DNA of 64,000 nt, from assembly GCA_003820375.1 (NCBI GenBank), contig RPQH01000001.1:36874-100873 (forward strand), read 5' to 3'. Positions within the stretch are counted from its first letter, which is position 1; each line of letters starts with the position of its first letter. This document shows, in pieces, positions 1-64,000 of this stretch. This stretch comes from Ignavibacteriota bacterium (lineage in GTDB: Bacteria > Bacteroidota > Ignavibacteria > Tepidaquicellales > OLB5). Made by a program: the position numbers and the translations under genes. The notes under the pieces are model-generated. The model ran no database searches. It saw nothing but the letters and a program-made list of their open reading frames with translations, and was not told where the DNA came from.

Positions 1-801
1 GGTATATTTATTCAAAAGAATTTTCATAAGTTTTCAAAAGATTCAGTTTATACAACTGATGGAAAATATGCATGGCGAAAAAAGTTAGGTAATACTCCAG
101 CGGAGGCATTTAAAAAGATTAAAGATGGCATTTTAAAGATAATAGCTTATACCCAGAACGCGAAGTTTGATAAAATTGACGAGGTAGAAGATATTTTTGC
201 AGGTGTTAGATGGAAAATAGCATATTTATATTCAAATAGAAGGTTATCTCCAATGTTCCAACTCGCTTTACTAAGAAAAATTGCAAAACATTATGGAATG
301 AAGAAATATGAAAAAGCTATGCATAGTGAATTGCAGATTTATATAATGAGACATAGACCAAACAATGTTAATGTATATGAATGGAGCGATGAAATGTGGA
401 CGAAATTCGGACCCAAGAAAAGGATAGGAATTTCTGATGCTGAAGCAGTGATAGAGGGATTTGAAGGTAATAAGAAAAAGGGCAAAGCTCATATATATAA
501 AGAACGAGATAATAAATTCAGAACAAAATATAGGAAAACTTACTCTGGTACTGTAAAATGTCCCGCATGCAATTTTGATCCGCAAAAAAAATACAGTTTA
601 AAAGATCCTAATAGGTTTTTAGAATTACATCATATTATTCCATTAAAATTTGTTGAGACAAAGACTAAAATTTCAGCAGATGATGTAACCCTGCTTTGCC
701 CAAATTGTCATAGAGCAATTCATAAAATGATGTCAAAAGAAAACCTAAAAAAAATCACTTTATTAGATTTTAAGAAAAGGTTGAAAAAGAAAGCAGCGTA
801 G
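1..801 (+). CDS. HNH endonuclease-domain protein (5' end lies upstream of the window)
   Basis: Frame 1 has no stop from nt 1, so the Met at 253 in the ORF track is internal. The C-terminus has CPACN ... LELHHIIPL ... CPNCHRAIH (CxxC + HH + CxxCH), the HNH zinc-finger nuclease signature. Confidence 0.7.
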   Translation, partial: GIFIQKNFHKFSKDSVYTTDGKYAWRKKLGNTPAEAFKKIKDGILKIIAYTQNAKFDKIDEVEDIFAGVRWKIAYLYSNRRLSPMFQLALLRKIAKHYGMKKYEKAMHSELQIYIMRHRPNNVNVYEWSDEMWTKFGPKKRIGISDAEAVIEGFEGNKKKGKAHIYKERDNKFRTKYRKTYSGTVKCPACNFDPQKKYSLKDPNRFLELHHIIPLKFVETKTKISADDVTLLCPNCHRAIHKMMSKENLKKITLLDFKKRLKKKAA

Positions 802-805
802 AAAA

Positions 806-1795
806 ATGTCGGAAAGTGACTCTAATAAAATGTTCATTTCGGAATTTACAGTTATAATAAATGATATAAAATTATTAATATCCAAAGGTCATCAAATGGA
901 TAGTAAAGATAAACACTTCTTAATGCAATCATTATATCTGCTTGAGACGAATATTGATAAAATTAAAAATGATTACAAATTACACAAATTAAATAATTCG
1001 GTTTCATCGGTATCTATTAAGAAAAGTTTTTTACGCAATTTACCGACCTTAAATGTTAATGATGAAAATACTTATCAATTTAAGGAATATTTTAATTCAG
1101 TTGAATATCAGTATTGGTTTTTGGTTTTTCTGTTACTAAATAATCAAAAAATTAGAGAAAACAACACTGATCTCCACAAAGTCATAGATGATTTTATAGA
1201 ACGAATAAAGGATGAAAGTTTTAATTATGAAGATATAGTAATGACGAAATCAGGAGCTACGAGATGCAAAACAAATTTAAGATTTACAGTTAATTCTCTC
1301 AGAGACGCAGGACTATTAAGCCGGCACGATAGAAATAATAAACGAAGTTGGTCTTTATCTTATATTGGCTTATTTGTTGCTCTGTCTATTTGTTTACATC
1401 CGGACCAAAGGCGAAACAATCCATTTGCAAAAAAAATACATAAACTGAATATTGATAACTGGATATTTGATGTCGACCCAGAATTGAATTGCAGAATACA
1501 AAAGCTAAGTAGTATAGAATACTTTAATAGTCTTGTAATACAACTTGAACTAGATTCATTAGAATTACCAAATCTAAAGAAGGGACCTGAAATATTTAAA
1601 GATGTATTTAAAATTTATCAAAGGACTGAAAATGATTTAAAAAAACGAATAAAAAATGAAGATGATATTAGAATAGAATTGGAACAATATTTTAAAAATT
1701 TAGATGAGAAATATGAATTGCAAGGCTTTATGGATGATGTATCACTGAAATTCAATGCCGAAGATTGGTTTAGAGATATTATTAATGTTTCTTAA
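806..1795 (+). CDS. hypothetical protein, co-oriented with and 4 nt downstream of the HNH gene
   Basis: 329-aa ORF with tight spacing to the upstream gene. No catalytic motif recognised. Confidence 0.45.
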   Translation: MSESDSNKMFISEFTVIINDIKLLISKGHQMDSKDKHFLMQSLYLLETNIDKIKNDYKLHKLNNSVSSVSIKKSFLRNLPTLNVNDENTYQFKEYFNSVEYQYWFLVFLLLNNQKIRENNTDLHKVIDDFIERIKDESFNYEDIVMTKSGATRCKTNLRFTVNSLRDAGLLSRHDRNNKRSWSLSYIGLFVALSICLHPDQRRNNPFAKKIHKLNIDNWIFDVDPELNCRIQKLSSIEYFNSLVIQLELDSLELPNLKKGPEIFKDVFKIYQRTENDLKKRIKNEDDIRIELEQYFKNLDEKYELQGFMDDVSLKFNAEDWFRDIINVS

Positions 1796-1830
1796 TTTTT
1801 TAAAATTATTACTAATAAAAAAACTTTTAT

Positions 1831-2799
1831 TTGAATAAATATAAACTCCCAAAATTAAAACCTGAATATACTGAGCTAGTTGATAGTATTATAAAGGATT
1901 TAGAAAACAACATAATACCTTGGCGAAAACCATGGTTTAGCAAACTCCCAGTAAATTTCAAAACCAAGAAGCAATATAGAGGAATTAATATTTTATTACT
2001 TCTTTCAGCTGCCCATAAAAAAGGTTTTGAATCACATTATTGGTTAACAGCAAACCAGGCATTTCACCTTGGTGGTAAGATAAAAAGCATTGAAGTAAAT
2101 AAAAATTCCAATATAATTTTAGCAAAGTGGAAACATAAGATAGTTAAAGATGAGCGAGGAAGACCCCAAAAGAAGATGTGGTTGATGATGCGATCTCATA
2201 AAATTTATAATTTAGAGCAAACAACTGGGGTAAGAAATAAGTATTATGATGGAAACACTCTATCATTATTTAACATAAATCAACAAGCTGAAGATGTTAT
2301 AAAATCATACAGAAATCCGCCTGTTTTTTCTTATTCACCAGATAGAGCATATTACATGCCATGTTTAGACCTTATAGGAATTCCAAAACTCGATCAATTC
2401 TATAGTCCAGAAGAGTATTATAGTACTTATTTTCATGAACTTATTCACTCTACTGGACATAAAAAAAGGTTAAATAGAAGTCTTTTTGCTAAAGTAATTA
2501 AGTTTGGAGATGAAGAGTATGCTAAAGAAGAATTAGTAGCGGAACTTGGGGCTGCATTTTTATCCAGTCATTGTGATTTTTTCAGTAAGACATGTAAAAA
2601 TTCTGGAGCATATTTAAAATCCTGGTTAAAAGTATTAAAAAGTGATAAAACATTTTTATTAAGTGCTACAAAGCATGCACAATTTGCTTGTGACTACATA
2701 ATTGAAGGGAAACCTCAAGAACAAGAAGATGTCAAAGATGAAGAGGAACAAAAAGGTTTGAAAGATGTAAAATTTACACAAGATATTGTCTTTAAGTAA
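1831..2799 (+). CDS. ardC: ArdC-like antirestriction protein (N-terminal ssDNA-binding DUF1738-type domain + zincin metallopeptidase)
   Basis: N-terminus IIPWRKPW...YRGINILLL...HYWLTANQA..GGKIK is typical of the ArdC N-domain. C-terminus has FHELIHSTGH (HExxH). The start codon is TTG. Confidence 0.75.
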   Translation: MNKYKLPKLKPEYTELVDSIIKDLENNIIPWRKPWFSKLPVNFKTKKQYRGINILLLLSAAHKKGFESHYWLTANQAFHLGGKIKSIEVNKNSNIILAKWKHKIVKDERGRPQKKMWLMMRSHKIYNLEQTTGVRNKYYDGNTLSLFNINQQAEDVIKSYRNPPVFSYSPDRAYYMPCLDLIGIPKLDQFYSPEEYYSTYFHELIHSTGHKKRLNRSLFAKVIKFGDEEYAKEELVAELGAAFLSSHCDFFSKTCKNSGAYLKSWLKVLKSDKTFLLSATKHAQFACDYIIEGKPQEQEDVKDEEEQKGLKDVKFTQDIVFK

Positions 2800-2984
2800 T
2801 AAAATAAGCTATAATTATGGAAAGGCATATTTTAATTTATTTATCATCTTTACTAATAATATATATACACGTGTTTATTTTCTTTTTTAAGAAAAATATA
2901 TTAATATCTTTAATAGCAAATCAACATATTTTATTTCTTCCTGGATCTTTCTGGTTATAAACAGATTGAAATAATACTAATCAT

Positions 2985-4535
2985 ATGCCTGAAAAAAATA
3001 TTCTAATAACAATGTGCGGTTTGACCCCGCAAGTGGTTTCTGAAACCTTGTATGCTTTTTCTGTAAGGGAAAATATTTCTATTGATGAGCTTTATATTCT
3101 TACTACAATAGAAGGGAAAAAATATGTTGATGGAGGTGAATTGTATGTCAGAGGCGACATTACTAAAATACCTTCGTTGGAAGATGAAATTAATAGGATG
3201 TGCCAATTATATAATGTAAGATTGCCAAATATAAAAGTTTTAACCGTAAAAGATGAAAACTTTGAAATTAATGATATCGATTCACCGGAGGCAAATGAGT
3301 TATTTCCTAATTTTATAATGAATTTAATTGGAGATTTATCAGCTCAAAAGAATGTGCGTCTCCACTGTTCATTATCAGGCGGCAGAAAAACTATGAGTGT
3401 AGCTATTGGTTTTGCAATATCTATGTTTGGGGGAGAAAATGACACTCTGACTCACGTACTGACAAGCAGAGAGTTTGAATTATCAAGCAAGTATTTTCCG
3501 GAAAACAAAGAAGAAGATGAGCAGTTAAAGATAAACTATTTTCCTTTTTTAAAGCTGAGAGACTGGATAGGGCAGGATGTATTAGAGAGGAACTACTCTA
3601 GTATTATTAAAAAAGCACAGAATAACATTGATATTATTTCCGGCAATTATGGAAAAAAATATGGATTGATTGGTGAATCAATGGCAATTAAAAAAGTTTA
3701 TAGACAGATAGAAATATATTCCAGGTTAACTAGTAATGTACTGATTACAGGTGAGAAAGGAACAGGGAAAAAAATTATTGCTAAAGCTTTACATAACTCT
3801 GCAAATAAAACAGAAGATTCTTTTATCCACATTAAATGCATTGATATAAAGGATACAGAAATTTCTGAACTGTTATGCAGTAGATTAACTAACACAACAT
3901 TGTTTTTTGAGGAAGTAGATTTATTATCTATAGGCTCACAAAATTATCTTTTAAATTTTATAAAAGCCAACGAAAATAATAACATAAGAATAATAACAGC
4001 TTGCAGCGCTGGAATTGAAAATGAATACAGTTGGGGTGGTTTTAATGCCGAGTTGCATAGATTATTAAATCAGTTGAACATATATATTCCACCATTAAAT
4101 GATAGAAGAGAAGATGTCTTACAAATTATAAAATATTACACTGAAAGGTATAATACAGAATTAAACCAACATATTAAATTTATTGGCATCGAATTATTGA
4201 GAATGCTTTTAGTTGCTAATTATAGAGGCGGTAATGTGCTTAACATAAGAAAATGGCTTAAAAAAATGATTGATGGGACAGGAAAGAGTAAATTAACAGT
4301 TATTGATCTAGATAAACTGGATTATGTTGAAAAAACTCACGTAATGTGGGGATTTCAAAAAATGGATAAAGATGTATCTAGTGAAGAAAAACTACTTCCA
4401 ATAAACGAGCTTGAGAGATTATTTTTTAGCCATGTAATTAGGAAGTTTGATAATGATTTCAGAGTTATTGCTAAAATTTTAAAACTATCAGATGAAAGTG
4501 TGAAAAATATTAGAGGTAGATTTTCAAATTCATAA
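2985..4535 (+). CDS. CARF (NE0113/CARF7-type) - AAA+ (sigma54-activator-like, GAFTGA loop absent) - Fis-type HTH regulator
   Basis: N-terminus ILITMCGLTPQVVSETLYAF and SLSGGRKTMS match the cas_NE0113 CARF signature. Walker A is GEKGTGKKIIAKALH and Walker B is TLFFEEVDLL. NQLNIYIPPLNDRREDVLQII is the bEBP sensor/R-finger block. The C-terminal part VIAKILKLSDESVKNIRGRF is an HTH. No GAFTGA lies between Walker A and B. Confidence 0.75.
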   Translation: MPEKNILITMCGLTPQVVSETLYAFSVRENISIDELYILTTIEGKKYVDGGELYVRGDITKIPSLEDEINRMCQLYNVRLPNIKVLTVKDENFEINDIDSPEANELFPNFIMNLIGDLSAQKNVRLHCSLSGGRKTMSVAIGFAISMFGGENDTLTHVLTSREFELSSKYFPENKEEDEQLKINYFPFLKLRDWIGQDVLERNYSSIIKKAQNNIDIISGNYGKKYGLIGESMAIKKVYRQIEIYSRLTSNVLITGEKGTGKKIIAKALHNSANKTEDSFIHIKCIDIKDTEISELLCSRLTNTTLFFEEVDLLSIGSQNYLLNFIKANENNNIRIITACSAGIENEYSWGGFNAELHRLLNQLNIYIPPLNDRREDVLQIIKYYTERYNTELNQHIKFIGIELLRMLLVANYRGGNVLNIRKWLKKMIDGTGKSKLTVIDLDKLDYVEKTHVMWGFQKMDKDVSSEEKLLPINELERLFFSHVIRKFDNDFRVIAKILKLSDESVKNIRGRFSNS

Positions 4536-4571
4536 AAAAACAATAAATTTATTAACAATTACCGCATAATT

Positions 4572-7163
4572 ATGCTGACACTAATTAATTACAATTCTAC
4601 AGCATCAGAAAACTTAAAACTAGAAGAAAATTTAGGTGAAAAAGTTACTCTGATTAACTATGAGAGTCTTTTTGAGTTTATTAATGCTGCCAAAGAATAT
4701 TCAGGCGTTGTGGAAGGTGTTATGTTTAACAGTAAAGATTTTATACTGAATGAAAGGGATGTAAAAATAATATTTGAAAATACACCTGCATTTTCATACG
4801 ATTTTATAAATGATGATAGTATAAATTTGAAACCTGTTCTAAATACAGGTATAATGCGAGAGCCCGTTGATATAGAATTAAATAAAATTGTTGATAAACT
4901 GGAGTTCATTCTAGTTAAAAATAAAATAACAAATACATATAGCAGCTCAGAATTCAGAGATGATTCATCAATAGTAATAAAAACATTAAAATCTCAGTTT
5001 GGAATATATTATACAGCGCAATTTGCTATTGAATTAATTTCTGTCTTTTTACCGGACCAAACTTTGGGAGTTAATGATTTATCAGACAGGAACTGGCATT
5101 TATCGCTTCTGAAATTCTTTTACAAGTTGTATCCTGAAGCTATTATAAGCATAAAATATGAAACTATAACTATAAACAACCTAAAGCAGGTAAAAGTATT
5201 TATTATAATATCATTATCTGGAAAGATAAAGGAAAAAACTATTTTGGAAGCCGGAAAAATAAAAGAATCTTTATTGGAGTTTTTCTATTCTTCCGGTGTA
5301 TATTTGGTATATGATTTAAGAATTGTAAAATCTAAAGAAGAGCTTGAAGCAGCAGTATATTTTATTGATTTACCTTTAAATATTACATCATATAAGTTAA
5401 AAATAAAAGAGAGTGTAAGTTTATTTTACAATGATATTATTAGTTCTGATAAAAAAGTTGAAAAAGAATTGTTAAATGCGCTATTTTTTACTAACCAATT
5501 ACTATATAGCTATGATAAATTGTTATCCATATTAACTGAACAACATGATGGCTCTGCATTTGTAATACATCTAAAGCCATTTACTCCGGAAAGTTATATA
5601 AAATCTCTGTCAAACGAGATTAAATATTTGAATAATCCTGAAATTAGAGAAACAGACAAAATAAATATTCTCGATAAACTTGAGTCTTCAATGTTTTTCA
5701 AAACAGTAGTTTTAATTTACAATAAACAGAATGAAGTGAGCAATACTTTAAAACATAATATAAATTCTGACTTATTCAATGCTGATCCTGGTTTTGAAAT
5801 AAATGAAGGTATAAATAACCCTGCTGATATTTTCAATTGTTTAATAAACAATTCAGAAATACCTGAAGAATTTGCAAATATATTTACAGCAGTAGAAGCC
5901 GCTTCATGTTTCCATTTACCATTCAGAACAAACTTTAAGCTTTCCGGTGTACAAAGTGAATTCAGCCGCTTTTCTTTTGTTCCGGCAGAACTTAGTACTG
6001 AAGGTACATTACTTGGCATCAAAAGAAGAGGGGAGCTTGTTATGGACATTAGGATAAAAGATAAAGATTTAAACAGTCACACATATATTATTGGACAGAC
6101 CGGTACCGGGAAATCAACGATGCTATATACAATGATTATGGACCAGATTGAAAATGATAAAGGAGTTCTAATTATTGATCCCAATCTGGATCTTTGTAAT
6201 AAAATTGCTGAGAATTTACCAGCACATAGGAAAAACGATATAATAATATTTGACCCGACTGAGGAAAAGTATCAACATAGAATAAACTTGCTTGAATATG
6301 ACATCAATTACCCTGCACAAAAATCCTTTATAATAAATGAACAGCTAAAAATTATAAATGATATTTATAATTTGAATATAACTGGCGGTCCTGTTTTCGA
6401 GCTTTATTTTACAAATGCGCTTCTTGCAGTTATGGAGAACAAGGGCAGTATTTTTGATGTTGTAAATTTCTTTTTATACACTGATAAACGAAAAGAAATA
6501 CTTGAAAACTGCAGCAATGTTGATGTTATAAACTTCTTTAACAATGCAAATCAAACAACAGGGGAGATATCATTTACAAACATTCTGTTTTATATAATCA
6601 GCAAGTTTACTCCTTATACTTTAAATGAATTTTTCAAGAATGTGTTTAACACATGTACAAGTGATATTAATTTCAGAGATATAATTGATAATAAAAAGAT
6701 ATTTTTAGCCAGGCTTCCTAAAGGCATTTTAGGTGATAAAGCAGCTCACTTCATGGGTATTATACTGGTAAACCGGTTTGTAATGGCAGCTCTTTCAAGA
6801 GCTAATATTCATGAGAAGGACAGACGGCAATTCTTTATGTATATAGATGAGTTTCAAAATTTTGTTTCTACCGATTCAGCAAATGCTTTAGCTGAAGCTA
6901 GAAAATATGGTTTAAGTATGATTCTTGCAAATCAAACAACTGCTCAAATTCCAAAAGAATTAAAAGAAATTATTATTGGAAATGTTGGCAATACTATATT
7001 CTTCAGAGCAGGAAGCCATGAGCTTTCAACAATTATGCCTTATATATTTACGGATTTTAAGGAAGATGATGTGTTGTATTTGCCCAATTACCAATGCATA
7101 GCCAAGCTGTTAGTTGATGGTAAACCTACAAAGCCATTTGTGTTTGAGACAGCAGTTATGTGA
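4572..7163 (+). CDS. FtsK/HerA/TraD-superfamily P-loop ATPase with a ~480-aa N-terminal region of unknown fold
   Basis: HTYIIGQTGTGKST (Walker A), FFMYIDEFQNF (Walker B) and ARKYGLSMILANQTTAQIP are typical of DUF87/HerA/TraD-like translocase ATPases. No N-terminal TM helices, so it is not a classical coupling protein. Confidence 0.65.
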   Translation: MLTLINYNSTASENLKLEENLGEKVTLINYESLFEFINAAKEYSGVVEGVMFNSKDFILNERDVKIIFENTPAFSYDFINDDSINLKPVLNTGIMREPVDIELNKIVDKLEFILVKNKITNTYSSSEFRDDSSIVIKTLKSQFGIYYTAQFAIELISVFLPDQTLGVNDLSDRNWHLSLLKFFYKLYPEAIISIKYETITINNLKQVKVFIIISLSGKIKEKTILEAGKIKESLLEFFYSSGVYLVYDLRIVKSKEELEAAVYFIDLPLNITSYKLKIKESVSLFYNDIISSDKKVEKELLNALFFTNQLLYSYDKLLSILTEQHDGSAFVIHLKPFTPESYIKSLSNEIKYLNNPEIRETDKINILDKLESSMFFKTVVLIYNKQNEVSNTLKHNINSDLFNADPGFEINEGINNPADIFNCLINNSEIPEEFANIFTAVEAASCFHLPFRTNFKLSGVQSEFSRFSFVPAELSTEGTLLGIKRRGELVMDIRIKDKDLNSHTYIIGQTGTGKSTMLYTMIMDQIENDKGVLIIDPNLDLCNKIAENLPAHRKNDIIIFDPTEEKYQHRINLLEYDINYPAQKSFIINEQLKIINDIYNLNITGGPVFELYFTNALLAVMENKGSIFDVVNFFLYTDKRKEILENCSNVDVINFFNNANQTTGEISFTNILFYIISKFTPYTLNEFFKNVFNTCTSDINFRDIIDNKKIFLARLPKGILGDKAAHFMGIILVNRFVMAALSRANIHEKDRRQFFMYIDEFQNFVSTDSANALAEARKYGLSMILANQTTAQIPKELKEIIIGNVGNTIFFRAGSHELSTIMPYIFTDFKEDDVLYLPNYQCIAKLLVDGKPTKPFVFETAVM

Positions 7164-7184
7164 ATTATAAAGAAATTATTATTA

Positions 7185-7559
7185 TCAATCTTCTATTAAT
7201 TGTTGATGTTTTTGTCTCAGAGTTTTAGCTAATTCATTTGCTGACTCTAGTGTTTTTGAAATTTTTTTACCTTCTAAACCTGCAAATATAGCAAAAGGCA
7301 AAAATACAACAATACCTAAAATTAATGCTAATGCATCATCTGATTGTCCTAATAGTGGTATAACATCTGGTATAAGATCTAATGGGCTTATAATATATAA
7401 AACTGAAATACCGGTTAAAGCAAATAAAGATTTACTGAAAACTTTATATAAAAAAGCTTTAATACCGCTGTCTTTCAAATTAAACAATATTAGCAGAGTA
7501 ATTATGATAATAGTAAAACAAATTAATATCCATTTACTAAATTCCCAAAAAGATTCCAT
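7185..7559 (-). CDS. DUF1232 (YkvA-like) small membrane protein
   Basis: SPLDLIPDVIPLLGQSDDALAL motif plus hydrophobic helices. Confidence 0.6.
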   Translation of the reverse strand: MESFWEFSKWILICFTIIIITLLILFNLKDSGIKAFLYKVFSKSLFALTGISVLYIISPLDLIPDVIPLLGQSDDALALILGIVVFLPFAIFAGLEGKKISKTLESANELAKTLRQKHQQLIED

Positions 7560-7731
7560 TTTTTAACCTCCAAAAATAAATTAAGAATATTCTTTTAGAT
7601 AATGATCAATTAATTCAACCTTCTTAAATTTTCTTATCTCCAAATAGCTTCAGTAATCAGTTTCTCCAAAGACTTGCTTTGACGATAAGCTGTATTTTAC
7701 TGTGGGTATTCGAAATCATTAAAGGATTATA

Positions 7732-7870
7732 CTCTTTTTCACTTCAAAATTTGTAAAAAATTCTTTATTTGGTAACTATTTACCTCTAAGTTATAATAAA
7801 ATAAGGCATCTGTCAAAACAGGCACTAAAAAAAGTTAAGTCTTAATAGAATAATGTATTTAACCAAAAAA
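7732..7870. repeat. Copy A of a ~140-bp direct repeat (partner at 36132-36271), just downstream of the last type III gene
   Basis: By-eye alignment: ctctttttcacYtcaaaatt..aactatttacctctaagttataataaaataaggcatctgtcaRaacaggcactaaaaaaagttaagtct.. Identity roughly 85-90%. Confidence 0.8.
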
Positions 7871-7910
7871 GTCATTTTCACTTAAAATCGTCACCAAACA
7901 TAATCCACAA

Positions 7911-10166
7911 TTATACATCTGTTGGTTTAGGAAGAATTGATCTGTTCTTAAACTCATTAATCTTTTTTCCTTTTGAATCTTTAACAACCTTTCCTTTTTC
8001 ATCTTTAAGCTCAATTTGCATATACCTTGTCTTTTCATTTTCTGGTCTATGATCGAAATCAAGTATTCTTCTTAGCTGCTTCATTCTTTCTACTTCCCAT
8101 AAATCATCGAAGTTATGCGTAGTGTTATCTTGTTCTAAAGTATTTAAAATAAATGTTGCAAATTCATCTTTATATTCATTTACTTTTTTCTGTGATAAGT
8201 GTTCTGTTTCATTTCCCCATTCAGCAAATAAATCATTATATCTATTTACTCTATTAGAGAGAAATAATATTGGAGTTATCCTAATAGATCCAAGTCCAAG
8301 TGGCTTTCCCATGCCAATTTTGTGACAGCATTCTGGTGGTAAATCCAGTGCGAAAAGCAATGCTCCTAGTTCTACGTTTGTTAAGTTTTCGAATCTAATT
8401 CTGCCTTTAAATGTTGCATTTTTAATAGGAGATATTTTTTGGGGATATTGAGTGCTGTGTTTTAATACTTCATCTTTCTTATCCTGTATCCATTGATTGT
8501 CTTCTTTGTGCCAATAGAGCTTATATCCTCTGATATTAGTATTATCATTATAAGTATTTCTCAGAAAAAGATCACCATATGGAGGAAATTTTTTTTGATC
8601 TGCTGTTTTATAGATTTGTTCTAAATAATGTTGAAATGTAGTTGGTTTCGGACTTGATAAAATTTGATGAAAATCCATTTCACTTTTTTGATTATTTCCA
8701 GAAAGTAGCGGAGCATCTTCAAAAAACACTCTACCTGCAAAATCTGCATCATTTCCAAACATCATTTCTGCAATATCAAATTTTTTAATATTATCTTTTT
8801 TGTTACTTTCTTCATCAACTTCAATTTCAAAATTACGAAGTTCATCAGGGATATGTTCTTTTAACGTCTTATTATATCCTAATCTAAAAAATCCATTATG
8901 ACCAAAACTAAATATATTGTTATCTTTTGTAATAAAAAAACATGGTACATCTTTAGATGTGTCTAATAAATCTAGAATATTTCCTTTTCTATTTATATCA
9001 TGATTGTGATTTCTTATTACTTCGTCTGGGATTTTATAATATGTTCCCTCTTCAGAAGTATCAGGGATATCTATTACCCATTGATATTTTTTGTCATTCA
9101 TTTTACCACTTGCTATCAAATATCCTGGTGTCTGATAATTACCTTGTCGGTTTTGCCTTAGACCATCAAGTTCTGCAAATCTTAGAGTTACTGTTCTCTT
9201 CCCCCCGTGAGGAAGATGGTCAGTTTCTGTTGAAGGATTGAAAAAAACTTTTATGAATTTATCATCTTCAATCTCAATAGGCGGAGTCCCTGAATTAGTT
9301 ATTTTATGTTTCCATCCATTATATATTGAAGGTGCTCTATATATTTTTTGAGAAGGATAAATTCTATAATCTTTATAACCAATTTTTTTCAATATACCTG
9401 CTTGAAACATATAAGTATGATTATTATTAACATCAACCATATGTTCAGTATATTGCTTTCTTAATACGCTCATATCTGCCAATGCTCTATAATACAATCT
9501 GTCATTTGAAAAATTTTTGAAATAACCATAAGAAATAATTTCTATTGTAGTTCTTATCATACCCCTTAAACTGCTGCCTGGGATTACTGGTTTAATACCT
9601 AATGGAGAATAAAACTTTGATGTTTTTTCAAAATATTTAATTAGCTCTTTGCTATTTAATAATTCTATCAAAGATTCATATTTTTCTTTTAATTCTTTTT
9701 TATTTTGATTTATTTTATTAGTTATTTCATCAATTTTAGTATTGATTACGTCAATCTCGTTTTTTTTATTACTTTTACTTTTTTCATTCTTCAACTTTTC
9801 GTTTTTATTTAGATCTTTTTCGAGCCTGTAAATAATTTTTTCAAGATGGTTAAATTTGCTTAAATTTATTTTAATCTTTTCAAATACTTCAAACCATTTT
9901 TTGTTATCATGGTTTCCCATAATGAAAATATTGCCTTTTGTATCAATATTTATGTCAATATAACCTGTTTTAAAATTTTCATTACAGTAATATTTATCAA
10001 ACTTATCATTACCAAAATAATAATTAGTAAAAACTACTTTTTCATTAAGTGGAATAAAATTATAAGGGGCACCGCAATAATTTTTATCATCTTTTACATC
10101 TTTTTGTGTTTCTATAGGATTCATTTGTGCTTTAAATAAATGGAAATCAACTGGTTTTTTTGACAT
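7911..10166 (-). CDS. Large RAMP protein, Cas7 with insertion (TIGR03986/all1473-like), type III-D signature subunit
   Basis: GAPYNFIPLNEKVV at the N-terminus, RAMP motif VIPGSSLRGMIRTTIE, glycine loop GMGKPLGLGSIRI. A ~90-aa K/E/N-rich coiled-coil insertion lies between the N-terminus and the RAMP core. Confidence 0.75.
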   Translation of the reverse strand: MSKKPVDFHLFKAQMNPIETQKDVKDDKNYCGAPYNFIPLNEKVVFTNYYFGNDKFDKYYCNENFKTGYIDINIDTKGNIFIMGNHDNKKWFEVFEKIKINLSKFNHLEKIIYRLEKDLNKNEKLKNEKSKSNKKNEIDVINTKIDEITNKINQNKKELKEKYESLIELLNSKELIKYFEKTSKFYSPLGIKPVIPGSSLRGMIRTTIEIISYGYFKNFSNDRLYYRALADMSVLRKQYTEHMVDVNNNHTYMFQAGILKKIGYKDYRIYPSQKIYRAPSIYNGWKHKITNSGTPPIEIEDDKFIKVFFNPSTETDHLPHGGKRTVTLRFAELDGLRQNRQGNYQTPGYLIASGKMNDKKYQWVIDIPDTSEEGTYYKIPDEVIRNHNHDINRKGNILDLLDTSKDVPCFFITKDNNIFSFGHNGFFRLGYNKTLKEHIPDELRNFEIEVDEESNKKDNIKKFDIAEMMFGNDADFAGRVFFEDAPLLSGNNQKSEMDFHQILSSPKPTTFQHYLEQIYKTADQKKFPPYGDLFLRNTYNDNTNIRGYKLYWHKEDNQWIQDKKDEVLKHSTQYPQKISPIKNATFKGRIRFENLTNVELGALLFALDLPPECCHKIGMGKPLGLGSIRITPILFLSNRVNRYNDLFAEWGNETEHLSQKKVNEYKDEFATFILNTLEQDNTTHNFDDLWEVERMKQLRRILDFDHRPENEKTRYMQIELKDEKGKVVKDSKGKKINEFKNRSILPKPTDV

Positions 10167-10179
10167 ATAAATTTCTCCT

Positions 10180-10752
10180 TTATTTCAATATTTTATTATT
10201 TTCATCAACAAATTCAACAAATCTGCAATCTACATACTCCGCCTGGTTATTCTCGTTATAGTCAATGTAATTATGTGTTTTAATTTTTATTCTCTTTTTT
10301 CTATCTTCTATAGATTTGTACTCATTAATTTCAAATTCAAACGGCAGCTTTAAATTTGTTCCTCTTGAATCTTCTAATGTTGAGTATCCAGCACATTTAG
10401 TTGCTCTTGTACCAAATAATACTTGATCAGCCACAACAATATCACATTCCTCACCTTCTTCATCAGTCCTTACTCTCCCTTTCCATTTCCCATCAGTTCT
10501 CCAGACTAAAAGCTCTTTATTCTTATTAAATATTCTCATTTTTTGTATGTATTTCAAATCTAATTGTTCATTATCGTAATTAATAAATTTACCACTTTCA
10601 TATTTCCCAATAATTACTTTATAATCTAAGTAGGTAATAAAATATCCCGTTTCATTATTACCAAATTCCTTTTTAATATCTTCAAGGTTTGCTACTTTTA
10701 TGGCTTTTGCTTCACTTTTTTTAGTGGTCAGATTTAAACCATTATATTCCAT
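10180..10752 (-). CDS. csx19: Small type III-D accessory subunit, Csx19-like (TIGR03984-like)
   Basis: Called on position only: between Cas7-2x and Cas7-insertion, as in III-D(v) operons, and on size (190 aa). No diagnostic motif read. Confidence 0.4.
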   Translation of the reverse strand: MEYNGLNLTTKKSEAKAIKVANLEDIKKEFGNNETGYFITYLDYKVIIGKYESGKFINYDNEQLDLKYIQKMRIFNKNKELLVWRTDGKWKGRVRTDEEGEECDIVVADQVLFGTRATKCAGYSTLEDSRGTNLKLPFEFEINEYKSIEDRKKRIKIKTHNYIDYNENNQAEYVDCRFVEFVDENNKILK

Positions 10753-10754
10753 TC

Positions 10755-12152
10755 TTATTCCTCCTTATAAACATTTAAAGCATCTAATAACGATTGAAGA
10801 TAATTTATATCCTCTTTCTCTAAATCGAGCTTTTTATTAATTATAATTTCTTTTATACCATCCGAAATTGTTGCTTCAATACCTTCCAATACACCTCTTC
10901 CAATGTTTTTTTCTCCTCCTATAGGAAGATCACCTGTCCACAAATCTTTTAGAATTAGTAACATTAATCCAGCTTCATAAGCTTTATCTCTTTTATAATT
11001 GCTTATCTTAATTGATACACGAATTGACTTTTCTTTTTCAGTCCCTTCTTCATTAAAAAGAGGCATTGATTCCATAAGGGCTCCTTTTATTGTTCCCCCA
11101 GTAAATCTGTCAATTTTTATTCTTGTCTGAATTTCTGCCTGACAATTATCTATCAAGTTTTCTTCAATTATGATTCTGCTCTTTGCTGAATTATCCTTTT
11201 CTTTTCCGTCTTTATCATATTGTTTTCCTTCTTTTACAAAACCAAACAAATTATCAATTATCTTTTCTGATTTACCATTAAATTTAGTATTTAAAATCTT
11301 TATGGCTCTGCTTCGTATTGCACCTCTTAAGCTTGTTCCAGGAAGTACATCTTTCCCACATGATTGAATATGGATAGCATCAGGCATCGTGGGGTCTGAT
11401 GGGTAACTTTTCACTATTAATGATGTTTTAACCTTAAACCACGCATCTATAGAAAACATATTTGTGTTCAAATTAAACTTTTCATTATAATCTTTTGTTA
11501 TGCCCTTTCCATTTTCATTTTTTAGCCACTTTATCACATCATTTTTTATTGAAAAATCATATACCTCAAGAAATGGGTCTATTAATTTAATTTTTCCTAA
11601 CCCGCTGGTTGTTTTACTTCCAATAGAAATATTACCTGCTTCTAACTCTGATTTAATTGTATTCATCAATTTAAGAAGAAATTTATAATTTTCTTCTTTA
11701 TAATCCACTATCATATTCAGATCAAATTTTATTCCTCTTTCAGCAATTTCAAAGTCAAACTTGGCTTCTTTAACAGTCATTCCGGTTTTAATGTCAATCT
11801 TAACACCTTCCCTAACAGATGTTAACTCATCAACAGGTACGGCGATTTCATCTATCACAAATAAATCACTGCATTTAATGCTGCTCTGTATTGAAGTTGA
11901 TTTGGTATTTACACCTTGGATTTTATGATATCCCCAGAACTTCGTTAATTCTTCCTTCTCCTTTTCGTCAGCATCATTAAAATTAATAAAGTAATGCCTT
12001 AAGACTCCAATAAAAGATGTTGCAGGTATAAAGGGTTTACCCGAACTATCTTTTAATATGTCTATATCAGTATTATTATCTTCACCGCTGCCAATGCGTA
12101 ATGGTGATAAAAGTTCAATCTTACCTGTTAGTTTTATTTTTCCCTTTTTCAT
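10755..12152 (-). CDS. cas7: Cas7-2x: fusion of two Csm3/Cmr4-type RAMP domains
   Basis: First RAMP: LLSPLRIGSGED..GKPFIPATSFIGVLRH. Second RAMP: GKDVLPGTSLRGAIRSRA. C-terminal G-loop: PIGGEKNIGRGVLEG. Confidence 0.75.
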   Translation of the reverse strand: MKKGKIKLTGKIELLSPLRIGSGEDNNTDIDILKDSSGKPFIPATSFIGVLRHYFINFNDADEKEKEELTKFWGYHKIQGVNTKSTSIQSSIKCSDLFVIDEIAVPVDELTSVREGVKIDIKTGMTVKEAKFDFEIAERGIKFDLNMIVDYKEENYKFLLKLMNTIKSELEAGNISIGSKTTSGLGKIKLIDPFLEVYDFSIKNDVIKWLKNENGKGITKDYNEKFNLNTNMFSIDAWFKVKTSLIVKSYPSDPTMPDAIHIQSCGKDVLPGTSLRGAIRSRAIKILNTKFNGKSEKIIDNLFGFVKEGKQYDKDGKEKDNSAKSRIIIEENLIDNCQAEIQTRIKIDRFTGGTIKGALMESMPLFNEEGTEKEKSIRVSIKISNYKRDKAYEAGLMLLILKDLWTGDLPIGGEKNIGRGVLEGIEATISDGIKEIIINKKLDLEKEDINYLQSLLDALNVYKEE

Positions 12153-12156
12153 GATG

Positions 12157-13698
12157 TTAATTAATTTTCTGTTTGCTCTTCTTTATTGCTTTTCTTAAAT
12201 TAGCAAAAAATGTAAGGAAATATGTCTTATATAAAGTAAATTTAAATTCATTATCATTTTCAGGTTCATAATAATTATACAAAGTTTCATTTTCAGCTTT
12301 CAAAACCTCTATTTCTTTACTCATTATAAAATCCCACAGATTGGATTTATCTGTTTTGCATTCTTTTAATTGCTCCATAGCTATATCTTTAAGTTCTTTT
12401 ATATAATTTTCCCTGAAGTTACTTTCACTATTTGCCGATTTAATAAATGATTCCAATCTTGAAACTAAAGATCCTTTTATTCTTTGATTCAGTTTCCCAT
12501 TATTTTTTCCTTCTATTGTTCTTACATCTTCAAGTGCTTTTAACTTTATTGTTCTGAGTGAATATTCCCGAATAGATTTTTTTATAATTTTTTGAGTGAT
12601 TTCAGGTATAACTTCTTTTTTTAATTCCTGTTCTGAAATCTTTGTTTCAGATGGTGAAAAAGGCTTCACAGTTGATATATCATTTTTTTGTAGTCCAAAT
12701 ATCACTTGACCAAATCCTTCAGCGCGTCGTTCTCCTATTCCATTTAACTGAAGTTCCTGAAGTTTATGCATATTCAATTCATTATCGGGTTTTAAGAGGA
12801 AACAAGATCCTGCTTTAAAACAGGTTTCTGATGGCTTCTTTAATCTCCATACTGACACATAATTTTCAATAAAATCTTTCTTTAAGTATGCTTTTTCAAT
12901 TTTTATATTTAAACCAATTTCTTCTAAATATTCTCTTAATGATTTTATATCTGTAGTTGAAAAGCCATTTTTATTGTATATAATTACATCTGATAAAAAA
13001 GTTAATGAAATCTCAGCTCTATCTTCTATATTTGTTTTTAATTCTTCAATAATATCACAAATTGAAAACTCAATTTCACCATACTGAGAATTTCTTGATC
13101 TGCCAATATAAAAATTGCTTTCATTTAAAAATATTTTTGCTATTTCTTCCAGGTTTCCTTTTTCATCTGAACTAATTTCACCTTTGAAAACCTGATCTTT
13201 ATCAATTGATTCATAGTTAAATATAATACCTTTTTTACTGCTGCCTGTGTCTTTATCTCTTTCATGATGGAAATTTATGCTTTTACTCACAGATGTCTTT
13301 TTGAAGGTCGTACTTTCTATAACTCCAAATCCTCTAATCATTTTTAATGGAACAACTGGTGTCGAATATAGTAATTCAATTGTTTCAGATTGTTTATTCT
13401 TTTTTTCTTTTATGGAAAAGGGAATAGGAATAAATTCTATATCTTCATTATATTCATTTTTTTGTGTAATGTAAGCATTCGAAAATCTCAACTTGCCTTT
13501 TAGAAACCAATCAAAGAAAATATCATTTTCATGTGCTTTACTATTTAGTTTGTTTTTTGCAATATATCTTCCTGCAAGCATACCAAGAACAGATGTGCCG
13601 GGAATATATTCATATGTAGTTACTGTGTTTCTTTCTCCGGATGACTTTGCAATTAGTAAAGGAGCTTTAGCTTTAATTTGATACTTCAGTTTGTACAT
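12157..13698 (-). CDS. csx10: Csx10 (Cas5-like RAMP) with a C-terminal all-helical extension that may replace a separate Cas11
   Basis: YEYIPGTSVLGMLAGRYI and LNGIGERRAEGFGQVIFG are Csx10-type motifs. The last ~170 aa are K/E-rich and helical, and no separate small-subunit gene is present. Confidence 0.6.
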   Translation of the reverse strand: MYKLKYQIKAKAPLLIAKSSGERNTVTTYEYIPGTSVLGMLAGRYIAKNKLNSKAHENDIFFDWFLKGKLRFSNAYITQKNEYNEDIEFIPIPFSIKEKKNKQSETIELLYSTPVVPLKMIRGFGVIESTTFKKTSVSKSINFHHERDKDTGSSKKGIIFNYESIDKDQVFKGEISSDEKGNLEEIAKIFLNESNFYIGRSRNSQYGEIEFSICDIIEELKTNIEDRAEISLTFLSDVIIYNKNGFSTTDIKSLREYLEEIGLNIKIEKAYLKKDFIENYVSVWRLKKPSETCFKAGSCFLLKPDNELNMHKLQELQLNGIGERRAEGFGQVIFGLQKNDISTVKPFSPSETKISEQELKKEVIPEITQKIIKKSIREYSLRTIKLKALEDVRTIEGKNNGKLNQRIKGSLVSRLESFIKSANSESNFRENYIKELKDIAMEQLKECKTDKSNLWDFIMSKEIEVLKAENETLYNYYEPENDNEFKFTLYKTYFLTFFANLRKAIKKSKQKIN

Positions 13699-14360
13699 TT
13701 TTTTTCAATATTTTTTAGATAATGATCATTTAAATTTATTTTTCCAAATAATATACATTCAATTTCACCAAATCCTCTGTTCCTTTTGGTGCCCATACTT
13801 CTCAAATTTGCACATGCTAATGATAATAATTCTATATAATCTTCTTCATTATTTTCAATACTAATTTCACAATAGAACTTATTATTCTTATTACAAACTC
13901 TGATTGTTCTTAATGAATTATTTTTTGCCTTACTATCTTCTATTGCTGTTTGATGCCTGATTGTTGTGAAATATTTCTCTACTTCTTCTCTTGGGATAAT
14001 TTCCGGATATTCTTTAATAAAGTACTTTAGGTATTTAAAATTTTCCTTGTAATCTTGGATATATAAGTTAGAAAAATAAACATAAGCTGGTTCTTTCTGT
14101 CCGGGACTGCCGAAAATTTTGTCGATTATTCCTGCATTATAAGTTATCTTGATGCCTGCTGAAATTAGCATATCAACTACCTCTTCAGCAGAATCCTTCA
14201 GTAATCCTTTTATCCTTTTTGCAGGTATATATGGTATTCCAGCTTCATCGAAATGGATATCACTGTCTATTATAGCGCCGCCTGTTTCACCGGAACCAAT
14301 TAATGTATCAGATTTTAGTGTGATTTCAAGTTTATATTTTTCCATTTTATTCAAGTTCAA
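13686..14360 (-). CDS. cas7: Cas7 (Csm3/Cmr4 family RAMP)
   Basis: LIGSGETGGAIIDSDIHFDEAGIPYIPAKRIKGLLKD and MGTKRNRGFGEIEC. Overlaps both neighbouring genes by 13-14 nt. Confidence 0.75.
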   Translation of the reverse strand: MNLNKMEKYKLEITLKSDTLIGSGETGGAIIDSDIHFDEAGIPYIPAKRIKGLLKDSAEEVVDMLISAGIKITYNAGIIDKIFGSPGQKEPAYVYFSNLYIQDYKENFKYLKYFIKEYPEIIPREEVEKYFTTIRHQTAIEDSKAKNNSLRTIRVCNKNNKFYCEISIENNEEDYIELLSLACANLRSMGTKRNRGFGEIECILFGKINLNDHYLKNIEKKCTN

Positions 14361-15840
14361 ATTTTGGGTAAAGTTCTGTGAGTTCTATCATGTCAAAATA
14401 TGGAGTTACATTATTTTGAAATAATGATTTAGAGTAATTATAATCTATATGGTAATTTGGTAGAGTTATACCTTTTGATTTTAACTGATTTAAAAATTCA
14501 TTCCCAATTTCTTTTTCACAGGTTAATACCTCTCTTAATTCTTTTATCTTAGATGAAGATAGAATTTGTTTTTCACTGGAGTCTTTCTTTATAAGTAAGC
14601 GAGTATTTTCTATTATTTTATCAAAATCATATATATCATTTTTATTCCTGCTCAATCTATAAGGTCTTATTAGCAAACATTTATCTTTAATCTTAAAATA
14701 TTTGTCTCTTATATCTTCAATAGGTGCAGATATCCCGGCATAGGCAATATGGAAATCTATCCAGGAACCTTCACTTCTACCTATATTCTTTCTAACAGAT
14801 TTAGCATTACCACATAACTCTTCTGCCAGGATGTAACCTTTATAGAAGGGGTATTTTTGTTTTATTATTGCTACGCCTGCACAAGCTGTTAATTTGCTTT
14901 CAATTTCAAATTTTTCAATAAATTTTTTTGCAAAATATATTCCTAACCTTCCATCGCAAACAAAGGTAATATCATCTCCACCAAGAATTATAGGTCTTAT
15001 TGGAATGAGTTTTTTATTATCCCAGCTTATTTCTTTTTCAATTTTCTCTTTTTCCTGTATTATAGTCTCTAATAAAAACTTAAAGGATTCTGTAACAGAA
15101 TCTTCTAAAATCTTAGATAGGTCTTTTATTTCTTTAAGGGTTTTACGTTTACCAAATTCTTCGCCAACTCCATTCCCATCAATATGCACAATAGCTATAT
15201 GGCTGTCTTCACCTTTGCTGCTGCCTAAATCCTCAAATTCCAGAGGAAAATCTAATTTACCTAAAACATCGTTAAAATCTCCAATAAATTTCAAATTAGC
15301 AGGTTCATAATAATTCAATTTTGTCTTTGCAATGGATGATATATAGTCTCCTTCTTCGCCTTCATCATGCTTTTCTTCGTACCATGATTCAGCGGAATAA
15401 CCGGTTCTTGGGCATTCTTCATTTATTCCATGAGAGGGGAGGGTAATAACCGGAACATATTTACCTTTATTCTCATCTAGTTTATTAAAAAGAGCTTCTT
15501 TAAACTCATTAAACTTTTCAGTATCATCTAAATCAATTGTTCCATCACTAATTGCACAAGCAATTGATACTCCGGGTGCTTTTATTAATAAGTCTCTTGT
15601 AAAGTTTTTTATAAATTTAATCGCTTCGCTTTTATCTTCAAAAAAAAGTAAAGCGTTCCCTCCACCTATATAACCAACTTTATCACAAATATATGTTCCA
15701 TCTTTATCAGCTTCTGTGATTTCTTCATATATATTGCTGATTATATAAGATGCACCTAGATTTTCCTTCAGCTTACTGCTCCCAAATACATATTGCTGAA
15801 TGGAGGTTGTGTCAAGTAATACGCCGTAATATTTTTTCAT
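14347..15840 (-). CDS. cas10: Compact Cas10 (497 aa) lacking an HD domain, with an intact GGDD cyclase palm
   Basis: HIAIVHIDGNGVGEEF (palm metal-binding strand) and PIILGGDDITFVCDG (GGDD). N-terminal GYIGGGNALLFF resembles a degenerate first palm. No H-D motif at the N-terminus. Confidence 0.75.
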   Translation of the reverse strand: MKKYYGVLLDTTSIQQYVFGSSKLKENLGASYIISNIYEEITEADKDGTYICDKVGYIGGGNALLFFEDKSEAIKFIKNFTRDLLIKAPGVSIACAISDGTIDLDDTEKFNEFKEALFNKLDENKGKYVPVITLPSHGINEECPRTGYSAESWYEEKHDEGEEGDYISSIAKTKLNYYEPANLKFIGDFNDVLGKLDFPLEFEDLGSSKGEDSHIAIVHIDGNGVGEEFGKRKTLKEIKDLSKILEDSVTESFKFLLETIIQEKEKIEKEISWDNKKLIPIRPIILGGDDITFVCDGRLGIYFAKKFIEKFEIESKLTACAGVAIIKQKYPFYKGYILAEELCGNAKSVRKNIGRSEGSWIDFHIAYAGISAPIEDIRDKYFKIKDKCLLIRPYRLSRNKNDIYDFDKIIENTRLLIKKDSSEKQILSSSKIKELREVLTCEKEIGNEFLNQLKSKGITLPNYHIDYNYSKSLFQNNVTPYFDMIELTELYPKFELE

Positions 15841-15841
15841 T

Positions 15842-17110
15842 TTATTTGATAAATTCTTTAATTTTTTTTAAGAAAATTTCTTTTCTTAGATCTTTTCTAC
15901 CCAAAACTAATATTTTTTTGCCCACACCAAGATCTGTTTCAAGTTCTTCTCCTAATAACTTTATATCAGATACACCTGATTCATGATGAGATATTTCTTC
16001 TTCCATAGTAGTTATTAAAATACTTTTTGCTTCTGAACCGCCAATTTGCTGGACTCTATGAATAACTTCAAAAGCCTTGCTCTTACATTCCGACTTATTT
16101 GAACTTGTTGTACAAGAAATTCCTATTAATTGGTATCCATTAATCCAAGCGACATCTAGTTGGAATCGTTCTGTGATGCCCTCTTTCTTCATTTTCCAAT
16201 CATGATAAACGTTCTTTGAGTTATCTTTTAGTAATTTATAAATAAACATTTCCAGCATAACTCCAGAAAAGAATTCTATTATTTCCTGTAACCTGGGATT
16301 ATATTCTAAACCTGTATTGAATTCTCCATTTGTTTTGAAAAAACGAATGTTGGGAGGTAATGTATTATTAATTTCTAATAGCTTTCCTTCTATTGTATAA
16401 AACTTAAATATTTCTTTTTTACTATTGAATGTTTCTTCACATACTAATTTAGAGTTTGCCATAAATGAATAAAAAAAATATTTTAAACTTTTATTTTCTT
16501 TTTTGTCACTTATTATAAAAAGTTTATCGGTATTATAACTTACCCACTCGCCATATAAATTTGCTGCTTTAAAAAAAATTTCTCGGTCATTATTTAGTCT
16601 TTTATAACTATGCAAAGAAATTAAATCTTTTAGTTCTATATCAATTTCTTTTCTTAAATCAATATAATCTAAATCTTTATCAGGATTAATTAATGCAAAT
16701 GTTCTTGCAGACAGATATGAGTAGCTTTTTTCTTTTACTTCCAAACTATTTATCCATTCATAAACAAAAATACCCATAACCTTTGTACCGCCGGTATAAT
16801 TGAGATGAATTCTATTTCCTAATTCTCTCTTTAAGTTATCGTTTAAATCATTTTTTAAAGTTTGTGCATTTTCTACATCTGTTAGGGGAATTAAATTAAT
16901 CTCACCTTTAAAATTTTTTGCAGTTTCATTTAGCACGCATTTAATGTTATCTGCATAATCTTTAGTGGATCTTTGATGATCTTCGGCTGAATACAACAGC
17001 CAAACATTTTTCAATTCGGGATTATTATCTATAATATACTTCGCTGTTACATAGTTGGGCAGGGGATTGGTGCCGATTAATAAGATTAGGTCAGTAAAGT
17101 TAAATCCCAT
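15842..17110 (-). CDS. CARF + PD-(D/E)xK-like nuclease fold protein (Card1/Can2, DUF1887-like)
   Basis: N-terminal DLILLIGTNPLPNYV Rossmann-like CARF start. C-terminal ERFQLDVAWINGYQLIGISCTTSSNKSECKSKAFEV..IGGSEAKSILIT resembles the DUF1887 nuclease core. First gene of the cas operon. Confidence 0.65.
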   Translation of the reverse strand: MGFNFTDLILLIGTNPLPNYVTAKYIIDNNPELKNVWLLYSAEDHQRSTKDYADNIKCVLNETAKNFKGEINLIPLTDVENAQTLKNDLNDNLKRELGNRIHLNYTGGTKVMGIFVYEWINSLEVKEKSYSYLSARTFALINPDKDLDYIDLRKEIDIELKDLISLHSYKRLNNDREIFFKAANLYGEWVSYNTDKLFIISDKKENKSLKYFFYSFMANSKLVCEETFNSKKEIFKFYTIEGKLLEINNTLPPNIRFFKTNGEFNTGLEYNPRLQEIIEFFSGVMLEMFIYKLLKDNSKNVYHDWKMKKEGITERFQLDVAWINGYQLIGISCTTSSNKSECKSKAFEVIHRVQQIGGSEAKSILITTMEEEISHHESGVSDIKLLGEELETDLGVGKKILVLGRKDLRKEIFLKKIKEFIK

Positions 17111-17483
17111 AAAATAAAAAATATTATTTGAATTTATGAATTGAAATTAATTACTTGGATGACTCTTTTGTAGTGTGCAGTTTATTTGTACATAATCAGA
17201 TTGATTTGCACTTTAGCTTCGGTTGTCATGTATTCCGGATTAATAACGAGTCTTCTTGTTGCTGATTTTTGAAAGTTATGGAATACAAAATGAGGGATAT
17301 AACTTTCGGCTATGACGCAATATATTATATAAATAAAGGAAAATCAACAACATATTTATGGTTATGGGTGAATTTTTTGATACGCAAATAAAATAAAGAA
17401 GTTTAAAAATCCCGTCTCTGAGTTTTAATAAAATAAAATTATTTCGAAAAATTGAATTAAGTTTTTCCGTAAGGGGGAGCTTC

Positions 17484-17799
17484 GTTTCGACAATCGGCTT
17501 ACGCCTCATTCATATTTTAACGCCGAAGTGATTTATAACAATTCAGAGGTCGCTGAGTTTCAATCGGCTTTCGCCTCATTCATATTTTAACCGTATCAAA
17601 GATACTCAAGGACAATGGCATAATGTTTCAATCGGCCTAAGCCTCATTCATATTTTAACGACTAACACCCCCAATTGTTATTAAATTAAATGAAGTTTCA
17701 ATCGGCCTAAGCCTCATTCATATTTTAACAACACGTCTATCGGATTACGAGATGTAGCGTTCGAGTTTCAATCGGCCTAAGCCTCATTTATATTTTAAC
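17484..17799 (-). CRISPR. CRISPR array 1: 5 repeats, 33-35 nt spacers
   Basis: Repeats start at 17484 (degenerate, 38 nt, gtttcGACaatcgg), 17557, 17625, 17695 and 17765. Plus-strand consensus is GTTTCAATCGGCCTAAGCCTCATTCATATTTTAAC. The reverse complement ends in ATTGAAAC, so the array is called minus-strand. The degenerate terminal repeat is at the low-coordinate end. Confidence 0.95.
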
Positions 17800-17881
17800 A
17801 GTACCCCTATTAACAGCTATATTTTAAAGGGGTTATAAGGGTATTTGCGAGCCTCGTTCTTTTTTACTGTCAAACATATGT

Positions 17882-17910
17882 AATTTAACCTGTTTTTTTA
17901 GTTTTGTCAA
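17882..17910 (-). promoter_or_regulatory. Putative leader promoter of array 1 (TTGACA-N17-TAAATT on the minus strand)
   Basis: Plus-strand tgtcaa at 17905-17910 and aattta at 17882-17887 with a 17-nt spacer. It lies ~80 nt upstream of the first repeat. The same architecture occurs beside array 4. Confidence 0.4.
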
Positions 17911-18373
17911 TACTTTTTAAGAGCTAAGTATATTAAAAATAAGGTGCCCCGAGGCATAAAGACTTACAAAAAAAGTTAAGTACCTTTATTTTTTAACACT
18001 TAGTCATAATTGGCTCCTTTTCTAAAATCTGGTTAGTAAACTTCATATCCTTTGTTTCCAGGTATCTCTATTTTTGCACCTAATCCTATCGCCTTATCAT
18101 AACAAGCATTGCAAATTGGGTAAATTCTAACTAAATCAGAATTCTTAGCAATCTTAACCAGACCTGAAATTATCGTTTTTAGTTTCTTTTTTACTAAACT
18201 TAATATTCCCTTTTATAGAAAATTGGATATAAATATAAAAAATACAAAGGTTTAACTTTAGTTAATCATTGGATATTACTTAATAATATATTAATTTTAT
18301 AAGAACTTAATCCTAATAATTTCAAAAATGACAGTATATTCTTATTAAGTAATTCCTAAATGTAATCAAAAAA

Positions 18374-21300
18374 ATGGAAAATAAATCAAAAAAGAAAATC
18401 TTAATATTTGATTATTATGAAAATATATTAAGATATTTAATGAAAAAATTAGGAGATATAAGGATACGATATGAGGTAATTTTTATAAAAATGAATAACG
18501 GAAAATCTGTATTAAAACAATTACAGGATCATGTACCCTCATTTGTTTTTTATCAGCCTTTTGATTTTTCTAGTATACTTGAACCCGATATGCAATTTCT
18601 TGAGAAATATATTCTTCCTTTTTTAAAAAATAAAAATTGTAATGTCTTATTTTACTATTATATTTATAATAAAAGTAATACGAGTGATATTGCGAATAAT
18701 GTTTATAATAAATTTCAATCTTTCATTCAGCAAAATGTTCATAAAAAAAACAATTCTAATATAAATTTTATTAATACGGCAGATTTCTACGTAAAGCCAA
18801 ATAAATCCAGCTCCAATTTAAAAACCGGGGAAAGTTATTTGGACTATCAACTTAAACGATTAGACTATCTCTATAAACCACTTAAAGAGAAGAATGATAA
18901 TGATAGACAAATAAATGATGAAGATTTGGTTGATGATATACACAATCCAATTAAAAATGATTATGCAGCTAATTTAGATAATGAATTACTTGATGAGTAT
19001 ACATCATTTATTTCAGATTTAATAACTGATTATATTTTACACTGTGATTATATAGATAATAAAGTAGAAGGATATTTCAATTTAGATAATTTAAAGTTTT
19101 TAAAATTTAAAAATCTTTATATTGATAAACTTAAAGACATACAAGTATTTAATGGTGATGAATATAATACTATAAAGTTATCTTTAGGGAAACTAACATT
19201 TTATGACCAAATGGGAAATCTATTGTTAGATATACCATATAAGAAATATTATAATAATTTAAATGCTTATGTAAAAGAACATAAATTATTAAAATATTTA
19301 TTTTCGGAAAATATAAATAGATATGAAAAAGGTAAAAATTATATATTTTATGAATTTTATTACTACAATGATGCAAATAAAATCACTTTAAAAATTAATA
19401 ATTGTTTTTATCGGATAAATTCTAAGACAAAAAATTTAGAAAATGCCGATGATATATTAAAAAAATGGCTGCGAATCTTATTTTCAGAAGTATATTACTT
19501 AAACTTCTATAACAAAGATCAAAATATATGGAATGAAATAAATATAAATGGAAATATAGTCAATAGCATTATTCAGCAAAGCAGTTCATTATATGGTGAA
19601 TCCCCATTTTATTTTGTTTTCTTTTTTGAAGAACTAGATATTGCCGGACAAAAAGGTACTGTAAACTATTGTTTATATAGTGATTCAGTACAAATTAATG
19701 CTCTACGTGGGAATCGTATTCCAATTAATGAAAATAATATCGAAGAATTTACAGATAGAATATATTCAGATATTCGTCCATTGATAATTTCAAGAGCTCA
19801 AGAATCGATATTCCCATTAATTAACAATCAAATCAGAAAATTAGCTGTTCAATCAGCAGTTTCATCAATCTTTGCTAGAAATTATTCTCACAACATTGGA
19901 GCTCACGTAGATAATAGAACTTATTATAATGATATAATTTTCAACTTAAATAATCTATATGGTGCAAAAGCAATAAATGATAACAGAAAACTAATTGATG
20001 TATGGATTCATTTAATGAAAGATTTAATGAAAAATTATTCAATTAAAAGGAATGAATTCCTTGCAGATTATCAGCACCCACCTAAAAATCTATTGCTCTA
20101 CGAAGATATTATACTTCCCTTTGTTGAAAATATGCTATTAATGAATAATATAGCATCAAGTGAAGATATAATGTATTTTAAAAATGGAAATTGCATTGAA
20201 AATAAGTTAAAAATAAAAGTAAATATAAACGGCAATGAGTTAAGTGCGCAATATCCTGATATGAGATGTATAGTAGATTGTGATGAATTGATAGAATATC
20301 CTGATCATTTTCCATATGTGTATTGTTATAAAGGGCTAAGTAATCCAAACAATTGCGAAATTGAAGATTTAACTAATATTTTAAAAACCAAAATCATACT
20401 GGGTAATGATATTGAAATAAGTATTACTAATGAACATGCTTTTTTCTCTATCTTAGAAAATATTATTAGAAACAGCTCAAAACATAATAAGAAAATATTA
20501 GAAGATGAATCAGAGTTACTAATCCAGATAAATGTTTATGATACAGATTTAGTAGATAATAAAAAGGATAATAATTTTTATCACGTAATTGTATATGATA
20601 ATATATCTGAAGCAAAATTATGTGATATATGGGAATTTAAAAGAACTATAGAAAGCTCAATAATTAATATTGAAACTGCCCAACTTGAACGAAAACAGCT
20701 TGGTATTAAAGATATGAAAATTAATGCTCATTTATTATGCTCCTCAGAAGAAATAAATGATGATATTTTAAAAAAATCTTTAGAAGTTGTTATTATAGAT
20801 AGATCAATCAAAGGTCCTGCAGAAATAATTTTTAATCCACTTCAATATCGAAATTATGATGAATTATTGAAAGATATAAAAGAACATTACTACGGAGATT
20901 TTGATATAGATAATTATAAATTTAGTTTTGGATACAAATTTAAACTACAGAAATCTAAAAAAATAATGTGGGTAGTTGGGAATGATTTAAAAATAGATGG
21001 AAAAGTAATAGACGAATTTCAGGAAAAAGGTGTTACCATTTTCTCCTATCAGGAAGATTTATCCAGTAACTTATCCAAAACAATAGCTTCGTATCAATTT
21101 ATTGTTTTCGAGAGAGAATATTTTAAGAATTTCAGCGATGAAGATTATATATCATTTGAAAGATGTTTAACTAAGCTGCCTTTCAGATTACTATTGAATA
21201 GTGAAGATGATGATTTTAATGAATATTTGAGTAAACTAATAAATTCAAGAAGAATACAACTGGTCAAAAATAAAATTCATTTTTTGGATTCTAACAATGA

Positions 21301-22132
21301 GCCTTATGATGTTTTTAGTATTTTAAAAGCATGTTGGATTAATTGGTTAGATAGATGGGATAATGGTAAAAGAATAAACTTAATCATCAGTGATAAAGAT
21401 AAGAGTAGTTATTTTAACCAGACTATCGGGAACGAGAAGTATAGTATTTTTCATGGAGATTATTCCAGCAAGGCTTTAAAACTAAATTATAATGAAAGAT
21501 ATGTAATATTTGACAGGCATGGTGATACACACTTTGATATTAAAAGTCAGTTGAAATGTTTCGAATTTGGTAATCTTTTTTATCAGACATATGAAAAAAA
21601 CAATGATGATTTTAATATTCTTAATCAATGTCAATTAAATGAGTTAAGTTATTATCAATTAATTGAAGCAGCATTGGTTAAAATTTTAATAGCTGATGAA
21701 AGATTATGTGCCTATATGAATGATAAACTTAATTCAATTAATACAAATTACAATATCATCAACGAGAACTATGAATTAAACTCACATGGGGCGGCTCTCA
21801 CTAATATTTTCTTTGTAAACTCATTAGAAAATAACATTATAAGCAAAACAAATGCTTCATATGCATGCTATATCAATAATGATAAAGTTACTTTTAATTT
21901 TTTAAATAAAGAAATCAAAACATATTTTGATTGTATTATAGTTCATAGAACATTTATTAATGAACATCTATTAAGAAATTTGAGAACAATAATTCCAAAT
22001 ATTATTATTACCTCCGGCGGGGGCTCAATTCAGAGAGATGAAAAGTATAAGTTTAAACCTTTAAGTCTTTTCCAGGGATTAACATCAAATCATTTCTCGA
22101 AAATAACATTAACAAAAAATGCTTTAACATAA
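18374..22132 (+). CDS. Giant (1252 aa) histidine-kinase-like GHKL ATPase protein with receiver-like flanks
   Basis: H-box-like AVSSIFARNYSHNIGAHV. N-box-like FFSILENIIRNSSKHNKK ~190 aa downstream. VIVYDNISEA and RKQLGIKDMKINAHLL at the G1/G2-box positions (degenerate). N-terminus KKILIFDYYENIL. C-terminus VKILIADERL...DCIIVHRTF...IIITSGGG...KFKPL resembles a (pseudo)receiver. Confidence 0.5.
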   Translation: MENKSKKKILIFDYYENILRYLMKKLGDIRIRYEVIFIKMNNGKSVLKQLQDHVPSFVFYQPFDFSSILEPDMQFLEKYILPFLKNKNCNVLFYYYIYNKSNTSDIANNVYNKFQSFIQQNVHKKNNSNINFINTADFYVKPNKSSSNLKTGESYLDYQLKRLDYLYKPLKEKNDNDRQINDEDLVDDIHNPIKNDYAANLDNELLDEYTSFISDLITDYILHCDYIDNKVEGYFNLDNLKFLKFKNLYIDKLKDIQVFNGDEYNTIKLSLGKLTFYDQMGNLLLDIPYKKYYNNLNAYVKEHKLLKYLFSENINRYEKGKNYIFYEFYYYNDANKITLKINNCFYRINSKTKNLENADDILKKWLRILFSEVYYLNFYNKDQNIWNEININGNIVNSIIQQSSSLYGESPFYFVFFFEELDIAGQKGTVNYCLYSDSVQINALRGNRIPINENNIEEFTDRIYSDIRPLIISRAQESIFPLINNQIRKLAVQSAVSSIFARNYSHNIGAHVDNRTYYNDIIFNLNNLYGAKAINDNRKLIDVWIHLMKDLMKNYSIKRNEFLADYQHPPKNLLLYEDIILPFVENMLLMNNIASSEDIMYFKNGNCIENKLKIKVNINGNELSAQYPDMRCIVDCDELIEYPDHFPYVYCYKGLSNPNNCEIEDLTNILKTKIILGNDIEISITNEHAFFSILENIIRNSSKHNKKILEDESELLIQINVYDTDLVDNKKDNNFYHVIVYDNISEAKLCDIWEFKRTIESSIINIETAQLERKQLGIKDMKINAHLLCSSEEINDDILKKSLEVVIIDRSIKGPAEIIFNPLQYRNYDELLKDIKEHYYGDFDIDNYKFSFGYKFKLQKSKKIMWVVGNDLKIDGKVIDEFQEKGVTIFSYQEDLSSNLSKTIASYQFIVFEREYFKNFSDEDYISFERCLTKLPFRLLLNSEDDDFNEYLSKLINSRRIQLVKNKIHFLDSNNEPYDVFSILKACWINWLDRWDNGKRINLIISDKDKSSYFNQTIGNEKYSIFHGDYSSKALKLNYNERYVIFDRHGDTHFDIKSQLKCFEFGNLFYQTYEKNNDDFNILNQCQLNELSYYQLIEAALVKILIADERLCAYMNDKLNSINTNYNIINENYELNSHGAALTNIFFVNSLENNIISKTNASYACYINNDKVTFNFLNKEIKTYFDCIIVHRTFINEHLLRNLRTIIPNIIITSGGGSIQRDEKYKFKPLSLFQGLTSNHFSKITLTKNALT

Positions 22133-22137
22133 TATAT

Positions 22138-22776
22138 ATGAGAAATATAATTTTCATTACAAGAGATTACGAAAATCAATACACTATTAAAGATGAATAT
22201 ACACACTTATGGAAAGCTGACGGTGAATCCAGTTTCTTTTCAATTGATTTAAACGATGATAAGATTTTAGTAATAAATGGACCAAAATTGTTTAAAACTT
22301 TGGATATTATGAAGAAAATTGAAACTTTATCTCACTATATTCCTAGGAATGAGGAAACAGGATTATTATATCATAGCCACACGCTTAATAATAGTCATTT
22401 AAATTTATCTTTGAAATTCTTAATGAAATTTGGTCATAGTGATGAATACTTTTATAATGGAATATATATACCTTTAGCTGAAAATAAAAACAATAAAGAA
22501 GTTGTTGTAAACTATTTTAATCAAATATGGGATATGTTTGACCCTGCATCTGAAATGGAATGTAAATTGAATGTACTATATAAATGTCTTGTTCCAGTGA
22601 AAGATACAAAGGAAATTGAGAGACTACCTGGCTGGAAAAAAATAAAAAATATTAAAATATCAAATAATGAAGAAGAAATATCAATAATTGATTACTTAAG
22701 AATCAATTTTACAAAAGATTCATTGGAATACGATGTTTTACTTACAAAACTTAGAGATATTGTTTTAAAGAATTAA
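22138..22776 (+). CDS. hypothetical protein (212 aa), 5 nt downstream of the kinase-like gene
   Basis: Tight operonic spacing. No convincing domain motif. Confidence 0.45.
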   Translation: MRNIIFITRDYENQYTIKDEYTHLWKADGESSFFSIDLNDDKILVINGPKLFKTLDIMKKIETLSHYIPRNEETGLLYHSHTLNNSHLNLSLKFLMKFGHSDEYFYNGIYIPLAENKNNKEVVVNYFNQIWDMFDPASEMECKLNVLYKCLVPVKDTKEIERLPGWKKIKNIKISNNEEEISIIDYLRINFTKDSLEYDVLLTKLRDIVLKN

Positions 22777-22900
22777 AATCTAACAAATGAGCTAAATTTA
22801 AAAAGTAATAAAATTGCTAGTTTTTGAACCCATTCGAAATTCATGAATAATAATATATATTAATAGAAAAGCTATTTTTAAATATTTAAATCAATCGAAA

Positions 22901-24889
22901 ATGAAAATATTAATAGTCGATGACAATGAAAATTTTGTGCGAAATGTTATTTATAAAATCAAAGAAACAGAATATTATAAAAATGCATCAAAGATATTTG
23001 ATGTAGATATTAATTATGAACATATTTATGTAAATACATTTTACGAGTTGAAGAACCGAATAACGTATGCAATTGAAAATGATAATACAATTATTCTAAT
23101 AAATGCGAATGTTATATTGAAAGATTATAGAAGACAGGATATGGCTGGAATTGAAATATTATATTATTTAAGGCTTGAACGAAGATTAAATTCTATTTTA
23201 ATATACTCTTTTGAGAGCATTAAAGATATAATTCGTAAATCCCCATACAATATTATTGCTTTAACAAAGTATACTTATCATTTAAGATTACCTATAAAAA
23301 CAGAAGAATTAAACAATTTATTCAATCAAATATCTAATGAACCTCAAATAAAATTATTTGAAGATTATAGACCATTTTTATTAATAGATACTATCAAACA
23401 AAAATTTGAAACACAAGATAAACATGAATTAGCCAATAAATTAGGTGCTTTAAATTGGGCAAATGCTTTTTTTGAAACTAAAGACATAGTAGAATTAGAA
23501 AGCATGAAAATACTGTTAAAATCAAAGCAGAAAAATATCCTTGAGAAAGATTTTCACAAATATATGTTACTCCTTAGTTTAACAAACAGTGAAAATCAAT
23601 ACATGTTAAATTATATAGGGGAAAGAGATAAGATTAGCAGTTTGTTTGAAAGCTTCAGTAAAGAGAGTAAGAGAAACTTTAAAATTTTATTTGTTGATGA
23701 CCATTGCGAAGACGGGGGATGGAGTTGCTTGTTAGAAAAAGTATTTGGAAAAAGCTGTGATTTAACATCTGTACCATCAGCTTTTGAAGCATACGAAAAA
23801 ATGGGATTAAAGGAAAATAAAAAACTTTTAATTGATTATGATCTCGTAATTCTTGACTTGAATTTGGATAAAGACCCATCGTCAACACCAATAAAACAAA
23901 GATCGGGCTATAAAGTATTAGAGTTTATTAGAGATTGTGATAAGAGTATACCGGTAATAATATTTACAGCATCTGAAAAAGCGAATAACATTTTGGAATT
24001 AGAGAATATTGGTATAAACGGATATTTATGCAAAACAATTTATGGTGACAAAACCCTTGATGAAGTTGAAAAACTTTATAATATTATTAATATAACCATT
24101 GAAAATATCTACATAAGAAATATTTGGAAATGTTTTATTGACTTTGAAAATAAAACGCGTTTCGTAAATAATAATTGGGAAGGTAACGAACTTGCATTTA
24201 ACTCGACTGTTAATATGTTATTCAAGTTATTTGAACTTTTGCTTTTGAAAACAAGGAATTTTAGAAAATCTGATAAAATATTTGACCAATTCATTATAAA
24301 CGCATTTATGATATTTGATAATATATTTTTAAAAGAATTATATGATATAGATGTTAGTACCATAGGGAGAAAAAAAGAAAAATTGTTTACAAAAGACGAT
24401 AGATATGGACCTTTCGGTAATTATATAAATTATATAAATGTTATTAGAAACAATATTGTACATAACAATTATGAGGCAAATATATATGATATGTTATTAG
24501 ATGCAGCTGTTTTAATGTATATACTTACATTAAATCCGGAATATTATTTTCGTGTTTTTCTTAATTATAAAGATGGACAAAATAGCTTGGATGGACTATA
24601 TAATAGCTCCCTCATTAAATCAATAAACCTATATCATAAGGAAAACGAAAAAGTAAAATTAAATACATCTTTAAGCAATGATAAGAGACGTATGTACATT
24701 AACTTCTTATGCGGATACCGAAATTCTATATACATTGATGTGAAAAATGAAAATTGGAAATATAAATGGATATTTGAGACAGAGTTATTTAGGGCAAATA
24801 ACCCTCTTAAATATATATGGCATGATTATATTATTAAAAAAATAACAAATTGCGAAATTGTGTTAGAACCTGTAAGTATTATGGAATAG
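22901..24889 (+). CDS. Tandem receiver protein (pseudo-REC + canonical REC) with a C-terminal HEPN-like domain
   Basis: REC1: MKILIVDDNENF, but the acceptor position reads IILINANV. REC2: FKILFVDDH, YDLVILDLNLD (acceptor Asp), IPVIIFTASEK (Thr), GINGYLCKT (Lys). The C-terminal helical region has INVIRNNIVHNNYE, an Rx4H HEPN-type motif. Confidence 0.6.
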   Translation: MKILIVDDNENFVRNVIYKIKETEYYKNASKIFDVDINYEHIYVNTFYELKNRITYAIENDNTIILINANVILKDYRRQDMAGIEILYYLRLERRLNSILIYSFESIKDIIRKSPYNIIALTKYTYHLRLPIKTEELNNLFNQISNEPQIKLFEDYRPFLLIDTIKQKFETQDKHELANKLGALNWANAFFETKDIVELESMKILLKSKQKNILEKDFHKYMLLLSLTNSENQYMLNYIGERDKISSLFESFSKESKRNFKILFVDDHCEDGGWSCLLEKVFGKSCDLTSVPSAFEAYEKMGLKENKKLLIDYDLVILDLNLDKDPSSTPIKQRSGYKVLEFIRDCDKSIPVIIFTASEKANNILELENIGINGYLCKTIYGDKTLDEVEKLYNIINITIENIYIRNIWKCFIDFENKTRFVNNNWEGNELAFNSTVNMLFKLFELLLLKTRNFRKSDKIFDQFIINAFMIFDNIFLKELYDIDVSTIGRKKEKLFTKDDRYGPFGNYINYINVIRNNIVHNNYEANIYDMLLDAAVLMYILTLNPEYYFRVFLNYKDGQNSLDGLYNSSLIKSINLYHKENEKVKLNTSLSNDKRRMYINFLCGYRNSIYIDVKNENWKYKWIFETELFRANNPLKYIWHDYIIKKITNCEIVLEPVSIME

Positions 24890-25100
24890 GCTATTTATTA
24901 TTTAAAAATATAGTATTTTTCCGGTCTTTAGCTGCATATCTTATTAGGCACTTCTATTATAACAACAGATGTTTGTTATCTACTTCAAAAATGACATTAT
25001 CAGTATAAAATAATTGTTAAGCTCAATTAAGTTGTTAAATTGCTTAAGATACATTCATTAAAAGGAAGGATGGGTAGGATTTTTAAAACATCTACAATAA

Positions 25101-27295
25101 ATTTCAATCTGCATTCGTCTCATTCATTTTAAAGCCAACATCATTTTCACAAACTAGCGGCTCCACTAACAAGTTTCAATCGGCATTCGCCTCATTCATG
25201 TAAAAAGGCAGATAAGACCACCGAAATCACAACAAAGAGAAGAGTTTCAATCGGCTATCGCCTCATTCATGTAAAAAGTTCAGCTTCAAAGATTGCTATC
25301 ACTTCCAACAAGGAGTTTCAATCGGCCTAAGCCTCATTCATATTTTAACTAAAAATAAACCCGAAAACGTAAAGGTTCATACTTACGGTTTCAATCGGCT
25401 TTCGCCTCATTCATGTAAAAAGCGAAAAGTCATCGTATCAAAGGGGTCAACCAAAGAGTTTCAATCGGCTTTCGCCTCATTCATGTAAAAAGACTTTGCA
25501 ATGACAAATGTTCAGGGAAGCTTCTATAAAGGTTTCAATCGGCTTTCGCCTCATTCATGTAAAAAGTCACCATATTCGGTGAATTCTGGGGAAATCGTAA
25601 ATTGAGTTTCAATCGGCTTTCGCCTCATTCATGTAAAAAGCCTTCAAGACTTCATAAACGATAACACCACAGTTTCAATCGGCTTTCGCCTCATTCATGT
25701 AAAAAGAAAGAATGCTGTTATCTCAGTAATAAATCCTGAGTTTCAATCGGCTTTCGCCTCATTCATGTAAAAAGACAAAACGTGTAATTGCCAATAAGTC
25801 CAAATCCAGGTTTCAATCGGCTTTCGCCTCATTCATGTAAAAAGGATGACCCATGAAGAAAAGATGAAAGAAATTGAGTTTCAATCGGCTTTCGCCTCAT
25901 TCATGTAAAAAGATATATTCTGAAAAGGTACAACCTATCATTAAAGTAGAGTTTCAATCGGCTTTCGCCTCATTCATGTAAAAAGGTTATTTCGCAATCA
26001 ACATATATTTTAATTAAGCGTTTCAATCGGCTTTCGCCTCATTCATGTAAAAAGTATCATTACTTATAATTGAACCAACTCCAAATTTTCTTAGGTTTCA
26101 ATCGGCTATCGCCTCATTCATGTAAAAAGAAATAGATACTGCTTATGTGAAAACCGGATACGTTTCAATCGGCTTTCGCCTCATTCATGTAAAAAGAATG
26201 AAGCTCAGCCACCTATTGTGGTTGAAAAAGAGTTTCAATCGGCTTTCGCCTCATTCATGTAAAAAGAACAGTTTCAACAGCCCGTGACTTATAACTACGG
26301 AGTTTCAATCGGCTTTCGCCTCATTCATGTAAAAAGTCATTTGGACAAGGCTGGACCACAGAGTTCAATTGCGGTACGTTTCAATCGGCTTTCGCCTCAT
26401 TCATGTAAAAAGGGGAGAGCAAAAGAATCGCAATCTCACTCGAGCGTTTCAATCGGCTTTCGCCTCATTCATGTAAAAAGGGGACAGAACCTGAAAAGGT
26501 TGATTTCATTCACTGGAGTTTCAATCGGCTATCGCCTCATTCATGTAAAAAGGGTAGTAAAACTGTCAACGCAGTTTGCCACAAAGGGGCAGTTTCAATC
26601 GGCTTTCGCCTCATTCATGTAAAAAGTCTTACTGATTACGCTACAAAAACGTATGTTGATGAGTTTCAATCGGCTTTCGCCTCATTCATGTAAAAAGGAG
26701 AAAAGGACAAGATTGAACGGAAAATTCGGATAATGAGTTTCAATCGGCTTTCGCCTCATTCATGTAAAAAGCTTTGAACTGGTATAACTTCAAATACATT
26801 TCACAAGAGTTTCAATCGGCCTTAGCCTCATTCATGTAAAAAGATATCAATTCCGAAACCCAGAGAAACCGTTGAACAGGGGGTTTCAATCGGCCTTAGC
26901 CTCATTCATGTAAAAAGCTGCACATAAAGGAGTATTTAATGAAATCAATTACGTTTCAATCGGCTTTCGCCTCATTCATGTAAAAAGTCTGATTTCGAAT
27001 ACGGCATGGTTACAATACACAGCGTTTCAATCGGCTTTCGCCTCATTCATGTAAAAAGATACAGAGATTGCGAAACATTCGGTTCGTACGCGGAGTTTCA
27101 ATCGGCCTTAGCCTCATGCATGTTTTAACTACGACTTTGTCGTAAACTTAAGCACCGATGAATACCGAGTTTCAATCGGCTTTCGCCTCATTCATGTTTT
27201 AACAACAGACCTGGTGCAAGCGGTAAGATAAATGCGTTTCAATCGGCTTTTCCTTAGATTCCGTCTTCAGCGGGAAGCCTCATTCAGTTTTCTGA
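25101..27295 (-). CRISPR. CRISPR array 2: 31 repeats, directly abutting the 3' end of cas6-RT
   Basis: Plus-strand consensus is GTTTCAATCGGCTTTCGCCTCATTCATGTAAAAAG (35 nt), with spacers ~32-39 nt. The first unit at 25101 is degenerate, and a further probable relic repeat lies at 25031-25064. The last three units (27087, 27159, 27236) are variants. The unit at 27236-27295 carries a 25-nt loop insertion and ends 8 nt from the cas6-RT stop. Confidence 0.95.
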
Positions 27296-27302
27296 TAATA
27301 AA

Positions 27303-28832
27303 TTAATGTAAATTTCTGTTTTTATCAATGATATATAAATCTTCACCATCCTTTATCAGCTTGCAGTTACCTGGCAGCATTTCATCAAGCCGGTCAAGGT
27401 AAAGATTTATGAGCATAGGATTTAGCATTCTATTATATGGAATACCTTCATATGATGTGACCATATTTCCTTCTATACAAACCGGCTGTGTTATCCATAC
27501 CCTTATCAGGTCACTTACCGGATCACCACCGAATAATGTTTCTATTCGCTCGTATAATACATCCTTATTAATATAGCTGTAGAAAGAGTCTATATCAATT
27601 TTATTATATTCGTAACCATTTTTTTCTGCTTCATCAAGCATCTTTAATGCTCCCTCTTTCGAAAACCCATTCCTGTAAAAAAATGAGCTTTCTCCTATAT
27701 ACTTATTTATCACGGGTTCAGCAATTTGTTTTACTGCCAGCTGAAGTGTTCTTTCTTCAAGATTAAATTCAGTATGAATGTTAATTCCATCATGTTCTTC
27801 AGTTATAGTACCGGTAAACGGTTTAGCTTCATATTTGCCTGTAATTACTTCATTGATTAAATTATCTAAATTCTCATTAATTTTTGAATTAAATTTCTTT
27901 ACTTTTAGTTTATCGCTAATTGTTAAGCTATTATCCGATGCCAATACTTTATAGGCATTCAAAACATTTTCTTTTTTGACTGCTTTTGCAAGAAATGTTT
28001 CATAAGGAGATAACTCGCTAACATTGTACCCGGGAATATTTGTAACTGAATTTTTTCCAAATCCAAAGGATGTATTATTTCCATTATTAATAAACTGTCC
28101 GAACCATAAAAGCAATTTTAAGTCTGCTGAAAGCTCAGCAGTAAATTTTACTTTGCCTGAAACTCCTCCAAGTGTTTTGGATGTATATGGCATATCAAGC
28201 CACATAAGGTTAATATAATTAACTGCACAGTGAAGAAATTCTAAAGAAGGGTCACATTCATCAACTGAATTGCCGCATAATATTGATAAGCGTTTTACTC
28301 TATAATATAATAGTTTTAAAAATTGTCTTATATCAAAATATTCCCGGTCAAAATATTTATGCCCGGGTACAGGATATTCTCTTACCATTCTTAATGGTGA
28401 CCTAAGCCATAGCTCATATTCTTCTTCACCTCCATCTGTAAAATCCGGTATAATTTCCGTTTTAATTTCAGTTATATCTTCTAATGTAAATATTCCTTCT
28501 ATGCTGTTCTCTTTCGGTATATAAGAAGAAATTGATTTTAGCTTGCTTTCAAGATGGTCAATAAAATAATCACCTGCATTTATTGCGGTAATTCCGAAGT
28601 TATAGCAATCTCCTGATTGGTAAGATGTTCTTCCTGATTCTACCGCATTAATGATAATATCCTCACCAAGCTTGTTAACGCCTCTTTTCATGGTTTTACA
28701 AATAAGGTCATAGAGCTTTGAGCCATGGAAGAAAAGAAAATTTACATCATTGTTAAATTTAATTGTGACTTTAAATCTTTTATATGAAATAGATTTAATT
28801 AGTTCTTTAACAGGAAAATTGAAGTGATTCAT
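27303..28832 (-). CDS. cas6: Cas6 fused to a truncated/degenerate reverse-transcriptase domain (no Cas1 part)
   Basis: The N-terminal ~265 aa end in the Cas6 G-rich loop FINNGNNTSFGFGKNS. The C-terminal part has RT motifs in order: LEERTLQLAVKQIAEPV (1), FFYRNGFSKEGALKML (2), NKIDIDSFYSYINKDVL (3/A), GIPYNRMLNPMLINLYLDRLD (4/B). It then reads LIKDGEDLYII where YxDD (5/C) is expected, and the protein stops 8 aa later. Confidence 0.7.
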   Translation of the reverse strand: MNHFNFPVKELIKSISYKRFKVTIKFNNDVNFLFFHGSKLYDLICKTMKRGVNKLGEDIIINAVESGRTSYQSGDCYNFGITAINAGDYFIDHLESKLKSISSYIPKENSIEGIFTLEDITEIKTEIIPDFTDGGEEEYELWLRSPLRMVREYPVPGHKYFDREYFDIRQFLKLLYYRVKRLSILCGNSVDECDPSLEFLHCAVNYINLMWLDMPYTSKTLGGVSGKVKFTAELSADLKLLLWFGQFINNGNNTSFGFGKNSVTNIPGYNVSELSPYETFLAKAVKKENVLNAYKVLASDNSLTISDKLKVKKFNSKINENLDNLINEVITGKYEAKPFTGTITEEHDGINIHTEFNLEERTLQLAVKQIAEPVINKYIGESSFFYRNGFSKEGALKMLDEAEKNGYEYNKIDIDSFYSYINKDVLYERIETLFGGDPVSDLIRVWITQPVCIEGNMVTSYEGIPYNRMLNPMLINLYLDRLDEMLPGNCKLIKDGEDLYIIDKNRNLH

Positions 28833-29033
28833 TTTGACAGTTATTGATTTTGAAATAATAACTTTGCTGGTTCAGATATGTTGCAGCTAAAAATTTCCTT
28901 CAAAAGCAGAAACGAAAAAGAAATTAGTTCAAGCAACTTCACAAATATAATCAAAGAAGATAAAAGTTTGTAACCGTTTTATTTTTCAATAATAATAAAA
29001 CCACAGATGAGAGGAAAAAGGGAGTATATAATT

Positions 29034-29182
29034 ATCGGTTTACGCTTACCTAAATTTAGAATTGTCGATTGTCAATTGCGAATTAAGAATTAATAAATAA
29101 TCAGCCGTTGCATAAGAATAAATAGAAAAACATAAACACACCATATCACACACCCCTTCTTCGGAGGGGATGGGGGAGGCTG
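29034..29182 (-). promoter_or_regulatory. Type-1 inter-array leader-like element, copy a (relic repeat + AATTNNN heptads + GC hairpin)
   Basis: The relic repeat is atcggtttacgc at 29034. Six heptads span 29053-29094. The conserved block aagaataaatagaaaaa..acaccatatcacacacccc is present. The hairpin CCCCTT-cttcg-GAGGGG lies at 29153-29169. It is homologous to 30011-30146. Confidence 0.5.
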
Positions 29183-29773
29183 CTCCTAATCGGCCTTAGC
29201 CTCATTCATATTTTAACATTATGAACGCTGGTTTTGCCAAAGTTTATGAGGAGTTTCAATCGGCTTTCGCCTCATTCATGTAAAAAGTCCAATACGGAGT
29301 ATCTGAATTAGCTCAAGAGGTTTCAATCGGCTTTCGCCTCATTCATGTAAAAAGTCCAATACGGAGTATCTGAATTAGCTCAAGAGGTTTCAATCGGCTT
29401 TCGCCTCATTCATGTAAAAAGAAAACACCAAGTTGAATAACAAACCCACATTACTGAGTTTCAATCGGCTTTCGCCTCATTCATGTAAAAAGACCTTCCA
29501 TGAAGATTATGGTTATATTCTCAGGAGTTTCAATCGGCTTTCGCCTCATTCATGTAAAAAGAATTATTGGACTTTTGTTGTTTATAGCAATTCGTTTCAA
29601 TCGGCTTTCGCCTCATTCATATTTTAACGCGGAAAATACGATGAGCATCCTACAGGCAATGAGGGAGTTTCAATCGGCCTTAGCCTCATTCATATCTTAA
29701 CGACCTTGTCGCAGGTATCACAGTTTCAGGATGGCAGGAGTTTCAATCGGCCTTAGCCTCATTTTATACAAAT
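29183..29773 (-). CRISPR. CRISPR array 3a: 9 repeats (mixed repeat families), includes a tandemly duplicated spacer
   Basis: Repeat starts: 29183 (5' end degenerate), 29253, 29320, 29387, 29458, 29527, 29594, 29667, 29739. The last diverges after ..cctcatt. Confidence 0.9.
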
Positions 29774-29841
29774 ATAATAAATTGAAAAACAACTTTACAT
29801 CACAGTAATCGTTTTCCCGCTAAAAGCGGGATCTTCGCTTT
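29774..29841 (-). promoter_or_regulatory. Type-2 inter-array leader-like element, copy a (AT-rich block + CCCGC hairpin)
   Basis: Sequence ..aatataataaattgaaaaacaactttacatcacagtaatcgttttCCCGCTaaaAGCGGGatcttcg.. Hairpin at 29816-29830. Homologous to 31403-31469. Confidence 0.5.
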
Positions 29842-30010
29842 GCTTCGACAATCGGCTTTCGCCTCATTCATGTAAAAGTCACCCATCAATTGCTTTCTAC
29901 ACCTTCAGGAAATCAGTTTCAATCGGCTTTCGCCTCATTCATGTAAAAAGCGGGCTGCTCTGTGGCAAAGATTCAATGTGGTCGCCGTTTCAATCGGTTT
30001 TCGCCTCATT
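29842..30010 (-). CRISPR. CRISPR array 3b: 3 repeats
   Basis: Repeats at 29842 (degenerate, gcttcGACaatcgg), 29916 and 29987. The last diverges after ..cctcatt. Confidence 0.85.
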
Positions 30011-30146
30011 TTCTCAATTGCGAATTTCGAATTGTGAATCTCGAATTGAGTATAAATAAAATAACGAGTCGGAGAAAAAGAATAAATAGAAAAATATAAA
30101 TACACCATATCACACACCCCTCCTTCGGAGGGGAAGGGGGAGGCTG
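30011..30146 (-). promoter_or_regulatory. Type-1 inter-array leader-like element, copy b
   Basis: The five heptads are aattgcg|aatttcg|aattgtg|aatctcg|aattgag at 30016-30050. The conserved block is present. The hairpin CCCCTC-cttcg-GAGGGG lies at 30117-30133. Confidence 0.5.
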
Positions 30147-31402
30147 TTCCTAATCGGCCTTAGCCTCATTCATGTAAAAAGTGCTGGCTGTTTCGATATA
30201 GCTAGTAATAATAGTGTTTCAATCGGCTTTCGCCTCATTCATGTAAAAAGAATGAGCAGTGACCAGGGGAATACCTTCTTTTCGGTGTTTCAATCGGCTT
30301 TCGCCTCATTAATGGTCAGATCTTAGTTACAAGTTTTACAGGTTTCAATCGGCTTTCGCCTCATTCATGTAAAAAGTTTGAGCACACAGGCACAGGAACT
30401 TCAAAATCTGAGCGTTTCAATCGACTTTCGCCTCATTCATGTAAAAAGCATCATCAGCCATCATATTCGTTAAATGACTTTTTCACAGAGTTTCAATCGG
30501 CTTTAGCCTCATTCATGTAAAAGGGTTTACCCTTAAACGCCAATGTCAATGTGTCAGAGTTTCAATCGGCTTTCGCCTCATTCATATTTTAACATGGTTA
30601 CGGGTGCGACAGCGGATAACTTTGCGTTTCAATCGGCCTTAGCCTCATTCATATTTTAACTGACGATTCATCCTTCATCAAGGATGACTTCTGTTTCAAT
30701 CGGCCTTTCCTTAGATCCCGTCTTCAGCGGGAAGCCTCATTCATATTTTAACGTGGAAGAAAAACAGACACCACCTCCAGTTACTTTGTTTCAATCGGCC
30801 TTAGCCTCATTCATATTTTAACTGATTCAATAAACTTTATGTCTCTTGGCAAACCGACTATTGGAGTTTCAATCGGCCTTAGCCTCATTCATATTTTAAT
30901 TAATGTTCCAATTCCAGTTTGCTTCGATATTAATGAGTTTCAATCGGCTTTCGCCTCATTCATGTAAAAAGAAGAAATTGCTAAAAAGTTGGACCTGGCC
31001 CGGTGTTTCAATCGGCTTTCGCCTCATTCATGTAAAAAGTTTGACAAGAAGTTTGCCAAAGGTACTGAGATAGATAAGTTTCAATCGGCTTTCGCCTCAT
31101 TCATGTTTTAACTGAATATGTAGTGATTACCAATACTGCCACCGGCGCAGTTTCAATCGGAGTTAGCCTCATTCATGTTTTAACGCAAAGAGACAGCCTG
31201 TGGTGGATATTTGATTCAAAGAGGTTTCAATCGGCCTTAACCTCATTCATATTTTAACTTTGGGCCGAAGTTGTAGGGTTACCATAGGATCAATGTTTCA
31301 ATCAGCCTTAGCCTCATTCATATTTTAACATAAACTTTGACACACGTAAGCCAAGCGAAAAGCAGATGTTTCAATCGGCCTTAGCCTCAATCTATGCAAA
31401 TA
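30147..31402 (-). CRISPR. CRISPR array 3c: 18 repeats (both repeat families, chimeras, one loop-insertion repeat, one truncated repeat)
   Basis: Repeat starts: 30147, 30216, 30287 (truncated after cctcatt), 30342, 30414, 30490, 30559, 30636, 30703 (60-nt insertion variant), 30788, 30866, 30937, 31005, 31078, 31150, 31224, 31295, 31368. Confidence 0.9.
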
Positions 31403-31507
31403 TAACAAATTGAAAAACAATTTTACATCACAGTAATCATTTTCCCGCCAAGGGCGGGATCTCTGCTTCGCTACGACAATCGGCTTTCGCCTCATTCAAT
31501 CAAAAAT
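31403..31507 (-). repeat. Type-2 leader-like element copy b plus an orphan degenerate repeat (31470-31507)
   Basis: Sequence aatataacaaattgaaaaacaattttacatcacagtaatcattttCCCGCCaagGGCGGGatctctg, then gctacGACaatcggctttcgcctcattcaat. Hairpin at 31444-31458. Confidence 0.6.
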
Positions 31508-31540
31508 ATGGAAATGTTTTATTAATTAAAATTATAAAAT

Positions 31541-32470
31541 CTATTTTATTAAAGCATCTGCCAAATTATAAGGAATTTTGCATGCCGGTATTCTTTTCCC
31601 TTTATTAAAACGTATTAATGGTCCTAACTCATATTCTGTTTTACTAATCCTTTTGTAAGATTTAGTTAAGACTGAATTAATTACATATAGCAGTTCAAGA
31701 TTACTTGAGCTAATTGCACCCATCCATTTAAGTGTCTCGCTTTTATCACGTGATACAATAATTACACAGTTACACTCATTCAATATTCTTTGGTTTTTCT
31801 TATCTATTTTGCCGCCGCAGTCAATAAATAAAATCTTCTTATTTTCAGAAGCAGTCTTTATACCTAAAACCGTTTCAGAGACAAATCCTTCGTCAAAAGC
31901 AGTTTTATATCTAAGAGTAGTGCCTAACTGTTCCGGTACATCATGGTACCAGTCACCTTCACCATCTGGACAAGCCCTTATTATATAGAAATATTTCTGA
32001 AAATTCTTCCACCCCCACCTTTTACTAAGCTTCAGAGAAAGAAGGTTAAGAAAAACGGATTTGCCGCTATGAGGCGGGCCCACAAAGGCAATTATTTTAT
32101 TTTTTCTTTTCCCGGGCTTTTTTTTTATCTTGTTTGTCGACTCATGAATTCCAAAATAATGTTTAATATCATCCAATGGAATTACATCTCCTGCTTGAGG
32201 GGATTTTGAATCATGCGATTGTACTACTATTGCTCCTTTACGCGGGTCAAACGTTGCAACCCACTTTGATATATGAAGAAGATGAACTAAATATGAAAAC
32301 AGCCAAACGGGAGATTTACCGGAAATAATTACACCTTTTGTATAATCAATTCCCTTTGGTAATTGGAGATTTCTTATATCCTCCGGGTCTAATAAGCCGT
32401 TCATTGTAATATCCAGAACCTGGAAATCTTTATTACCTTTAATTACTTTAAGTAAAATTTTTTTATTCAA
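31541..32470 (-). CDS. csx3: Csx3 (Crn3-type cA4 ring-nuclease fold) fused to a P-loop ATPase (Csx3-AAA)
   Basis: The N-terminal GVIISGKSPVWLFSYLVHLLHISKWVATFDPRKGAIVVQSHD closely parallels, from memory, the Csx3 core GVVISGRGPIWL...YDPRLGAVVVQSH. It is followed by IIAFVGPPHSGKSVF (Walker A) and ILFIDCGG (Walker B-like). Confidence 0.8.
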   Translation of the reverse strand: MNKKILLKVIKGNKDFQVLDITMNGLLDPEDIRNLQLPKGIDYTKGVIISGKSPVWLFSYLVHLLHISKWVATFDPRKGAIVVQSHDSKSPQAGDVIPLDDIKHYFGIHESTNKIKKKPGKRKNKIIAFVGPPHSGKSVFLNLLSLKLSKRWGWKNFQKYFYIIRACPDGEGDWYHDVPEQLGTTLRYKTAFDEGFVSETVLGIKTASENKKILFIDCGGKIDKKNQRILNECNCVIIVSRDKSETLKWMGAISSSNLELLYVINSVLTKSYKRISKTEYELGPLIRFNKGKRIPACKIPYNLADALIK

Positions 32471-33238
32471 TTATTCTTTACTTCTTCCTGTTAGAGTTTT
32501 TTCCAAAATAGAAGTACCCCCGCTTGTATATTCGAGTAAATTAATATTATACTTTTTAAAATACTCTGTCCAGTAAGTTTTTAATGCTGAATACTGGTCA
32601 GGGGGGAAATCCTGTATTACACCGGTATAAACAAACACTTTAGTTTTGGGAATCTCCATTGCTTCAGTTTTTTCTAAGAATCTTTCTGCATCCTTTGTAT
32701 TTCTAAGAGAGGTAAAATTGTACTTATCGGATTCCTGCACCATATCTGAAAAAAGAATAATGAGGTTTTCACAATCTTCGTTTTTATCATCAAGATATCT
32801 CCGGGTTTCTTTTAATGCTCCAATAATATCAGTTTTTTTACTAAGCTTTTCTCTGGAACTCAAGGCAGCATAATATAAGCTGTCAAAAGTCTTTATGAGG
32901 CTGTCTTTGCTTTCGTCAAATCTCCTTTTTTTAATTCTATCTTTTTGAGCAGGGGAATCCATATCTTTTTCATAACTATTTAAAGCAAAATCAATATGGT
33001 AAATTTCTGTAGCATTTGTCTGGCTGCCGTAATCGATCGGAAGAACAATCATTCTGTCAGTAAAACTCATTGATTTTACCACGTTGTTTTTAATAATATC
33101 TTTATATGATTCAATTACATTTTGAGGGATGCTTTTAGAAAAATCTACGAGGCAAATTATATTATATGTTTTTTCTTTTTTTCCGCATGAAAAGAAAAGA
33201 AACATTATTGAAATCAAAAACAATACTATTTTCTTCAT
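32471..33238 (-). CDS. vWA-domain lipoprotein
   Basis: Signal peptide with lipobox LFFSC. MIDAS-like CLVDFSKSI (DxSxS). IILFSDMVQES resembles the vWA hhhhTDG strand. The stop abuts the csx3-AAA start codon. Confidence 0.55.
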   Translation of the reverse strand: MKKIVLFLISIMFLFFSCGKKEKTYNIICLVDFSKSIPQNVIESYKDIIKNNVVKSMSFTDRMIVLPIDYGSQTNATEIYHIDFALNSYEKDMDSPAQKDRIKKRRFDESKDSLIKTFDSLYYAALSSREKLSKKTDIIGALKETRRYLDDKNEDCENLIILFSDMVQESDKYNFTSLRNTKDAERFLEKTEAMEIPKTKVFVYTGVIQDFPPDQYSALKTYWTEYFKKYNINLLEYTSGGTSILEKTLTGRSKE

Positions 33239-33265
33239 AATGATATAGGTTGTGCTGTTATTAAA

Positions 33266-34486
33266 TTATGCAGTTTGCAATTCTTTTTCCGGTATTTTTT
33301 CATCTGATTTATTTCCTGATTTTAAATCTTTTATTTCTTCTACGAGCTGTATTATAATTTCCTCATTTTTTCTTATTTCTTCCATTTTCTCTTTAATTGC
33401 ATCTGCATTTAAAATTCCATATTTAAACAATTTTTCATCAACACTTTGGATGGAATCATATTTGATATATACTGAATCATTTATAGAGAAACCCGGTTTT
33501 AATCGTTCTTTTTTATATTCTTCATGGAGCTTGTCTTTATTCTGGTCACACTCTAATTTGTATATTCTTCTGACATCAAGTACAAGCTGCCAGAATTTCT
33601 CGATAGTCTTTTTAATCTCATTATTAAATGTAGAAAGAAGGTTTTTTCTATTTTCATCATGCTCATGTATTTTAGTGACTGTTTCTCTCCACTTTTTCCA
33701 GAGCTTATACTTGAGTTTATTTGTAAATTGATTTCTTTTTACAAGTGCCATAAATATTCCTAAAGCAAAAGTAATTGCCATTGTGAGAATTGAAGCCCAA
33801 AACCCAATTCTTTCATTACTTTGTATCTCTTCTGCTGTATATCCTGTAGTATCGGTCTGCTCAAGAAAGTATATCCTGACAAGTCCTGCTGTTATTATAA
33901 TTAAAAAACTGACAGCAGTTAAAACATATCCAAGATTTCTTGTATCTTTGTAGTTTTTAAGTATGTGTTCAGATATTTTATTTTCTTCTTTCTTTTGCTG
34001 CATTTCACGGTATTTAAAATGAGTATCGAAAGAGTAATTAAGAACAACCATTACAACAGTTGCAAGGAATAACGCTAAAACAATTTTTAAAGCCTCTAAT
34101 TGGGGAGGAACAAAAACGGAAGCAGTCAAGTAATACAATCCGATTTCAGCAATTATAAACAAAGTTACTATAAAATAATAGAAGCGGTTTAAGCTTTTTA
34201 CTTTCTGAATTTCATATTCAGTAAATTCATAAGTATTTTTTTTATCCTGTTTGGTATTTTCCTCAATTACTTCAGTGCTTTTTAAAATTCCTTTTAGTTT
34301 ATTATATCTTTTTTGCATTCTTGAATATACATTCTGGAGCTTTTTCATATAAGCATCAGAATAATGAAGAATTTCATTAATAGCGTAAGTTTTCTGTTGT
34401 TTAACGGCAAGATCAACTTTGTTGGGGTCATTTTTTTGTCTTTTAAGTCGGAGCCTTCCGAAGAAATTTAATATCCAGTTTATCAT
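33266..34486 (-). CDS. 4-TM (two TM hairpins) membrane protein with long coiled-coil/helical cytoplasmic regions
   Basis: Four hydrophobic helices: FYYFIVTLFIIAEIGLYYL, IVLALFLATVVMVVL, LGYVLTAVSFLIIITAGLV and FWASILTMAITFALGIFMALV. They are flanked by K/E-rich helical segments. First gene of a 3-gene minus-strand operon. Confidence 0.55.
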   Translation of the reverse strand: MINWILNFFGRLRLKRQKNDPNKVDLAVKQQKTYAINEILHYSDAYMKKLQNVYSRMQKRYNKLKGILKSTEVIEENTKQDKKNTYEFTEYEIQKVKSLNRFYYFIVTLFIIAEIGLYYLTASVFVPPQLEALKIVLALFLATVVMVVLNYSFDTHFKYREMQQKKEENKISEHILKNYKDTRNLGYVLTAVSFLIIITAGLVRIYFLEQTDTTGYTAEEIQSNERIGFWASILTMAITFALGIFMALVKRNQFTNKLKYKLWKKWRETVTKIHEHDENRKNLLSTFNNEIKKTIEKFWQLVLDVRRIYKLECDQNKDKLHEEYKKERLKPGFSINDSVYIKYDSIQSVDEKLFKYGILNADAIKEKMEEIRKNEEIIIQLVEEIKDLKSGNKSDEKIPEKELQTA

Positions 34487-34775
34487 GGTTAATTAAAATT
34501 AGTTCTTGGAATATATGTGTGAATTTAATTATTAATCTATAAGGAATGTCAGTAAACGTACAGTCGTAATGATATAGCATCTATTTCTGAATAAGCCATA
34601 TGAACAATAACCTATGAACCAGAATAGAAGCAGTCAGGAAGTGAGAAAATTTGCTTCTTCTAAAGACAGGAAAAACAGTTAATTAAATATACATATTGGT
34701 AAAAAAATAAACAATGAAGATTAATGAGGCAGGATAATTTAAATTAATAGAAGAAGATGGATATGATCAAAGATA

Positions 34776-36062
34776 GTTTTCAATCGGCTTTCGCCTCATT
34801 CATGTAAAAAGTACAGTAGATTATCATATATAACGGTATGACGTTTCAATCGGCTTTTCTTTAGATCCCGTTTTTAGCGGGACGCCTCATTCATGTAAAA
34901 AGCACTTATAATGATATGCTGACAACTGTGAACTTTTAGTTTCAATCGGCTTTCGCCTCATTCATGTAAAAAGGAGATATGCCCTGGAGTAACACCGAGC
35001 TTACCGAGTTTCAATCGGCTTTCGCCTCATTCATTTAAAAAGTTATCAAGTAGAAATAGTTTCTATACTTGGCAAAGAAGAGTTTCAATCGGCTTTCGCC
35101 TCATTCATATAAAAAGGCAGTCGCAAAGCCAGGAGATGAAGCAGGAGCAGAAGAATGAGTTTCAATCGGCTTTCGCCTCAATCATGTAAAAAGACACAAA
35201 GACAATAAATTCAGGATAAAAGACCCCAAGTTTCAATCGGCTTTTCCTTAGATCCCGTCTTTAGCGGGACACCTCATTCATGTAAAAAGGAAGAAAATAT
35301 TGAACCAAGCTCTTCATTGCCTGAGTTTCAATCGGCTTTCGCCTCATTCATTTAAAAAGGACAAACTTCGTCCAGTTCGACATTCCAGAGGGAGTTTCAA
35401 TCGGCTTTCGCCTCATTCATGTAAAAAGTTCGTGTATGAAAAAACATTTAACAGGCCGGTCAACATGTTTCAATCGGCTTTCGCCTCATTCATGTAAAAA
35501 GTATAGGCGTATATTATACGAGCACACTAGACGGAGTTTCAATCGGCTTTCGCCTCATTCATGTAAAAAGGAAGAACGAAGCTCAGCCACCTATTGTGAT
35601 TGAGAGTTTCAATCGGCTTTCGCCTCATTCATGTAAAAAGAGACGAGTTCCACCATTCCGTTACATATAAATGGTTTCAATCGGCTTTCGCCTCATTCAT
35701 GTAAAAAGGTAAATAGCGAATCTACAACTAGCGCAAAGAGGTTTCAATCGGCTTTCGCCTCATTCATGTAAAAAGATGTTCCATTCAGTGAGAGATGATT
35801 TGCGCGAAATTGTTTCAATCGGCTTTCGCCTCATTCATGTAAAAAGTAACTGCAATCCATCCAAATATGATTTGCAAGAGTTTCAATCGGCTTTCGCCTC
35901 ATTCATGTAAAAAGTTATTTGTAATCGTGAATTCGTATTCTCAAAAAATCAGCGGTTTCAATCGGCTTTCGCCTCATTCATGTAAAAAGGAAGTCTTGGT
36001 TCTGACTCAGATTGGAATCTTAAGGGAGTTTCAATCGGCTTTCGCCTCATTCATGTAAAAAG
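34776..36062 (-). CRISPR. CRISPR array 4: 18 repeats; units nearest 36062 are identical, variants cluster at the low-coordinate end
   Basis: Repeat starts: 34776, 34843 (insertion variant), 34939, 35008, 35082, 35159, 35230 (insertion variant), 35325, 35394, 35467, 35536, 35606, 35674, 35741, 35812, 35880, 35955, 36028. Consensus is GTTTCAATCGGCTTTCGCCTCATTCATGTAAAAAG. Confidence 0.95.
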
Positions 36063-36131
36063 AGCGGGGTTGTAAGTATATTATATTTAGATAGTTTATA
36101 TACCCATTTTCTGACGGTGTACTTTTCAGGG

Positions 36132-36271
36132 CTCTTTTTCACCTCAAAATTAGTAATAAATTCTTAATATGTCAACTATTTACCTCTAAGTTATAATAAA
36201 ATAAGGCATCTGTCAGAACAGGCACTAAAAAAAAGTTAAGTCTCAATAAAATAAAGTACTTAACCAAAAAC
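36132..36271. repeat. Copy B of the ~140-bp direct repeat (partner at 7732-7870), between array 4 and the first integrase
   Basis: See copy A. This copy contains the array 4 promoter boxes. Confidence 0.8.
36147..36175 (-). promoter_or_regulatory. Putative leader promoter of array 4 (TTGACA-N17-TAATTT, extended TAATTTTG)
   Basis: Plus-strand tgtcaa at 36170-36175 and aaatta at 36147-36152 with a 17-nt spacer. It lies ~85 nt from the first repeat, the same layout as the array 1 leader. Confidence 0.4.
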
Positions 36272-36347
36272 AGCCTGTTTTACAAAAAACTGTCAGAAAA
36301 GCTACCTTTACTATTTAATATATAGCTATATAATTGTAAAAATATCT

Positions 36348-37607
36348 TTACAAGGTACTATACTTAATATTATTTATCTTCTCTCTCTCAATCTCAATAT
36401 CCGGATGCAAGTAACCGGATGTAGTTGCTATATCCGCATGACCTGCCATTTTTTGTGCGTTATCGAGAGATATTCCGTTGTGCAGCCAGTTTGTAAAACA
36501 TGTATGTCTGGTTGAATGAAAAACATATTGCCTCTTTGGAAAGCCAAGTTTCCTGATAACACTATTAAGGTAATGGCTTGCAGATTGCTTGTTATAAAGT
36601 TTGCCAAAGATGTAATTGTCTAAATTAAAGTTCTTCGAATTTACCATTTCATTATATAGAGCAAAAATAACTTCAAATACCTCTCGTGTTAGTATTACTT
36701 CACGGTTTTCATAGTCCTTAAGTGTAAAGCCAGGTTTATTTTCAACTCTTATGTATCCTTTTATTTCAAATTCATATTTTTGCCATTCTTCGTTTGTAGA
36801 TGATATATAAATTTTATATATGTCAAAAATCGTATGTCTATTAGAAAAGACAAAATCATTAAATTGAAGATGGAGTATTTCATCGAGTCTCATACCCGTA
36901 TTGAATGCTATAATTGCCACTGCTTTCATTTTAGGTCTTTTGATAGCATTTATGATTTTAGACGCATCACTGTTATTGAATATTCTTCTTGGCTTTTGTG
37001 GAATTGGCAGAGGTTCCAAATTATCGCAAGGATTATTAACCAGATAGTCATAAAATACTGCTTGCCGGAAAATATGATGTAAGTTACGCAAGTCTATATT
37101 TACAGAGACAGGGGAGATTGGCTCATTTGCTTGTCTATTTGATGACTCTTTAACATTTCGTCTATTCATGGTCTTACGCATGTTCTTAAATTTATTTATA
37201 TCATCAAAGCAGTACATGTTAATAGGTTTATTTCCTATGAACTCAAGAAAGTAGTTAATAGTAAGTCTGTAGTTGTTTCTGGTACCTTTACTATGGCTGT
37301 TTTGCATTTCCTTTATTATCAGCGATGCAAATTCTTTGAAATTTAATATGCATTTTCTATTATTTAATGAATCTGTTTTTACTTTAAAGGAATTCATGTA
37401 TTCCCGCAGCTTAGTTTTCGAATTTATCCAGGCAGGCGGCATATGATACTTTCTCACCTTTAGTAGATTTCCATTTAAATCAGTTTTCTCTTCGTACCAA
37501 TAGAAGCACATCTTTTTGCCAACAACAATATTATTGCCAAAGTCATCTTTTAAATATTTTCCATTATGACCTTTTTTATAAAGATTTCTTTTATATGTAT
37601 TAAACAT
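36348..37607 (-). CDS. Tyrosine recombinase/integrase (phage-integrase family)
   Basis: C-terminal catalytic block NTGMRLDEIL ... FHSTRHTCFTNWL ... AGHADIATTSGYLH (R...HxxR...Y). Confidence 0.85.
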   Translation of the reverse strand: MFNTYKRNLYKKGHNGKYLKDDFGNNIVVGKKMCFYWYEEKTDLNGNLLKVRKYHMPPAWINSKTKLREYMNSFKVKTDSLNNRKCILNFKEFASLIIKEMQNSHSKGTRNNYRLTINYFLEFIGNKPINMYCFDDINKFKNMRKTMNRRNVKESSNRQANEPISPVSVNIDLRNLHHIFRQAVFYDYLVNNPCDNLEPLPIPQKPRRIFNNSDASKIINAIKRPKMKAVAIIAFNTGMRLDEILHLQFNDFVFSNRHTIFDIYKIYISSTNEEWQKYEFEIKGYIRVENKPGFTLKDYENREVILTREVFEVIFALYNEMVNSKNFNLDNYIFGKLYNKQSASHYLNSVIRKLGFPKRQYVFHSTRHTCFTNWLHNGISLDNAQKMAGHADIATTSGYLHPDIEIEREKINNIKYSTL

Positions 37608-37764
37608 TAATTATTAATTGCTTGGTAAAAGTTAAAAGAAATTATTTTGCAATATTCCAAATCATATTGGAATAAATGTTTATTTAAGAATGATAATATA
37701 TTTAGTTTAAAGTTTACTTGAATATCATATTAAGATACTTTTATAGTATGATAAAATGTAAATC

Positions 37765-39024
37765 TTAAAGACTACTATATCTAATCTTATTAAACTTTTC
37801 TCTTTCAGCTTCAAAATCCGGATGTGCATAACCTACTGTTGTTAGCGGTGAAGCATGTCCTGCGATTGCTTGTACTGTATCTAAGGGAATGCCTGCATGC
37901 AGCATATTAGTCAATGCTGTATGTCTTGTACTGTGAAATACATATCTTCCGGCAGGAAACCCAAGTGAACGAATAACTTTATTTAGGTATTGGGATGCAG
38001 TATTTTTGTTCAATAAAGAGCCAAGTATGTAACCATTAAGGTTAAATACATTTGCATCAGCCATCTTTATATACTCTTCAAAAACAATTTCAAATACTTC
38101 CCAGATTAAAATGACGTTACGATTGTCGTGATCTTTTAGCGTGAAATTGGGCTTGTTTTCAATCTTTATATGGTCTAAAATACTCATGGCAAATTCCTTA
38201 AATTCATCAGGTGTACATGCTTTGAATCGTATGTAAATTGTTTGCCAGTGATAATCATCTTTGAATACAAAATCGTCAAACTGTAAATGCAGGATTTCAT
38301 TTAACCTCATTCCTGTATTTAATGCAATAATTGTAGCAATTTTCAATTTTGGTCTTTTTATAGCATTTAAAATGAGAGGAATATCTCTATTAGAAAAATT
38401 ACGTCTTGGTTTTTGAGCCACAATTTCATGAGTAACTTTGCTGCAGGGATTCTTCAGCATGTAACCTGAATTTACAGCTTCTTCAAATATATGATGCAAA
38501 TCCCTGAGCTCTATATTGACCGTGACAGGGGAGATAGGCTTGTAAGGTACATCCTTATTTTTAATGCATAAATTCGACATGACCTTTCTTAAATTTTTAA
38601 AATTAACAATGTCATCATATGTGTACATTTTGATCGGTTTATTACCTACCAGACTGATGAAATAACCGCAAGTACGTTGATATATGCTTTTTGTGCTTTT
38701 ACTGTAACCGTTTTCCATTCCCTTAATCAGGATATCTGTATATGATTTGAAATCCATTACTTCTGCGTTTTTAGGAATTGATGAGTCCGGGATAACATAG
38801 GTTTTAAGGTATTTATTTAAATCAGCTTTTGTTTTAACCCAGTCTGGCGGCATATGTGTTTTTTTCTCTTTTTTTAATTTACCGTCAGCAAACTTTTCTT
38901 CATACCAGTAAATTGAAAGCTGCTTTCTTAAAACAATATTTTTTCCATTGGCTTCTTTTAAATATTTTCCATCAGTTCCTTTTTTGAATATTTTTCTTAT
39001 GTAAGTATTAAATACTTTTTGCAT
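37765..39024 (-). CDS. Tyrosine recombinase/integrase, paralogue of the adjacent gene
   Basis: The catalytic block is NTGMRLNEIL ... FHSTRHTALTNML ... AGHASPLTTVGYAH. It is colinear with 36348-37607 over its full length. Confidence 0.85.
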   Translation of the reverse strand: MQKVFNTYIRKIFKKGTDGKYLKEANGKNIVLRKQLSIYWYEEKFADGKLKKEKKTHMPPDWVKTKADLNKYLKTYVIPDSSIPKNAEVMDFKSYTDILIKGMENGYSKSTKSIYQRTCGYFISLVGNKPIKMYTYDDIVNFKNLRKVMSNLCIKNKDVPYKPISPVTVNIELRDLHHIFEEAVNSGYMLKNPCSKVTHEIVAQKPRRNFSNRDIPLILNAIKRPKLKIATIIALNTGMRLNEILHLQFDDFVFKDDYHWQTIYIRFKACTPDEFKEFAMSILDHIKIENKPNFTLKDHDNRNVILIWEVFEIVFEEYIKMADANVFNLNGYILGSLLNKNTASQYLNKVIRSLGFPAGRYVFHSTRHTALTNMLHAGIPLDTVQAIAGHASPLTTVGYAHPDFEAEREKFNKIRYSSL

Positions 39025-39274
39025 AAAAGTTACTCCTCTTGGTAACCGGCTTTATAAAGCCATATACCATTATAATGTTTGAAAAAGTTGGGTGACACCC
39101 AGGGTGACACCTGAGACCTAATAAATTGTTAAATATATACTTGCATAATGCAAGTATAAAAATATTTGAGTTTGTAAATTTGTTATTCTATACAAATATA
39201 TCATATTTTTAATATAAATGCATAATGCAACAAATATTAATTTTCCGTTTTCGTCGTCTGAAAAGCCGTGTGTC

Positions 39275-39299
39275 GTCGGTTCAATTCCGGCCCTGTCCA
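39275..39299 (+). pseudogene. tRNA (or tmRNA) 3' fragment: T-arm + acceptor 3' strand only
   Basis: Reads GTCGG-TTCAATT-CCGGC-CCTGTCC-A. No matching 5' acceptor (GGACAGG), D-arm or anticodon arm could be found upstream on this strand. Confidence 0.5.
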
Positions 39300-39384
39300 C
39301 AACAAACACTATGGAAATGACATTTTTCTGTGGTGTTTTTTTATTTCCTGCCAAGAGGTTATACCATGGGTCATATCGGGAGGG

Positions 39385-39415
39385 CACGTTGCTTTACCAA
39401 CTGAGCTACCTGTCG
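39385..39415 (-). pseudogene. tRNA 5' fragment: acceptor 5' strand + D-arm only
   Basis: The minus strand reads cGACAGG-TA-GCTC-AGTTGGTA-AAGC-A.. and then cannot be folded into an anticodon or T arm. Confidence 0.45.
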
Positions 39416-39577
39416 AATCAATTATCTCCAATCCTACCGCAAACATTCTGCAAAAAAGGAGATAAACAATGTTTTTATCAAAAACGCATTACAAAAAGTA
39501 TTTTCAACTCCACTACCAAGATGAATACGGTAATATACACAAATATACCAAAATAAGTTTCATAAAGCATTAATAGA

Positions 39578-40099
39578 CTATTTTGGTATTCTTTTCTTTA
39601 TCAGGTTTATCTGCCCCCTGTGGTTGATTTCATCTTCAAAAACATGAAACCACAGGAAATAGTTATTAACGGGCTGATTGTTCCAAAAGGGAAATTCCTC
39701 ATATAGCCATTCATCGTTAACTGTTTTTAGCTTATCAAGGGTTTTATCTCTCATTGTTTTCATTTCATTGAGATAATACTCAAGGCTATAGCCTTTATAT
39801 TTATCCCAACCTTCTTTACCCATAACCGTTGAGGCATGCCACTCAGCATCTTCTTCGGGAGTCAGCTCTCTTTTCTCAAATGAATGCTTTTGAAAATAAA
39901 ATTCGGTTCCTGTAATGTGCATCAAAAGAGTACCGATAGTATTGGCTTTTTCATCAAGAATAAAATCAAGTTGTTGAGTAGTCAGTCCTTCAATTGCCCA
40001 AAGAGTTGTTTGCCTGGCATAATTCATCATTGAAACCAAGCGGCTTATCTCGGTGGTATAACCTTCAATATCAGTAATCAGAAAATCAGATTTTGCCAT
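39578..40099 (-). CDS. DinB-family (DinB_2) metal-dependent protein
   Basis: LLMHITGTEFYF ... WFHVFEDEINHRGQI histidine triad pattern. Confidence 0.65.
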   Translation of the reverse strand: MAKSDFLITDIEGYTTEISRLVSMMNYARQTTLWAIEGLTTQQLDFILDEKANTIGTLLMHITGTEFYFQKHSFEKRELTPEEDAEWHASTVMGKEGWDKYKGYSLEYYLNEMKTMRDKTLDKLKTVNDEWLYEEFPFWNNQPVNNYFLWFHVFEDEINHRGQINLIKKRIPK

Positions 40100-40427
40100 T
40101 TGTCATTATTAATTTGGAATCAAGCTTTACATACCCGTTGTATGCCAAACGGTATTTATTTCAATAAAGTTTTGAATGTTGTACCTTATCACTTAACCCA
40201 TGCAACTCAGGGAATATATTTAATTCTAAATGTTTGCCCTTTTGTTTTTTATTGGTGGCCCTTGCTATTCTTAACAGATTGGCCAAATAAATAATCTTAA
40301 AGCTGGATAAAAATGGCATAATAATTAAAAGAATTCTTACTGCTTGTAATATAGATTATGAAGCTAAATTCGTATATTAAATAATAAATCTTTTTGATAT
40401 AATTATATAACTCTTAATATACGAATT

Positions 40428-42664
40428 ATGAAAATTATCTGCACTTTACTTCTTGTTCTTTTTTTTTCTGTAAATTCTTATTCACAAACTGGTACTTACA
40501 CCTGGCTTCACCCTAAGCTTACAGCAGAACGTCTTAATGCTATTAATATTAATGGAGTTAATATATTCGTTGTTGGCAACGCAGGCGTTCTAATGATGAG
40601 TACAAACAGCGGCGCAAACTGGGTTTTTAAAAAAGTAAATGATACAACTTTTCATGATGTATTCTCAATTGGAAATGATGTTCATATTGCCGGTGGCAGT
40701 TATGATAACAGGTCAATACGCCATTATTCCAAATCAACTAACAACGGGGTAACTTTCACTTCTCTGACCCAAAACACAATTGTAACCCCCGGCGATACCC
40801 TGAATTTAAGAGCAGTGTATTTTACAGACGCCAACACCGGTTATATTGCAGGGGCAAGCGGCAAGATGTTCAGAACAACAAACGGTGGCTTGAACTGGGC
40901 TTCGGTTATAACGGGAGTTACCACAACCATTAATAAGCTTTATTTCCCGGCTTCAGGCACAGGAATGACAGGCTTTGCAATTGGCGGTTCAGGTGCAACA
41001 GCTTTTTTTCTTAAAACAATTAACGCAGGATTAAACTGGACTTCAACTACTTTATCAGCCAATCCCACCGGAAGTAATGCAACAACAATGCACTTCATTG
41101 ATGCTAACACCGGCTATATTGCAGGCGGCAGTTCTATATCTCCAATTACAACGGCTTTAAAAACTACCGATGGAGGTGCTTCATGGACTGTTTTTGATAT
41201 AGATGCTCTAAACCCTAATATCAGATATGAACTCTTCGGAGTATATGTGCTTAATGAAAATCTTGTTTATGCTGCTGGAGCCAATGGAAACATCATCCGG
41301 ACTACCGATGGCGGTGCTTCATGGCAAAAGCTTTTCCCTGAAAGTAACCTTGCTTATCAATCAGCTTACCTGACAGGTATGTCTTTCATAGGAAACACAG
41401 GATATATCAGCGGCGCGGGCGGTACAATCATAAAGGTGCAGGATACTTCCATCACGTTTATGTATGGTGAAATTATGAAACATGCTTACGATGTCCGCTT
41501 CTCAAAAACAGATTCGCTGCTCGGTTTCGTAGTAGGAGGTGGTCAACGTCAAAGCACAGGACAAACAGTTTATTACGCTTTGCTTGATAAAACCACTAAC
41601 GGCGGTGCAACTTGGACTCCTCAAATTCTTTCAAGCTCAAATATCATACTCAAAGGTATTGAAATGATTGATAACAATAACATCTGGGTTTGCGGAGATT
41701 CAGGAAAAGTTATGCGCACAACCAACAGCGGTAATTCCTGGGAATTAATTAATATAGGGGCAATTGAAAATTTAGAAGATATTCGTTTCAAAAATGCTTC
41801 AACCGGTTTCATTGGCGGTAACGGAAGAATTTTCCGTACTACTAACGGCGGTGCAAACTGGACTTTTTCAACTTTCACAGGCGGAACAAACGTGCGTGAA
41901 ATGGATATTACTCCAAACAGTACTATTGTTGCTGGTGTTAACGGTGCGTTCACCCAACGCTCTACAGATAACGGAGTAACATGGGTTTCAGCAACTGTGC
42001 CTAATTCCAATTACCCTCATAACGTTTATTTCTTAAATGATACATTAGGATGGGTTTGCGGATTGATTGCTAATATTGCAAGAACTACAAACGGTGGTAT
42101 ATCATGGACAGCACAAACCTCCGGAATATTTGCCGGTTCTCTTGATGGTGGAATGCATTTCTGGGACGTTAATAACGGCGCAGCCTGGGGTCTTACAGGA
42201 CTTGTACTTAGAACTACTAACGGGGGTGTTAACTGGTTCAAAACTTATCCATTCACACAAATGGGTGCACGCAATGTTTATTTTGCAAATAACAACCGCG
42301 GGTATATAACAACCGATATGGGCGGTTTGATGAGCTTTACTAATCTTATGACTTCGATTATTCAGGTCTCAACTGAAACTCCGAACGAGTTTAAGTTATG
42401 CCAGAATTATCCGAACCCGTTTAATCCTGTAACTAAAATTGTCTTTTCCATTCCTCCCTCGGGTGAGGCAAGGGGAGTGACTGATATTACCCTGAAGATT
42501 TATGATATCCTTGGAAGAGAAATTACACTCTTGTTAATGAAAAATTAAAGCCCGGTAATTATGAGGTTGAATGGAATGCTTCAAATTACCCAAGCGGAAT
42601 ATATTTTTATAAACTGATAAATGGTGAATACTATGAAACAAGAAAAATGGTTCTAATAAAATGA
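40428..42664 (+). pseudogene. BNR/Ycf48-like repeat secreted protein with a T9SS C-terminal sorting domain, interrupted by a 1-nt frameshift near 42533
   Basis: Signal peptide. About 12 TTNGG(A/L)NW repeats. NYPNPFNP...KIYDILGREITLL, then a stop at 42546. The +2 frame continues VNEKLKPGNYEVEWNASNYPSGIYFYKLINGEYYETRKMVLIK* to 42664, completing the domain seen intact at 58156 and 60807. Confidence 0.75.
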
Positions 42665-42745
42665 AGATTTTGTTTTTTTGGATAAGGTAAATATAATATA
42701 AAAAGGAGGCACATTGCTTCCTTTTTTATATTATATGGAAATAAA

Positions 42746-43079
42746 ATAGGTGAATGCAAACTGGGCAAAACTGATAAAAATGGTATTTCAGAAACAGATG
42801 TAAAGCTTTTACCGCAATATTGGAACAAGGGTTATGGCACAGAAATTAAAGCCGCATTAGTTAAATACCTGTTTGAAAATACTGATTGCAGGGGAGTGAA
42901 AGCAACTCCAAATAAGAAAAATATTGCTTCTCAAAAAATTGCAGGAATCAGTTGGAGCAAAAAGAGTGTCTGAAGGGAAATATGTTTTTCCTCAAAGTAT
43001 GAAATCATTTACTGTCGGCGTGGAATATTACAAATACATTGTATATAAAGATGATTGGGTGAAAAATAATTTAAAGTGA
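42746..43079 (+). pseudogene. GNAT (RimJ/RimL-like) acetyltransferase remnant: N-terminally truncated and frameshifted
   Basis: Reads IGECKLG..DVKLLPQYWNKGYGTEIKAALVKYLFENTDCRGVKATPNKKNIASQK. It then shifts frame at an A-run to LQESVGAKRVSEGKYVFPQS...VKNNLK*. There is no start codon and no N-terminal half. Confidence 0.55.
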
Positions 43080-43158
43080 AAAAATCCTAAAAAGCCATGT
43101 ACCACCATTTCAATTCCGACTCTGTCCTTTCTAACTTCTAACTTCTAACTTCTAACTT

Positions 43159-44694
43159 CTAACTAAATCCCATAACCGGTAAAATTATTCTCAATCCCAG
43201 CCATATCAGAAATCCCCCTGCAATATCAAATATAAATCCTGCTTTAATCATTTTCCGGATTGGTACAAGTCCTGTTCCGTAAACTATTGCATTGGGCGGA
43301 GTGGAAACAGGCAGCATAAATCCCCAGCTTGCTCCTAATGTTGCTCCCAATGCGGGAGGTATAGGATTCACACCTGCAGCTATTGCAATTGATATCATCA
43401 CAGGGATAACCATGTTCGCAGATGCTGTATTGGATGTTGCTTCGCTTACTATTATAGAGATAAATATTGAGGCAAGTGTAATACCCCATAACGATTCTGC
43501 TCCGCTAATATCTGTTAAGCTCTTGCCAATTACATCTGCAAGCTTTGTCTCGAACATTAATCCGCCAAGTGATAATCCGCCTCCGAATAGTAATATTGTT
43601 CCCCAGTTTATTTTGACTGCATCTTTCCATGTTATTGTAAATTTTCTCCCGCTCCAGTTTACAGGTAATAAAAACAGCAGTATTGCTCCAATCAATGCAG
43701 GCACAGCTTCTGGCATATACCTGTTGATTGATTTGAACTGTTCTGAATTTCCGCCGTAAATAACTGCAATTATTCCGGGGAGTATCCAGAGAAATACGGT
43801 TATCAGGAAAGCGGCCACTGTATTTACCTGACCCCTTGTCCATTTCCCAAGCTTTTTCTTTTCTACATCAATGAACTCATTGCTTCCTTCTATTACTTTC
43901 GCCTCCGGCTTGTTCAGATAATACATCAGCAAAAATAAAAATATGTACATGATTATAAGCATAGGTACTGCTATTGTCATCCACTGGAAAAAAGTAAAGC
44001 TGTAACCTGTGAATTTCTGTATCATTGCTATGCCTATTATATTGGGAGGTGTGCCGACCGGGGTTCCAATACCACCTGTAGATGATGCATAAGCAGCCAT
44101 CAGCATTAAACCCGTTCCGAAACCCATTTTACGCTTATCCTTCAAGGATGCTGTATATACGGATACTATACCTATACCTATTGGCATCATCATTGCAGTT
44201 GATGCTGTATTGCTTATCCACATTGATATAAAAGCACATATAAAACCGAAAACAAATAAAATTCTCGCTGTTTTACTTCCCACCCATTTCAGAGACATTA
44301 AGCTGTATGCAAAACGTTTATCCAGTCCATGAAGAGACATTGCTTTTGCAATCATAAAGCTTCCGATAAAAAGAAATATCAGCGGGTCAGCAAAGGGAGC
44401 AAATACCTGCTTTGCATCTCCGGCACCGAGCAATACACAGAGCACAGCACCAAGCAGTGCGGTAACCGGAATCGGCACCGGCTCTGTTACCCACCATATA
44501 ACAACAAATGCAATGACGGATGCAAGCACATGCGCACGGAAATCCAGGCTGCTAATGGGAATAAAATAAATTATTATTGCTGCAATGGGACCGAGGAAAA
44601 GTCCGATTATACTTCTTATCTTTTCGAACCTCTCTTCAGACGGAGTGATAACTTCCCGGAATTCTTCCGGTGGTTTATTTGAAGTTTCATGCAT
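43159..44694 (-). CDS. DASS/SLC13-family anion (di/tricarboxylate or sulfate):Na+ symporter
   Basis: Polytopic membrane protein with two SNT hairpin motifs (ISNTASTAMMMP, ATSNTASANMVIP). Confidence 0.75.
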   Translation of the reverse strand: MHETSNKPPEEFREVITPSEERFEKIRSIIGLFLGPIAAIIIYFIPISSLDFRAHVLASVIAFVVIWWVTEPVPIPVTALLGAVLCVLLGAGDAKQVFAPFADPLIFLFIGSFMIAKAMSLHGLDKRFAYSLMSLKWVGSKTARILFVFGFICAFISMWISNTASTAMMMPIGIGIVSVYTASLKDKRKMGFGTGLMLMAAYASSTGGIGTPVGTPPNIIGIAMIQKFTGYSFTFFQWMTIAVPMLIIMYIFLFLLMYYLNKPEAKVIEGSNEFIDVEKKKLGKWTRGQVNTVAAFLITVFLWILPGIIAVIYGGNSEQFKSINRYMPEAVPALIGAILLFLLPVNWSGRKFTITWKDAVKINWGTILLFGGGLSLGGLMFETKLADVIGKSLTDISGAESLWGITLASIFISIIVSEATSNTASANMVIPVMISIAIAAGVNPIPPALGATLGASWGFMLPVSTPPNAIVYGTGLVPIRKMIKAGFIFDIAGGFLIWLGLRIILPVMGFS

Positions 44695-44865
44695 ATATCT
44701 GTTGGAAATTTCAGTAAAATAAGAAAACTTTTAGTTATATAATGTATAAAATCTATATCACTTAAACTTATATGTATAAGTAAATTGAATAAAAATACAG
44801 TATAAACTATATTGCATTTATAATCTCACACTCCATTAAAAATTAATGTCAGTTAATTTTATGTT

Positions 44866-45675
44866 ATGAAAAAGACAATTGCAGCAATTCAGGAAAAAAC
44901 TGATGGTTCAAAAAGTAAGAAGCTCAAAAAGGATTTTAAAAAAGATTCAATAGGTCAGCAGTTCATTGAATTAACAAACTATGAAAATCTAAAAAAATCT
45001 GACCAGTCATTAAATAAACCCCAGCCTCCTCTTCAGCTTGAATATGACAAAAACTTATCTCTAATTGATTTACCGGAACCCGCTAACATTAATATAGAGA
45101 CTGCGGATTTACGGAATACAATTGAACAACGGAGAAGCATAAGAACCTATTCAGATATACCATTAACAATAAATGAACTGTCATATCTTTTATGGTGCAC
45201 ACAGGGTGTAAAAAAGAACATAAGAGGAATCGCAACGTTAAGAAATGTTCCGTCAGCAGGTGCACGCCATGCTTTTGAAACATATTTACTCATCAATAAT
45301 GTAGAAGGATTACTGCCCGGGTTATACAGGTATCTTGCACTTGAACATAAATTGATTTGTGTTTCCGGTGATGCAGAATTAGCTGACAGGATTTCTATTG
45401 CTTGTTTAGACCAAAATTTTATAAAAGCCAGCGCAGTTACTTTCTTCTGGATTGCTGTTCCGCAAAGAATGAACTGGCGGTACGGAGAAAGAGGATACAG
45501 ATATCTGTACCTTGATGCAGGACATGTTTGCCAGAATTTATATTTATGTGCAGAAACAATCAACTGCGGAACATGTGCAATAGCTGCATATAATGATAAT
45601 GAATTGAATAATATACTGGAACTCGACGGAAAGGAACAGTTCGTAATTTACCTGGCAACAGTTGGTAAGAAGTAA
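44866..45675 (+). CDS. SagB/ThcOx-type nitroreductase-fold dehydrogenase
   Basis: RRSIRTYSD and VPSAGARHAFETYLLI motifs. Confidence 0.65.
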   Translation: MKKTIAAIQEKTDGSKSKKLKKDFKKDSIGQQFIELTNYENLKKSDQSLNKPQPPLQLEYDKNLSLIDLPEPANINIETADLRNTIEQRRSIRTYSDIPLTINELSYLLWCTQGVKKNIRGIATLRNVPSAGARHAFETYLLINNVEGLLPGLYRYLALEHKLICVSGDAELADRISIACLDQNFIKASAVTFFWIAVPQRMNWRYGERGYRYLYLDAGHVCQNLYLCAETINCGTCAIAAYNDNELNNILELDGKEQFVIYLATVGKK

Positions 45676-45764
45676 ACCAATTCGCCATTACTTAATTAAA
45701 TTTTAAATGAAAAGGAGCTTTTGTAAGCTCCTTTTCATTTAAGAGAATCTCAATATTTAACTTT

Positions 45765-46241
45765 TTAAAATTTCGGTATCGGAATAATTTCATTAACATT
45801 TTTTTCATATTGTATATATTCATCTCCAAACTTTTCTTTTAGATAGTTATATTCAGCTTTAATCACGCACTTAAATACAAAGTACATTAATACTGCAGTT
45901 GTCAAAGCCAGCCATGAATTAATAAGCAGTGATATAGCAGGTATTATGAATACAATAAATGCTGAATAAAGGGGGTTCCGGCATAATGAATAAGGTCCTT
46001 TGGTTAACAGCTTTCCATTTTGAAATTCTTTTAATAAAGTTCTTGCAGATGAAATATAAAAAATTATTCCTAATATTAAAAGTATTGTGCCTAAAATGGT
46101 TGTTAAATTCCAGGGAATGAAATCCAGATTAAATATATTTGGATATAAATAGGATAATATTATTGTTAAGGCAAAGTACGGAAATGTTATTAATGCCATC
46201 TTTGGACCAATTCCCCACATTGACATATTTTGTGTAGCCAT
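45765..46241 (-). CDS. ICMT/PEMT-like membrane methyltransferase family protein
   Basis: The motif is LTKGPYSLCRNPLYSAF. The protein has 4 TM helices. Confidence 0.6.
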   Translation of the reverse strand: MATQNMSMWGIGPKMALITFPYFALTIILSYLYPNIFNLDFIPWNLTTILGTILLILGIIFYISSARTLLKEFQNGKLLTKGPYSLCRNPLYSAFIVFIIPAISLLINSWLALTTAVLMYFVFKCVIKAEYNYLKEKFGDEYIQYEKNVNEIIPIPKF

Positions 46242-46552
46242 GAGAGTTTTAATCTAAATTATGATTTGTTTATAACACTTATCTAAGTGTTAAATTTTAT
46301 GTAATATTTTTGATTACACAAATATATATTTTTAGTTAAATTTTATCTATGTAAAATATAACTAAGAGCACCTGAAGCAGAATTATAATATTCTATTATC
46401 GGATGTAAAAAATCTAATTATAAGGAATGTACAATAACTGCACAATTTTAGCTTTACCACTAAAATTATATTTTACAAAAGAATGCTTTATGAACACAAA
46501 TTAATTATTTTAATTATTATTTTTAGAGTACATTAGTTAATATCAAACTCTT

Positions 46553-49231
46553 ATGGCAATACAGTCGAAATTCAGAACTGAAGCGGAAAGAAAATCAACC
46601 AAAGATACAGATCACTTCACAGACAGGGAATTCTATAAAGAGCAGTTCAGGGTTGCATTTGAAAATAATCAAAATGATATACACAACTTACTGGTCTATT
46701 ATGGTGTGGGTGGTATAGGCAAAAGTGCATTAAGAAAAGAGATACAAAAAATTATAAGCGAGGAATTTAAAAGTGTTATATTTCAGAGCATTGATTTTGA
46801 TCTTAGTGTATACAGACAGGAAGAGACTGCACTTTATTATTTGAGAAAAAACTTTAAAGATAGTGCTAAGATATCGTTTCCTACATTTGATATTGCCTAT
46901 GCAGTTTATTGGCAGAAGATCCATCCTAACACACCTCTTACAAAAGAATCATTATCACTTCTGGAGGACAGCAGTATTGTAATGAGCCTGATATCTACAC
47001 TTGGACAGATACCATTAGTAGGACTGATTCCCGGAATTACCAAAACTATTATTAAAAGTACCAAAAAGCTTCAGGAATGGTGGACTAAAAGAGGGCAGAA
47101 AGATTTATATAATCTTCCTCAATTGGAAGCAAAAGATATACTGGTCCGTCTGCCGATGTTTTTTGCTTCCGACCTTAAAGAACATATAAGAGAAAATAAT
47201 TCCAGATGTGTTATTCTTTTTGATACATATGAGGCATTGTGGGAGAATGTCAAATCTGAGAGTAGTTTCTTTTTATTCGATGAGTGGATAAGAGAGTTGG
47301 TGTCAGAGCTTCCGGAACCGCTCTGGATATTTTTCGGAAGGGAAAGGCTTAGATGGAGTGAATTAGATATGGAATGGGAGCAGTATATTAAACAGCATCT
47401 TATTGGAGGATTAACTGAAACGGATTCTAAACAGCTTCTTTGCTCATACAATATTATTAATGAAAATATTCAGAATATTATAGCTAAAGCAAGTGAAGGA
47501 GTGCCCTATTACCTTGATCTTGCAGTCGATCAGTATAATCAGATAAAGAATAATTTAAAAAAAGAGCCTGAAGAAAGTGATTTCGCTGTAACACAGAATG
47601 ATGTACTTTCCAGATTTTTAAAGTATCTTGATAAAAATGAAATTGAGACCCTGAAAGTACTATCGGTAGCAAGGAAATGGAATGCGGAAATATTTGCTCT
47701 GTTAATAGACAGGTTTCAAACCGGTTACCCGGTTACAGCTTTGAATGAACTGGCAAGGTTTTCATTCATTCAATTCAATGAACAGAAAAACAGTTATAGA
47801 ATTAATACCCTGATGGCTGAGGGTCTTAAGACAAAAATGGAAGATCAAATAAAGACCCAAATTCATAAATGCCTGTTTAAATATTATAAAGAAATACTTG
47901 AAAAGCTGGATACGAAAAATATAACGGCTGAAGCAAGCAGTGCACTTAATGAGGCGTTCTACCATGGGAAAAGAGTTTTTGGCATAGCTGAATTTACTGA
48001 ATGGTTTTATAAAATTTTTCATAACTTCAGTGAAGCAGGAAAATGGAGAGAGCTTACTCCGTTAATGGAGGATCTTTCTGAGATTATCTTTCAGCAAAAA
48101 GGAAATGACAGTTTGCTATATGCAGAAAGCCTTAATAAAACTGCAGCTCTGCTCATACAGTTATTTCAGCTTGATAGAGCTGAAAACATGCTTCAGACTG
48201 CTTTAGAAATTTACGAAAAGACAGGAAATTCAAATGAACTGGGTGTATCATCTGTAACCACCAATCTTGCAAAGCTGTTTAAAGAATCAGGAAAATATGA
48301 AGAAGCAATTAAACTATATAATAAAAATATTGACTTATTCAGAAGCTTAGGGTTATCAGATAATGAAAAATATGCTGAACTTTTAGATAATCTAGGTTCA
48401 GTTTTGAGAGATAGCGGAAGGTATAATGATGCTATTGAAACACATGAAAAAGCGTTGGAGTTAAAGAAAAGAATATTCGGAGAGAAACATCAGGAATGTG
48501 CAAGGACTGTAAACAATAAAGCTATCACATACGCAATCATGAATGATAAAAAAATGGCTAAGCGTATGTTTGAGGAAGCACTGAGTATTACTGAGAAGGT
48601 GTATAATTCTAAACATCCATTATATGCTGCTATAATAACTAATCTTGGAAGTATTTATTTTGATGAAGGTCAGTACGAAAAAGCTTTAGAATTTGGTAAA
48701 CTGGCCCTGGAAATTAAAGCGGAAATTTATGGGGAAAACCATACGGTATATGGAACATCGCTGGGTAATATTGGAAGTGCTTACCAGAGGATAGGAGAAT
48801 ATGAAAAATCATTGGAATGCCATAAAAGAGAAATGGAAATTTTCAAAAAGTTGTGCGGAACATCTCATTACAATTACCTCTTCAGCATCTCTAATATTGC
48901 CGTTGTATATATATCGTTAAAACAATATTACAATTGCCTGTCAGTTTGCAAAGAAATTAGAGAGATTGGGATTGACATCAGAGATTTTAATAAGGAGTTG
49001 TATGCTCTAATTTTCAGCTGTGAAATAAAAGCTTATCAAGAAACAGGTGAATATGAAAATGCCATAACTGCATGCGAAGATTATATTGAACTAATGACTG
49101 ATAAGACTGTAGAGACATCAGTAATACCATATTTAGAAACCTGTAATGATATAATTAATATCTACGAACAAACAGGCAAGGCAAAGGAAGCAGAAGATTT
49201 AAGAAGGAAGATTTCAGACAATAATCTATGA
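46553..49231 (+). CDS. STAND-type P-loop NTPase with C-terminal TPR (KLC-like) repeats
   Basis: LLVYYGVGGIGKSAL Walker A ~45 aa from the N-terminus. CVILFDTYEALW Walker B. C-terminal repeated ..Y.EA...Y.KAL.I......G..H.. TPR units. Confidence 0.7.
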   Translation: MAIQSKFRTEAERKSTKDTDHFTDREFYKEQFRVAFENNQNDIHNLLVYYGVGGIGKSALRKEIQKIISEEFKSVIFQSIDFDLSVYRQEETALYYLRKNFKDSAKISFPTFDIAYAVYWQKIHPNTPLTKESLSLLEDSSIVMSLISTLGQIPLVGLIPGITKTIIKSTKKLQEWWTKRGQKDLYNLPQLEAKDILVRLPMFFASDLKEHIRENNSRCVILFDTYEALWENVKSESSFFLFDEWIRELVSELPEPLWIFFGRERLRWSELDMEWEQYIKQHLIGGLTETDSKQLLCSYNIINENIQNIIAKASEGVPYYLDLAVDQYNQIKNNLKKEPEESDFAVTQNDVLSRFLKYLDKNEIETLKVLSVARKWNAEIFALLIDRFQTGYPVTALNELARFSFIQFNEQKNSYRINTLMAEGLKTKMEDQIKTQIHKCLFKYYKEILEKLDTKNITAEASSALNEAFYHGKRVFGIAEFTEWFYKIFHNFSEAGKWRELTPLMEDLSEIIFQQKGNDSLLYAESLNKTAALLIQLFQLDRAENMLQTALEIYEKTGNSNELGVSSVTTNLAKLFKESGKYEEAIKLYNKNIDLFRSLGLSDNEKYAELLDNLGSVLRDSGRYNDAIETHEKALELKKRIFGEKHQECARTVNNKAITYAIMNDKKMAKRMFEEALSITEKVYNSKHPLYAAIITNLGSIYFDEGQYEKALEFGKLALEIKAEIYGENHTVYGTSLGNIGSAYQRIGEYEKSLECHKREMEIFKKLCGTSHYNYLFSISNIAVVYISLKQYYNCLSVCKEIREIGIDIRDFNKELYALIFSCEIKAYQETGEYENAITACEDYIELMTDKTVETSVIPYLETCNDIINIYEQTGKAKEAEDLRRKISDNNL

Positions 49232-49824
49232 AAAAAGTCATATTAATTGGCGGTGCACCGTTTACAGGCAAATCTACACTTGCAAGGGAACTTGCTGCAA
49301 AATTCAATTATGCGTGTATTTCAACTGATGATTTAGGAACAGCAGTTAAAGCTATATCACCGGACCCTGCTTTCAATCCAATGAAAGATTTACCGCATTG
49401 GAAGTACTATCAGGAACATACAGTCCAGGAACTATTTGATCATACTATTCTCTACCATCAAAAGTTAATGCCTTCTGTTAAAGCTGTGATTGAGGGACAT
49501 TCAAAAACCGGTTATCCAGCGGTTATTGAAGGGTGGGCTTTGTACCCGGATTGGGTTGACTCATTGCCTTATGAAAATATTGATTCGCTGTGGTTAACCG
49601 CCTCAAAAGTTATTTTGAAAACCAGAGTTCTTGCCGATAAATTATTTTATTCAGATGTCCCTGACCCGGATATTTTTATAAATCATTATTCTGAAAGAAA
49701 CGTTTGGCTTAATAAGAAAATAGAGGCAGATGCAAAATCTCTTGGTATGAAAATAATTGAAATAGATTCAAACACTGACCGTGAAAATCTTTTATTAAAT
49801 GCCTGTAAACAGTTACAAACCTAA
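49228..49824 (+). CDS. P-loop kinase-like ATPase (AAA_33 / 2-phosphoglycerate-kinase-like)
   Basis: ILIGGAPFTGKSTLAREL Walker A. The start overlaps the STAND gene stop (ATGA). Confidence 0.55.
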   Translation: MKKVILIGGAPFTGKSTLARELAAKFNYACISTDDLGTAVKAISPDPAFNPMKDLPHWKYYQEHTVQELFDHTILYHQKLMPSVKAVIEGHSKTGYPAVIEGWALYPDWVDSLPYENIDSLWLTASKVILKTRVLADKLFYSDVPDPDIFINHYSERNVWLNKKIEADAKSLGMKIIEIDSNTDRENLLLNACKQLQT

Positions 49825-49999
49825 TATTAAATATTTTTTAACATGAAGCAAATTTAATCTCAACACTTATTACTCGCATATCATTAGTTCCTGTATTTTT
49901 TAAAAACATGCAAGTCAAAGGTTCTGAATTGAAACTATTTCCAAAATAAACCGTCTAAAATAATATAAAATTATTTGTATAATTTCTTCAATAGAATAA

Positions 50000-50884
50000 T
50001 TGAATCAAAAAAATAACTTGATTCGAAATTTTATAGTCATGTACACACTAAAAAATACCTCAAAGCAGATAATCACGTTTATAGCTGTCACAATAATTAT
50101 ATCAACCGGAATATTTATATGGATGTTTAATGGTGCTAAAAATAATACCATAGCAGTATTAATAATGATGTGGACACCGGGAATTTCTGCAATAATTACT
50201 TCTTTGATTTATAAAGAAAAAATTAGTGATTTTGGCTGGAAACCGGGAAAAATGCGTTTTTTAATTTATGCTTATATATTGCCATTAGTTGTTTCTCTTA
50301 TTGCATATGGATTTACCTGGCTGAGCGGTTTTGCTGAATTCACAGCAAGTGCAGTTGTAAATTACAAATGGGCGAAATTGCTTGGCTTTGAACTGCCTGC
50401 ACCTTTTTTTATTGGAGTATTTTCTAAAATGTCATTAGGATTCATGTTAACTTGTGTTGTTGTATTAGGTGAAGAAATTGGATGGAGCGGTTTTTTAACA
50501 CCTAAGCTTTTAAAATTATATTCCATACCTGTTGTATCTATATTCATTGGAATTTTCTGGTCTGTTTGGCACTATCCGGCTATAATCGGAGGATTTTATG
50601 GACAAGGGACTCCATTGTGGATTTCTTTACCGGGATTTACTTTAGTATTAACGGGTTTATCATTTGTAAGAACTGTGCTGGTACAAAAATCAAAAAGTCT
50701 ATGGACCGGTGTTGTTCTTCATTCAAGCAGCAATATTATATTAATGGGTATGTTCTACGAAATGACAGTTCACAAAGGATATGCTGCATATATTGTTTCG
50801 GAAACGGGAATATTCACAGGTATTGTATTTGTTATTATATCATTAATATTTATAAAATTTCAAAAACATTTGACCTATGCATAA
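50000..50884 (+). CDS. CPBP-family (CAAX/Abi) intramembrane glutamic protease
   Basis: VLGEEIGWSGF (EExxxR-like), FWSVWHYP and VVLHSSSNI motifs in a multi-TM protein. The ORF-track start is TTG; an ATG at 50039 (MYTLKN) is an alternative. Confidence 0.65.
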   Translation: MNQKNNLIRNFIVMYTLKNTSKQIITFIAVTIIISTGIFIWMFNGAKNNTIAVLIMMWTPGISAIITSLIYKEKISDFGWKPGKMRFLIYAYILPLVVSLIAYGFTWLSGFAEFTASAVVNYKWAKLLGFELPAPFFIGVFSKMSLGFMLTCVVVLGEEIGWSGFLTPKLLKLYSIPVVSIFIGIFWSVWHYPAIIGGFYGQGTPLWISLPGFTLVLTGLSFVRTVLVQKSKSLWTGVVLHSSSNIILMGMFYEMTVHKGYAAYIVSETGIFTGIVFVIISLIFIKFQKHLTYA

Positions 50885-50896
50885 ATAGTAAACAGA

Positions 50897-52357
50897 TTAA
50901 TGAATTGGATCAATCTCAATAGAACTTTTTTCTGTTAGCCGCTTTGCCATACCGTTAAATACAAAAAAGTGAAAAGGCCAAACAAAGTACCAATATAGCC
51001 TCCCTGCTAATCCTTTTGGCCTGAAAGTTGCAGTTTGCACAAGCTTACTTTCTTTATTTTTCTTTACAATTTTAAATTCCAGCCATGCTTCACCGGGTAA
51101 TTTCATTTCAGCATATAACAAAAGGCGCATATCTTTTTTATCAGCGGCTAATACTCTCCAATAATCGAGCGCATCGCCGGGATTTATAATATTCTGATTT
51201 GTTCTGCCGTGTCTCAATCCAACTCCGCCAACAAGTTTATCCAGGAATCCGCGTATTTTCCAGAGAAAGTTTGCGTAATACCATCCGTGTTTTCCGCCAA
51301 GACTCCATATTTTTTCAAGCACTAACTCAGGCGATGTTTGTATTTCCTTTTCTCTTTTATCTATAAAACATCCTTCAACAGGTACACTTATGCAGCTTGA
51401 TAAAATTATTCCCTTTGAACCCGATGCAAGTGAATCCTTCCAGCTTGAAACTACCTCGTTCTGTTCAATTTTAGTAAATGCCATTTTAACTGCATCTTTA
51501 TAGCTTATTGGTGTAATGCCAAGCATATTTTGTAATTCCGGGTTATTGAAATCTCTTGCAATAATTTCTACCTTCATACTATTAACCAGATTTACTGCAA
51601 GCTTATAAGAGGTAGATGTTACAAAGTAAAGCCAGTATGAAGACAGTTTTGGTGTCATCACAGGTAATGTTATTATGTATCTCTTAAGACCTCTTACCTC
51701 GGCAAATTTTAAAAGCATCTGCTTATATGTTAAAATATCCGGTCCTCCAATATCAAAATCCCTGTTGTATGTTTTTTCATTTAGTATTACCCCGGTCAGG
51801 TATTGCAGTACATTGCGGATTGCAACCGGTTGATGTTTTGTATTAAGCCATTTTGGAGTAATCATTACAGGCAATTTTTCCACAAGGTCACGAATAATTT
51901 CAAATGAGGCACTTCCTGAGCCGAGTATAATACCTGCCCTTAAAACAGTTAATGGAATCCCGGATTGCTTCAAAACTTCCTCTGTTCTTTTTCTTGAACT
52001 TAGATGGCGTGATAGCTTTTTTTCATTTGATATTCCGCTAAGATAAATAATTTGCTTTGCCCCTGAATCCTTGATAAACTTTATGAAATTTTCCGCTGAA
52101 TGTTTTTCCATTTCTTCAAAAGAACCGACATTTGATGCCATAGAATGTATCAGATAATAAGCAGCGTCAGTATCCTCCGGGATTTTGTTTTCGTCTATTT
52201 CATTTAAAAAATCAACTTCAATAATTTCAGTATTTGGAATTTGTCTAAAACGGCTTTTATCCCTGACACAGCAAATAACGTAATGACCTAATTCAAGTAG
52301 CTGAGGAAGCAGTCTTTTTCCTATATATCCATTTGCACCGGTTAATAATATTCTCAT
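50897..52357 (-). CDS. NAD(P)-binding SDR/NmrA-like protein with a C-terminal DUF2867-like domain
   Basis: MRILLTGANGYIGKRLL Rossmann motif. Confidence 0.65.
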   Translation of the reverse strand: MRILLTGANGYIGKRLLPQLLELGHYVICCVRDKSRFRQIPNTEIIEVDFLNEIDENKIPEDTDAAYYLIHSMASNVGSFEEMEKHSAENFIKFIKDSGAKQIIYLSGISNEKKLSRHLSSRKRTEEVLKQSGIPLTVLRAGIILGSGSASFEIIRDLVEKLPVMITPKWLNTKHQPVAIRNVLQYLTGVILNEKTYNRDFDIGGPDILTYKQMLLKFAEVRGLKRYIITLPVMTPKLSSYWLYFVTSTSYKLAVNLVNSMKVEIIARDFNNPELQNMLGITPISYKDAVKMAFTKIEQNEVVSSWKDSLASGSKGIILSSCISVPVEGCFIDKREKEIQTSPELVLEKIWSLGGKHGWYYANFLWKIRGFLDKLVGGVGLRHGRTNQNIINPGDALDYWRVLAADKKDMRLLLYAEMKLPGEAWLEFKIVKKNKESKLVQTATFRPKGLAGRLYWYFVWPFHFFVFNGMAKRLTEKSSIEIDPIH

Positions 52358-52585
52358 TTATTGCTGTTATAAATTATCCGTTTAGTAAATTCCACTGACC
52401 TTTATATATTCATTATAATTTTAGTAACCATGAATACTATAACGGAATTCCAGTACTGACTGTGTTAAATAGGAACTTTAATATGAAAATAGTTCAGTTA
52501 TATTATTTTTCAAATTTATTAAACGAACGTAAATTAAAACTTTTTAATTATCATATAAATATTCGGAAATTAATACCTGTTTAAA

Positions 52586-55261
52586 ATGGCAATACGTTCA
52601 AAATTCAGAGCTGAAACGGAACGTGCATCAATCAAAAGTGTAAACCATTTCACCGATAGAGTATTCTATATGGAGCAGTTTCGCAAAGCATTTGAGGCTA
52701 ATCTGTATGATGTTCATAATATACTTGTTTATTACGGAGTGGGAGGTATTGGGAAAAGCTCTTTAAAAAAAGAGATACAAAAATACATTAAAGAGAATCA
52801 CAGCGGGGCAATCACTGAAAGTATTGATCTTGACCTCAGTGTTTACAGGCAGGAAGAAACTGCATTATACTACCTTAGGAAAAATTTAAAAGATAAATAC
52901 AAAATTTCTTTTCCAACTTTTGATATTGCTTATGCGGTTTACTGGCAAAAAACTCATCCTAATACTTCGCTGACAAAAGAAAATTTAACGTTGTTCGATG
53001 ATAGCAGTATTGTAGTAAGTCTTGTCTCAACTTTGGGAAGTATTCCGTTAGTTGGTCTGTTACCCGGATTATCAAAAGCAATTTATAAAAGCAGCAAAGT
53101 TCTTAAAGAATGGTGGACAAAAAGAGGACAAAAGGAACTGTACAACCTCCCTGAACTGGAAGCAAAGGATATTTTGCTCCGCCTACCGGTATATTTTGCT
53201 TCTGACTTGAAGGAACACATCAGGAAAAATAACTCCCAATGCATTTTACTTATAGATACATATGACGCATTATGGGAGAATATAAAAACGGAAGAAAATT
53301 ATTTTCTTGTTGATGAATGGGTAAGAGAACTTGTTTCGGAACTGCCCGAACCACTTTGGATTTTCTTCGGCAGGGAGAAACTCAGGTGGAGTGAATTGAA
53401 CAGTGAATGGGAACAATATATCAAGCAGCATCTTATCGGGGGATTATCGGAAATAGATTCGAAACGGCTTCTTAGTTCTTATAATATTTATAATGAAGAT
53501 ATCCGGAATATTATTGTTAAAGCGAGTGAAGGCGTACCTCATTATATCGACCTTGCAGTGGACCAATATTACCAGATAAAAAACAATCACAACAGAGAAC
53601 CTGAAGAAAAGGACTTTGCAAAGACCCAGCAGGAAGTATTGACCAGGTTTTTGAGATATCTGGATAAAAATGAGATTGAGACTCTGAAAGTCCTTTCAAT
53701 TGCCAGAAGGTGGGATAGTGAGATATTTTCCTTATTAATTGATAAATTCAATACAGGATATCCCATTACAGCATTGAAAAGTTTTACAAGGTTTTCATTT
53801 GTGAAACACGATGAGGATAATAATTCTTATTCCATACATAAATTAATGAATGAAGGGCTACATTCTTTAATAAACGAAAACATTAAAACAAAGATCCATA
53901 AATATCTTTTTGATTATTATAATAATGAACTTAATGCTATAGATGTTAAAAATGTTACTTTTAAAACATATACGTCATTTATTGAGGCGTTTTATCATGG
54001 TAAGAATATTTTAACCACTGAAGAATTGACGGATTGGTTTTATAAAAAAATGAGTGTATTCAGTGAAGCTGCAAAATGGAAAGAACTAATTCCACTGACT
54101 GAGGAAATTGTATACATTACGGAAAAATCATTTGGTAACAAAAGTCTTGAATATGCAAATGCTTTAGAAAAAATTTGTTTACTTTACAATATAATTGGAC
54201 AATATGCTAAATCGGAAAAACTGCTAATAGAAGCACTTAATATATTCAGGCAAAAGAAGCTTGATAACACTCCGAAAGTGATAATAATTCTAAGGGAATT
54301 AGCATTTATTTTATCTGAATCAGCAAAATTTGAAGAAGCTATTAAGCTTTACAAAAAATCCGGTGAAATATTGGAAAAAAATGACATGAAAGTAAGCCCG
54401 GGATATGCAGATATTCTTGGCAATATTGGAAAAATCCTTGGCAGTACGGGTAGGTTTAAGGAAGCTATAAAATTGAATGAAGAAGCTTTGGATATAAGAA
54501 GGATATGTTATGGTGAAAACCATACTTCTATTGCGATGTCAATGAATAGTCTTGGAATTTTATATTACCTGCTAAATGATTTTGATAAGGCATTAGATTT
54601 TTATGACAAAGCTTTAAATATCTGCAAATCTGCGTTGGGTGAAGAACATCCCTTGTATGCATCTATTATAAATAATAAAGCAATAATTTTCAGCCAGAGA
54701 AAACAGAATGATATTGCATTAAGCTTATTTGATAAAGTGGCTGAAATAAAAAAAAATATATATGGCGATCAGCACCCAAATTACGGAGAGATATTAGGCA
54801 ATTTAGGAGTAACAAATTATTTTATTGGAAATTACGAAAAAGCATTATTCTATCTTGAAAAAGAAAAAGAAATAGAACTAAAATATTTTGGTACAAAGCA
54901 TTGGAAATACATTTTCACTACCAGGGATATTGCTGCAGTTTATTACCGCTTAAAACAGTATGATAAATGCCTTTCAGTTTGCTTCGAGATTGATGAAAAT
55001 AGTATTAAGGAACATAATAAAGATGTGTATTCGGAATTATTGTTTTTAAAAATAATATCATATAAAGAAACAGGTAAGTATGAGAAAGCACTTCCTTTAT
55101 GTGATTCTTACATTGAACTGCCGGACGAATTAATTAAAAAAAATATTACAGATTACGATGCTGATATTTTGAATGAAATAATATTTATTTATGAAAAACA
55201 AGGTCTGTCAATTAAGGCAGAAAAGTTAAGAGAGAGATTTTCAATTAAAGCTCTTACATAA
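52586..55261 (+). CDS. STAND-type P-loop NTPase with TPR repeats, paralogue of 46553-49231
   Basis: Colinear with the first copy from MAI(Q/R)SKFR to the C-terminus. It has the same Walker A/B blocks (ILVYYGVGGIGKSSL, CILLIDTYDALW). Confidence 0.7.
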   Translation: MAIRSKFRAETERASIKSVNHFTDRVFYMEQFRKAFEANLYDVHNILVYYGVGGIGKSSLKKEIQKYIKENHSGAITESIDLDLSVYRQEETALYYLRKNLKDKYKISFPTFDIAYAVYWQKTHPNTSLTKENLTLFDDSSIVVSLVSTLGSIPLVGLLPGLSKAIYKSSKVLKEWWTKRGQKELYNLPELEAKDILLRLPVYFASDLKEHIRKNNSQCILLIDTYDALWENIKTEENYFLVDEWVRELVSELPEPLWIFFGREKLRWSELNSEWEQYIKQHLIGGLSEIDSKRLLSSYNIYNEDIRNIIVKASEGVPHYIDLAVDQYYQIKNNHNREPEEKDFAKTQQEVLTRFLRYLDKNEIETLKVLSIARRWDSEIFSLLIDKFNTGYPITALKSFTRFSFVKHDEDNNSYSIHKLMNEGLHSLINENIKTKIHKYLFDYYNNELNAIDVKNVTFKTYTSFIEAFYHGKNILTTEELTDWFYKKMSVFSEAAKWKELIPLTEEIVYITEKSFGNKSLEYANALEKICLLYNIIGQYAKSEKLLIEALNIFRQKKLDNTPKVIIILRELAFILSESAKFEEAIKLYKKSGEILEKNDMKVSPGYADILGNIGKILGSTGRFKEAIKLNEEALDIRRICYGENHTSIAMSMNSLGILYYLLNDFDKALDFYDKALNICKSALGEEHPLYASIINNKAIIFSQRKQNDIALSLFDKVAEIKKNIYGDQHPNYGEILGNLGVTNYFIGNYEKALFYLEKEKEIELKYFGTKHWKYIFTTRDIAAVYYRLKQYDKCLSVCFEIDENSIKEHNKDVYSELLFLKIISYKETGKYEKALPLCDSYIELPDELIKKNITDYDADILNEIIFIYEKQGLSIKAEKLRERFSIKALT

Positions 55262-55327
55262 AAAGGGGAGTGCTGTAACAATTTTGAGGAATTTTCCAGA
55301 TAGTTATATTGGAATTTTATGAAGTTA

Positions 55328-55477
55328 TTATTTATCCTTCCACAAGAAGTACTTCTTTAATTCATAGAACTTTACTTCTGCTTTTAATTCCCACCCCCAT
55401 TTTTCATAGAGCTTTACATTATTTTCATTTGCAGTATCTATCATAATGCCTTTTGCCTCTGGAATTAAGTCATTCAT
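55328..55477 (-). pseudogene. C-terminal fragment (49 codons) of a GNAT gene, paralogous to the 3' end of 58205-58810
   Basis: The fragment translates MNDLIPEAKGIMIDTANENNVKLYEKWGWELKAEVKFYELKKYFLWKDK*. The intact gene reads PEAQGILIDTANENNVKLYEKWGWELKAAVDFYQIKKYFLWKDKI*. Confidence 0.7.
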
Positions 55478-55858
55478 CTTTTAAAAATTAGTGATATCTA
55501 TTATTAACTGATAATATAAATTAAGAAGTTAGAGCAATTACAAATGGTATTTCATTAATTTCTAATATTACGACCTTTCTTTACCTATTTACAATATTAA
55601 TACTAAGATTAGCTCAAGAAATTATGGATTTTTTTTATGACAACTTTATTGAGCTAAACATTTGAGAAAACATTTCTTTGAAACTTAATATAAGTAAATA
55701 CTAGTCTTATTTAATCGGATTTTAAGAAAATTTCTCTTTGACTTAATAATAACCAAAAGCTTAGATTTGTAAATTATCATAATAAATCAAGTAATAATTA
55801 GATAAATAAATCGTAAAACAATATTTTATATAAACTTTCTTAAAATGGAGAAATAAAT

Positions 55859-58156
55859 ATGAGTAAAATCTTCAGTAACCTGTCAATTTTATGTTTGACC
55901 ATTATTATTTCAGCAAACTTATTTTCACAGCAGGATGTGCCTATACCCGGAAATACAGCACCAATATCGGAGATATTTTATAGTAACACCACAATACAGC
56001 AAATTAAACAGCCTATAAGCTTCTTTCAATTTACAGCTGAGCAGTGGAGGGCAAAAGTGGATTCCATATGGGGACCCGGTTTACCAACTACAACTAAGCT
56101 TCAGATATTCGATGCTTTCTGGAATAAGATAGATTCTTCGTTTGCCTGTTTTCATGATATTCCAGATAACTGGCTTGCATTAAAAAACCAGTACAGGTCT
56201 GAAGTTGCAGCCGGGGTAAGCAAAGGCAGGTTTGCTGCTATTATGAATGTACTTGCTCTTTCGTTAAAGGATCTTCATACTAACCCGTATGATAAGACAT
56301 TGTTTGCAACTTTGCCGGTTACTCCGGGAATGCCATTTCTCTATATTGGAGGATCAGGTACAATTACTCATATTGGCTTCGGTTTAACACCTATGCCTGA
56401 TAGTTCTTTACTGGTATATAAAGTAATTCCAAACCATCCTCTAGGCATACAACCCGGTGATATAGTGCTGGGATACGATGGGATTCCATGGAAAATCCTT
56501 GTTTATCAGTTGCTGGATTATCAACTGCCTTTTGGTGGACCTATAGGCAGCAGCCCAAGCGCTTTTACACACAATTTGTTATCGGCTGCAGGAAGAAACA
56601 GACACCTCTTCAATAATATTGATATTATAAAGTATTCAACAGGTGATACTGTTCATTTATCCACGGCTTCACTTTATGGCTTACCTTCCTTATTCTGTGA
56701 TGAACAGATGGATATTGCCGGAGTTCCAAAACCCGATTATAATGCAGGACAGTATGTATCATATGGAATAATGCAGGGAACAAACATCGGCTACATTTAC
56801 GGCTTGCAATGGACAGGCAATGCAGGTCAGCAATTTTATAATGCTGTACAGGCATTAATGCAAACCGACGGTTTAATTATAGATTTCAGGTCAAACTTCG
56901 GCGGTAATATGTTTCTTAGTGATTCAGCATTGAAAGTACTTTTTACATCGTCAATGCTAACAATTGACTGGGGAAGACGGACAAGTCCATCCAATCATTT
57001 ACAAATGACGCTTAATAATGTTTCCTCAAATTATAAAATTAAAGGTACACCTCCGGGATATTTAAAACCGATAGCAGTACTAACCGGACCCGGAGCCGGA
57101 AGCTCAGGTGACCAGGTTGCATTCAGAATGAAATTTCACCCGCGTGTGAAATTTTTCGGCAAACCTACAAACGGAGCTTTTAACAGCCCTGTATCACTTA
57201 ACCTACATGCTGACTGGCAATGCACTTATTCTCCGGTTGATGCCTTTGACATGGCTGCTAATAAATACCTCACTCATCTGGAATCTACTGTTGACCAGAA
57301 TGTTTGGCTGACAAAAGACGGGGTTGCCCAGGGAAGAGATGATGTTGTTGAAGCTGCCGTTACTTGGTTAAATCTTTTTTCGGGTACAGGAACAACGTTG
57401 CTAACAGATAATGCAGAGGGTGGATTTGGTAAATGGGTTACAAACCAGGGATGGAATGTAATTAAAAGCAATGCACATTCACCTGTTTACTCCTTTACGG
57501 AAAGCCCAAAGGGTAATTATAAAAATGGTGCAGATAATTCATTAACTCTGAAAAATTCAATCAATGTATCTTCTTACGATGCAGTTATTTTGAGTTTCTG
57601 GCATAAATATGCTACACAAACAGACAGGGATTTTTGCAGAGTTGAAGTCTCATCAAATAATGGTACAACATGGCAACAGGCAGTAAGCTATTCTGGTACA
57701 GTGAGTACATTACATGAGTGTAGAATTGATATAACAAGATATGCAAACCACTCCTCAAGCTTAAAAATCAGGTTCAGATTAACTGCCGATGCCAGCACAA
57801 ATGCCGATGGCTGGTATGTGGATGATATCGTAATGACCGGCTACAATTATGGAGGACAAGCTCCGTTTACATCAGATAATAATGGTAATCCGCAAAAGTA
57901 TTCTCTTTCACAGAATTATCCCAATCCGTTTAATCCTGCAACAAAGATTAACTATTCGTTAGCAGTTAACGGATTAGTGTCAATAAAGATATATGACATA
58001 CTTGGAAGAGAAGTAAAGCAATTAGTTAATGAAGTACAAAATGCAGGACAGTATAATATTGAATGGAATGCTTCTGACTATCCGAGCGGTGTGTATTTCT
58101 ATAGAATTGAATCAGGCAGTTTTAGTGAAACAAAAAAGATGATGCTGATAAAGTAG
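55859..58156 (+). CDS. Secreted S41-like peptidase-domain protein with a T9SS C-terminal sorting domain
   Basis: Signal peptide. LTGPGAGSSGDQVAF resembles the S41 serine block. C-terminal NYPNPFNPATKINYSL...SGVYFYRIE..ETKKMMLIK. Confidence 0.55.
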   Translation: MSKIFSNLSILCLTIIISANLFSQQDVPIPGNTAPISEIFYSNTTIQQIKQPISFFQFTAEQWRAKVDSIWGPGLPTTTKLQIFDAFWNKIDSSFACFHDIPDNWLALKNQYRSEVAAGVSKGRFAAIMNVLALSLKDLHTNPYDKTLFATLPVTPGMPFLYIGGSGTITHIGFGLTPMPDSSLLVYKVIPNHPLGIQPGDIVLGYDGIPWKILVYQLLDYQLPFGGPIGSSPSAFTHNLLSAAGRNRHLFNNIDIIKYSTGDTVHLSTASLYGLPSLFCDEQMDIAGVPKPDYNAGQYVSYGIMQGTNIGYIYGLQWTGNAGQQFYNAVQALMQTDGLIIDFRSNFGGNMFLSDSALKVLFTSSMLTIDWGRRTSPSNHLQMTLNNVSSNYKIKGTPPGYLKPIAVLTGPGAGSSGDQVAFRMKFHPRVKFFGKPTNGAFNSPVSLNLHADWQCTYSPVDAFDMAANKYLTHLESTVDQNVWLTKDGVAQGRDDVVEAAVTWLNLFSGTGTTLLTDNAEGGFGKWVTNQGWNVIKSNAHSPVYSFTESPKGNYKNGADNSLTLKNSINVSSYDAVILSFWHKYATQTDRDFCRVEVSSNNGTTWQQAVSYSGTVSTLHECRIDITRYANHSSSLKIRFRLTADASTNADGWYVDDIVMTGYNYGGQAPFTSDNNGNPQKYSLSQNYPNPFNPATKINYSLAVNGLVSIKIYDILGREVKQLVNEVQNAGQYNIEWNASDYPSGVYFYRIESGSFSETKKMMLIK

Positions 58157-58204
58157 ATTCTGTAAAGAACCGGGAAATGTTCCCGGTTCTTTATATTATA
58201 TAAT

Positions 58205-58810
58205 CTATATTTTATCTTTCCATAAAAAATATTTTTTAATCTGATAGAAATCCACTGCTGCTTTTAATTCCCATCCCCATTTTTCATAGAGCTTTACGTT
58301 ATTCTCATTTGCAGTATCAATTAAAATTCCTTGTGCCTCAGGAAATTTATTACACTCATTGATTAAGAATTTATTTAATGTCCTGCCAATTCCGTGTTTT
58401 CTGAAATTTTTGCTTACAGCCAGTTCATTTCCATAAAGATATTCTCCGTCAGGTTCATAGCCGCCGAGTCGTGCAAACTCGCCAATGTAATTCATCCTTG
58501 AATCATTTGCTTTCTCTCTCATTTTAGTTATGGATTCAATCATTTGTTCGCCCCATTCGTAGCTATCGGGAGTTGTGTATATAGTTACTCCGGCAAGTTC
58601 ATTGTTAGCAAAGGCACCTTTAAGAGTTAAGTTGAGCTTAGGAACCATATCATTAACAACAAATTCATACATTATCCGGGTTTGCCTTTTTCTTATTTCA
58701 TCTTCAGAAAAAGCGAATACAAATAAAGGGTCATCGAAAAATGCTTCAGCGAATATACTGATAGCATCATTAATTTTATCTGCAGGTATATCTTTAATTA
58801 CAATTTCCAT
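58205..58810 (-). CDS. GNAT family N-acetyltransferase
   Basis: AVSKNFRKHGIGRTLNKFL (acetyl-CoA-binding R/Q-x-x-G-x-G/A motif). Confidence 0.75.
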   Translation of the reverse strand: MEIVIKDIPADKINDAISIFAEAFFDDPLFVFAFSEDEIRKRQTRIMYEFVVNDMVPKLNLTLKGAFANNELAGVTIYTTPDSYEWGEQMIESITKMREKANDSRMNYIGEFARLGGYEPDGEYLYGNELAVSKNFRKHGIGRTLNKFLINECNKFPEAQGILIDTANENNVKLYEKWGWELKAAVDFYQIKKYFLWKDKI

Positions 58811-58819
58811 ACTTGAGTT

Positions 58820-59602
58820 TTATAATTCCAAACAAGCTTCAACTGCAAACCAAAACAAATTTTCTCTAACATCTGTTCTGGTTGTATATTGTCTTGAATC
58901 CCATTCATCGCAGCTCACATCATCTCCTCCGTAAAGTAATTGTGCAAATTTTATTTTTCTGAATTGAGCAACAGCAAAAAATGCCGCTGTCTCCATTTCT
59001 ACTGTAATGCAGCCCTCATTTCTTCTCAATATTACTTTCTTTGGTGTTTCTCTGTAATAAGCATCTGTTGTCCATGTTTTCCCTGTTATATATTTACAAC
59101 TGTGTTTATCAAGAGTTCTGATTAAAGCATCAACTGCTTCCTTGTTTGCACATGCCTCTCTTCCAGGGGGCATATAATGATATGAAGTGCCTTCATCCCT
59201 GACTGCCGAAACAGGTATTATAACATGTCCGACTGCAATATCTTTATTTAAAACTCCTGCACCACCACATGCAATGAACTTAGTGCATCCCAAAGCTATT
59301 ACTTCTTCAGTTATGCCGGCTGCAAGAGGAGCTCCAATACCCGGGTGAAAAACGGTAATCTTTTTACCCTGGAATTCAAGTTCGTAAACAGGATGCGGTC
59401 CTATTTCAGAATAAATATTTATTATCAATTTCAACTTACCTGAATTATCAAGCTTTTCAAATACTTCTCTGAAAAAACATATTACAGCATGTTCTGGTAT
59501 ATTGATTTTCTTAATCTTCCCGGATGGCTCAATAACAGCAGGAATTGAATCATCAAATTCGAGAATTGGAAATTCTTTATTTAATGTAATATCTTCATTC
59601 AT
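58820..59602 (-). CDS. PNP/UDP-family nucleoside phosphorylase
   Basis: GIGAPLAAGITEEV and ITVEMETAAFFAVAQF motifs. The start is moved to the internal ATG at 59602 (MNEDITL), which has AGGAG 6 nt upstream. The ORF-track start at 59704 would overlap the divergent promoter region. Confidence 0.7.
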   Translation of the reverse strand: MNEDITLNKEFPILEFDDSIPAVIEPSGKIKKINIPEHAVICFFREVFEKLDNSGKLKLIINIYSEIGPHPVYELEFQGKKITVFHPGIGAPLAAGITEEVIALGCTKFIACGGAGVLNKDIAVGHVIIPVSAVRDEGTSYHYMPPGREACANKEAVDALIRTLDKHSCKYITGKTWTTDAYYRETPKKVILRRNEGCITVEMETAAFFAVAQFRKIKFAQLLYGGDDVSCDEWDSRQYTTRTDVRENLFWFAVEACLEL

Positions 59603-59709
59603 AGGATGCTCCTCATGATTTTTTATCCTAATATACTGTAAAATTAGATTGATATAATTTAAAATATTTGTAATATTATTCAAATACCAAAAAATTTTCA
59701 GCAAAGTTT

Positions 59710-60807
59710 ATGAAAACAAAACTACTTGTTATAACCATCTTTATTTCTTTAATATTTTTATTCAGCTTTAATACATTTTCAGGACCAAGAAACATTACGA
59801 TAGAATTTTCCACCGGCACATGGTGCGGGTTCTGTCCGTGCGGAGAAAGAATTGCAGACAGCATACTTGTTACATATCCGAATACAGTTGTTATCGGATA
59901 TCACAGCGGCGGAAATGACCCGTTTGTAAATTTCCCCGGTACCCAAATTTTCGGAATGATGGGCTATACTGCTTCTCCTACTGCCTGTATCAATAGAATG
60001 AATCATCCCGGTAATTCTACTCATCCTTATATGTCAAGAGGGTTGTGGAAAGCACGTGTGACAGAACTATATACTACTATGCCAACCTCATCTGTTGATA
60101 TTGTTTTGACAGCTAAAAATTATAATTCTACAACAAGGGAATTATCGGTTACATTAAATGCAACTGCATCACAAACTTTGACAGGGCAGTATAAGATACA
60201 TTACATTATTACTGAAGATAATGTAGTATATGTTCAAAACCACTACCCTGAATGCGGTTACAACGGTTATGACAGTAACTATGTTCATAAGTGGATTCCA
60301 AGAGCTATAACAAACGGAGTAGCAGGAGAAATACTGAACAGCGGGGGAGTGTGGAATCAAAATCAGACTTTCACAAAAAATATGTCTTACATACTGGGCA
60401 GCACTTGGAATGCTAATAATTGTAAATTTTTAGCTATAGTTTATAAAGATTCTTCCGAAGGAATATTTGCATCTGTTGTTCAGCAGGCAGTTAAGCAGTT
60501 GATTACACAACCATTGGGGATTTCAAATGAAAAATATATTCCGGAAGAGTTTTCACTTTCACAAAATTATCCCAATCCATTTAACCCAACAACTAATATC
60601 AAATTCTCATTGCCGCAAGATACAAAAGGAAGCTTGAAGATATATGACATGCTTGGAAACGTAGTTGCCGTATATTTTGACGGATTCATGAAAGCAGGTT
60701 CATATAATGCAGAGGTTGATGCAGGCAGTTGGGCTAGCGGAGTATATTTTTATAAACTTTCAACACCGGAGTTTACTCAGACAAAGAAGATGATGCTTAT
60801 CAAATAG
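59710..60807 (+). CDS. Thioredoxin-fold (Omp28-related-like) secreted protein with a T9SS C-terminal sorting domain
   Basis: The protein has a signal peptide and the motif GTWCGFCPCG (CxxC). The C-terminus reads NYPNPFNPTTNIKFSL...SGVYFYKLS...TKKMMLIK. Confidence 0.6.
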   Translation: MKTKLLVITIFISLIFLFSFNTFSGPRNITIEFSTGTWCGFCPCGERIADSILVTYPNTVVIGYHSGGNDPFVNFPGTQIFGMMGYTASPTACINRMNHPGNSTHPYMSRGLWKARVTELYTTMPTSSVDIVLTAKNYNSTTRELSVTLNATASQTLTGQYKIHYIITEDNVVYVQNHYPECGYNGYDSNYVHKWIPRAITNGVAGEILNSGGVWNQNQTFTKNMSYILGSTWNANNCKFLAIVYKDSSEGIFASVVQQAVKQLITQPLGISNEKYIPEEFSLSQNYPNPFNPTTNIKFSLPQDTKGSLKIYDMLGNVVAVYFDGFMKAGSYNAEVDAGSWASGVYFYKLSTPEFTQTKKMMLIK

Positions 60808-60846
60808 TGAAATGGTGAGATAGTAAAATAGTAATAAAAGTGTTCT

Positions 60847-61224
60847 GTACTGTCAGTGTCACTCAAGAAGATTTACATAGGTAATGATATACAAAACTTA
60901 AAGGTAAAAGTTTCATTAATAAGAAGATAGAGGACACTGACAGAATAAGAAAGATCTCCATTAACACTATGGTTTAATTTTCTTTACGCCAAAGATGTTT
61001 ATACTTCTAAACCACTAATTGAAATTACAAGAATTCTTAATATAAATGGTCAAAGAACTCTTGCAGTACTATAGCTCTTCGGTAATTGAAGATTAAAAAC
61101 AATGGGCTAATTATAAATCTCCTTTTTCTCTCAGTGTCCTCTTTTTTCTTACTTATAAAATATTTCTTATCGGAAATAAATCAGTTATCTTTATCTAGAG
61201 CATCTTGAGTGACACTGACAGTAC
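60847..61224. mobile_element. MITE-like ~380-bp element bounded by 22-nt perfect terminal inverted repeats, with a second inner inverted pair
   Basis: 60847-60868 gtactgtcagtgtcactcaaga is the reverse complement of 61203-61224. The inner copies are gaggacactgacag at 60930-60943 and ctcagtgtcctc at 61130-61141. There is no ORF inside. Confidence 0.5.
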
Positions 61225-61989
61225 GCAATTCCCGGGTTATTTGTGAAGGGGAAAATAAAGATTATCTATAACTTCTCATTCTTAATTCTTTGCGGTCTTC
61301 ACAGCTTTGCGTGGTTGTACACCGGAAAAAATCAAAGTTGGGGTCAAAACAGAGCTAAGTTGGGTTCAAGTTGTGTCGGAGTTGGGGTCAAGTTGGCATC
61401 AAGTTGGGTCATCGTTTTCCAAAAACAGGGGTTAACTTATTGCAGTATAAGAAGTTAGCTCTGTCAAATTCACCGGGATGCTATGAATAAAATGGCGATT
61501 TTGAGCCGGAATCGCTAATTTTTCATCAAAATAAAACTTCACTATATCATTAACTAAAATAGCTATATGAATTTATAATATTGAATATTTTGTCGCTATT
61601 GTTGGAGAGTTAAAGTGATACTTAAAGGTATTTCCGGTTTATTTTTTCCGCATTCCGGTCTAATCACATATTGATTTTTCTTACTTCTAACCTCTGACAT
61701 CTAACTTCTTATAATTGTAAATCCTGCTAAAATTGACGGGATTGCCACGCTTCGCTCGCAATTGTGCTTAATATCCAAACTATTTTTATATAAAACTTGA
61801 CAATGAATAATCACTATATTAAATTATATTGATGGTGCTTATATAGCAGTATAAGCTAAAGCAACCGTTCTTTGTTAATATCGTTATTAGTTAAAGCTTG
61901 TCGTAACATTGCTGTTAAATGCTTCTAACGGATTTGGTTAGATTTTGAAAGGTTCAAAAAAATATGTACTGAAAAGTGCACTATCGTGC

Positions 61990-63369
61990 TCAGTGCATCT
62001 TCCCTCTTGAAATTGATGCAAAAATCCCAATAAAGCATAAAAAGCTAAACAAACCAAAGGCTATCCTGGCACTTGATATAAACGTTTCACTTATTTGCGG
62101 AGAAATCTCTGCTTTGCCTATTAATACAGAGAAGATTACAATAACAATTCCCATGCTGAACATCTGTCCTATCAATCTCATAGATGCAAGAGTGGATGAG
62201 GCTACACCATAATACCTTTTATCGACCGAACCCATTATTGCATTCATATTTGGTGAAGAAAAGAGTGCAAAGCCAATTCCAAGCACAGCAAGGTTTATAA
62301 CTATAATATAATATGGGAAGTTTGCGGTCAGAAAAACAAAAACCAGAAGGCATATAGTTATAAGTCCCATACCGGTTGAAGCAACATGCTGCGGCTCATA
62401 TTTATCGGATAAACGTCCTGTAAGAGGGGAGAACAATGCCATCATTAATGGCTGTGTGACAAGAATTAACCCGGCATCCTGTGGTGATAACAACTTTACA
62501 TGCTGTAAATATAAACTCATTAAAAAACTGATTGCGGAAGTTGCACTGTAATTTATTAATGCAGCTATATTGGAAAATGTAAATATTTTGTTTGATAAAA
62601 ACAATCTTGCATTAAAAACAGCATTTGATTTTTCTTTCTCGTACCTGAAAAAATAAAATAAACCGGCTAAACCTATTATAAGAAGAATATAACCATTTAC
62701 TTTAGGTAAAAAAGTGAAACCAAGCATTAATGAAATCAATGATAATACGTATATTAATGAGCCTGCTGTATCGAATCGTTCGCGTACATCTTCTTTCCAT
62801 TCAAACTTCAGCTTTAACCATGTAAAGAATATTAAAACGATTCCCAAAATCAGAGTGATATAGAATATATAACGCCATCCGATTGTTTGTGTTATAAATC
62901 CTCCGATAAAAGGACCGGTTGAAAGGCCAATGTAAACAGAGGCAACATTAATGCCGATAACTTTACCCCTCTGATTCGGCGGAAAAGCAGAGACAAGAAT
63001 TGCAGTGGAAGTTGTAAATATCATTGAAGAGCCAACACCCTGCAAACCCCTGAAGATAAGCAGCAACTCACCTGAATTTGCTATACCGCAAAGAAATGAG
63101 CCAAAAGTGAATATTATTATTCCAATTTTAAAGAATTTCACTCTTCCGTACATATCGGAAAGCTTACCGACCGGAACAAGGAAAACAGCACTTGTTAATA
63201 AGTAAGAAGTTGCAAACCAGCTTAATAAAACGGCACTCACATTAAATTCTTTTCCAATGGCTGGAAGTGCGACATTAATGGATGAACCCATGAATGCAGT
63301 CATAAAGGCAGTAACAGTTGCAATAATCAGAATAGAGGTTTTGGAACCGTTCTCAGTATTATTGTTCAT
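61990..63369 (-). CDS. MFS transporter, DHA2/EmrB-like (14-TMS drug:H+ antiporter family)
   Basis: GKLSDMYGRVK (MFS motif A-like) and ~14 hydrophobic segments. Confidence 0.75.
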   Translation of the reverse strand: MNNNTENGSKTSILIIATVTAFMTAFMGSSINVALPAIGKEFNVSAVLLSWFATSYLLTSAVFLVPVGKLSDMYGRVKFFKIGIIIFTFGSFLCGIANSGELLLIFRGLQGVGSSMIFTTSTAILVSAFPPNQRGKVIGINVASVYIGLSTGPFIGGFITQTIGWRYIFYITLILGIVLIFFTWLKLKFEWKEDVRERFDTAGSLIYVLSLISLMLGFTFLPKVNGYILLIIGLAGLFYFFRYEKEKSNAVFNARLFLSNKIFTFSNIAALINYSATSAISFLMSLYLQHVKLLSPQDAGLILVTQPLMMALFSPLTGRLSDKYEPQHVASTGMGLITICLLVFVFLTANFPYYIIVINLAVLGIGFALFSSPNMNAIMGSVDKRYYGVASSTLASMRLIGQMFSMGIVIVIFSVLIGKAEISPQISETFISSARIAFGLFSFLCFIGIFASISRGKMH

Positions 63370-63474
63370 AATATGTATGCAATCTACAAAATTATGAAAA
63401 GAAAAGTTCGGATAAAATGAAAATGCGGAAGGTCAATCTATATTATTTTGTCAATAAAGAAATGTATAGCTGAA

Positions 63475-63894
63475 TTACTTAATAAACTCTAAAATTTTTT
63501 CTGAATTTCTTGTATCCAATTTATTGTTTCTTGATTTTATTTCAATAAGTACATCATCGATTTTGCCATTGAGATGTTTTTTCATATTTCTGAACATACT
63601 TCCGGTAGCAAGCTTGTATGTAGTGAAGAGTCCTACTTTTTTATTTTTCAAATCCGGTAATGTATTAGCAAACTCAATCCAAACTTTTTCAGGGTGCTGC
63701 AAAATCAAGAATAAGCCGCTTGTCCAGCAGCCGAGAAAGATGTAATCTGCATTAAGTACATCATCATTTTTGGATTCAATTATTGATACAGCTTTAGCAT
63801 CAATATTATTTTCATTTAAGAAATTGCTGATGTTTTCAGCAAATGATTTTGTCTTTCCTGTTTTACTGTTATAAATAACAAGAGCTTTCTTCAT
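63475..63894 (-). CDS. Flavodoxin-like protein
   Basis: MKKALVIYNSKTGKTKSFAENI (FMN phosphate-binding loop, S/T-x-T-G-x-T). Confidence 0.65.
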   Translation of the reverse strand: MKKALVIYNSKTGKTKSFAENISNFLNENNIDAKAVSIIESKNDDVLNADYIFLGCWTSGLFLILQHPEKVWIEFANTLPDLKNKKVGLFTTYKLATGSMFRNMKKHLNGKIDDVLIEIKSRNNKLDTRNSEKILEFIK

Positions 63895-64000
63895 TTATGA
63901 TAGAGTTTATTTGTCGAGGCGTAATACAAATTGAATAATAAATAACTCAAATTTCAATACAAAATACCCGGTTGAAAGGTAATAAAAAAATGAGTAAATT

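Follow-up and report, generated by a model that had tools for sequence, protein, structure and literature searches.

The closest described counterparts of the locus studied here are the leader/trailer organization of CRISPR arrays, with an AT-rich region and a promoter-like box upstream of the first repeat, and composite arrays formed by recombination, with a degenerate terminal repeat, mosaic repeat variants, and duplicated units. In other systems, leader-anchoring and IHF sites are situated at the leader-repeat junction, and in Sulfolobus, CARF regulators of the Csa3a type bind both the promoters of adaptation genes and CRISPR leaders. Degenerate repeat pairs adjoining cas genes and arrays are described as stand-alone repeat elements and mini-arrays, with 20-60 nt between the repeat-like parts (Shmakov et al. 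2023, 10.1101/2023.03.03.530964). Runs of 7-bp units constitute the operator/centromere arrays of the RHH-type omega/ParB system of plasmid pSM19035 (motif WATCACW; plasmid partition and copy control), in which each heptad takes up one dimer and binding becomes cooperative from four contiguous units upwards (PMC9499535).

The leader/trailer and composite-array traits named above are also found in the stretch of DNA analysed here (the window: 64,000 nt of contig RPQH01000001.1, assembly GCA_003820375.1, from Ignavibacteriota bacterium, an uncultured Ignavibacteria genome). From 29.0 to 31.5 kb it contains a composite CRISPR array, read on the minus strand, with three head-to-tail sub-arrays of 17, 2, and 8 spacers; between and around these lie four copies of a single junction-module family, in the order T2-array-T1-array-T2-array-T1. 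Unlike in the usual leader/trailer organization, however, trailer and restart are fused into a cassette of ~140-200 nt that is present four times (five times with a decayed copy at array 1), the first repeat is eroded at its 5' end, and the cassette is unrelated to the intact leaders of the locus itself. The features are located as follows (window coordinates):

17400-17521, minus strand: third, decayed T2-like module, consisting of the terminal GAC repeat of array 1 and a T2-alignable trailer
27303-28832, minus strand: cas6-RT, truncated just after RT motif 5, without Cas1 domain
29034-29051, minus strand: T1a remnant first repeat, strongly degenerate (12/18 match to the repeat)
29053-29094, unstranded: T1a heptads, six AATTNNN units, five of them with exact AATT
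29095-29152, minus strand: T1a AT-rich block, ~95% identical to T1b from about 29116
29153-29169, minus strand: T1a GC hairpin CCCCTTCTTCGGAGGGG, CCCCTTC-TTC-GGAGGGG in plus-strand reading
29184-29217, minus strand: T1a terminal repeat of sub-array 3a, with a degenerate 3' end in which GATTAGGAGC replaces GATTGAAAC
29218-29739, minus strand: sub-array 3a, 8 spacers, one exact duplicate unit among them
29740-29768, minus strand: T2a 5'-eroded first repeat of sub-array 3a, repeat identity beginning at AATGAGGC
29769-29776, minus strand: T2a TATATTTG box, a -7 element of Bacteroidota/Chlorobi type directly upstream of the eroded first repeat
29815-29831, minus strand: T2a hairpin, TCCCGC-TAAAA-GCGGGA
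29843-29879, minus strand: T2a terminal repeat of sub-array 3b, with a 3-nt insertion (GATT-GTC-GAAGC on the crRNA strand)
29880-29986, minus strand: sub-array 3b, 2 spacers and one full repeat
29987-30012, minus strand: T1b 5'-eroded first repeat of sub-array 3b, truncated
30016-30050, unstranded: T1b heptads, five AATTNNN units, four of them with exact AATT
30051-30116, minus strand: T1b AT-rich block
30117-30133, minus strand: T1b GC hairpin, CCCCTCC-TTC-GGAGGGG
30148-30181, minus strand: T1b terminal repeat of sub-array 3c, with a degenerate 3' end
30182-31367, minus strand: sub-array 3c, 17 spacers, mosaic A/B repeats
31368-31396, minus strand: T2b 5'-eroded first repeat of sub-array 3c, truncated
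31397-31404, minus strand: T2b TATATTTG box
31443-31459, minus strand: T2b hairpin, TCCCGCC-AAG-GGCGGGA
31471-31507, minus strand: T2b orphan degenerate repeat of GAC type, with no array upstream

The minus strand is the crRNA strand, as judged from the repeat, which in that reading ends in ...GATTGAAAC. This orientation is supported by degenerate repeats on the low-coordinate side of arrays 1, 2, and 4, as well as of L001 (the only related array obtained when JGI metagenomes were searched with the repeat), by the homogeneous repeats and the leader at the high-coordinate end of array 4, and by an Ignavibacteriaceae locus with cas6, RT-cas1, cas2, leader, and array, whose polarity is identical. 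The subdivision into head-to-tail sub-arrays by recurrent elements, as put forward in the original prediction, was confirmed, each module joining the degenerate end of one sub-array to the start of the next. Because repeat-rich regions are easily misassembled, one might suspect that several arrays with common repeats had been joined chimerically, but the probability of this is negligible: a contig assembled independently from another sample is collinear (99.99% identity over 20.9 kb without indel, with 2 mismatches in 20,930 bp and no gaps) and includes all sub-arrays. The arrays are identical between the two samples, and both element types are unchanged in the second metagenome assembly.

The case is real but of a rather common sort: repeats have driven rearrangement in a locus that no longer has its spacer-acquisition genes. 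With a probability of roughly 0.5, we regard the modules as trailer/restart junction cassettes spread by repeat-mediated duplication, in which T2 serves restart and T1 heptad binding, and which are not integration leaders. Such array-end/restart cassettes would have increased in number through segmental duplication or repeat-mediated recombination, within a type III-D locus with a decayed adaptation module. T2 would restart pre-crRNA transcription at the first repeat, so that Cas6 could presumably still release a normal first crRNA, and the hairpins would insulate from, or stop, upstream transcripts. The T1 heptads would constitute a multi-site protein-binding array, with copy a, upstream of cas6-RT(-cas1) in its control region, as the original and copy b as the duplicate within the array. 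The order of the elements fits one tandem duplication of a ~1.6-kb unit. Signs of recombination are seen in the A/B repeat mosaics with hybrid repeats at the B-to-A transitions (along the crRNA strand, the repeats of sub-array 3a change from type B to type A by way of a hybrid), in the duplicated unit, and in the decayed third T2. A recent tandem duplication recognizable by shared spacers was rejected, as the spacers are unique to each sub-array and none common to different sub-arrays was found; any duplication therefore predates the present spacers, or the sub-arrays were assembled from different arrays.

Two copies had been noted for each element type, and two are present. They are 88-95% identical (88% over 144 nt and 90% over 115 nt in pairwise alignments), with copy-versus-copy BLAST E-values of 1e-19 to 1e-25, and BLAST yielded no further T1 or T2 copy in the 64-kb window. 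In crRNA direction, each module opens with a terminal repeat degenerate at its 3' end, continues with a GC hairpin and an AT-rich block, and closes with a first repeat eroded at its 5' end. The terminal repeat is full length with the last 5-8 nt corrupted; the first repeat has ~6-11 nt lost or corrupted at its 5' end, retains the Cas6 stem-loop and the 8-nt AUUGAAAC handle, and is followed by full-length repeats. This architecture of the flanking repeats is identical in all four copies. Judging by their sequences, T1 and T2 are paralogues, T1 corresponding to T2 plus a ~58-nt segment with AATT heptads: the motifs TTTTTC(A/T)ATTTATT and GTGAT are common to the T1a AT-rich block and T2, and where T2 possesses the TATATTTG (-7-type) box, T1 possesses the heptad segment instead. 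The repeat with GAC insertion, noted at the outset in array 1 as well, is indeed found there (17487-17521), as part of the decayed T2-like module upstream of a Card1-like gene and the type III-D operon.

Similarly to mini-arrays, the repeat pairs of this locus adjoin arrays and cas genes: T1a precedes cas6-RT, T2b follows csx3, and the trailer of array 1 precedes card1; the csx3-AAA gene ends at 31541, 33 nt from the T2b orphan repeat. Unlike in mini-arrays, there is no spacer-like promoter match, whereas a conserved hairpin, an AT block, and heptads are present. Repeat-derived regulators are widespread in other CRISPR types (10.1101/2023.03.03.530964), and the GGC-N4-GCC stem is retained in both flanking repeats, such that Cas6 might release non-crRNAs of ~105 nt (T2) or ~165 nt (T1) comparable to CreA/CreR or scaRNAs. 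A function as regulatory RNA modules is nevertheless highly improbable: the distance from repeat to repeat (73 nt in T2, ~125 nt in T1) greatly exceeds the 20-60 nt of spacers, the upstream handle is corrupted, complementarity to cas or cargo promoters or to other loci amounts to short AT-rich chance matches, and Rfam contained no matching family at the gathering threshold (whole window) or at E<=1 (28.85-31.6 kb). The small T1 ORF (35 aa in copy a) does not help this reading either; it was rejected as coding, since a 1-nt indel shifts the frame between the T1 copies.

Small mobile elements of MITE-like or hairpin type with CRISPR repeats as their specific insertion site could leave flanks such as those of the modules, which are overlapping parts of the repeat (positions 1-24 and 6-35) and resemble a target duplication. 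Furthermore, the stem ATCCCG-N7-CGGGA occurs five times (expected 0.03), always in arrays and including 25-nt insertions in the loop of four repeats. We consider this origin very doubtful, however, as no terminal inverted repeats were found in the modules, no transposase is associated with them, and neither the window nor ~19 kb of its flanks holds a T1 or T2 copy outside arrays. The flanking half-repeats, moreover, are of different variant types (A versus B) and therefore do not represent a fresh duplication.

Concerning the leader and integrase-anchoring role first proposed for the elements, T2b, T2a, and T1b are each situated directly upstream of a sub-array (minus strand), the heptads abut the first repeat, and each sub-array has unique spacers, as would be expected of secondary leaders that direct spacer integration, with the heptads at the leader-repeat junction as docking site of the integrase or of a host factor. 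Other evidence makes such active leaders quite improbable. An intact leader-repeat junction with a full first repeat is absent from the T1 and T2 modules; the first repeats are eroded whereas the second ones are full length, so that new repeats were not copied from the first one. The leaders of arrays 1 and 4 constitute, together with an orphan copy at 7732-7869, a separate family with intact first repeats; those of arrays 1 and 4 are without heptads, and T1 and T2 show no BLAST match to them. A cognate Cas1-Cas2 integrase was not found within ~83 kb, where neither cas1 nor cas2 is among the called or scanned genes, and the arrays did not change between the two samples. An IHF-like factor at the heptads, one of the candidates originally named, is likewise disfavoured: the IHF consensus WATCAANNNNTTR, which is that of E. 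coli and may not fit this phylum, has 7 matches in the window and none in 28.9-31.6 kb.

GC stems of 6-7 bp exist in all four module copies. Their pairing is kept at 96%, with 3 of 7 pairs changed on both sides across T1 and T2; between T2b and T2a, one pair is changed on both sides (T-A to C-G). The fold energies of the modules are not better than those of shuffled sequences, and their z-scores are unremarkable. As to the predicted terminator role, the GC hairpin is thus present, but neither hairpin type is followed on the minus strand by the 5 T in 8 nt that the terminator scan demanded: the tails are UGUGUGAUAUGG in T1, a G-interrupted U/G-rich stretch, and AAAACGAUU in T2, and the sole terminator called by the scan is T2a on the plus strand.

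In Chlorobi, RpoD promoters are of the Bacteroidetes type TTG-N17-23-TAnnTTTG (10.1101/172254). The promoter role likewise agrees with this type only in part: T2 contains a conserved TAnnTTTG box, TATATTTG being identical on the crRNA strand of both copies while 6 of 66 neighbouring positions differ, but T1 contains none, and the only TTG of T2 is situated 13 nt upstream of the box instead of the 17-23 nt of the consensus. The leaders of array 4 (TTG-N20-TAATTTTG) and of L004 (TTG-N21-TATATTTG) both fit the consensus spacing. TAnnTTTG is not enriched window-wide, and upstream of genes its enrichment is only ~2.8-fold (8 boxes in 4 kb). The promoter and terminator roles of the modules are putative and agree with the consensus only in part; plausibly, T2 is an internal promoter, and T1 plausibly combines a stop hairpin with a protein-binding heptad site inherited from the region upstream of cas6-RT.

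The heptads of T1a are found exactly as first listed, at 29053-29094. The heptad runs go beyond chance expectation: under a strict definition (at least 4 of 5 in-phase units with exact AATT), only the two T1 copies qualify, and the same is reached in 8 of 200 random windows; under a loose one (at most one mismatch per heptad), such runs are frequent by chance. AATT is kept at 56 of 58 positions, and heptad positions 5-7 drift; TRF describes the T1b run as a 14-nt period repeated 2.7 times. The proposed check for heptads in related arrays gave a positive result in the trailer of L001, which carries 3 in-phase AATT (3-4 heptad units) at the equivalent place (P about 7e-4) and no GC hairpin, L001 being the sole and a distant comparator; a lack of conservation can therefore not be held against a protein-binding array. 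As in the omega/ParB arrays, at least four contiguous 7-bp units are present (six in T1a, five in T1b), and the units stay in phase despite variable orientation and flanking bases. Unlike in pSM19035, the T1 motif is AATTNNN, the context is that of CRISPR, the binding is putative, and no plausible RHH gene was seen by eye in the island among the ORFs of 35-110 aa outside large genes and arrays. On sequence grounds, the idea of a protein-binding array stays reasonable, whereas the IHF and DNA-bending candidates offered for it are not supported, intrinsic bending being disfavoured because units of 7 bp do not keep step with the helical turn. No recognizable promoter lies next to the T1b heptads, and the analysis yielded no candidate heptad-binding protein. 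A reading of the heptads as RNA structure was rejected, since the T1b heptads form a hairpin and those of T1a do not.

Alternatively, the modules might be neutral scars, i.e., non-functional debris of fusions and deletions, with the heptads as a decaying 7/14-bp microsatellite without any role. This would agree with the loss of Cas1 and Cas2, the truncated RT, the unremarkable fold z-scores, and a survey in which type III stand-alone repeats were judged degraded and non-functional (10.1101/2023.03.03.530964). The heptad segment, moreover, is the least conserved part of T1 (71% versus 95%), and heptad microsatellites were also found at position 43129 of the window and position 15307 of L008. 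We consider scars rather unlikely, as AATT is kept despite the drift of the intervening 3 nt, the heptads recur in the same place in L001, hairpin pairing is maintained through double changes, and the T2 box is invariant amid differing neighbours.

Beyond the T1a remnant repeat, only unique sequence and cas6-RT are found. The cas6-RT product matches an RT-Cas1 model only over positions 21-233 of the 617 in the model, and its alignment to an RT-Cas1 stops at motif 5. The suggestion that T1a drives cas6-RT and array 2 agrees with the position of T1a upstream of this gene, but T1 is boxless and cas6-RT has a TATATTTG box of its own (28942-28949), 109 nt upstream of the ATG and about 105-150 nt downstream of the T1a heptads. 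Array 2 begins 12 nt after the cas6-RT stop and has no leader of its own; its co-transcription with cas6-RT is therefore plausible.

Comparably to Csa3a, the putative heptad operator is situated upstream of both an adaptation-type gene (cas6-RT) and a sub-array, and the island also contains a CARF-AAA+ regulator gene (2985-4535). The modules might accordingly be conceived as a recombination-portable family of restart cassettes that re-initiate pre-crRNA in long arrays, copyable into any array of the repeat family because repeat homology flanks each cassette, with the heptads as operator for a locus regulator such as this CARF-AAA+ protein, coupling cas6-RT(-cas1) and the sub-arrays to cyclic-oligoadenylate signalling. 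So extended, the idea is unlikely. Unlike Csa3, a wHTH protein, the regulator is of the sigma54-type AAA+ class, the window has no sigma-54 promoter for it, there is no palindromic site, and the connection is one of position only.

If the modules work as trailer/restart cassettes in the way preferred here, internal restart points would keep a long, non-growing array expressed, trailer-plus-promoter cassettes could spread between arrays by repeat homology alone, and a CRISPR junction would possess, in its phased AATT heptads, an unusual site of regulator binding or of architectural function. No long-standing question depends on the finding. For array calling and leader prediction it counsels caution: a single 'array' may equal several transcription units, internal boundaries can be marked by degenerate repeats, and the orientation should be set before a leader is named.

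Among GTDB genomes, neither relatives of Cas6-RT nor a copy of the repeat were found, and the two Csx3 loci examined have no array in their flanks. The closest non-self homologues of Cas6-RT, Csx3, and Card1 are 33%, 52%, and 41% identical, and there is therefore no orthologous locus. Viral contigs gave no match to the T1 core or the repeat; their two 17-mer matches to T2 are chance-like, L005, which was inspected, being without extended similarity. Within sub-array 3c, one repeat carries a 25-nt hairpin insertion (30693-30752), and one unit has a short spacer of 20 nt (30287-30341).

The modules T1 and T2, each present in two copies, split array 3 of this locus and are classified here as internal trailer/restart junctions of composite arrays; this reading is well supported in its structural and evolutionary parts, and we infer its functional part. 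The original prediction had seen in both elements a terminator plus promoter or leader for the sub-arrays: the observation itself is confirmed, all features listed for T1 and T2 being found where it had placed them, and its interpretation holds in part. Two features stand out as most unusual, the conserved AATT heptad block and the hairpin module confined to arrays. The window derives from an Ignavibacteriae MAG and contains four CRISPR arrays, which share one 35-nt repeat family and the same orientation throughout and are situated within a type III-D locus (Csx10, Csx19, Cas10, TIGR03986 RAMP, a Card1-like gene, Csx3-AAA, Cas6-RT).

Arrays, sub-arrays, modules and repeat types (crRNA strand minus)
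17487-17799: array 1
25101-27295: array 2
29184-31507: array 3, consisting of three sub-arrays
Sub-array 3c: 17 spacers, led by T2b (31368-31507)
Sub-array 3b: 2 spacers, led by T1b (29987-30181)
Sub-array 3a: 8 spacers, led by T2a (29740-29879)
34777-36062: array 4
T1 core sequence: GGGGTGTGTGATATGGTGT
T2 core sequence: GATTACTGTGATGTAAA
Repeat type A: ...GGCGAAAGCC..., 5' end CTTTTTAC
Repeat type B: ...GGCTAAGGCC..., 5' end GTTAAAAT

In the plus-strand reading the repeat is GTTTCAATCGG..., and its reverse complement terminates in ...GCCGATTGAAAC. The ...GCCGATTGAAAC end is the customary 8-nt handle of the Cas6 type, and the tag at the crRNA 5' end is predicted to be AUUGAAAC on the minus strand. 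Degenerate repeats are found at the low-coordinate ends of arrays 2, 1 and 4 (25101, 17487 and 34777) and on the left side of L001, a related array from another metagenome, and the high-coordinate end of array 4 carries perfect repeats and a normal leader. In an Ignavibacteriaceae locus with cas6, RT-cas1, cas2, leader and array (L004), the repeats end in ATTGAAAC when read in gene direction. The repeat 3' end, the degenerate low ends, the array 4 leader and the polarity of L004 thus assign the crRNA strand to the minus strand and the leaders to higher coordinates.

In minus-strand orientation all elements are built of four parts: a terminal repeat of full length whose 3' end is corrupted, a GC hairpin of 6-7 bp, an AT-rich block, and a first repeat, whose identity begins only at (A)ATGAGGC (5' loss of around 6-11 nt) and which still possesses the GGC-N4-GCC stem as well as the tail GAUUGAAAC. 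The terminal repeats of T1 read GATTAGGARC, those of T2 and array 1 GATT-GTC-GAAGC, GATT-GTC-GTAGC or GATT-GTC-GAAAC, such that the GAC insertion reported earlier is present as GATT-GTC-... on the crRNA strand in T2 and array 1. Array 3 closes with T1a (29034-29217 together with the decayed repeat remnant that comes after it), and 200 nt of unique sequence then separate it from cas6-RT; the upstream "terminal repeat" of T2b is an orphan, with the end of the csx3-AAA gene 33 nt away. No further T1 or T2 copies were found in the 64 kb window or in around 19 kb of extra flank; the trailer of array 1 (17400-17521) aligns with T2, GAC repeat included, and is a third, decayed T2 copy preceding the Card1-like gene and the effector operon.

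Between T1a and T1b, identity is 94.8% over the 96 columns that span the terminal repeat, the hairpin and the AT block, 63% for the linker and 71% for the heptads; T2a and T2b are 88-91% identical. Misassembly of this structure is ruled out, since a contig assembled from another sample runs collinear with it over 20,930 bp (2 mismatches, 0 indels). In a joint alignment, T1 and T2 have GTGAT and TTTTTC(A/T)ATTT(A/G)TT blocks in common, as well as the arrangement of their flanking repeats, and where T2 reads ATATTTG(T/C)ATA, T1 has around 58 extra nt (linker plus heptads); judged from this alignment, the two are paralogues. Tandem duplication of one unit of around 1.6 kb would yield the order T2-array-T1-array-T2-array-T1; because no spacers common to the sub-arrays were found, this duplication is something we only infer.

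Concerning the normal leaders of the locus, from which T1 and T2 are distinct, those of arrays 1 and 4 form a separate family with intact first repeats. A third copy of this family, without array, lies at 7732-7869 (90.6% identity over 139 nt), just past the last type III-D operon gene; it is a copy of the array-4 leader (36132-36270), and the array-1 leader (17800-18050) is more diverged. The two close copies bracket the entire CRISPR-Cas island of around 28 kb, beside two tyrosine integrase genes (36348-39024). Next to the integrase genes, 39250-39430 holds tRNA-/tmRNA-like fragments (T-arm-like GGTTCAATTCCGG; GGTAGCTCAGTTGG on the minus strand), in which ARAGORN found no gene and Rfam a weak permuted-tmRNA match (E=0.9); they may be an integration-site remnant. 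A CARF (Cas_NE0113)-sigma54-type AAA+ regulator followed by a TraG/VirD4-like coupling protein is encoded at 2985-7163, and ArdC-N, HNH, Eco57I-type methyltransferase and SNF2/PLD helicase genes are found upstream of the window (positions 1-10000 of the flank L010). Given its CARF-AAA+, TraG/VirD4-like, ArdC-N, methyltransferase and helicase neighbours, the island is situated in a region resembling a defence or conjugative element. In the part of the island that separates array 1 from array 2, three ORFs in the same direction (1252, 212 and 662 aa; 18374-24889, plus strand) are without Pfam or PADLOC match, save that the third (22901-24889) has a receiver (REC) domain, and may constitute an uncharacterised accessory module.

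Compared with leaders and trailers, the modules behave alike. An acquisition-competent leader was rejected on account of the eroded first repeat, the lack of homology to the intact leaders and the missing Cas1-Cas2, regulatory mini-arrays on account of the inter-repeat spacing (73 or around 125 nt) and the lack of a target, and MITEs on account of absent TIRs and non-identical flanks. In a survey of stand-alone repeats, type III cases were judged to be degraded repeats (10.1101/2023.03.03.530964); T1 and T2, however, are more structured than these (conserved hairpin, box, heptads) and are duplicated.

The Cas6-RT ORF (27303-28832, minus strand; 509 aa) matches the RT-Cas1 profile at positions 21-233 of 617 only, and its alignment to Ignavibacteriaceae RT-Cas1 ends at RT motif 5, with DGED in place of FADD and the stop codon two residues further; it is a truncated Cas6-RT-Cas1 lacking the Cas1 domain. 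Array 2 opens 12 nt past this stop, without leader, with a 5'-degenerate, insertion-bearing repeat. Neither cas1 nor cas2 was found in the window and around 9 kb on each side (around 83 kb). The arrays are mosaics of repeat types A and B, and hybrid repeats are located exactly at B-to-A transitions and therefore match the expectation of crossovers inside repeats; one repeat-spacer unit is exactly duplicated. The truncated RT, the missing cas1 and cas2, the mosaics, the hybrids and the duplicated unit together suggest that spacer acquisition has ceased here and that repeat-mediated recombination reshapes the locus. Spacers 26197-26231 (array 2) and 35571-35605 (array 4) overlap one target (25/26 nt identical, 4-nt offset), a sign either that one protospacer region was sampled more than once or that an old duplication took place.

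The hairpins of T1 and T2 differ in sequence and have the same position. Across the four module copies, 96% of hairpin cells pair and 3/7 pairs are altered on both sides (including T-A to C-G between T2a and T2b), a covariation based on four sequences with positional homology assumed. On the minus strand they are followed by the tails UGUGUGAUAUGG... (T1) and AAAACGAUU... (T2). As regards the proposed terminator function, the hairpins are real and conserved, but the consensus terminator scan calls none on the minus strand (its sole call is T2a, plus strand), and fold energies are no better than those of shuffles; they may serve as stops or insulators. The stem ATCCCG-N7-CGGGA occurs 5 times in the window (0.03 expected), in arrays only: two copies are in T2, and three, plus one variant, constitute 25-nt insertions in repeat-stem loops, in opposite orientation to T2. 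The four repeats concerned are otherwise normal, one being the first repeat of array 2.

Repeats with a stem-loop insertion of around 25 nt, hairpin (G)ATCCCG-N7-CGGGA(A)
27236-27295
30693-30752
34843-34902
35229-35288

Concerning the promoter or leader role, a box of the TAnnTTTG type, TATATTTG, is kept in both T2 copies on the crRNA strand, directly 5' of the eroded first repeat, whereas the joint alignment reveals none in T1. Transcription starting 6-8 nt downstream of the T2 box would yield a pre-crRNA beginning in the repeat with the Cas6 site still included. Boxes of this type also occur in two leaders, that of array 4 (TTG-N20-TAATTTTG, with repeat 1 around 83 nt downstream) and that of L004 (TTG-N21-TATATTTG, around 85 nt upstream), and another precedes the cas6-RT ATG by 109 nt; dRNA-seq in the sister lineage Chlorobaculum yielded an RpoD motif of the Bacteroidetes type TTG-N17-23-TAnnTTTG (10.1101/172254). 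Against a T2 promoter, the TTG-box distance is only 13 nt, and the box is not enriched window-wide (93 observed vs 107 expected) and only around 2.8-fold upstream of genes. Given the box in T2, its lack in T1 and the weak spacing and enrichment in T2, T1 is rated not a promoter and T2 a plausible internal one. The L004 leader (3563-3830) also contains, alongside its canonical TTG-N21-TATATTTG motif, three copies (one inverted) of ATCCAACCGTTTTC, repeats of another kind than the AATT heptads.

The heptad runs are present in T1a (29053-29094) and T1b (30016-30050) as originally listed. A loose heptad definition is satisfied by chance in most random sequences, whereas a strict one (at least 4/5 in-phase exact AATT), reached in 8/200 Markov-1 random windows, singles out the two T1 copies only. 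Among 14 heptads (T1a, T1b, L001), AATT is near-invariant and positions 5-7 are variable, with the consensus AATTGNG. In L001 (repeat GTCTCAATCGGCTTTCGCCTCATTCATTTTAAAAT), the only related array available, AATT motifs spaced 6, 7 and 7 nt are situated around 55 nt past the terminal repeat and followed by a degenerate repeat remnant; this flank is collinear with T1 but without GC hairpin, and the chance of three in-phase AATT there is P about 7e-4. Conservation in related arrays, on which the original prediction was to be judged, is thus found in a second lineage, as regards both the position and the phase of the heptads (one comparator).

RNA structure was rejected as the segment folds inconsistently, and coding sequence because the frame is broken between the T1 copies. 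The suggested IHF-like factor finds no IHF consensus site in the segment, and intrinsic DNA bending is disfavoured because a phase of 7 bp does not match the 10.5-bp helical repeat of DNA. Contiguous 7-bp units resemble the RHH heptad arrays of omega/ParB of pSM19035, which binds contiguous heptads and needs at least 4 units (PMC9499535); no RHH gene was found here. Since the T1a heptads lie 105-150 nt upstream of the cas6-RT box, they most likely represent a putative multi-site protein-binding element of the cas6-RT control region, which would have entered the array together with copy b. Location alone makes the CARF-AAA+ protein (2985-4535) a candidate binder, and a sigma-54 promoter was not found in the window. 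Other candidate binders are the REC-domain protein (22901-24889) and nucleoid proteins.

A perfect heptad microsatellite (AACTTCT, around 4.7 units; 43129-43165), just past the 3' end of a Na/sulfate symporter gene, has no sequence relationship to the AATT heptads. A type III-A locus unrelated to this one (L008 15307-15341; Csx3 50% identical) has a GC hairpin followed by five perfect in-phase AATT heptads (AATTTTA AATTACA x2.5), which stand ahead of a small ORF located between accessory genes and cas1 and may be a coincidence or a parallel to T1.

Follow-up and report, generated by a model that had tools for sequence, protein, structure and literature searches.

The window analysed here is a stretch of 64,000 nucleotides from an Ignavibacteriota genome, and near its middle two tandem integrase genes, int1 and int2, stand beside the two halves of a tRNA-Phe gene, Table 1. 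The halves, called a and b, lie on opposite strands with a terminator-like hairpin between them. To the left of the integrases extends an AT-rich block with defence genes, and to the right follow a DinB family gene, a BNR repeat gene, an acetyltransferase pseudogene and a decayed third copy of the tRNA sequence, called c.

Table 1. Features of the tRNA-Phe locus, in window positions.
Feature	Position	Strand	Remarks
int2, 419-aa tyrosine recombinase, paralog of int1	36348..37607	-	PF00589 E 3.2e-18; Phage_int_SAM_5; phrog_1 integrase E 1.4e-41
int1, 419-aa tyrosine recombinase, NCBI RPI19856.1	37765..39024	-	PF00589 E 4.9e-19; phrog_1 residues 6-413, E 1.1e-44
Arm region P, int1 start to tRNA 3' half	39025..39255		Motifs absent elsewhere in the window; promoter
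b, tRNA-Phe(GAA) nt 30-73	39256..39299	+	Direct reading; ARAGORN on a+b
131-bp segment: b, terminator and 45 nt (x)	39256..39386		Inversion restores an intact tRNA-Phe on the minus strand
Intrinsic-terminator-like hairpin	39304..39345	+	14 pairs and T-run; directly past the tRNA 3' end, on the strand of b
a, tRNA-Phe nt 1-29	39387..39415	- (39415->39387)	5' acceptor strand, D arm, first 3 nt of the anticodon stem
DinB/MST-family gene	39578..40099	-	PF04978/PF12867; GC3 0.35; 5' side of a, host-like flank
BNR/YCF48-like repeat protein	40428..42548	+	Pfam PSII_BNR, Sortilin-Vps10 and BNR only; GC3 0.34
GNAT acetyltransferase pseudogene	42752..43079	+	PF13302 E 4e-9, profile positions 84-132 of 138 only; 5'-truncated, frameshifted
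c, decayed copy of the tRNA-Phe 3' part	43085..43128	+	In register with nt 30-73; direct orientation relative to b

Both integrase genes are intact open reading frames. Their products are 51% identical over the full length and have the catalytic residues R240, H364, R367, H390 and Y399 in common, and with PF00589 found in both, the tandem pair of tyrosine recombinases described in an earlier note on this DNA is confirmed. The start of int1 is 231-391 bp from the tRNA-Phe halves, in agreement with that note's view of an integrase-bearing edge beside tRNA remains. Among 5.8 billion proteins, only int2 resembles int1 above about 30% identity, and an exhaustive HMMER search with int1 returned seven cluster representatives at E<1e-30, int1 itself among them. 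As neither has a relative above about 30% identity except the other, the two proteins sample a poorly known branch of the family. An assignment as XerC/XerD-type dimer resolvases was rejected, the best scores being 44-79 bits against NCBIfam equivalog cut-offs of 220-335. At the locus we recognised no excisionase, and no terminal inverted repeats were found. Modules with more than one recombinase include XerC/XerD pairs, the recombinase-in-trio elements and TnpA/TnpB of Tn554. As in these modules the genes stand in tandem, and by analogy their products might act as a hetero-oligomer; unlike them, int1 and int2 are two close paralogs of identical architecture and not three distinct subfamilies.

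The arm region between int1 and the tRNA contains two short repeated motifs, GGTGACACC (at 39091 and 39103) and TGCATAATGCA (at 39142 and 39219), which within the window occur in the arm only. A sigma-70-like promoter is predicted for int1 at 39098->39069. The repeated motifs may be operator or arm-type sites.

ARAGORN finds no intact tRNA or tmRNA gene in the window, and an Rfam scan of it gives nothing at the gathering score, with only chance-level matches at E<=10, as expected from the earlier observation that no intact tRNA could be folded here. A tmRNA, including the two-piece or permuted form, was considered and rejected: tmRNA_permuted and beta_tmRNA reach 14.6 and 7.9 bits against gathering scores of 47 and 84, and ARAGORN calls no tmRNA. 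The two fragments seen earlier are both present. On the plus strand, GTCGGTTCAATTCCGGCCCTGTCCA at 39275-39299 is the T-arm and acceptor fragment, and on the minus strand 39390-39414 belongs to the acceptor and D-arm fragment; each occurs once in the window and is matched in 0 of 100 shuffles. Both are parts of longer pieces, reaching from 39256 to 39299 and from 39415 to 39387. The plus-strand piece b begins with the final two bases on the 5' side of the anticodon stem and continues through the anticodon loop (GAA at 39260-39262), the 3' side of that stem, the variable loop and the T arm to the 3' acceptor strand and the discriminator A73.

The fragments had been taken as incompatible. They are instead the halves of one tRNA-Phe(GAA), nt 1-29 and nt 30-73, which abut exactly with no base lost and none duplicated, and once they are joined ARAGORN recognises a tRNA-Phe(GAA). 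The gene is broken within the 5' strand of the anticodon stem, and of the junctions compared only 29|30 gives full pairing of this stem (5/5). In the genome the halves are separated by 87 nt. All canonical tRNA features are kept in both, the acceptor strands form 6 of 7 pairs, and a is canonical except for the mismatches C1:C72 and C13:A22. Both halves look undecayed.

Separately encoded tRNA halves are also found in Nanoarchaeum equitans, and permuted tRNA genes in Cyanidioschyzon. The present locus is similar in having separate halves with a break near the anticodon. It differs in that the halves are on opposite strands with a terminator between them, that the break is at 29/30 and not at 37/38, and that the host is a bacterium without the archaeal splicing system. 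Further, there is no complementarity between the 3' extension of the 5' half, starting TGCCCTCCCGATATG..., and the leader of the 3' half, ending ...TTTTCCGTTTTCGTC.

When the segment 39256-39386 is inverted in silico within the window, ARAGORN reports a tRNA-Phe(gaa), which fits the earlier proposal that the attachment region has been rearranged by inversion. The resulting layout, with an intact tRNA-Phe, the terminator, the 231-bp arm and then int1 and int2, is that of a classical tRNA-integrase edge. Since the 93.5 kb contain only one 3' half that is undecayed, no single step other than the 131-bp inversion rejoins a functional gene. No inverted repeat at the segment ends pairs the two junctions, which have only CGT in common, and without an inverted repeat or common overlap this was no standard homology-guided site-specific inversion.

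A third tRNA-Phe fragment, absent from the earlier note, lies 3.7 kb from the halves, beyond the DinB, BNR and GNAT genes, the last of which ends 6 nt before it. This copy c is identical to b at 31 of 44 positions without gaps, whereas the best of 200 Markov shuffles of the 93.5 kb reached 27; its T loop and acceptor agree at 17 of 19 positions (matched in 3 of 100 shuffles). The similarity spans C32 (43087) to C72 (43127), starting in the anticodon loop. The anticodon is mutated to AAA, the T stem is destroyed, and 10 of the 13 mismatches are transitions. No tRNA is called when a is joined to c, and there is no 5' half beside c. Since c displays about 25-30% decay at this same locus while a and b are canonical throughout, the gene a+b was evidently functional until recently.

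The DinB and BNR genes between the halves and c have a host-like GC3. A nucleotide repeat at the 3' end of the BNR gene (42363-42451; families D13 and D20) recurs in the genes at 55859-58156 and 59710-60807, whose proteins match the Por_Secre_tail (T9SS) domain. The domain hits belong to these two right-flank proteins, and as the repeat joins their 3' ends to that of the BNR gene, the BNR protein may carry a T9SS tail as well.

The left block contains HNH, ArdC, a TraG/HerA-like ATPase and type III CRISPR-Cas genes, and further to the left follow RM, McrBC and a Phage_CRI Rep. Its mean GC content in 1-kb windows is 0.291 (n=45), against 0.339 (n=33) on the right (Mann-Whitney p=2e-7). The compositional shift that had been placed near 39.4 kb thus exists, but it is neither sharp nor fixed at that position: the change is gradual, and 36% of the right 1-kb windows fall inside the left range. 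The GC3 is 0.21 in the left block, 0.28-0.31 in the integrases, 0.34-0.35 in DinB and BNR and 0.30 in the right flank, so that the integrases, like DinB and BNR, are host-like. The spacers are indeed richer in GC than the island, as had been noted (0.39 for 64 CRISPR spacers against 0.29 for the left block). The view that the whole 39-kb block is one integrated element is not supported. The AT-rich defence block runs at least 20 kb past the left end of the window and measures at least 59 kb in all, and no matching att copy or tRNA occurs in the 59 kb leftward from the locus (window -20184 to 39255); this includes the part upstream of the window start where the earlier note would have the matching repeat. 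The only other att-like copy is c, on the opposite side and not bracketing the integrases. In practice, tRNA finders are silent at this locus, and a plain search for att direct repeats would mark out the wrong segment.

No syntenic relative was found in the genome contigs searched, and scans of metagenome and viral DNA gave no match. The best relatives of the DinB protein come from Ignavibacteria MAGs (60-65% identity), with no neighbours in common and no tRNA nearby. The arrangement itself is the same in the NCBI MAG contig, taken here as the origin of the window, and in the JGI contig Ga0209819_10000015, which differ by one base in 20.5 kb, and the 131-bp segment has the inverted state in both. 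The JGI assembly breaks at window 19085-19217, away from the tRNA locus.

Among known systems, genomic islands, prophages and ICEs that target tRNA genes through tyrosine integrases with crossover at the anticodon loop (sublocation I of Williams 2002, in the account of PMC8371274) share with our locus a tyrosine integrase beside a tRNA gene, a breakpoint and a repeated tRNA block starting at the anticodon stem-loop, a displaced and decaying copy of the tRNA 3' part, and neighbouring AT-rich DNA with defence and mobility genes. Differences from such elements are that the tRNA here is split and half-inverted instead of reconstituted, that the att copies do not form attL and attR around the integrase-bearing DNA, and that there are two paralogous integrases, not one, with no recognised excisionase. 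Of the features that mark a tRNA island, the locus has the catalytic tyrosine recombinase, the integrase beside a tRNA (intact only after the in-silico inversion) and the differing composition; an attL/attR pair bracketing the integrase is absent from window -20184 to 39255.

The split tRNA-Phe is a scar of mobile-element recombination, unusual in its details and ordinary in kind. We think it somewhat probable that it represents the scrambled tRNA-Phe(GAA) attachment site of integrase-borne DNA in this Ignavibacteriota genome, and our best reading is a tRNA-Phe integration hotspot beside an AT-rich, defence-rich region, with an att site hit by at least two rearrangements. Long ago, DNA with the two integrase genes, probably comprising no less than the proximal portion of the AT-rich defence block, would have inserted at the tRNA-Phe anticodon loop and displaced the host 3' part, which then decayed into c. 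An older rearrangement, for which a large inversion is the most economical candidate, would have brought c, in opposite orientation, to the 5' side of the tRNA. In a recent conservative inversion, the attL core would then have recombined with a secondary site 131 bp downstream and split the tRNA. This inversion was most likely made by the neighbouring integrase or integrases. According to PMC8371274, in the part citing Williams (2002, PMC100330), bacterial tyrosine integrases favour crossover in the anticodon loop, where the flanking stems resemble core sites, and a tyrosine integrase of Thermococcus makes inversions that end in tRNA genes and at non-att sites (PMC5495485). The copy a+b is presumably dead, so a second tRNA-Phe must then exist elsewhere in the genome; with the attL core broken, the adjacent DNA would be unable to excise; and the flipped terminator would no longer shield the integrase genes from the tRNA promoter.

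Several observations count against the scrambled attachment site. The ends of the inversion have no inverted repeat, the 59 kb on the island side have no distal att copy, the place and orientation of c demand at least one further, unobserved rearrangement, the GC3 of the integrases is host-like and unlike that of the AT-rich block, and none of the genome-contig, metagenome and viral DNA searches returned a relative with the ancestral arrangement. In addition, with C1 opposite C72 the 5' half may be homologous to a tRNA only from nt 2 onward, and such an end would favour a local shuffle with three breakpoints over a simple inversion. In a shuffle of this kind, to which we give a small though real chance, the old element would be the small right-hand segment between b and c. 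The ancestral order would have been L, a, b, terminator, x, the DinB, BNR and GNAT genes, c and host, with tRNA-Phe on the plus strand and the integrases upstream; the 3.8 kb between the direct repeats b and c would be the remnant of a classically integrated element, and the 29-nt 5' half would have been relocated and flipped by two small nested inversions, first of 160 bp and then of 131 bp, or by an error of template switching during replication. It would explain that b and c are now direct repeats, that c abuts the host flank like a displaced attR copy and that a pseudogene resembling decayed cargo stands beside c, and a homology stop at nt 2 would suit a breakpoint at the gene start. Yet the supposed cargo contains no integrase, DinB and BNR have a host-like GC3, and the repeat at the BNR 3' end recurs in the right-flank genes for T9SS-tailed proteins. 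The shuffle does not account for a pair of intact integrases standing 5' of the tRNA, and it needs three precise breakpoints inside 160 bp. One large inversion, in which b would be an ordinary distal att junction by the integrases and the whole island would have been flipped, after recombination between the core of an intact tRNA at the far end and a secondary site 87 nt past the junction, seems to us quite unlikely. The junction of arm, nt 30-73 and terminator does resemble a normal displaced att copy, and in archaea integrases are known to drive large inversions that end in tRNA genes (PMC5495485), but a second undecayed copy of nt 30-73 is required and none exists from -20 kb to +73 kb, and it would take a coincidence for the second breakpoint to fall no more than 87 nt from the other att copy.

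The halves could also belong to a reversible switch operated by int1 and int2, in which a 131-bp cassette flips and toggles the integrity of tRNA-Phe together with the orientation of the terminator. Invertons, i.e. site-specific invertible DNA switches such as the fim switch and the promoter inversions of Bacteroides, likewise have a short inverted segment beside tyrosine recombinase genes and reorient a transcription signal, here the terminator. Natural invertible segments can be roughly 131 bp long. A switch would predict pristine a and b against a dead, decayed c; at a distance of 231 bp are two recombinase genes that appear to be active, and the terminator does not now face transcription from the 5' half. 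Unlike invertons, however, the segment lacks flanking inverted repeats and is seen in one orientation only in the two assemblies, and we know of no precedent for a switch that kills an essential tRNA; we regard this possibility, too, as improbable. If there were such a switch, one state would have the tRNA-Phe copy present and the integrase genes insulated, while in the other the tRNA would be dead, the tRNA promoter would read into the integrases, the att core would be dismantled and the defence island locked in. We see very little chance that the 5' and 3' pieces are independent relics of separate events or of separate tRNA-Phe genes, neighbours by accident. More than one event is evident at the locus (c and the GNAT pseudogene), but the pieces abut at 29|30 with neither gap nor overlap, att duplicates arising from one crossover would share the whole crossover region, and both are undecayed and still pair in the acceptor. 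An assembly artefact or chimera is hardly credible. The source is a metagenome and one of its assemblies is broken, though elsewhere; against this, two assemblies agree on the arrangement, and since the segment is free of flanking repeats on which a graph assembler might go astray, the reads must contain the junction k-mers.

A parallel to an attachment site scrambled by its own integrase comes from the Thermococcales, where the pTN3 integrase also recombines non-att sequences and produces inversions (Cossu et al. 2017, PMC5495485). As there, an inversion endpoint lies inside the tRNA gene that is the integrase target. The archaeal inversions span large regions and have their ends in two tRNA genes or in homologous sequences at least about 100 bp long, while here a 131-bp segment has only one tRNA endpoint and junctions without homology, and the SSV/pTN3-type archaeal integrases are unrelated to int1 and int2 at the subfamily level.

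The locus may be seen as a clean natural footprint of how an integrase can act on its own attachment site, with a conservative, base-exact break at the anticodon stem and a single 131-bp inversion that restores the gene, and an older copy close by, now decayed, provides an internal clock. If the inversion was made by the integrases, it would be a bacterial counterpart of the integrase-driven inversions of Thermococcales, and an example of a mobile defence island (type III CRISPR-Cas, RM, McrBC) that became fixed through the scrambling of its att site.

The two tRNA fragments beside the integrases, taken for incompatible in the earlier note, belong to one tRNA-Phe(GAA). Both quoted fragments are present and each is unique in the sequence. 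The base-by-base assignment of both strands identifies the pieces as nucleotides 1-29 (the 5' half, a) and 30-73 (the 3' half, b) of the same gene. The 3' half reads GT-CTGAAAA-GCCGT-GTGTC-GTCGG-TTCAATT-CCGGC-CCTGTCC-A; it opens with the final two bases on the 5' side of the anticodon stem and continues through the GAA-bearing anticodon loop, the opposite stem strand, the variable loop and the T arm to the acceptor strand and A73. The plus-strand fragment is real, but it begins earlier than first seen, at 39256. The 5' half, read from 39415 to 39387, is CGACAGG-TA-GCTC-AGTTGGTA-AAGC-A-ACG and runs from the acceptor strand through the D arm to the third base of the anticodon stem.

Features at the island edge and in the neighbouring CRISPR arrays.
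Feature	Position	Strand	Remarks
CRISPR repeats with insertion	27236-27295, 30693-30752, 34843-34902, 35230-35289		insert has its own small hairpin
int2	36348-37607	-	419 aa; PF00589 and SAM-like N-terminal domain
int1	37765-39024	-	419 aa; PF00589 and SAM-like N-terminal domain
arm	39025-39255		between int1 start and 3' half
3' half (b)	39256-39299	+	tRNA-Phe nt 30-73
terminator hairpin	39304-39345	+	14 pairs and T-run; directly after 3' half
131-bp segment	39256-39386		3' half, terminator and 45 nt
5' half (a)	39387-39415	-	tRNA-Phe nt 1-29
DinB	39578-40099	-	
BNR	40428-42548	+	
GNAT'	42752-43079		pseudogene
third copy (c)	43085-43128	+	decayed 3' part of tRNA-Phe

As the earlier note had it, the window holds no intact tRNA or tmRNA: ARAGORN finds neither, and Rfam gives nothing at the gathering score, with only chance-level matches around the site at E<=10. 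When the two halves are joined, ARAGORN calls a tRNA-Phe(gaa), and it makes the same call on the window after in-silico inversion of the 131-bp segment, which bears out the earlier proposal of an island boundary with an att site that an inversion has rearranged. ARAGORN tolerates junctions neighbouring 29|30; when the junction is slid at constant length, five anticodon-stem pairs are obtained only at 29|30. The joined tRNA has two flaws, the mismatches C1:C72 and C13:A22. The break at 29|30 is conservative, with both halves kept. A hairpin with a T-run lies 3' of the 3' half on its strand, so this half still carries the terminator of the gene.

The locus differs from several known systems. Judged by its repeats it is no inverton, as the ends of the segment have no inverted repeat and the two junctions have only CGT in common. 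It is not a split tRNA gene, as the flanks of the halves are not complementary, and a tmRNA, including the two-piece form, was rejected on sub-threshold Rfam matches and no ARAGORN call. Three ORFs across the att region, 39118-39387 (-), 39218-39556 (+) and the JGI-called 39309-39446 (-), lack support from any family and were judged spurious. Exact-pattern scans of metagenome contigs for an intact or variant tRNA-Phe gave zero matches in a collection that evidently lacks even the source contig, and none of the 87 fetched loci offered another tRNA-Phe gene for comparison.

The att region was also searched by short-word BLAST against 93.5 kb (the window and fetched flanks on both sides). One suspicious match led to a third, decayed copy of the 3' part of the gene. 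It is identical to nucleotides 30-73 at 31 of 44 positions, ungapped and in register, with similarity from C32 to C72, while the maximum in 200 Markov shuffles of the 93.5 kb is at most 27/44. Its core over the T loop and acceptor strand agrees at 17/19, a match seen in 3 of 100 shuffles. Of its 13 differences from the 3' half, ten are transitions; the anticodon has become AAA and the T stem has lost its 5' strand. It is the type of 3' fragment, starting in the anticodon loop, that is displaced and left to decay by integration there. Nothing upstream of it resembles a tRNA 5' half; the 3' end of GNAT' is found there instead. This pseudogene is frameshifted, retains profile positions 84-132 of 138 and has lost its 5' part next to the BNR terminator; the truncation is another rearrangement scar, at ~42.74 kb. 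The third copy and the 3' half are in direct orientation and bracket the terminator, the 5' half, DinB, BNR and GNAT', with the integrases outside. The left flanks of the two show a weak in-register similarity (14/40, AT-rich), judged not significant. Directly after the third copy, at 43129-43163, TTCTAAC is repeated five times in tandem, overlapping the stop codon of a symporter.

The present order can be written as L, +b, +t, -a, D, +c, H, where L is the left block with integrases and arm, t the terminator and the following 45 nt, D the stretch DinB, BNR and GNAT', and H the symporter onward. All canonical tRNA features are kept in a and b, whereas in c a quarter of the positions are lost; a+b must therefore have functioned until recently, and c is old. 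Since the 93.5 kb contain one undecayed 3' half, no single step other than inversion of b+t brings a working gene back together. The other candidate, inverting 39387-43084 to join a and c, was rejected: ARAGORN calls no tRNA on this product or on a joined directly to c, and c is so much more decayed than a that such an inversion cannot be a recent event.

Undoing the inversion of b+t would give L, -t, -b, -a, D, +c, H, with the tRNA-Phe on the minus strand followed by the terminator, the arm, int1 and int2, the classical tRNA-integrase edge. With the gene restored in this way, c points in the opposite direction from a position 3.7 kb upstream of the tRNA, which calls for one or more earlier rearrangements. 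An ancestor of fully classical layout, with host D upstream, the tRNA a+b, the island L downstream and the displaced c beside host H, would be two inversions from the present order. The recent one would have an endpoint at the attL core (a|b), and the older one an endpoint at the junction of island and c or within a few hundred bases of it. An ancestor in which D is the vestige of a small, old element lying between b and c would likewise be two inversions away, and it fits a hint that the tRNA homology of a may end at nucleotide 2. However, the integrases would then stand on the wrong side, and the composition of D resembles that of the host. We regard this ancestor as the less likely of the two. 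Genome contigs scanned with DinB gave only distant Ignavibacteria MAGs without synteny, and Paenibacillus and similar.

As described in PMC8371274, citing Williams 2002, the anticodon loop is one of three favoured places for tyrosine-integrase crossover in tRNA genes; its 7 nt and the stems on either side resemble the overlap and core sites that these enzymes use. A tyrosine integrase has been shown to produce inversions ending in tRNA genes, also between non-att sequences (PMC5495485). Probably, one or both of the neighbouring integrases cleaved the attL core and recombined it with a secondary site in the arm, at a distance of 131 bp. This step is uncertain because the junctions share no overlap, against the normal homology-checked reaction. 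A replication template switch is a non-enzymatic alternative for the 131-bp inversion, but no microhomology is seen at the junctions. The tRNA-Phe copy at the locus is probably inactive, the terminator would no longer face transcription from the 5' half, and the att core appears dismantled, which would block excision.

The two tandem 419-aa tyrosine recombinases of the earlier note hold up, with PF00589 in both. They are 51% identical end to end and have the catalytic Arg, His-x-x-Arg, His and Tyr in common. Among 5.8 billion clustered proteins each is the other's sole relative above ~30% identity, and the nearest other homolog, at 26%, has an uninformative genomic context. An exhaustive HMMER search finds 16,518 tyrosine recombinases at E<=1e-3 and only 7 cluster representatives, including int1 itself, at E<=1e-30. 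Both match phrog_1, the general phage-integrase family, over their full length; an Xer pair was ruled out, as both score far below the Xer cut-offs. Viral contigs contain neither an integrase relative nor a tRNA piece. The majority of the distant homologs align to the two integrases as two separate stretches with a break at residues ~255-288, and the catalytic domain may therefore carry an insertion specific to this lineage at ~255-290. The region 39069-39111 upstream of int1 holds the closest match to a sigma-70-like promoter, GTGTCA-18-TATAAT (10/12), and tandem GGTGACACC motifs that overlap its -35 hexamer. On the minus strand the motifs also make up a small terminator-like hairpin, and they may be an operator for integrase control.

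Left of the integrases lie CRISPR arrays with 75 repeats (spacer GC 0.39) and a type III system with CARF effectors, and further out a CARF-sigma54 regulator, a TraG/HerA-like ATPase, ArdC and HNH. The 39-kb boundaries first proposed do not stand: on JGI contig Ga0209819_10000032 the AT-rich, one-strand defence and mobility run extends at least 20 kb left of the window, to -20184. This extension encodes an SNF2-PLD helicase with an Eco57I-type methylase, another methylase (two Eco57I-type in all), an HsdM-like methylase, a PD-(D/E)XK nuclease, an EVE-McrB-like AAA protein with McrC, and a Phage_CRI rolling-circle Rep. It contains no tRNA, no copy of either tRNA half and no matching att repeat down to -20184. 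An intact tRNA-Pro(TGG) lies just past the right end of the window (64038-64114). Mean GC in 1-kb windows is 0.291 for the left side and 0.339 for the right (p=2e-7), but the ranges overlap and 39.4 kb shows no step, so the sharp compositional step was not recovered. Gene GC3 divides the regions better (left block 0.21, right flank 0.30, DinB/BNR 0.34-0.35, integrases 0.28-0.31).

JGI metagenome contig Ga0209819_10000015 (sample 3300027722) differs from the window by 1 mismatch in 20.5 kb, and the same proteins are deposited from an NCBI MAG named Ignavibacteriae/Ignavibacteriota bacterium (integrase RPI19856.1, DinB-like RPI19857.1, encoded on a contig of 115 kb); the split-tRNA arrangement is thus carried by two assemblies. 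A single JGI contig holds the tRNA site, integrases, arrays and host flank. The JGI assembly cuts the region into two contigs overlapping by ~130 bp at 19085-19217, within a 1252-aa ORF of very low GC (18374-22132); in the NCBI contig the two are continuous. T9SS sorting tails occur in two proteins of the right flank (55859-58156 and 59710-60807), and the closest DinB relatives are from Ignavibacteria MAGs. Two TPR-rich paralogs of ~890 aa (46553-49231 and 52586-55261) lie 6 kb apart with 72-74% nucleotide identity.

Within the arrays, four repeats scattered among the normal 35-nt ones have a mid-repeat insertion of ~25 nt (GTTTCAATCGGC-TTTTCCTTAGATCCCGTCTTCAGCGGGAA-GCCTCATTCAT...), and two consecutive repeat-spacer units are 100% identical (29253-29386), so one spacer is present in duplicate. 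A stretch of ~140 nt is repeated at 7732-7870 and 36132-36270 with ~90% identity (102 nt at 92% in the repeat search). The second copy follows the last CRISPR repeat (36027-36062); as the repeats end in ATTGAAAC on the minus strand, it stands at the leader position. The first copy, just downstream of the type III gene cluster and with no array beside it, is an orphan leader-like sequence.

The locus behaves like the edge of a tRNA-targeted integrative element and for the most part qualifies as one; no bracketing repeat turned up on the integrase side down to -20184. Such edges are of a known kind, and the present instance is a tidy one. That the segment acts as a reversible tRNA/terminator switch seems to us highly improbable; if true, it would make the locus of greater interest.
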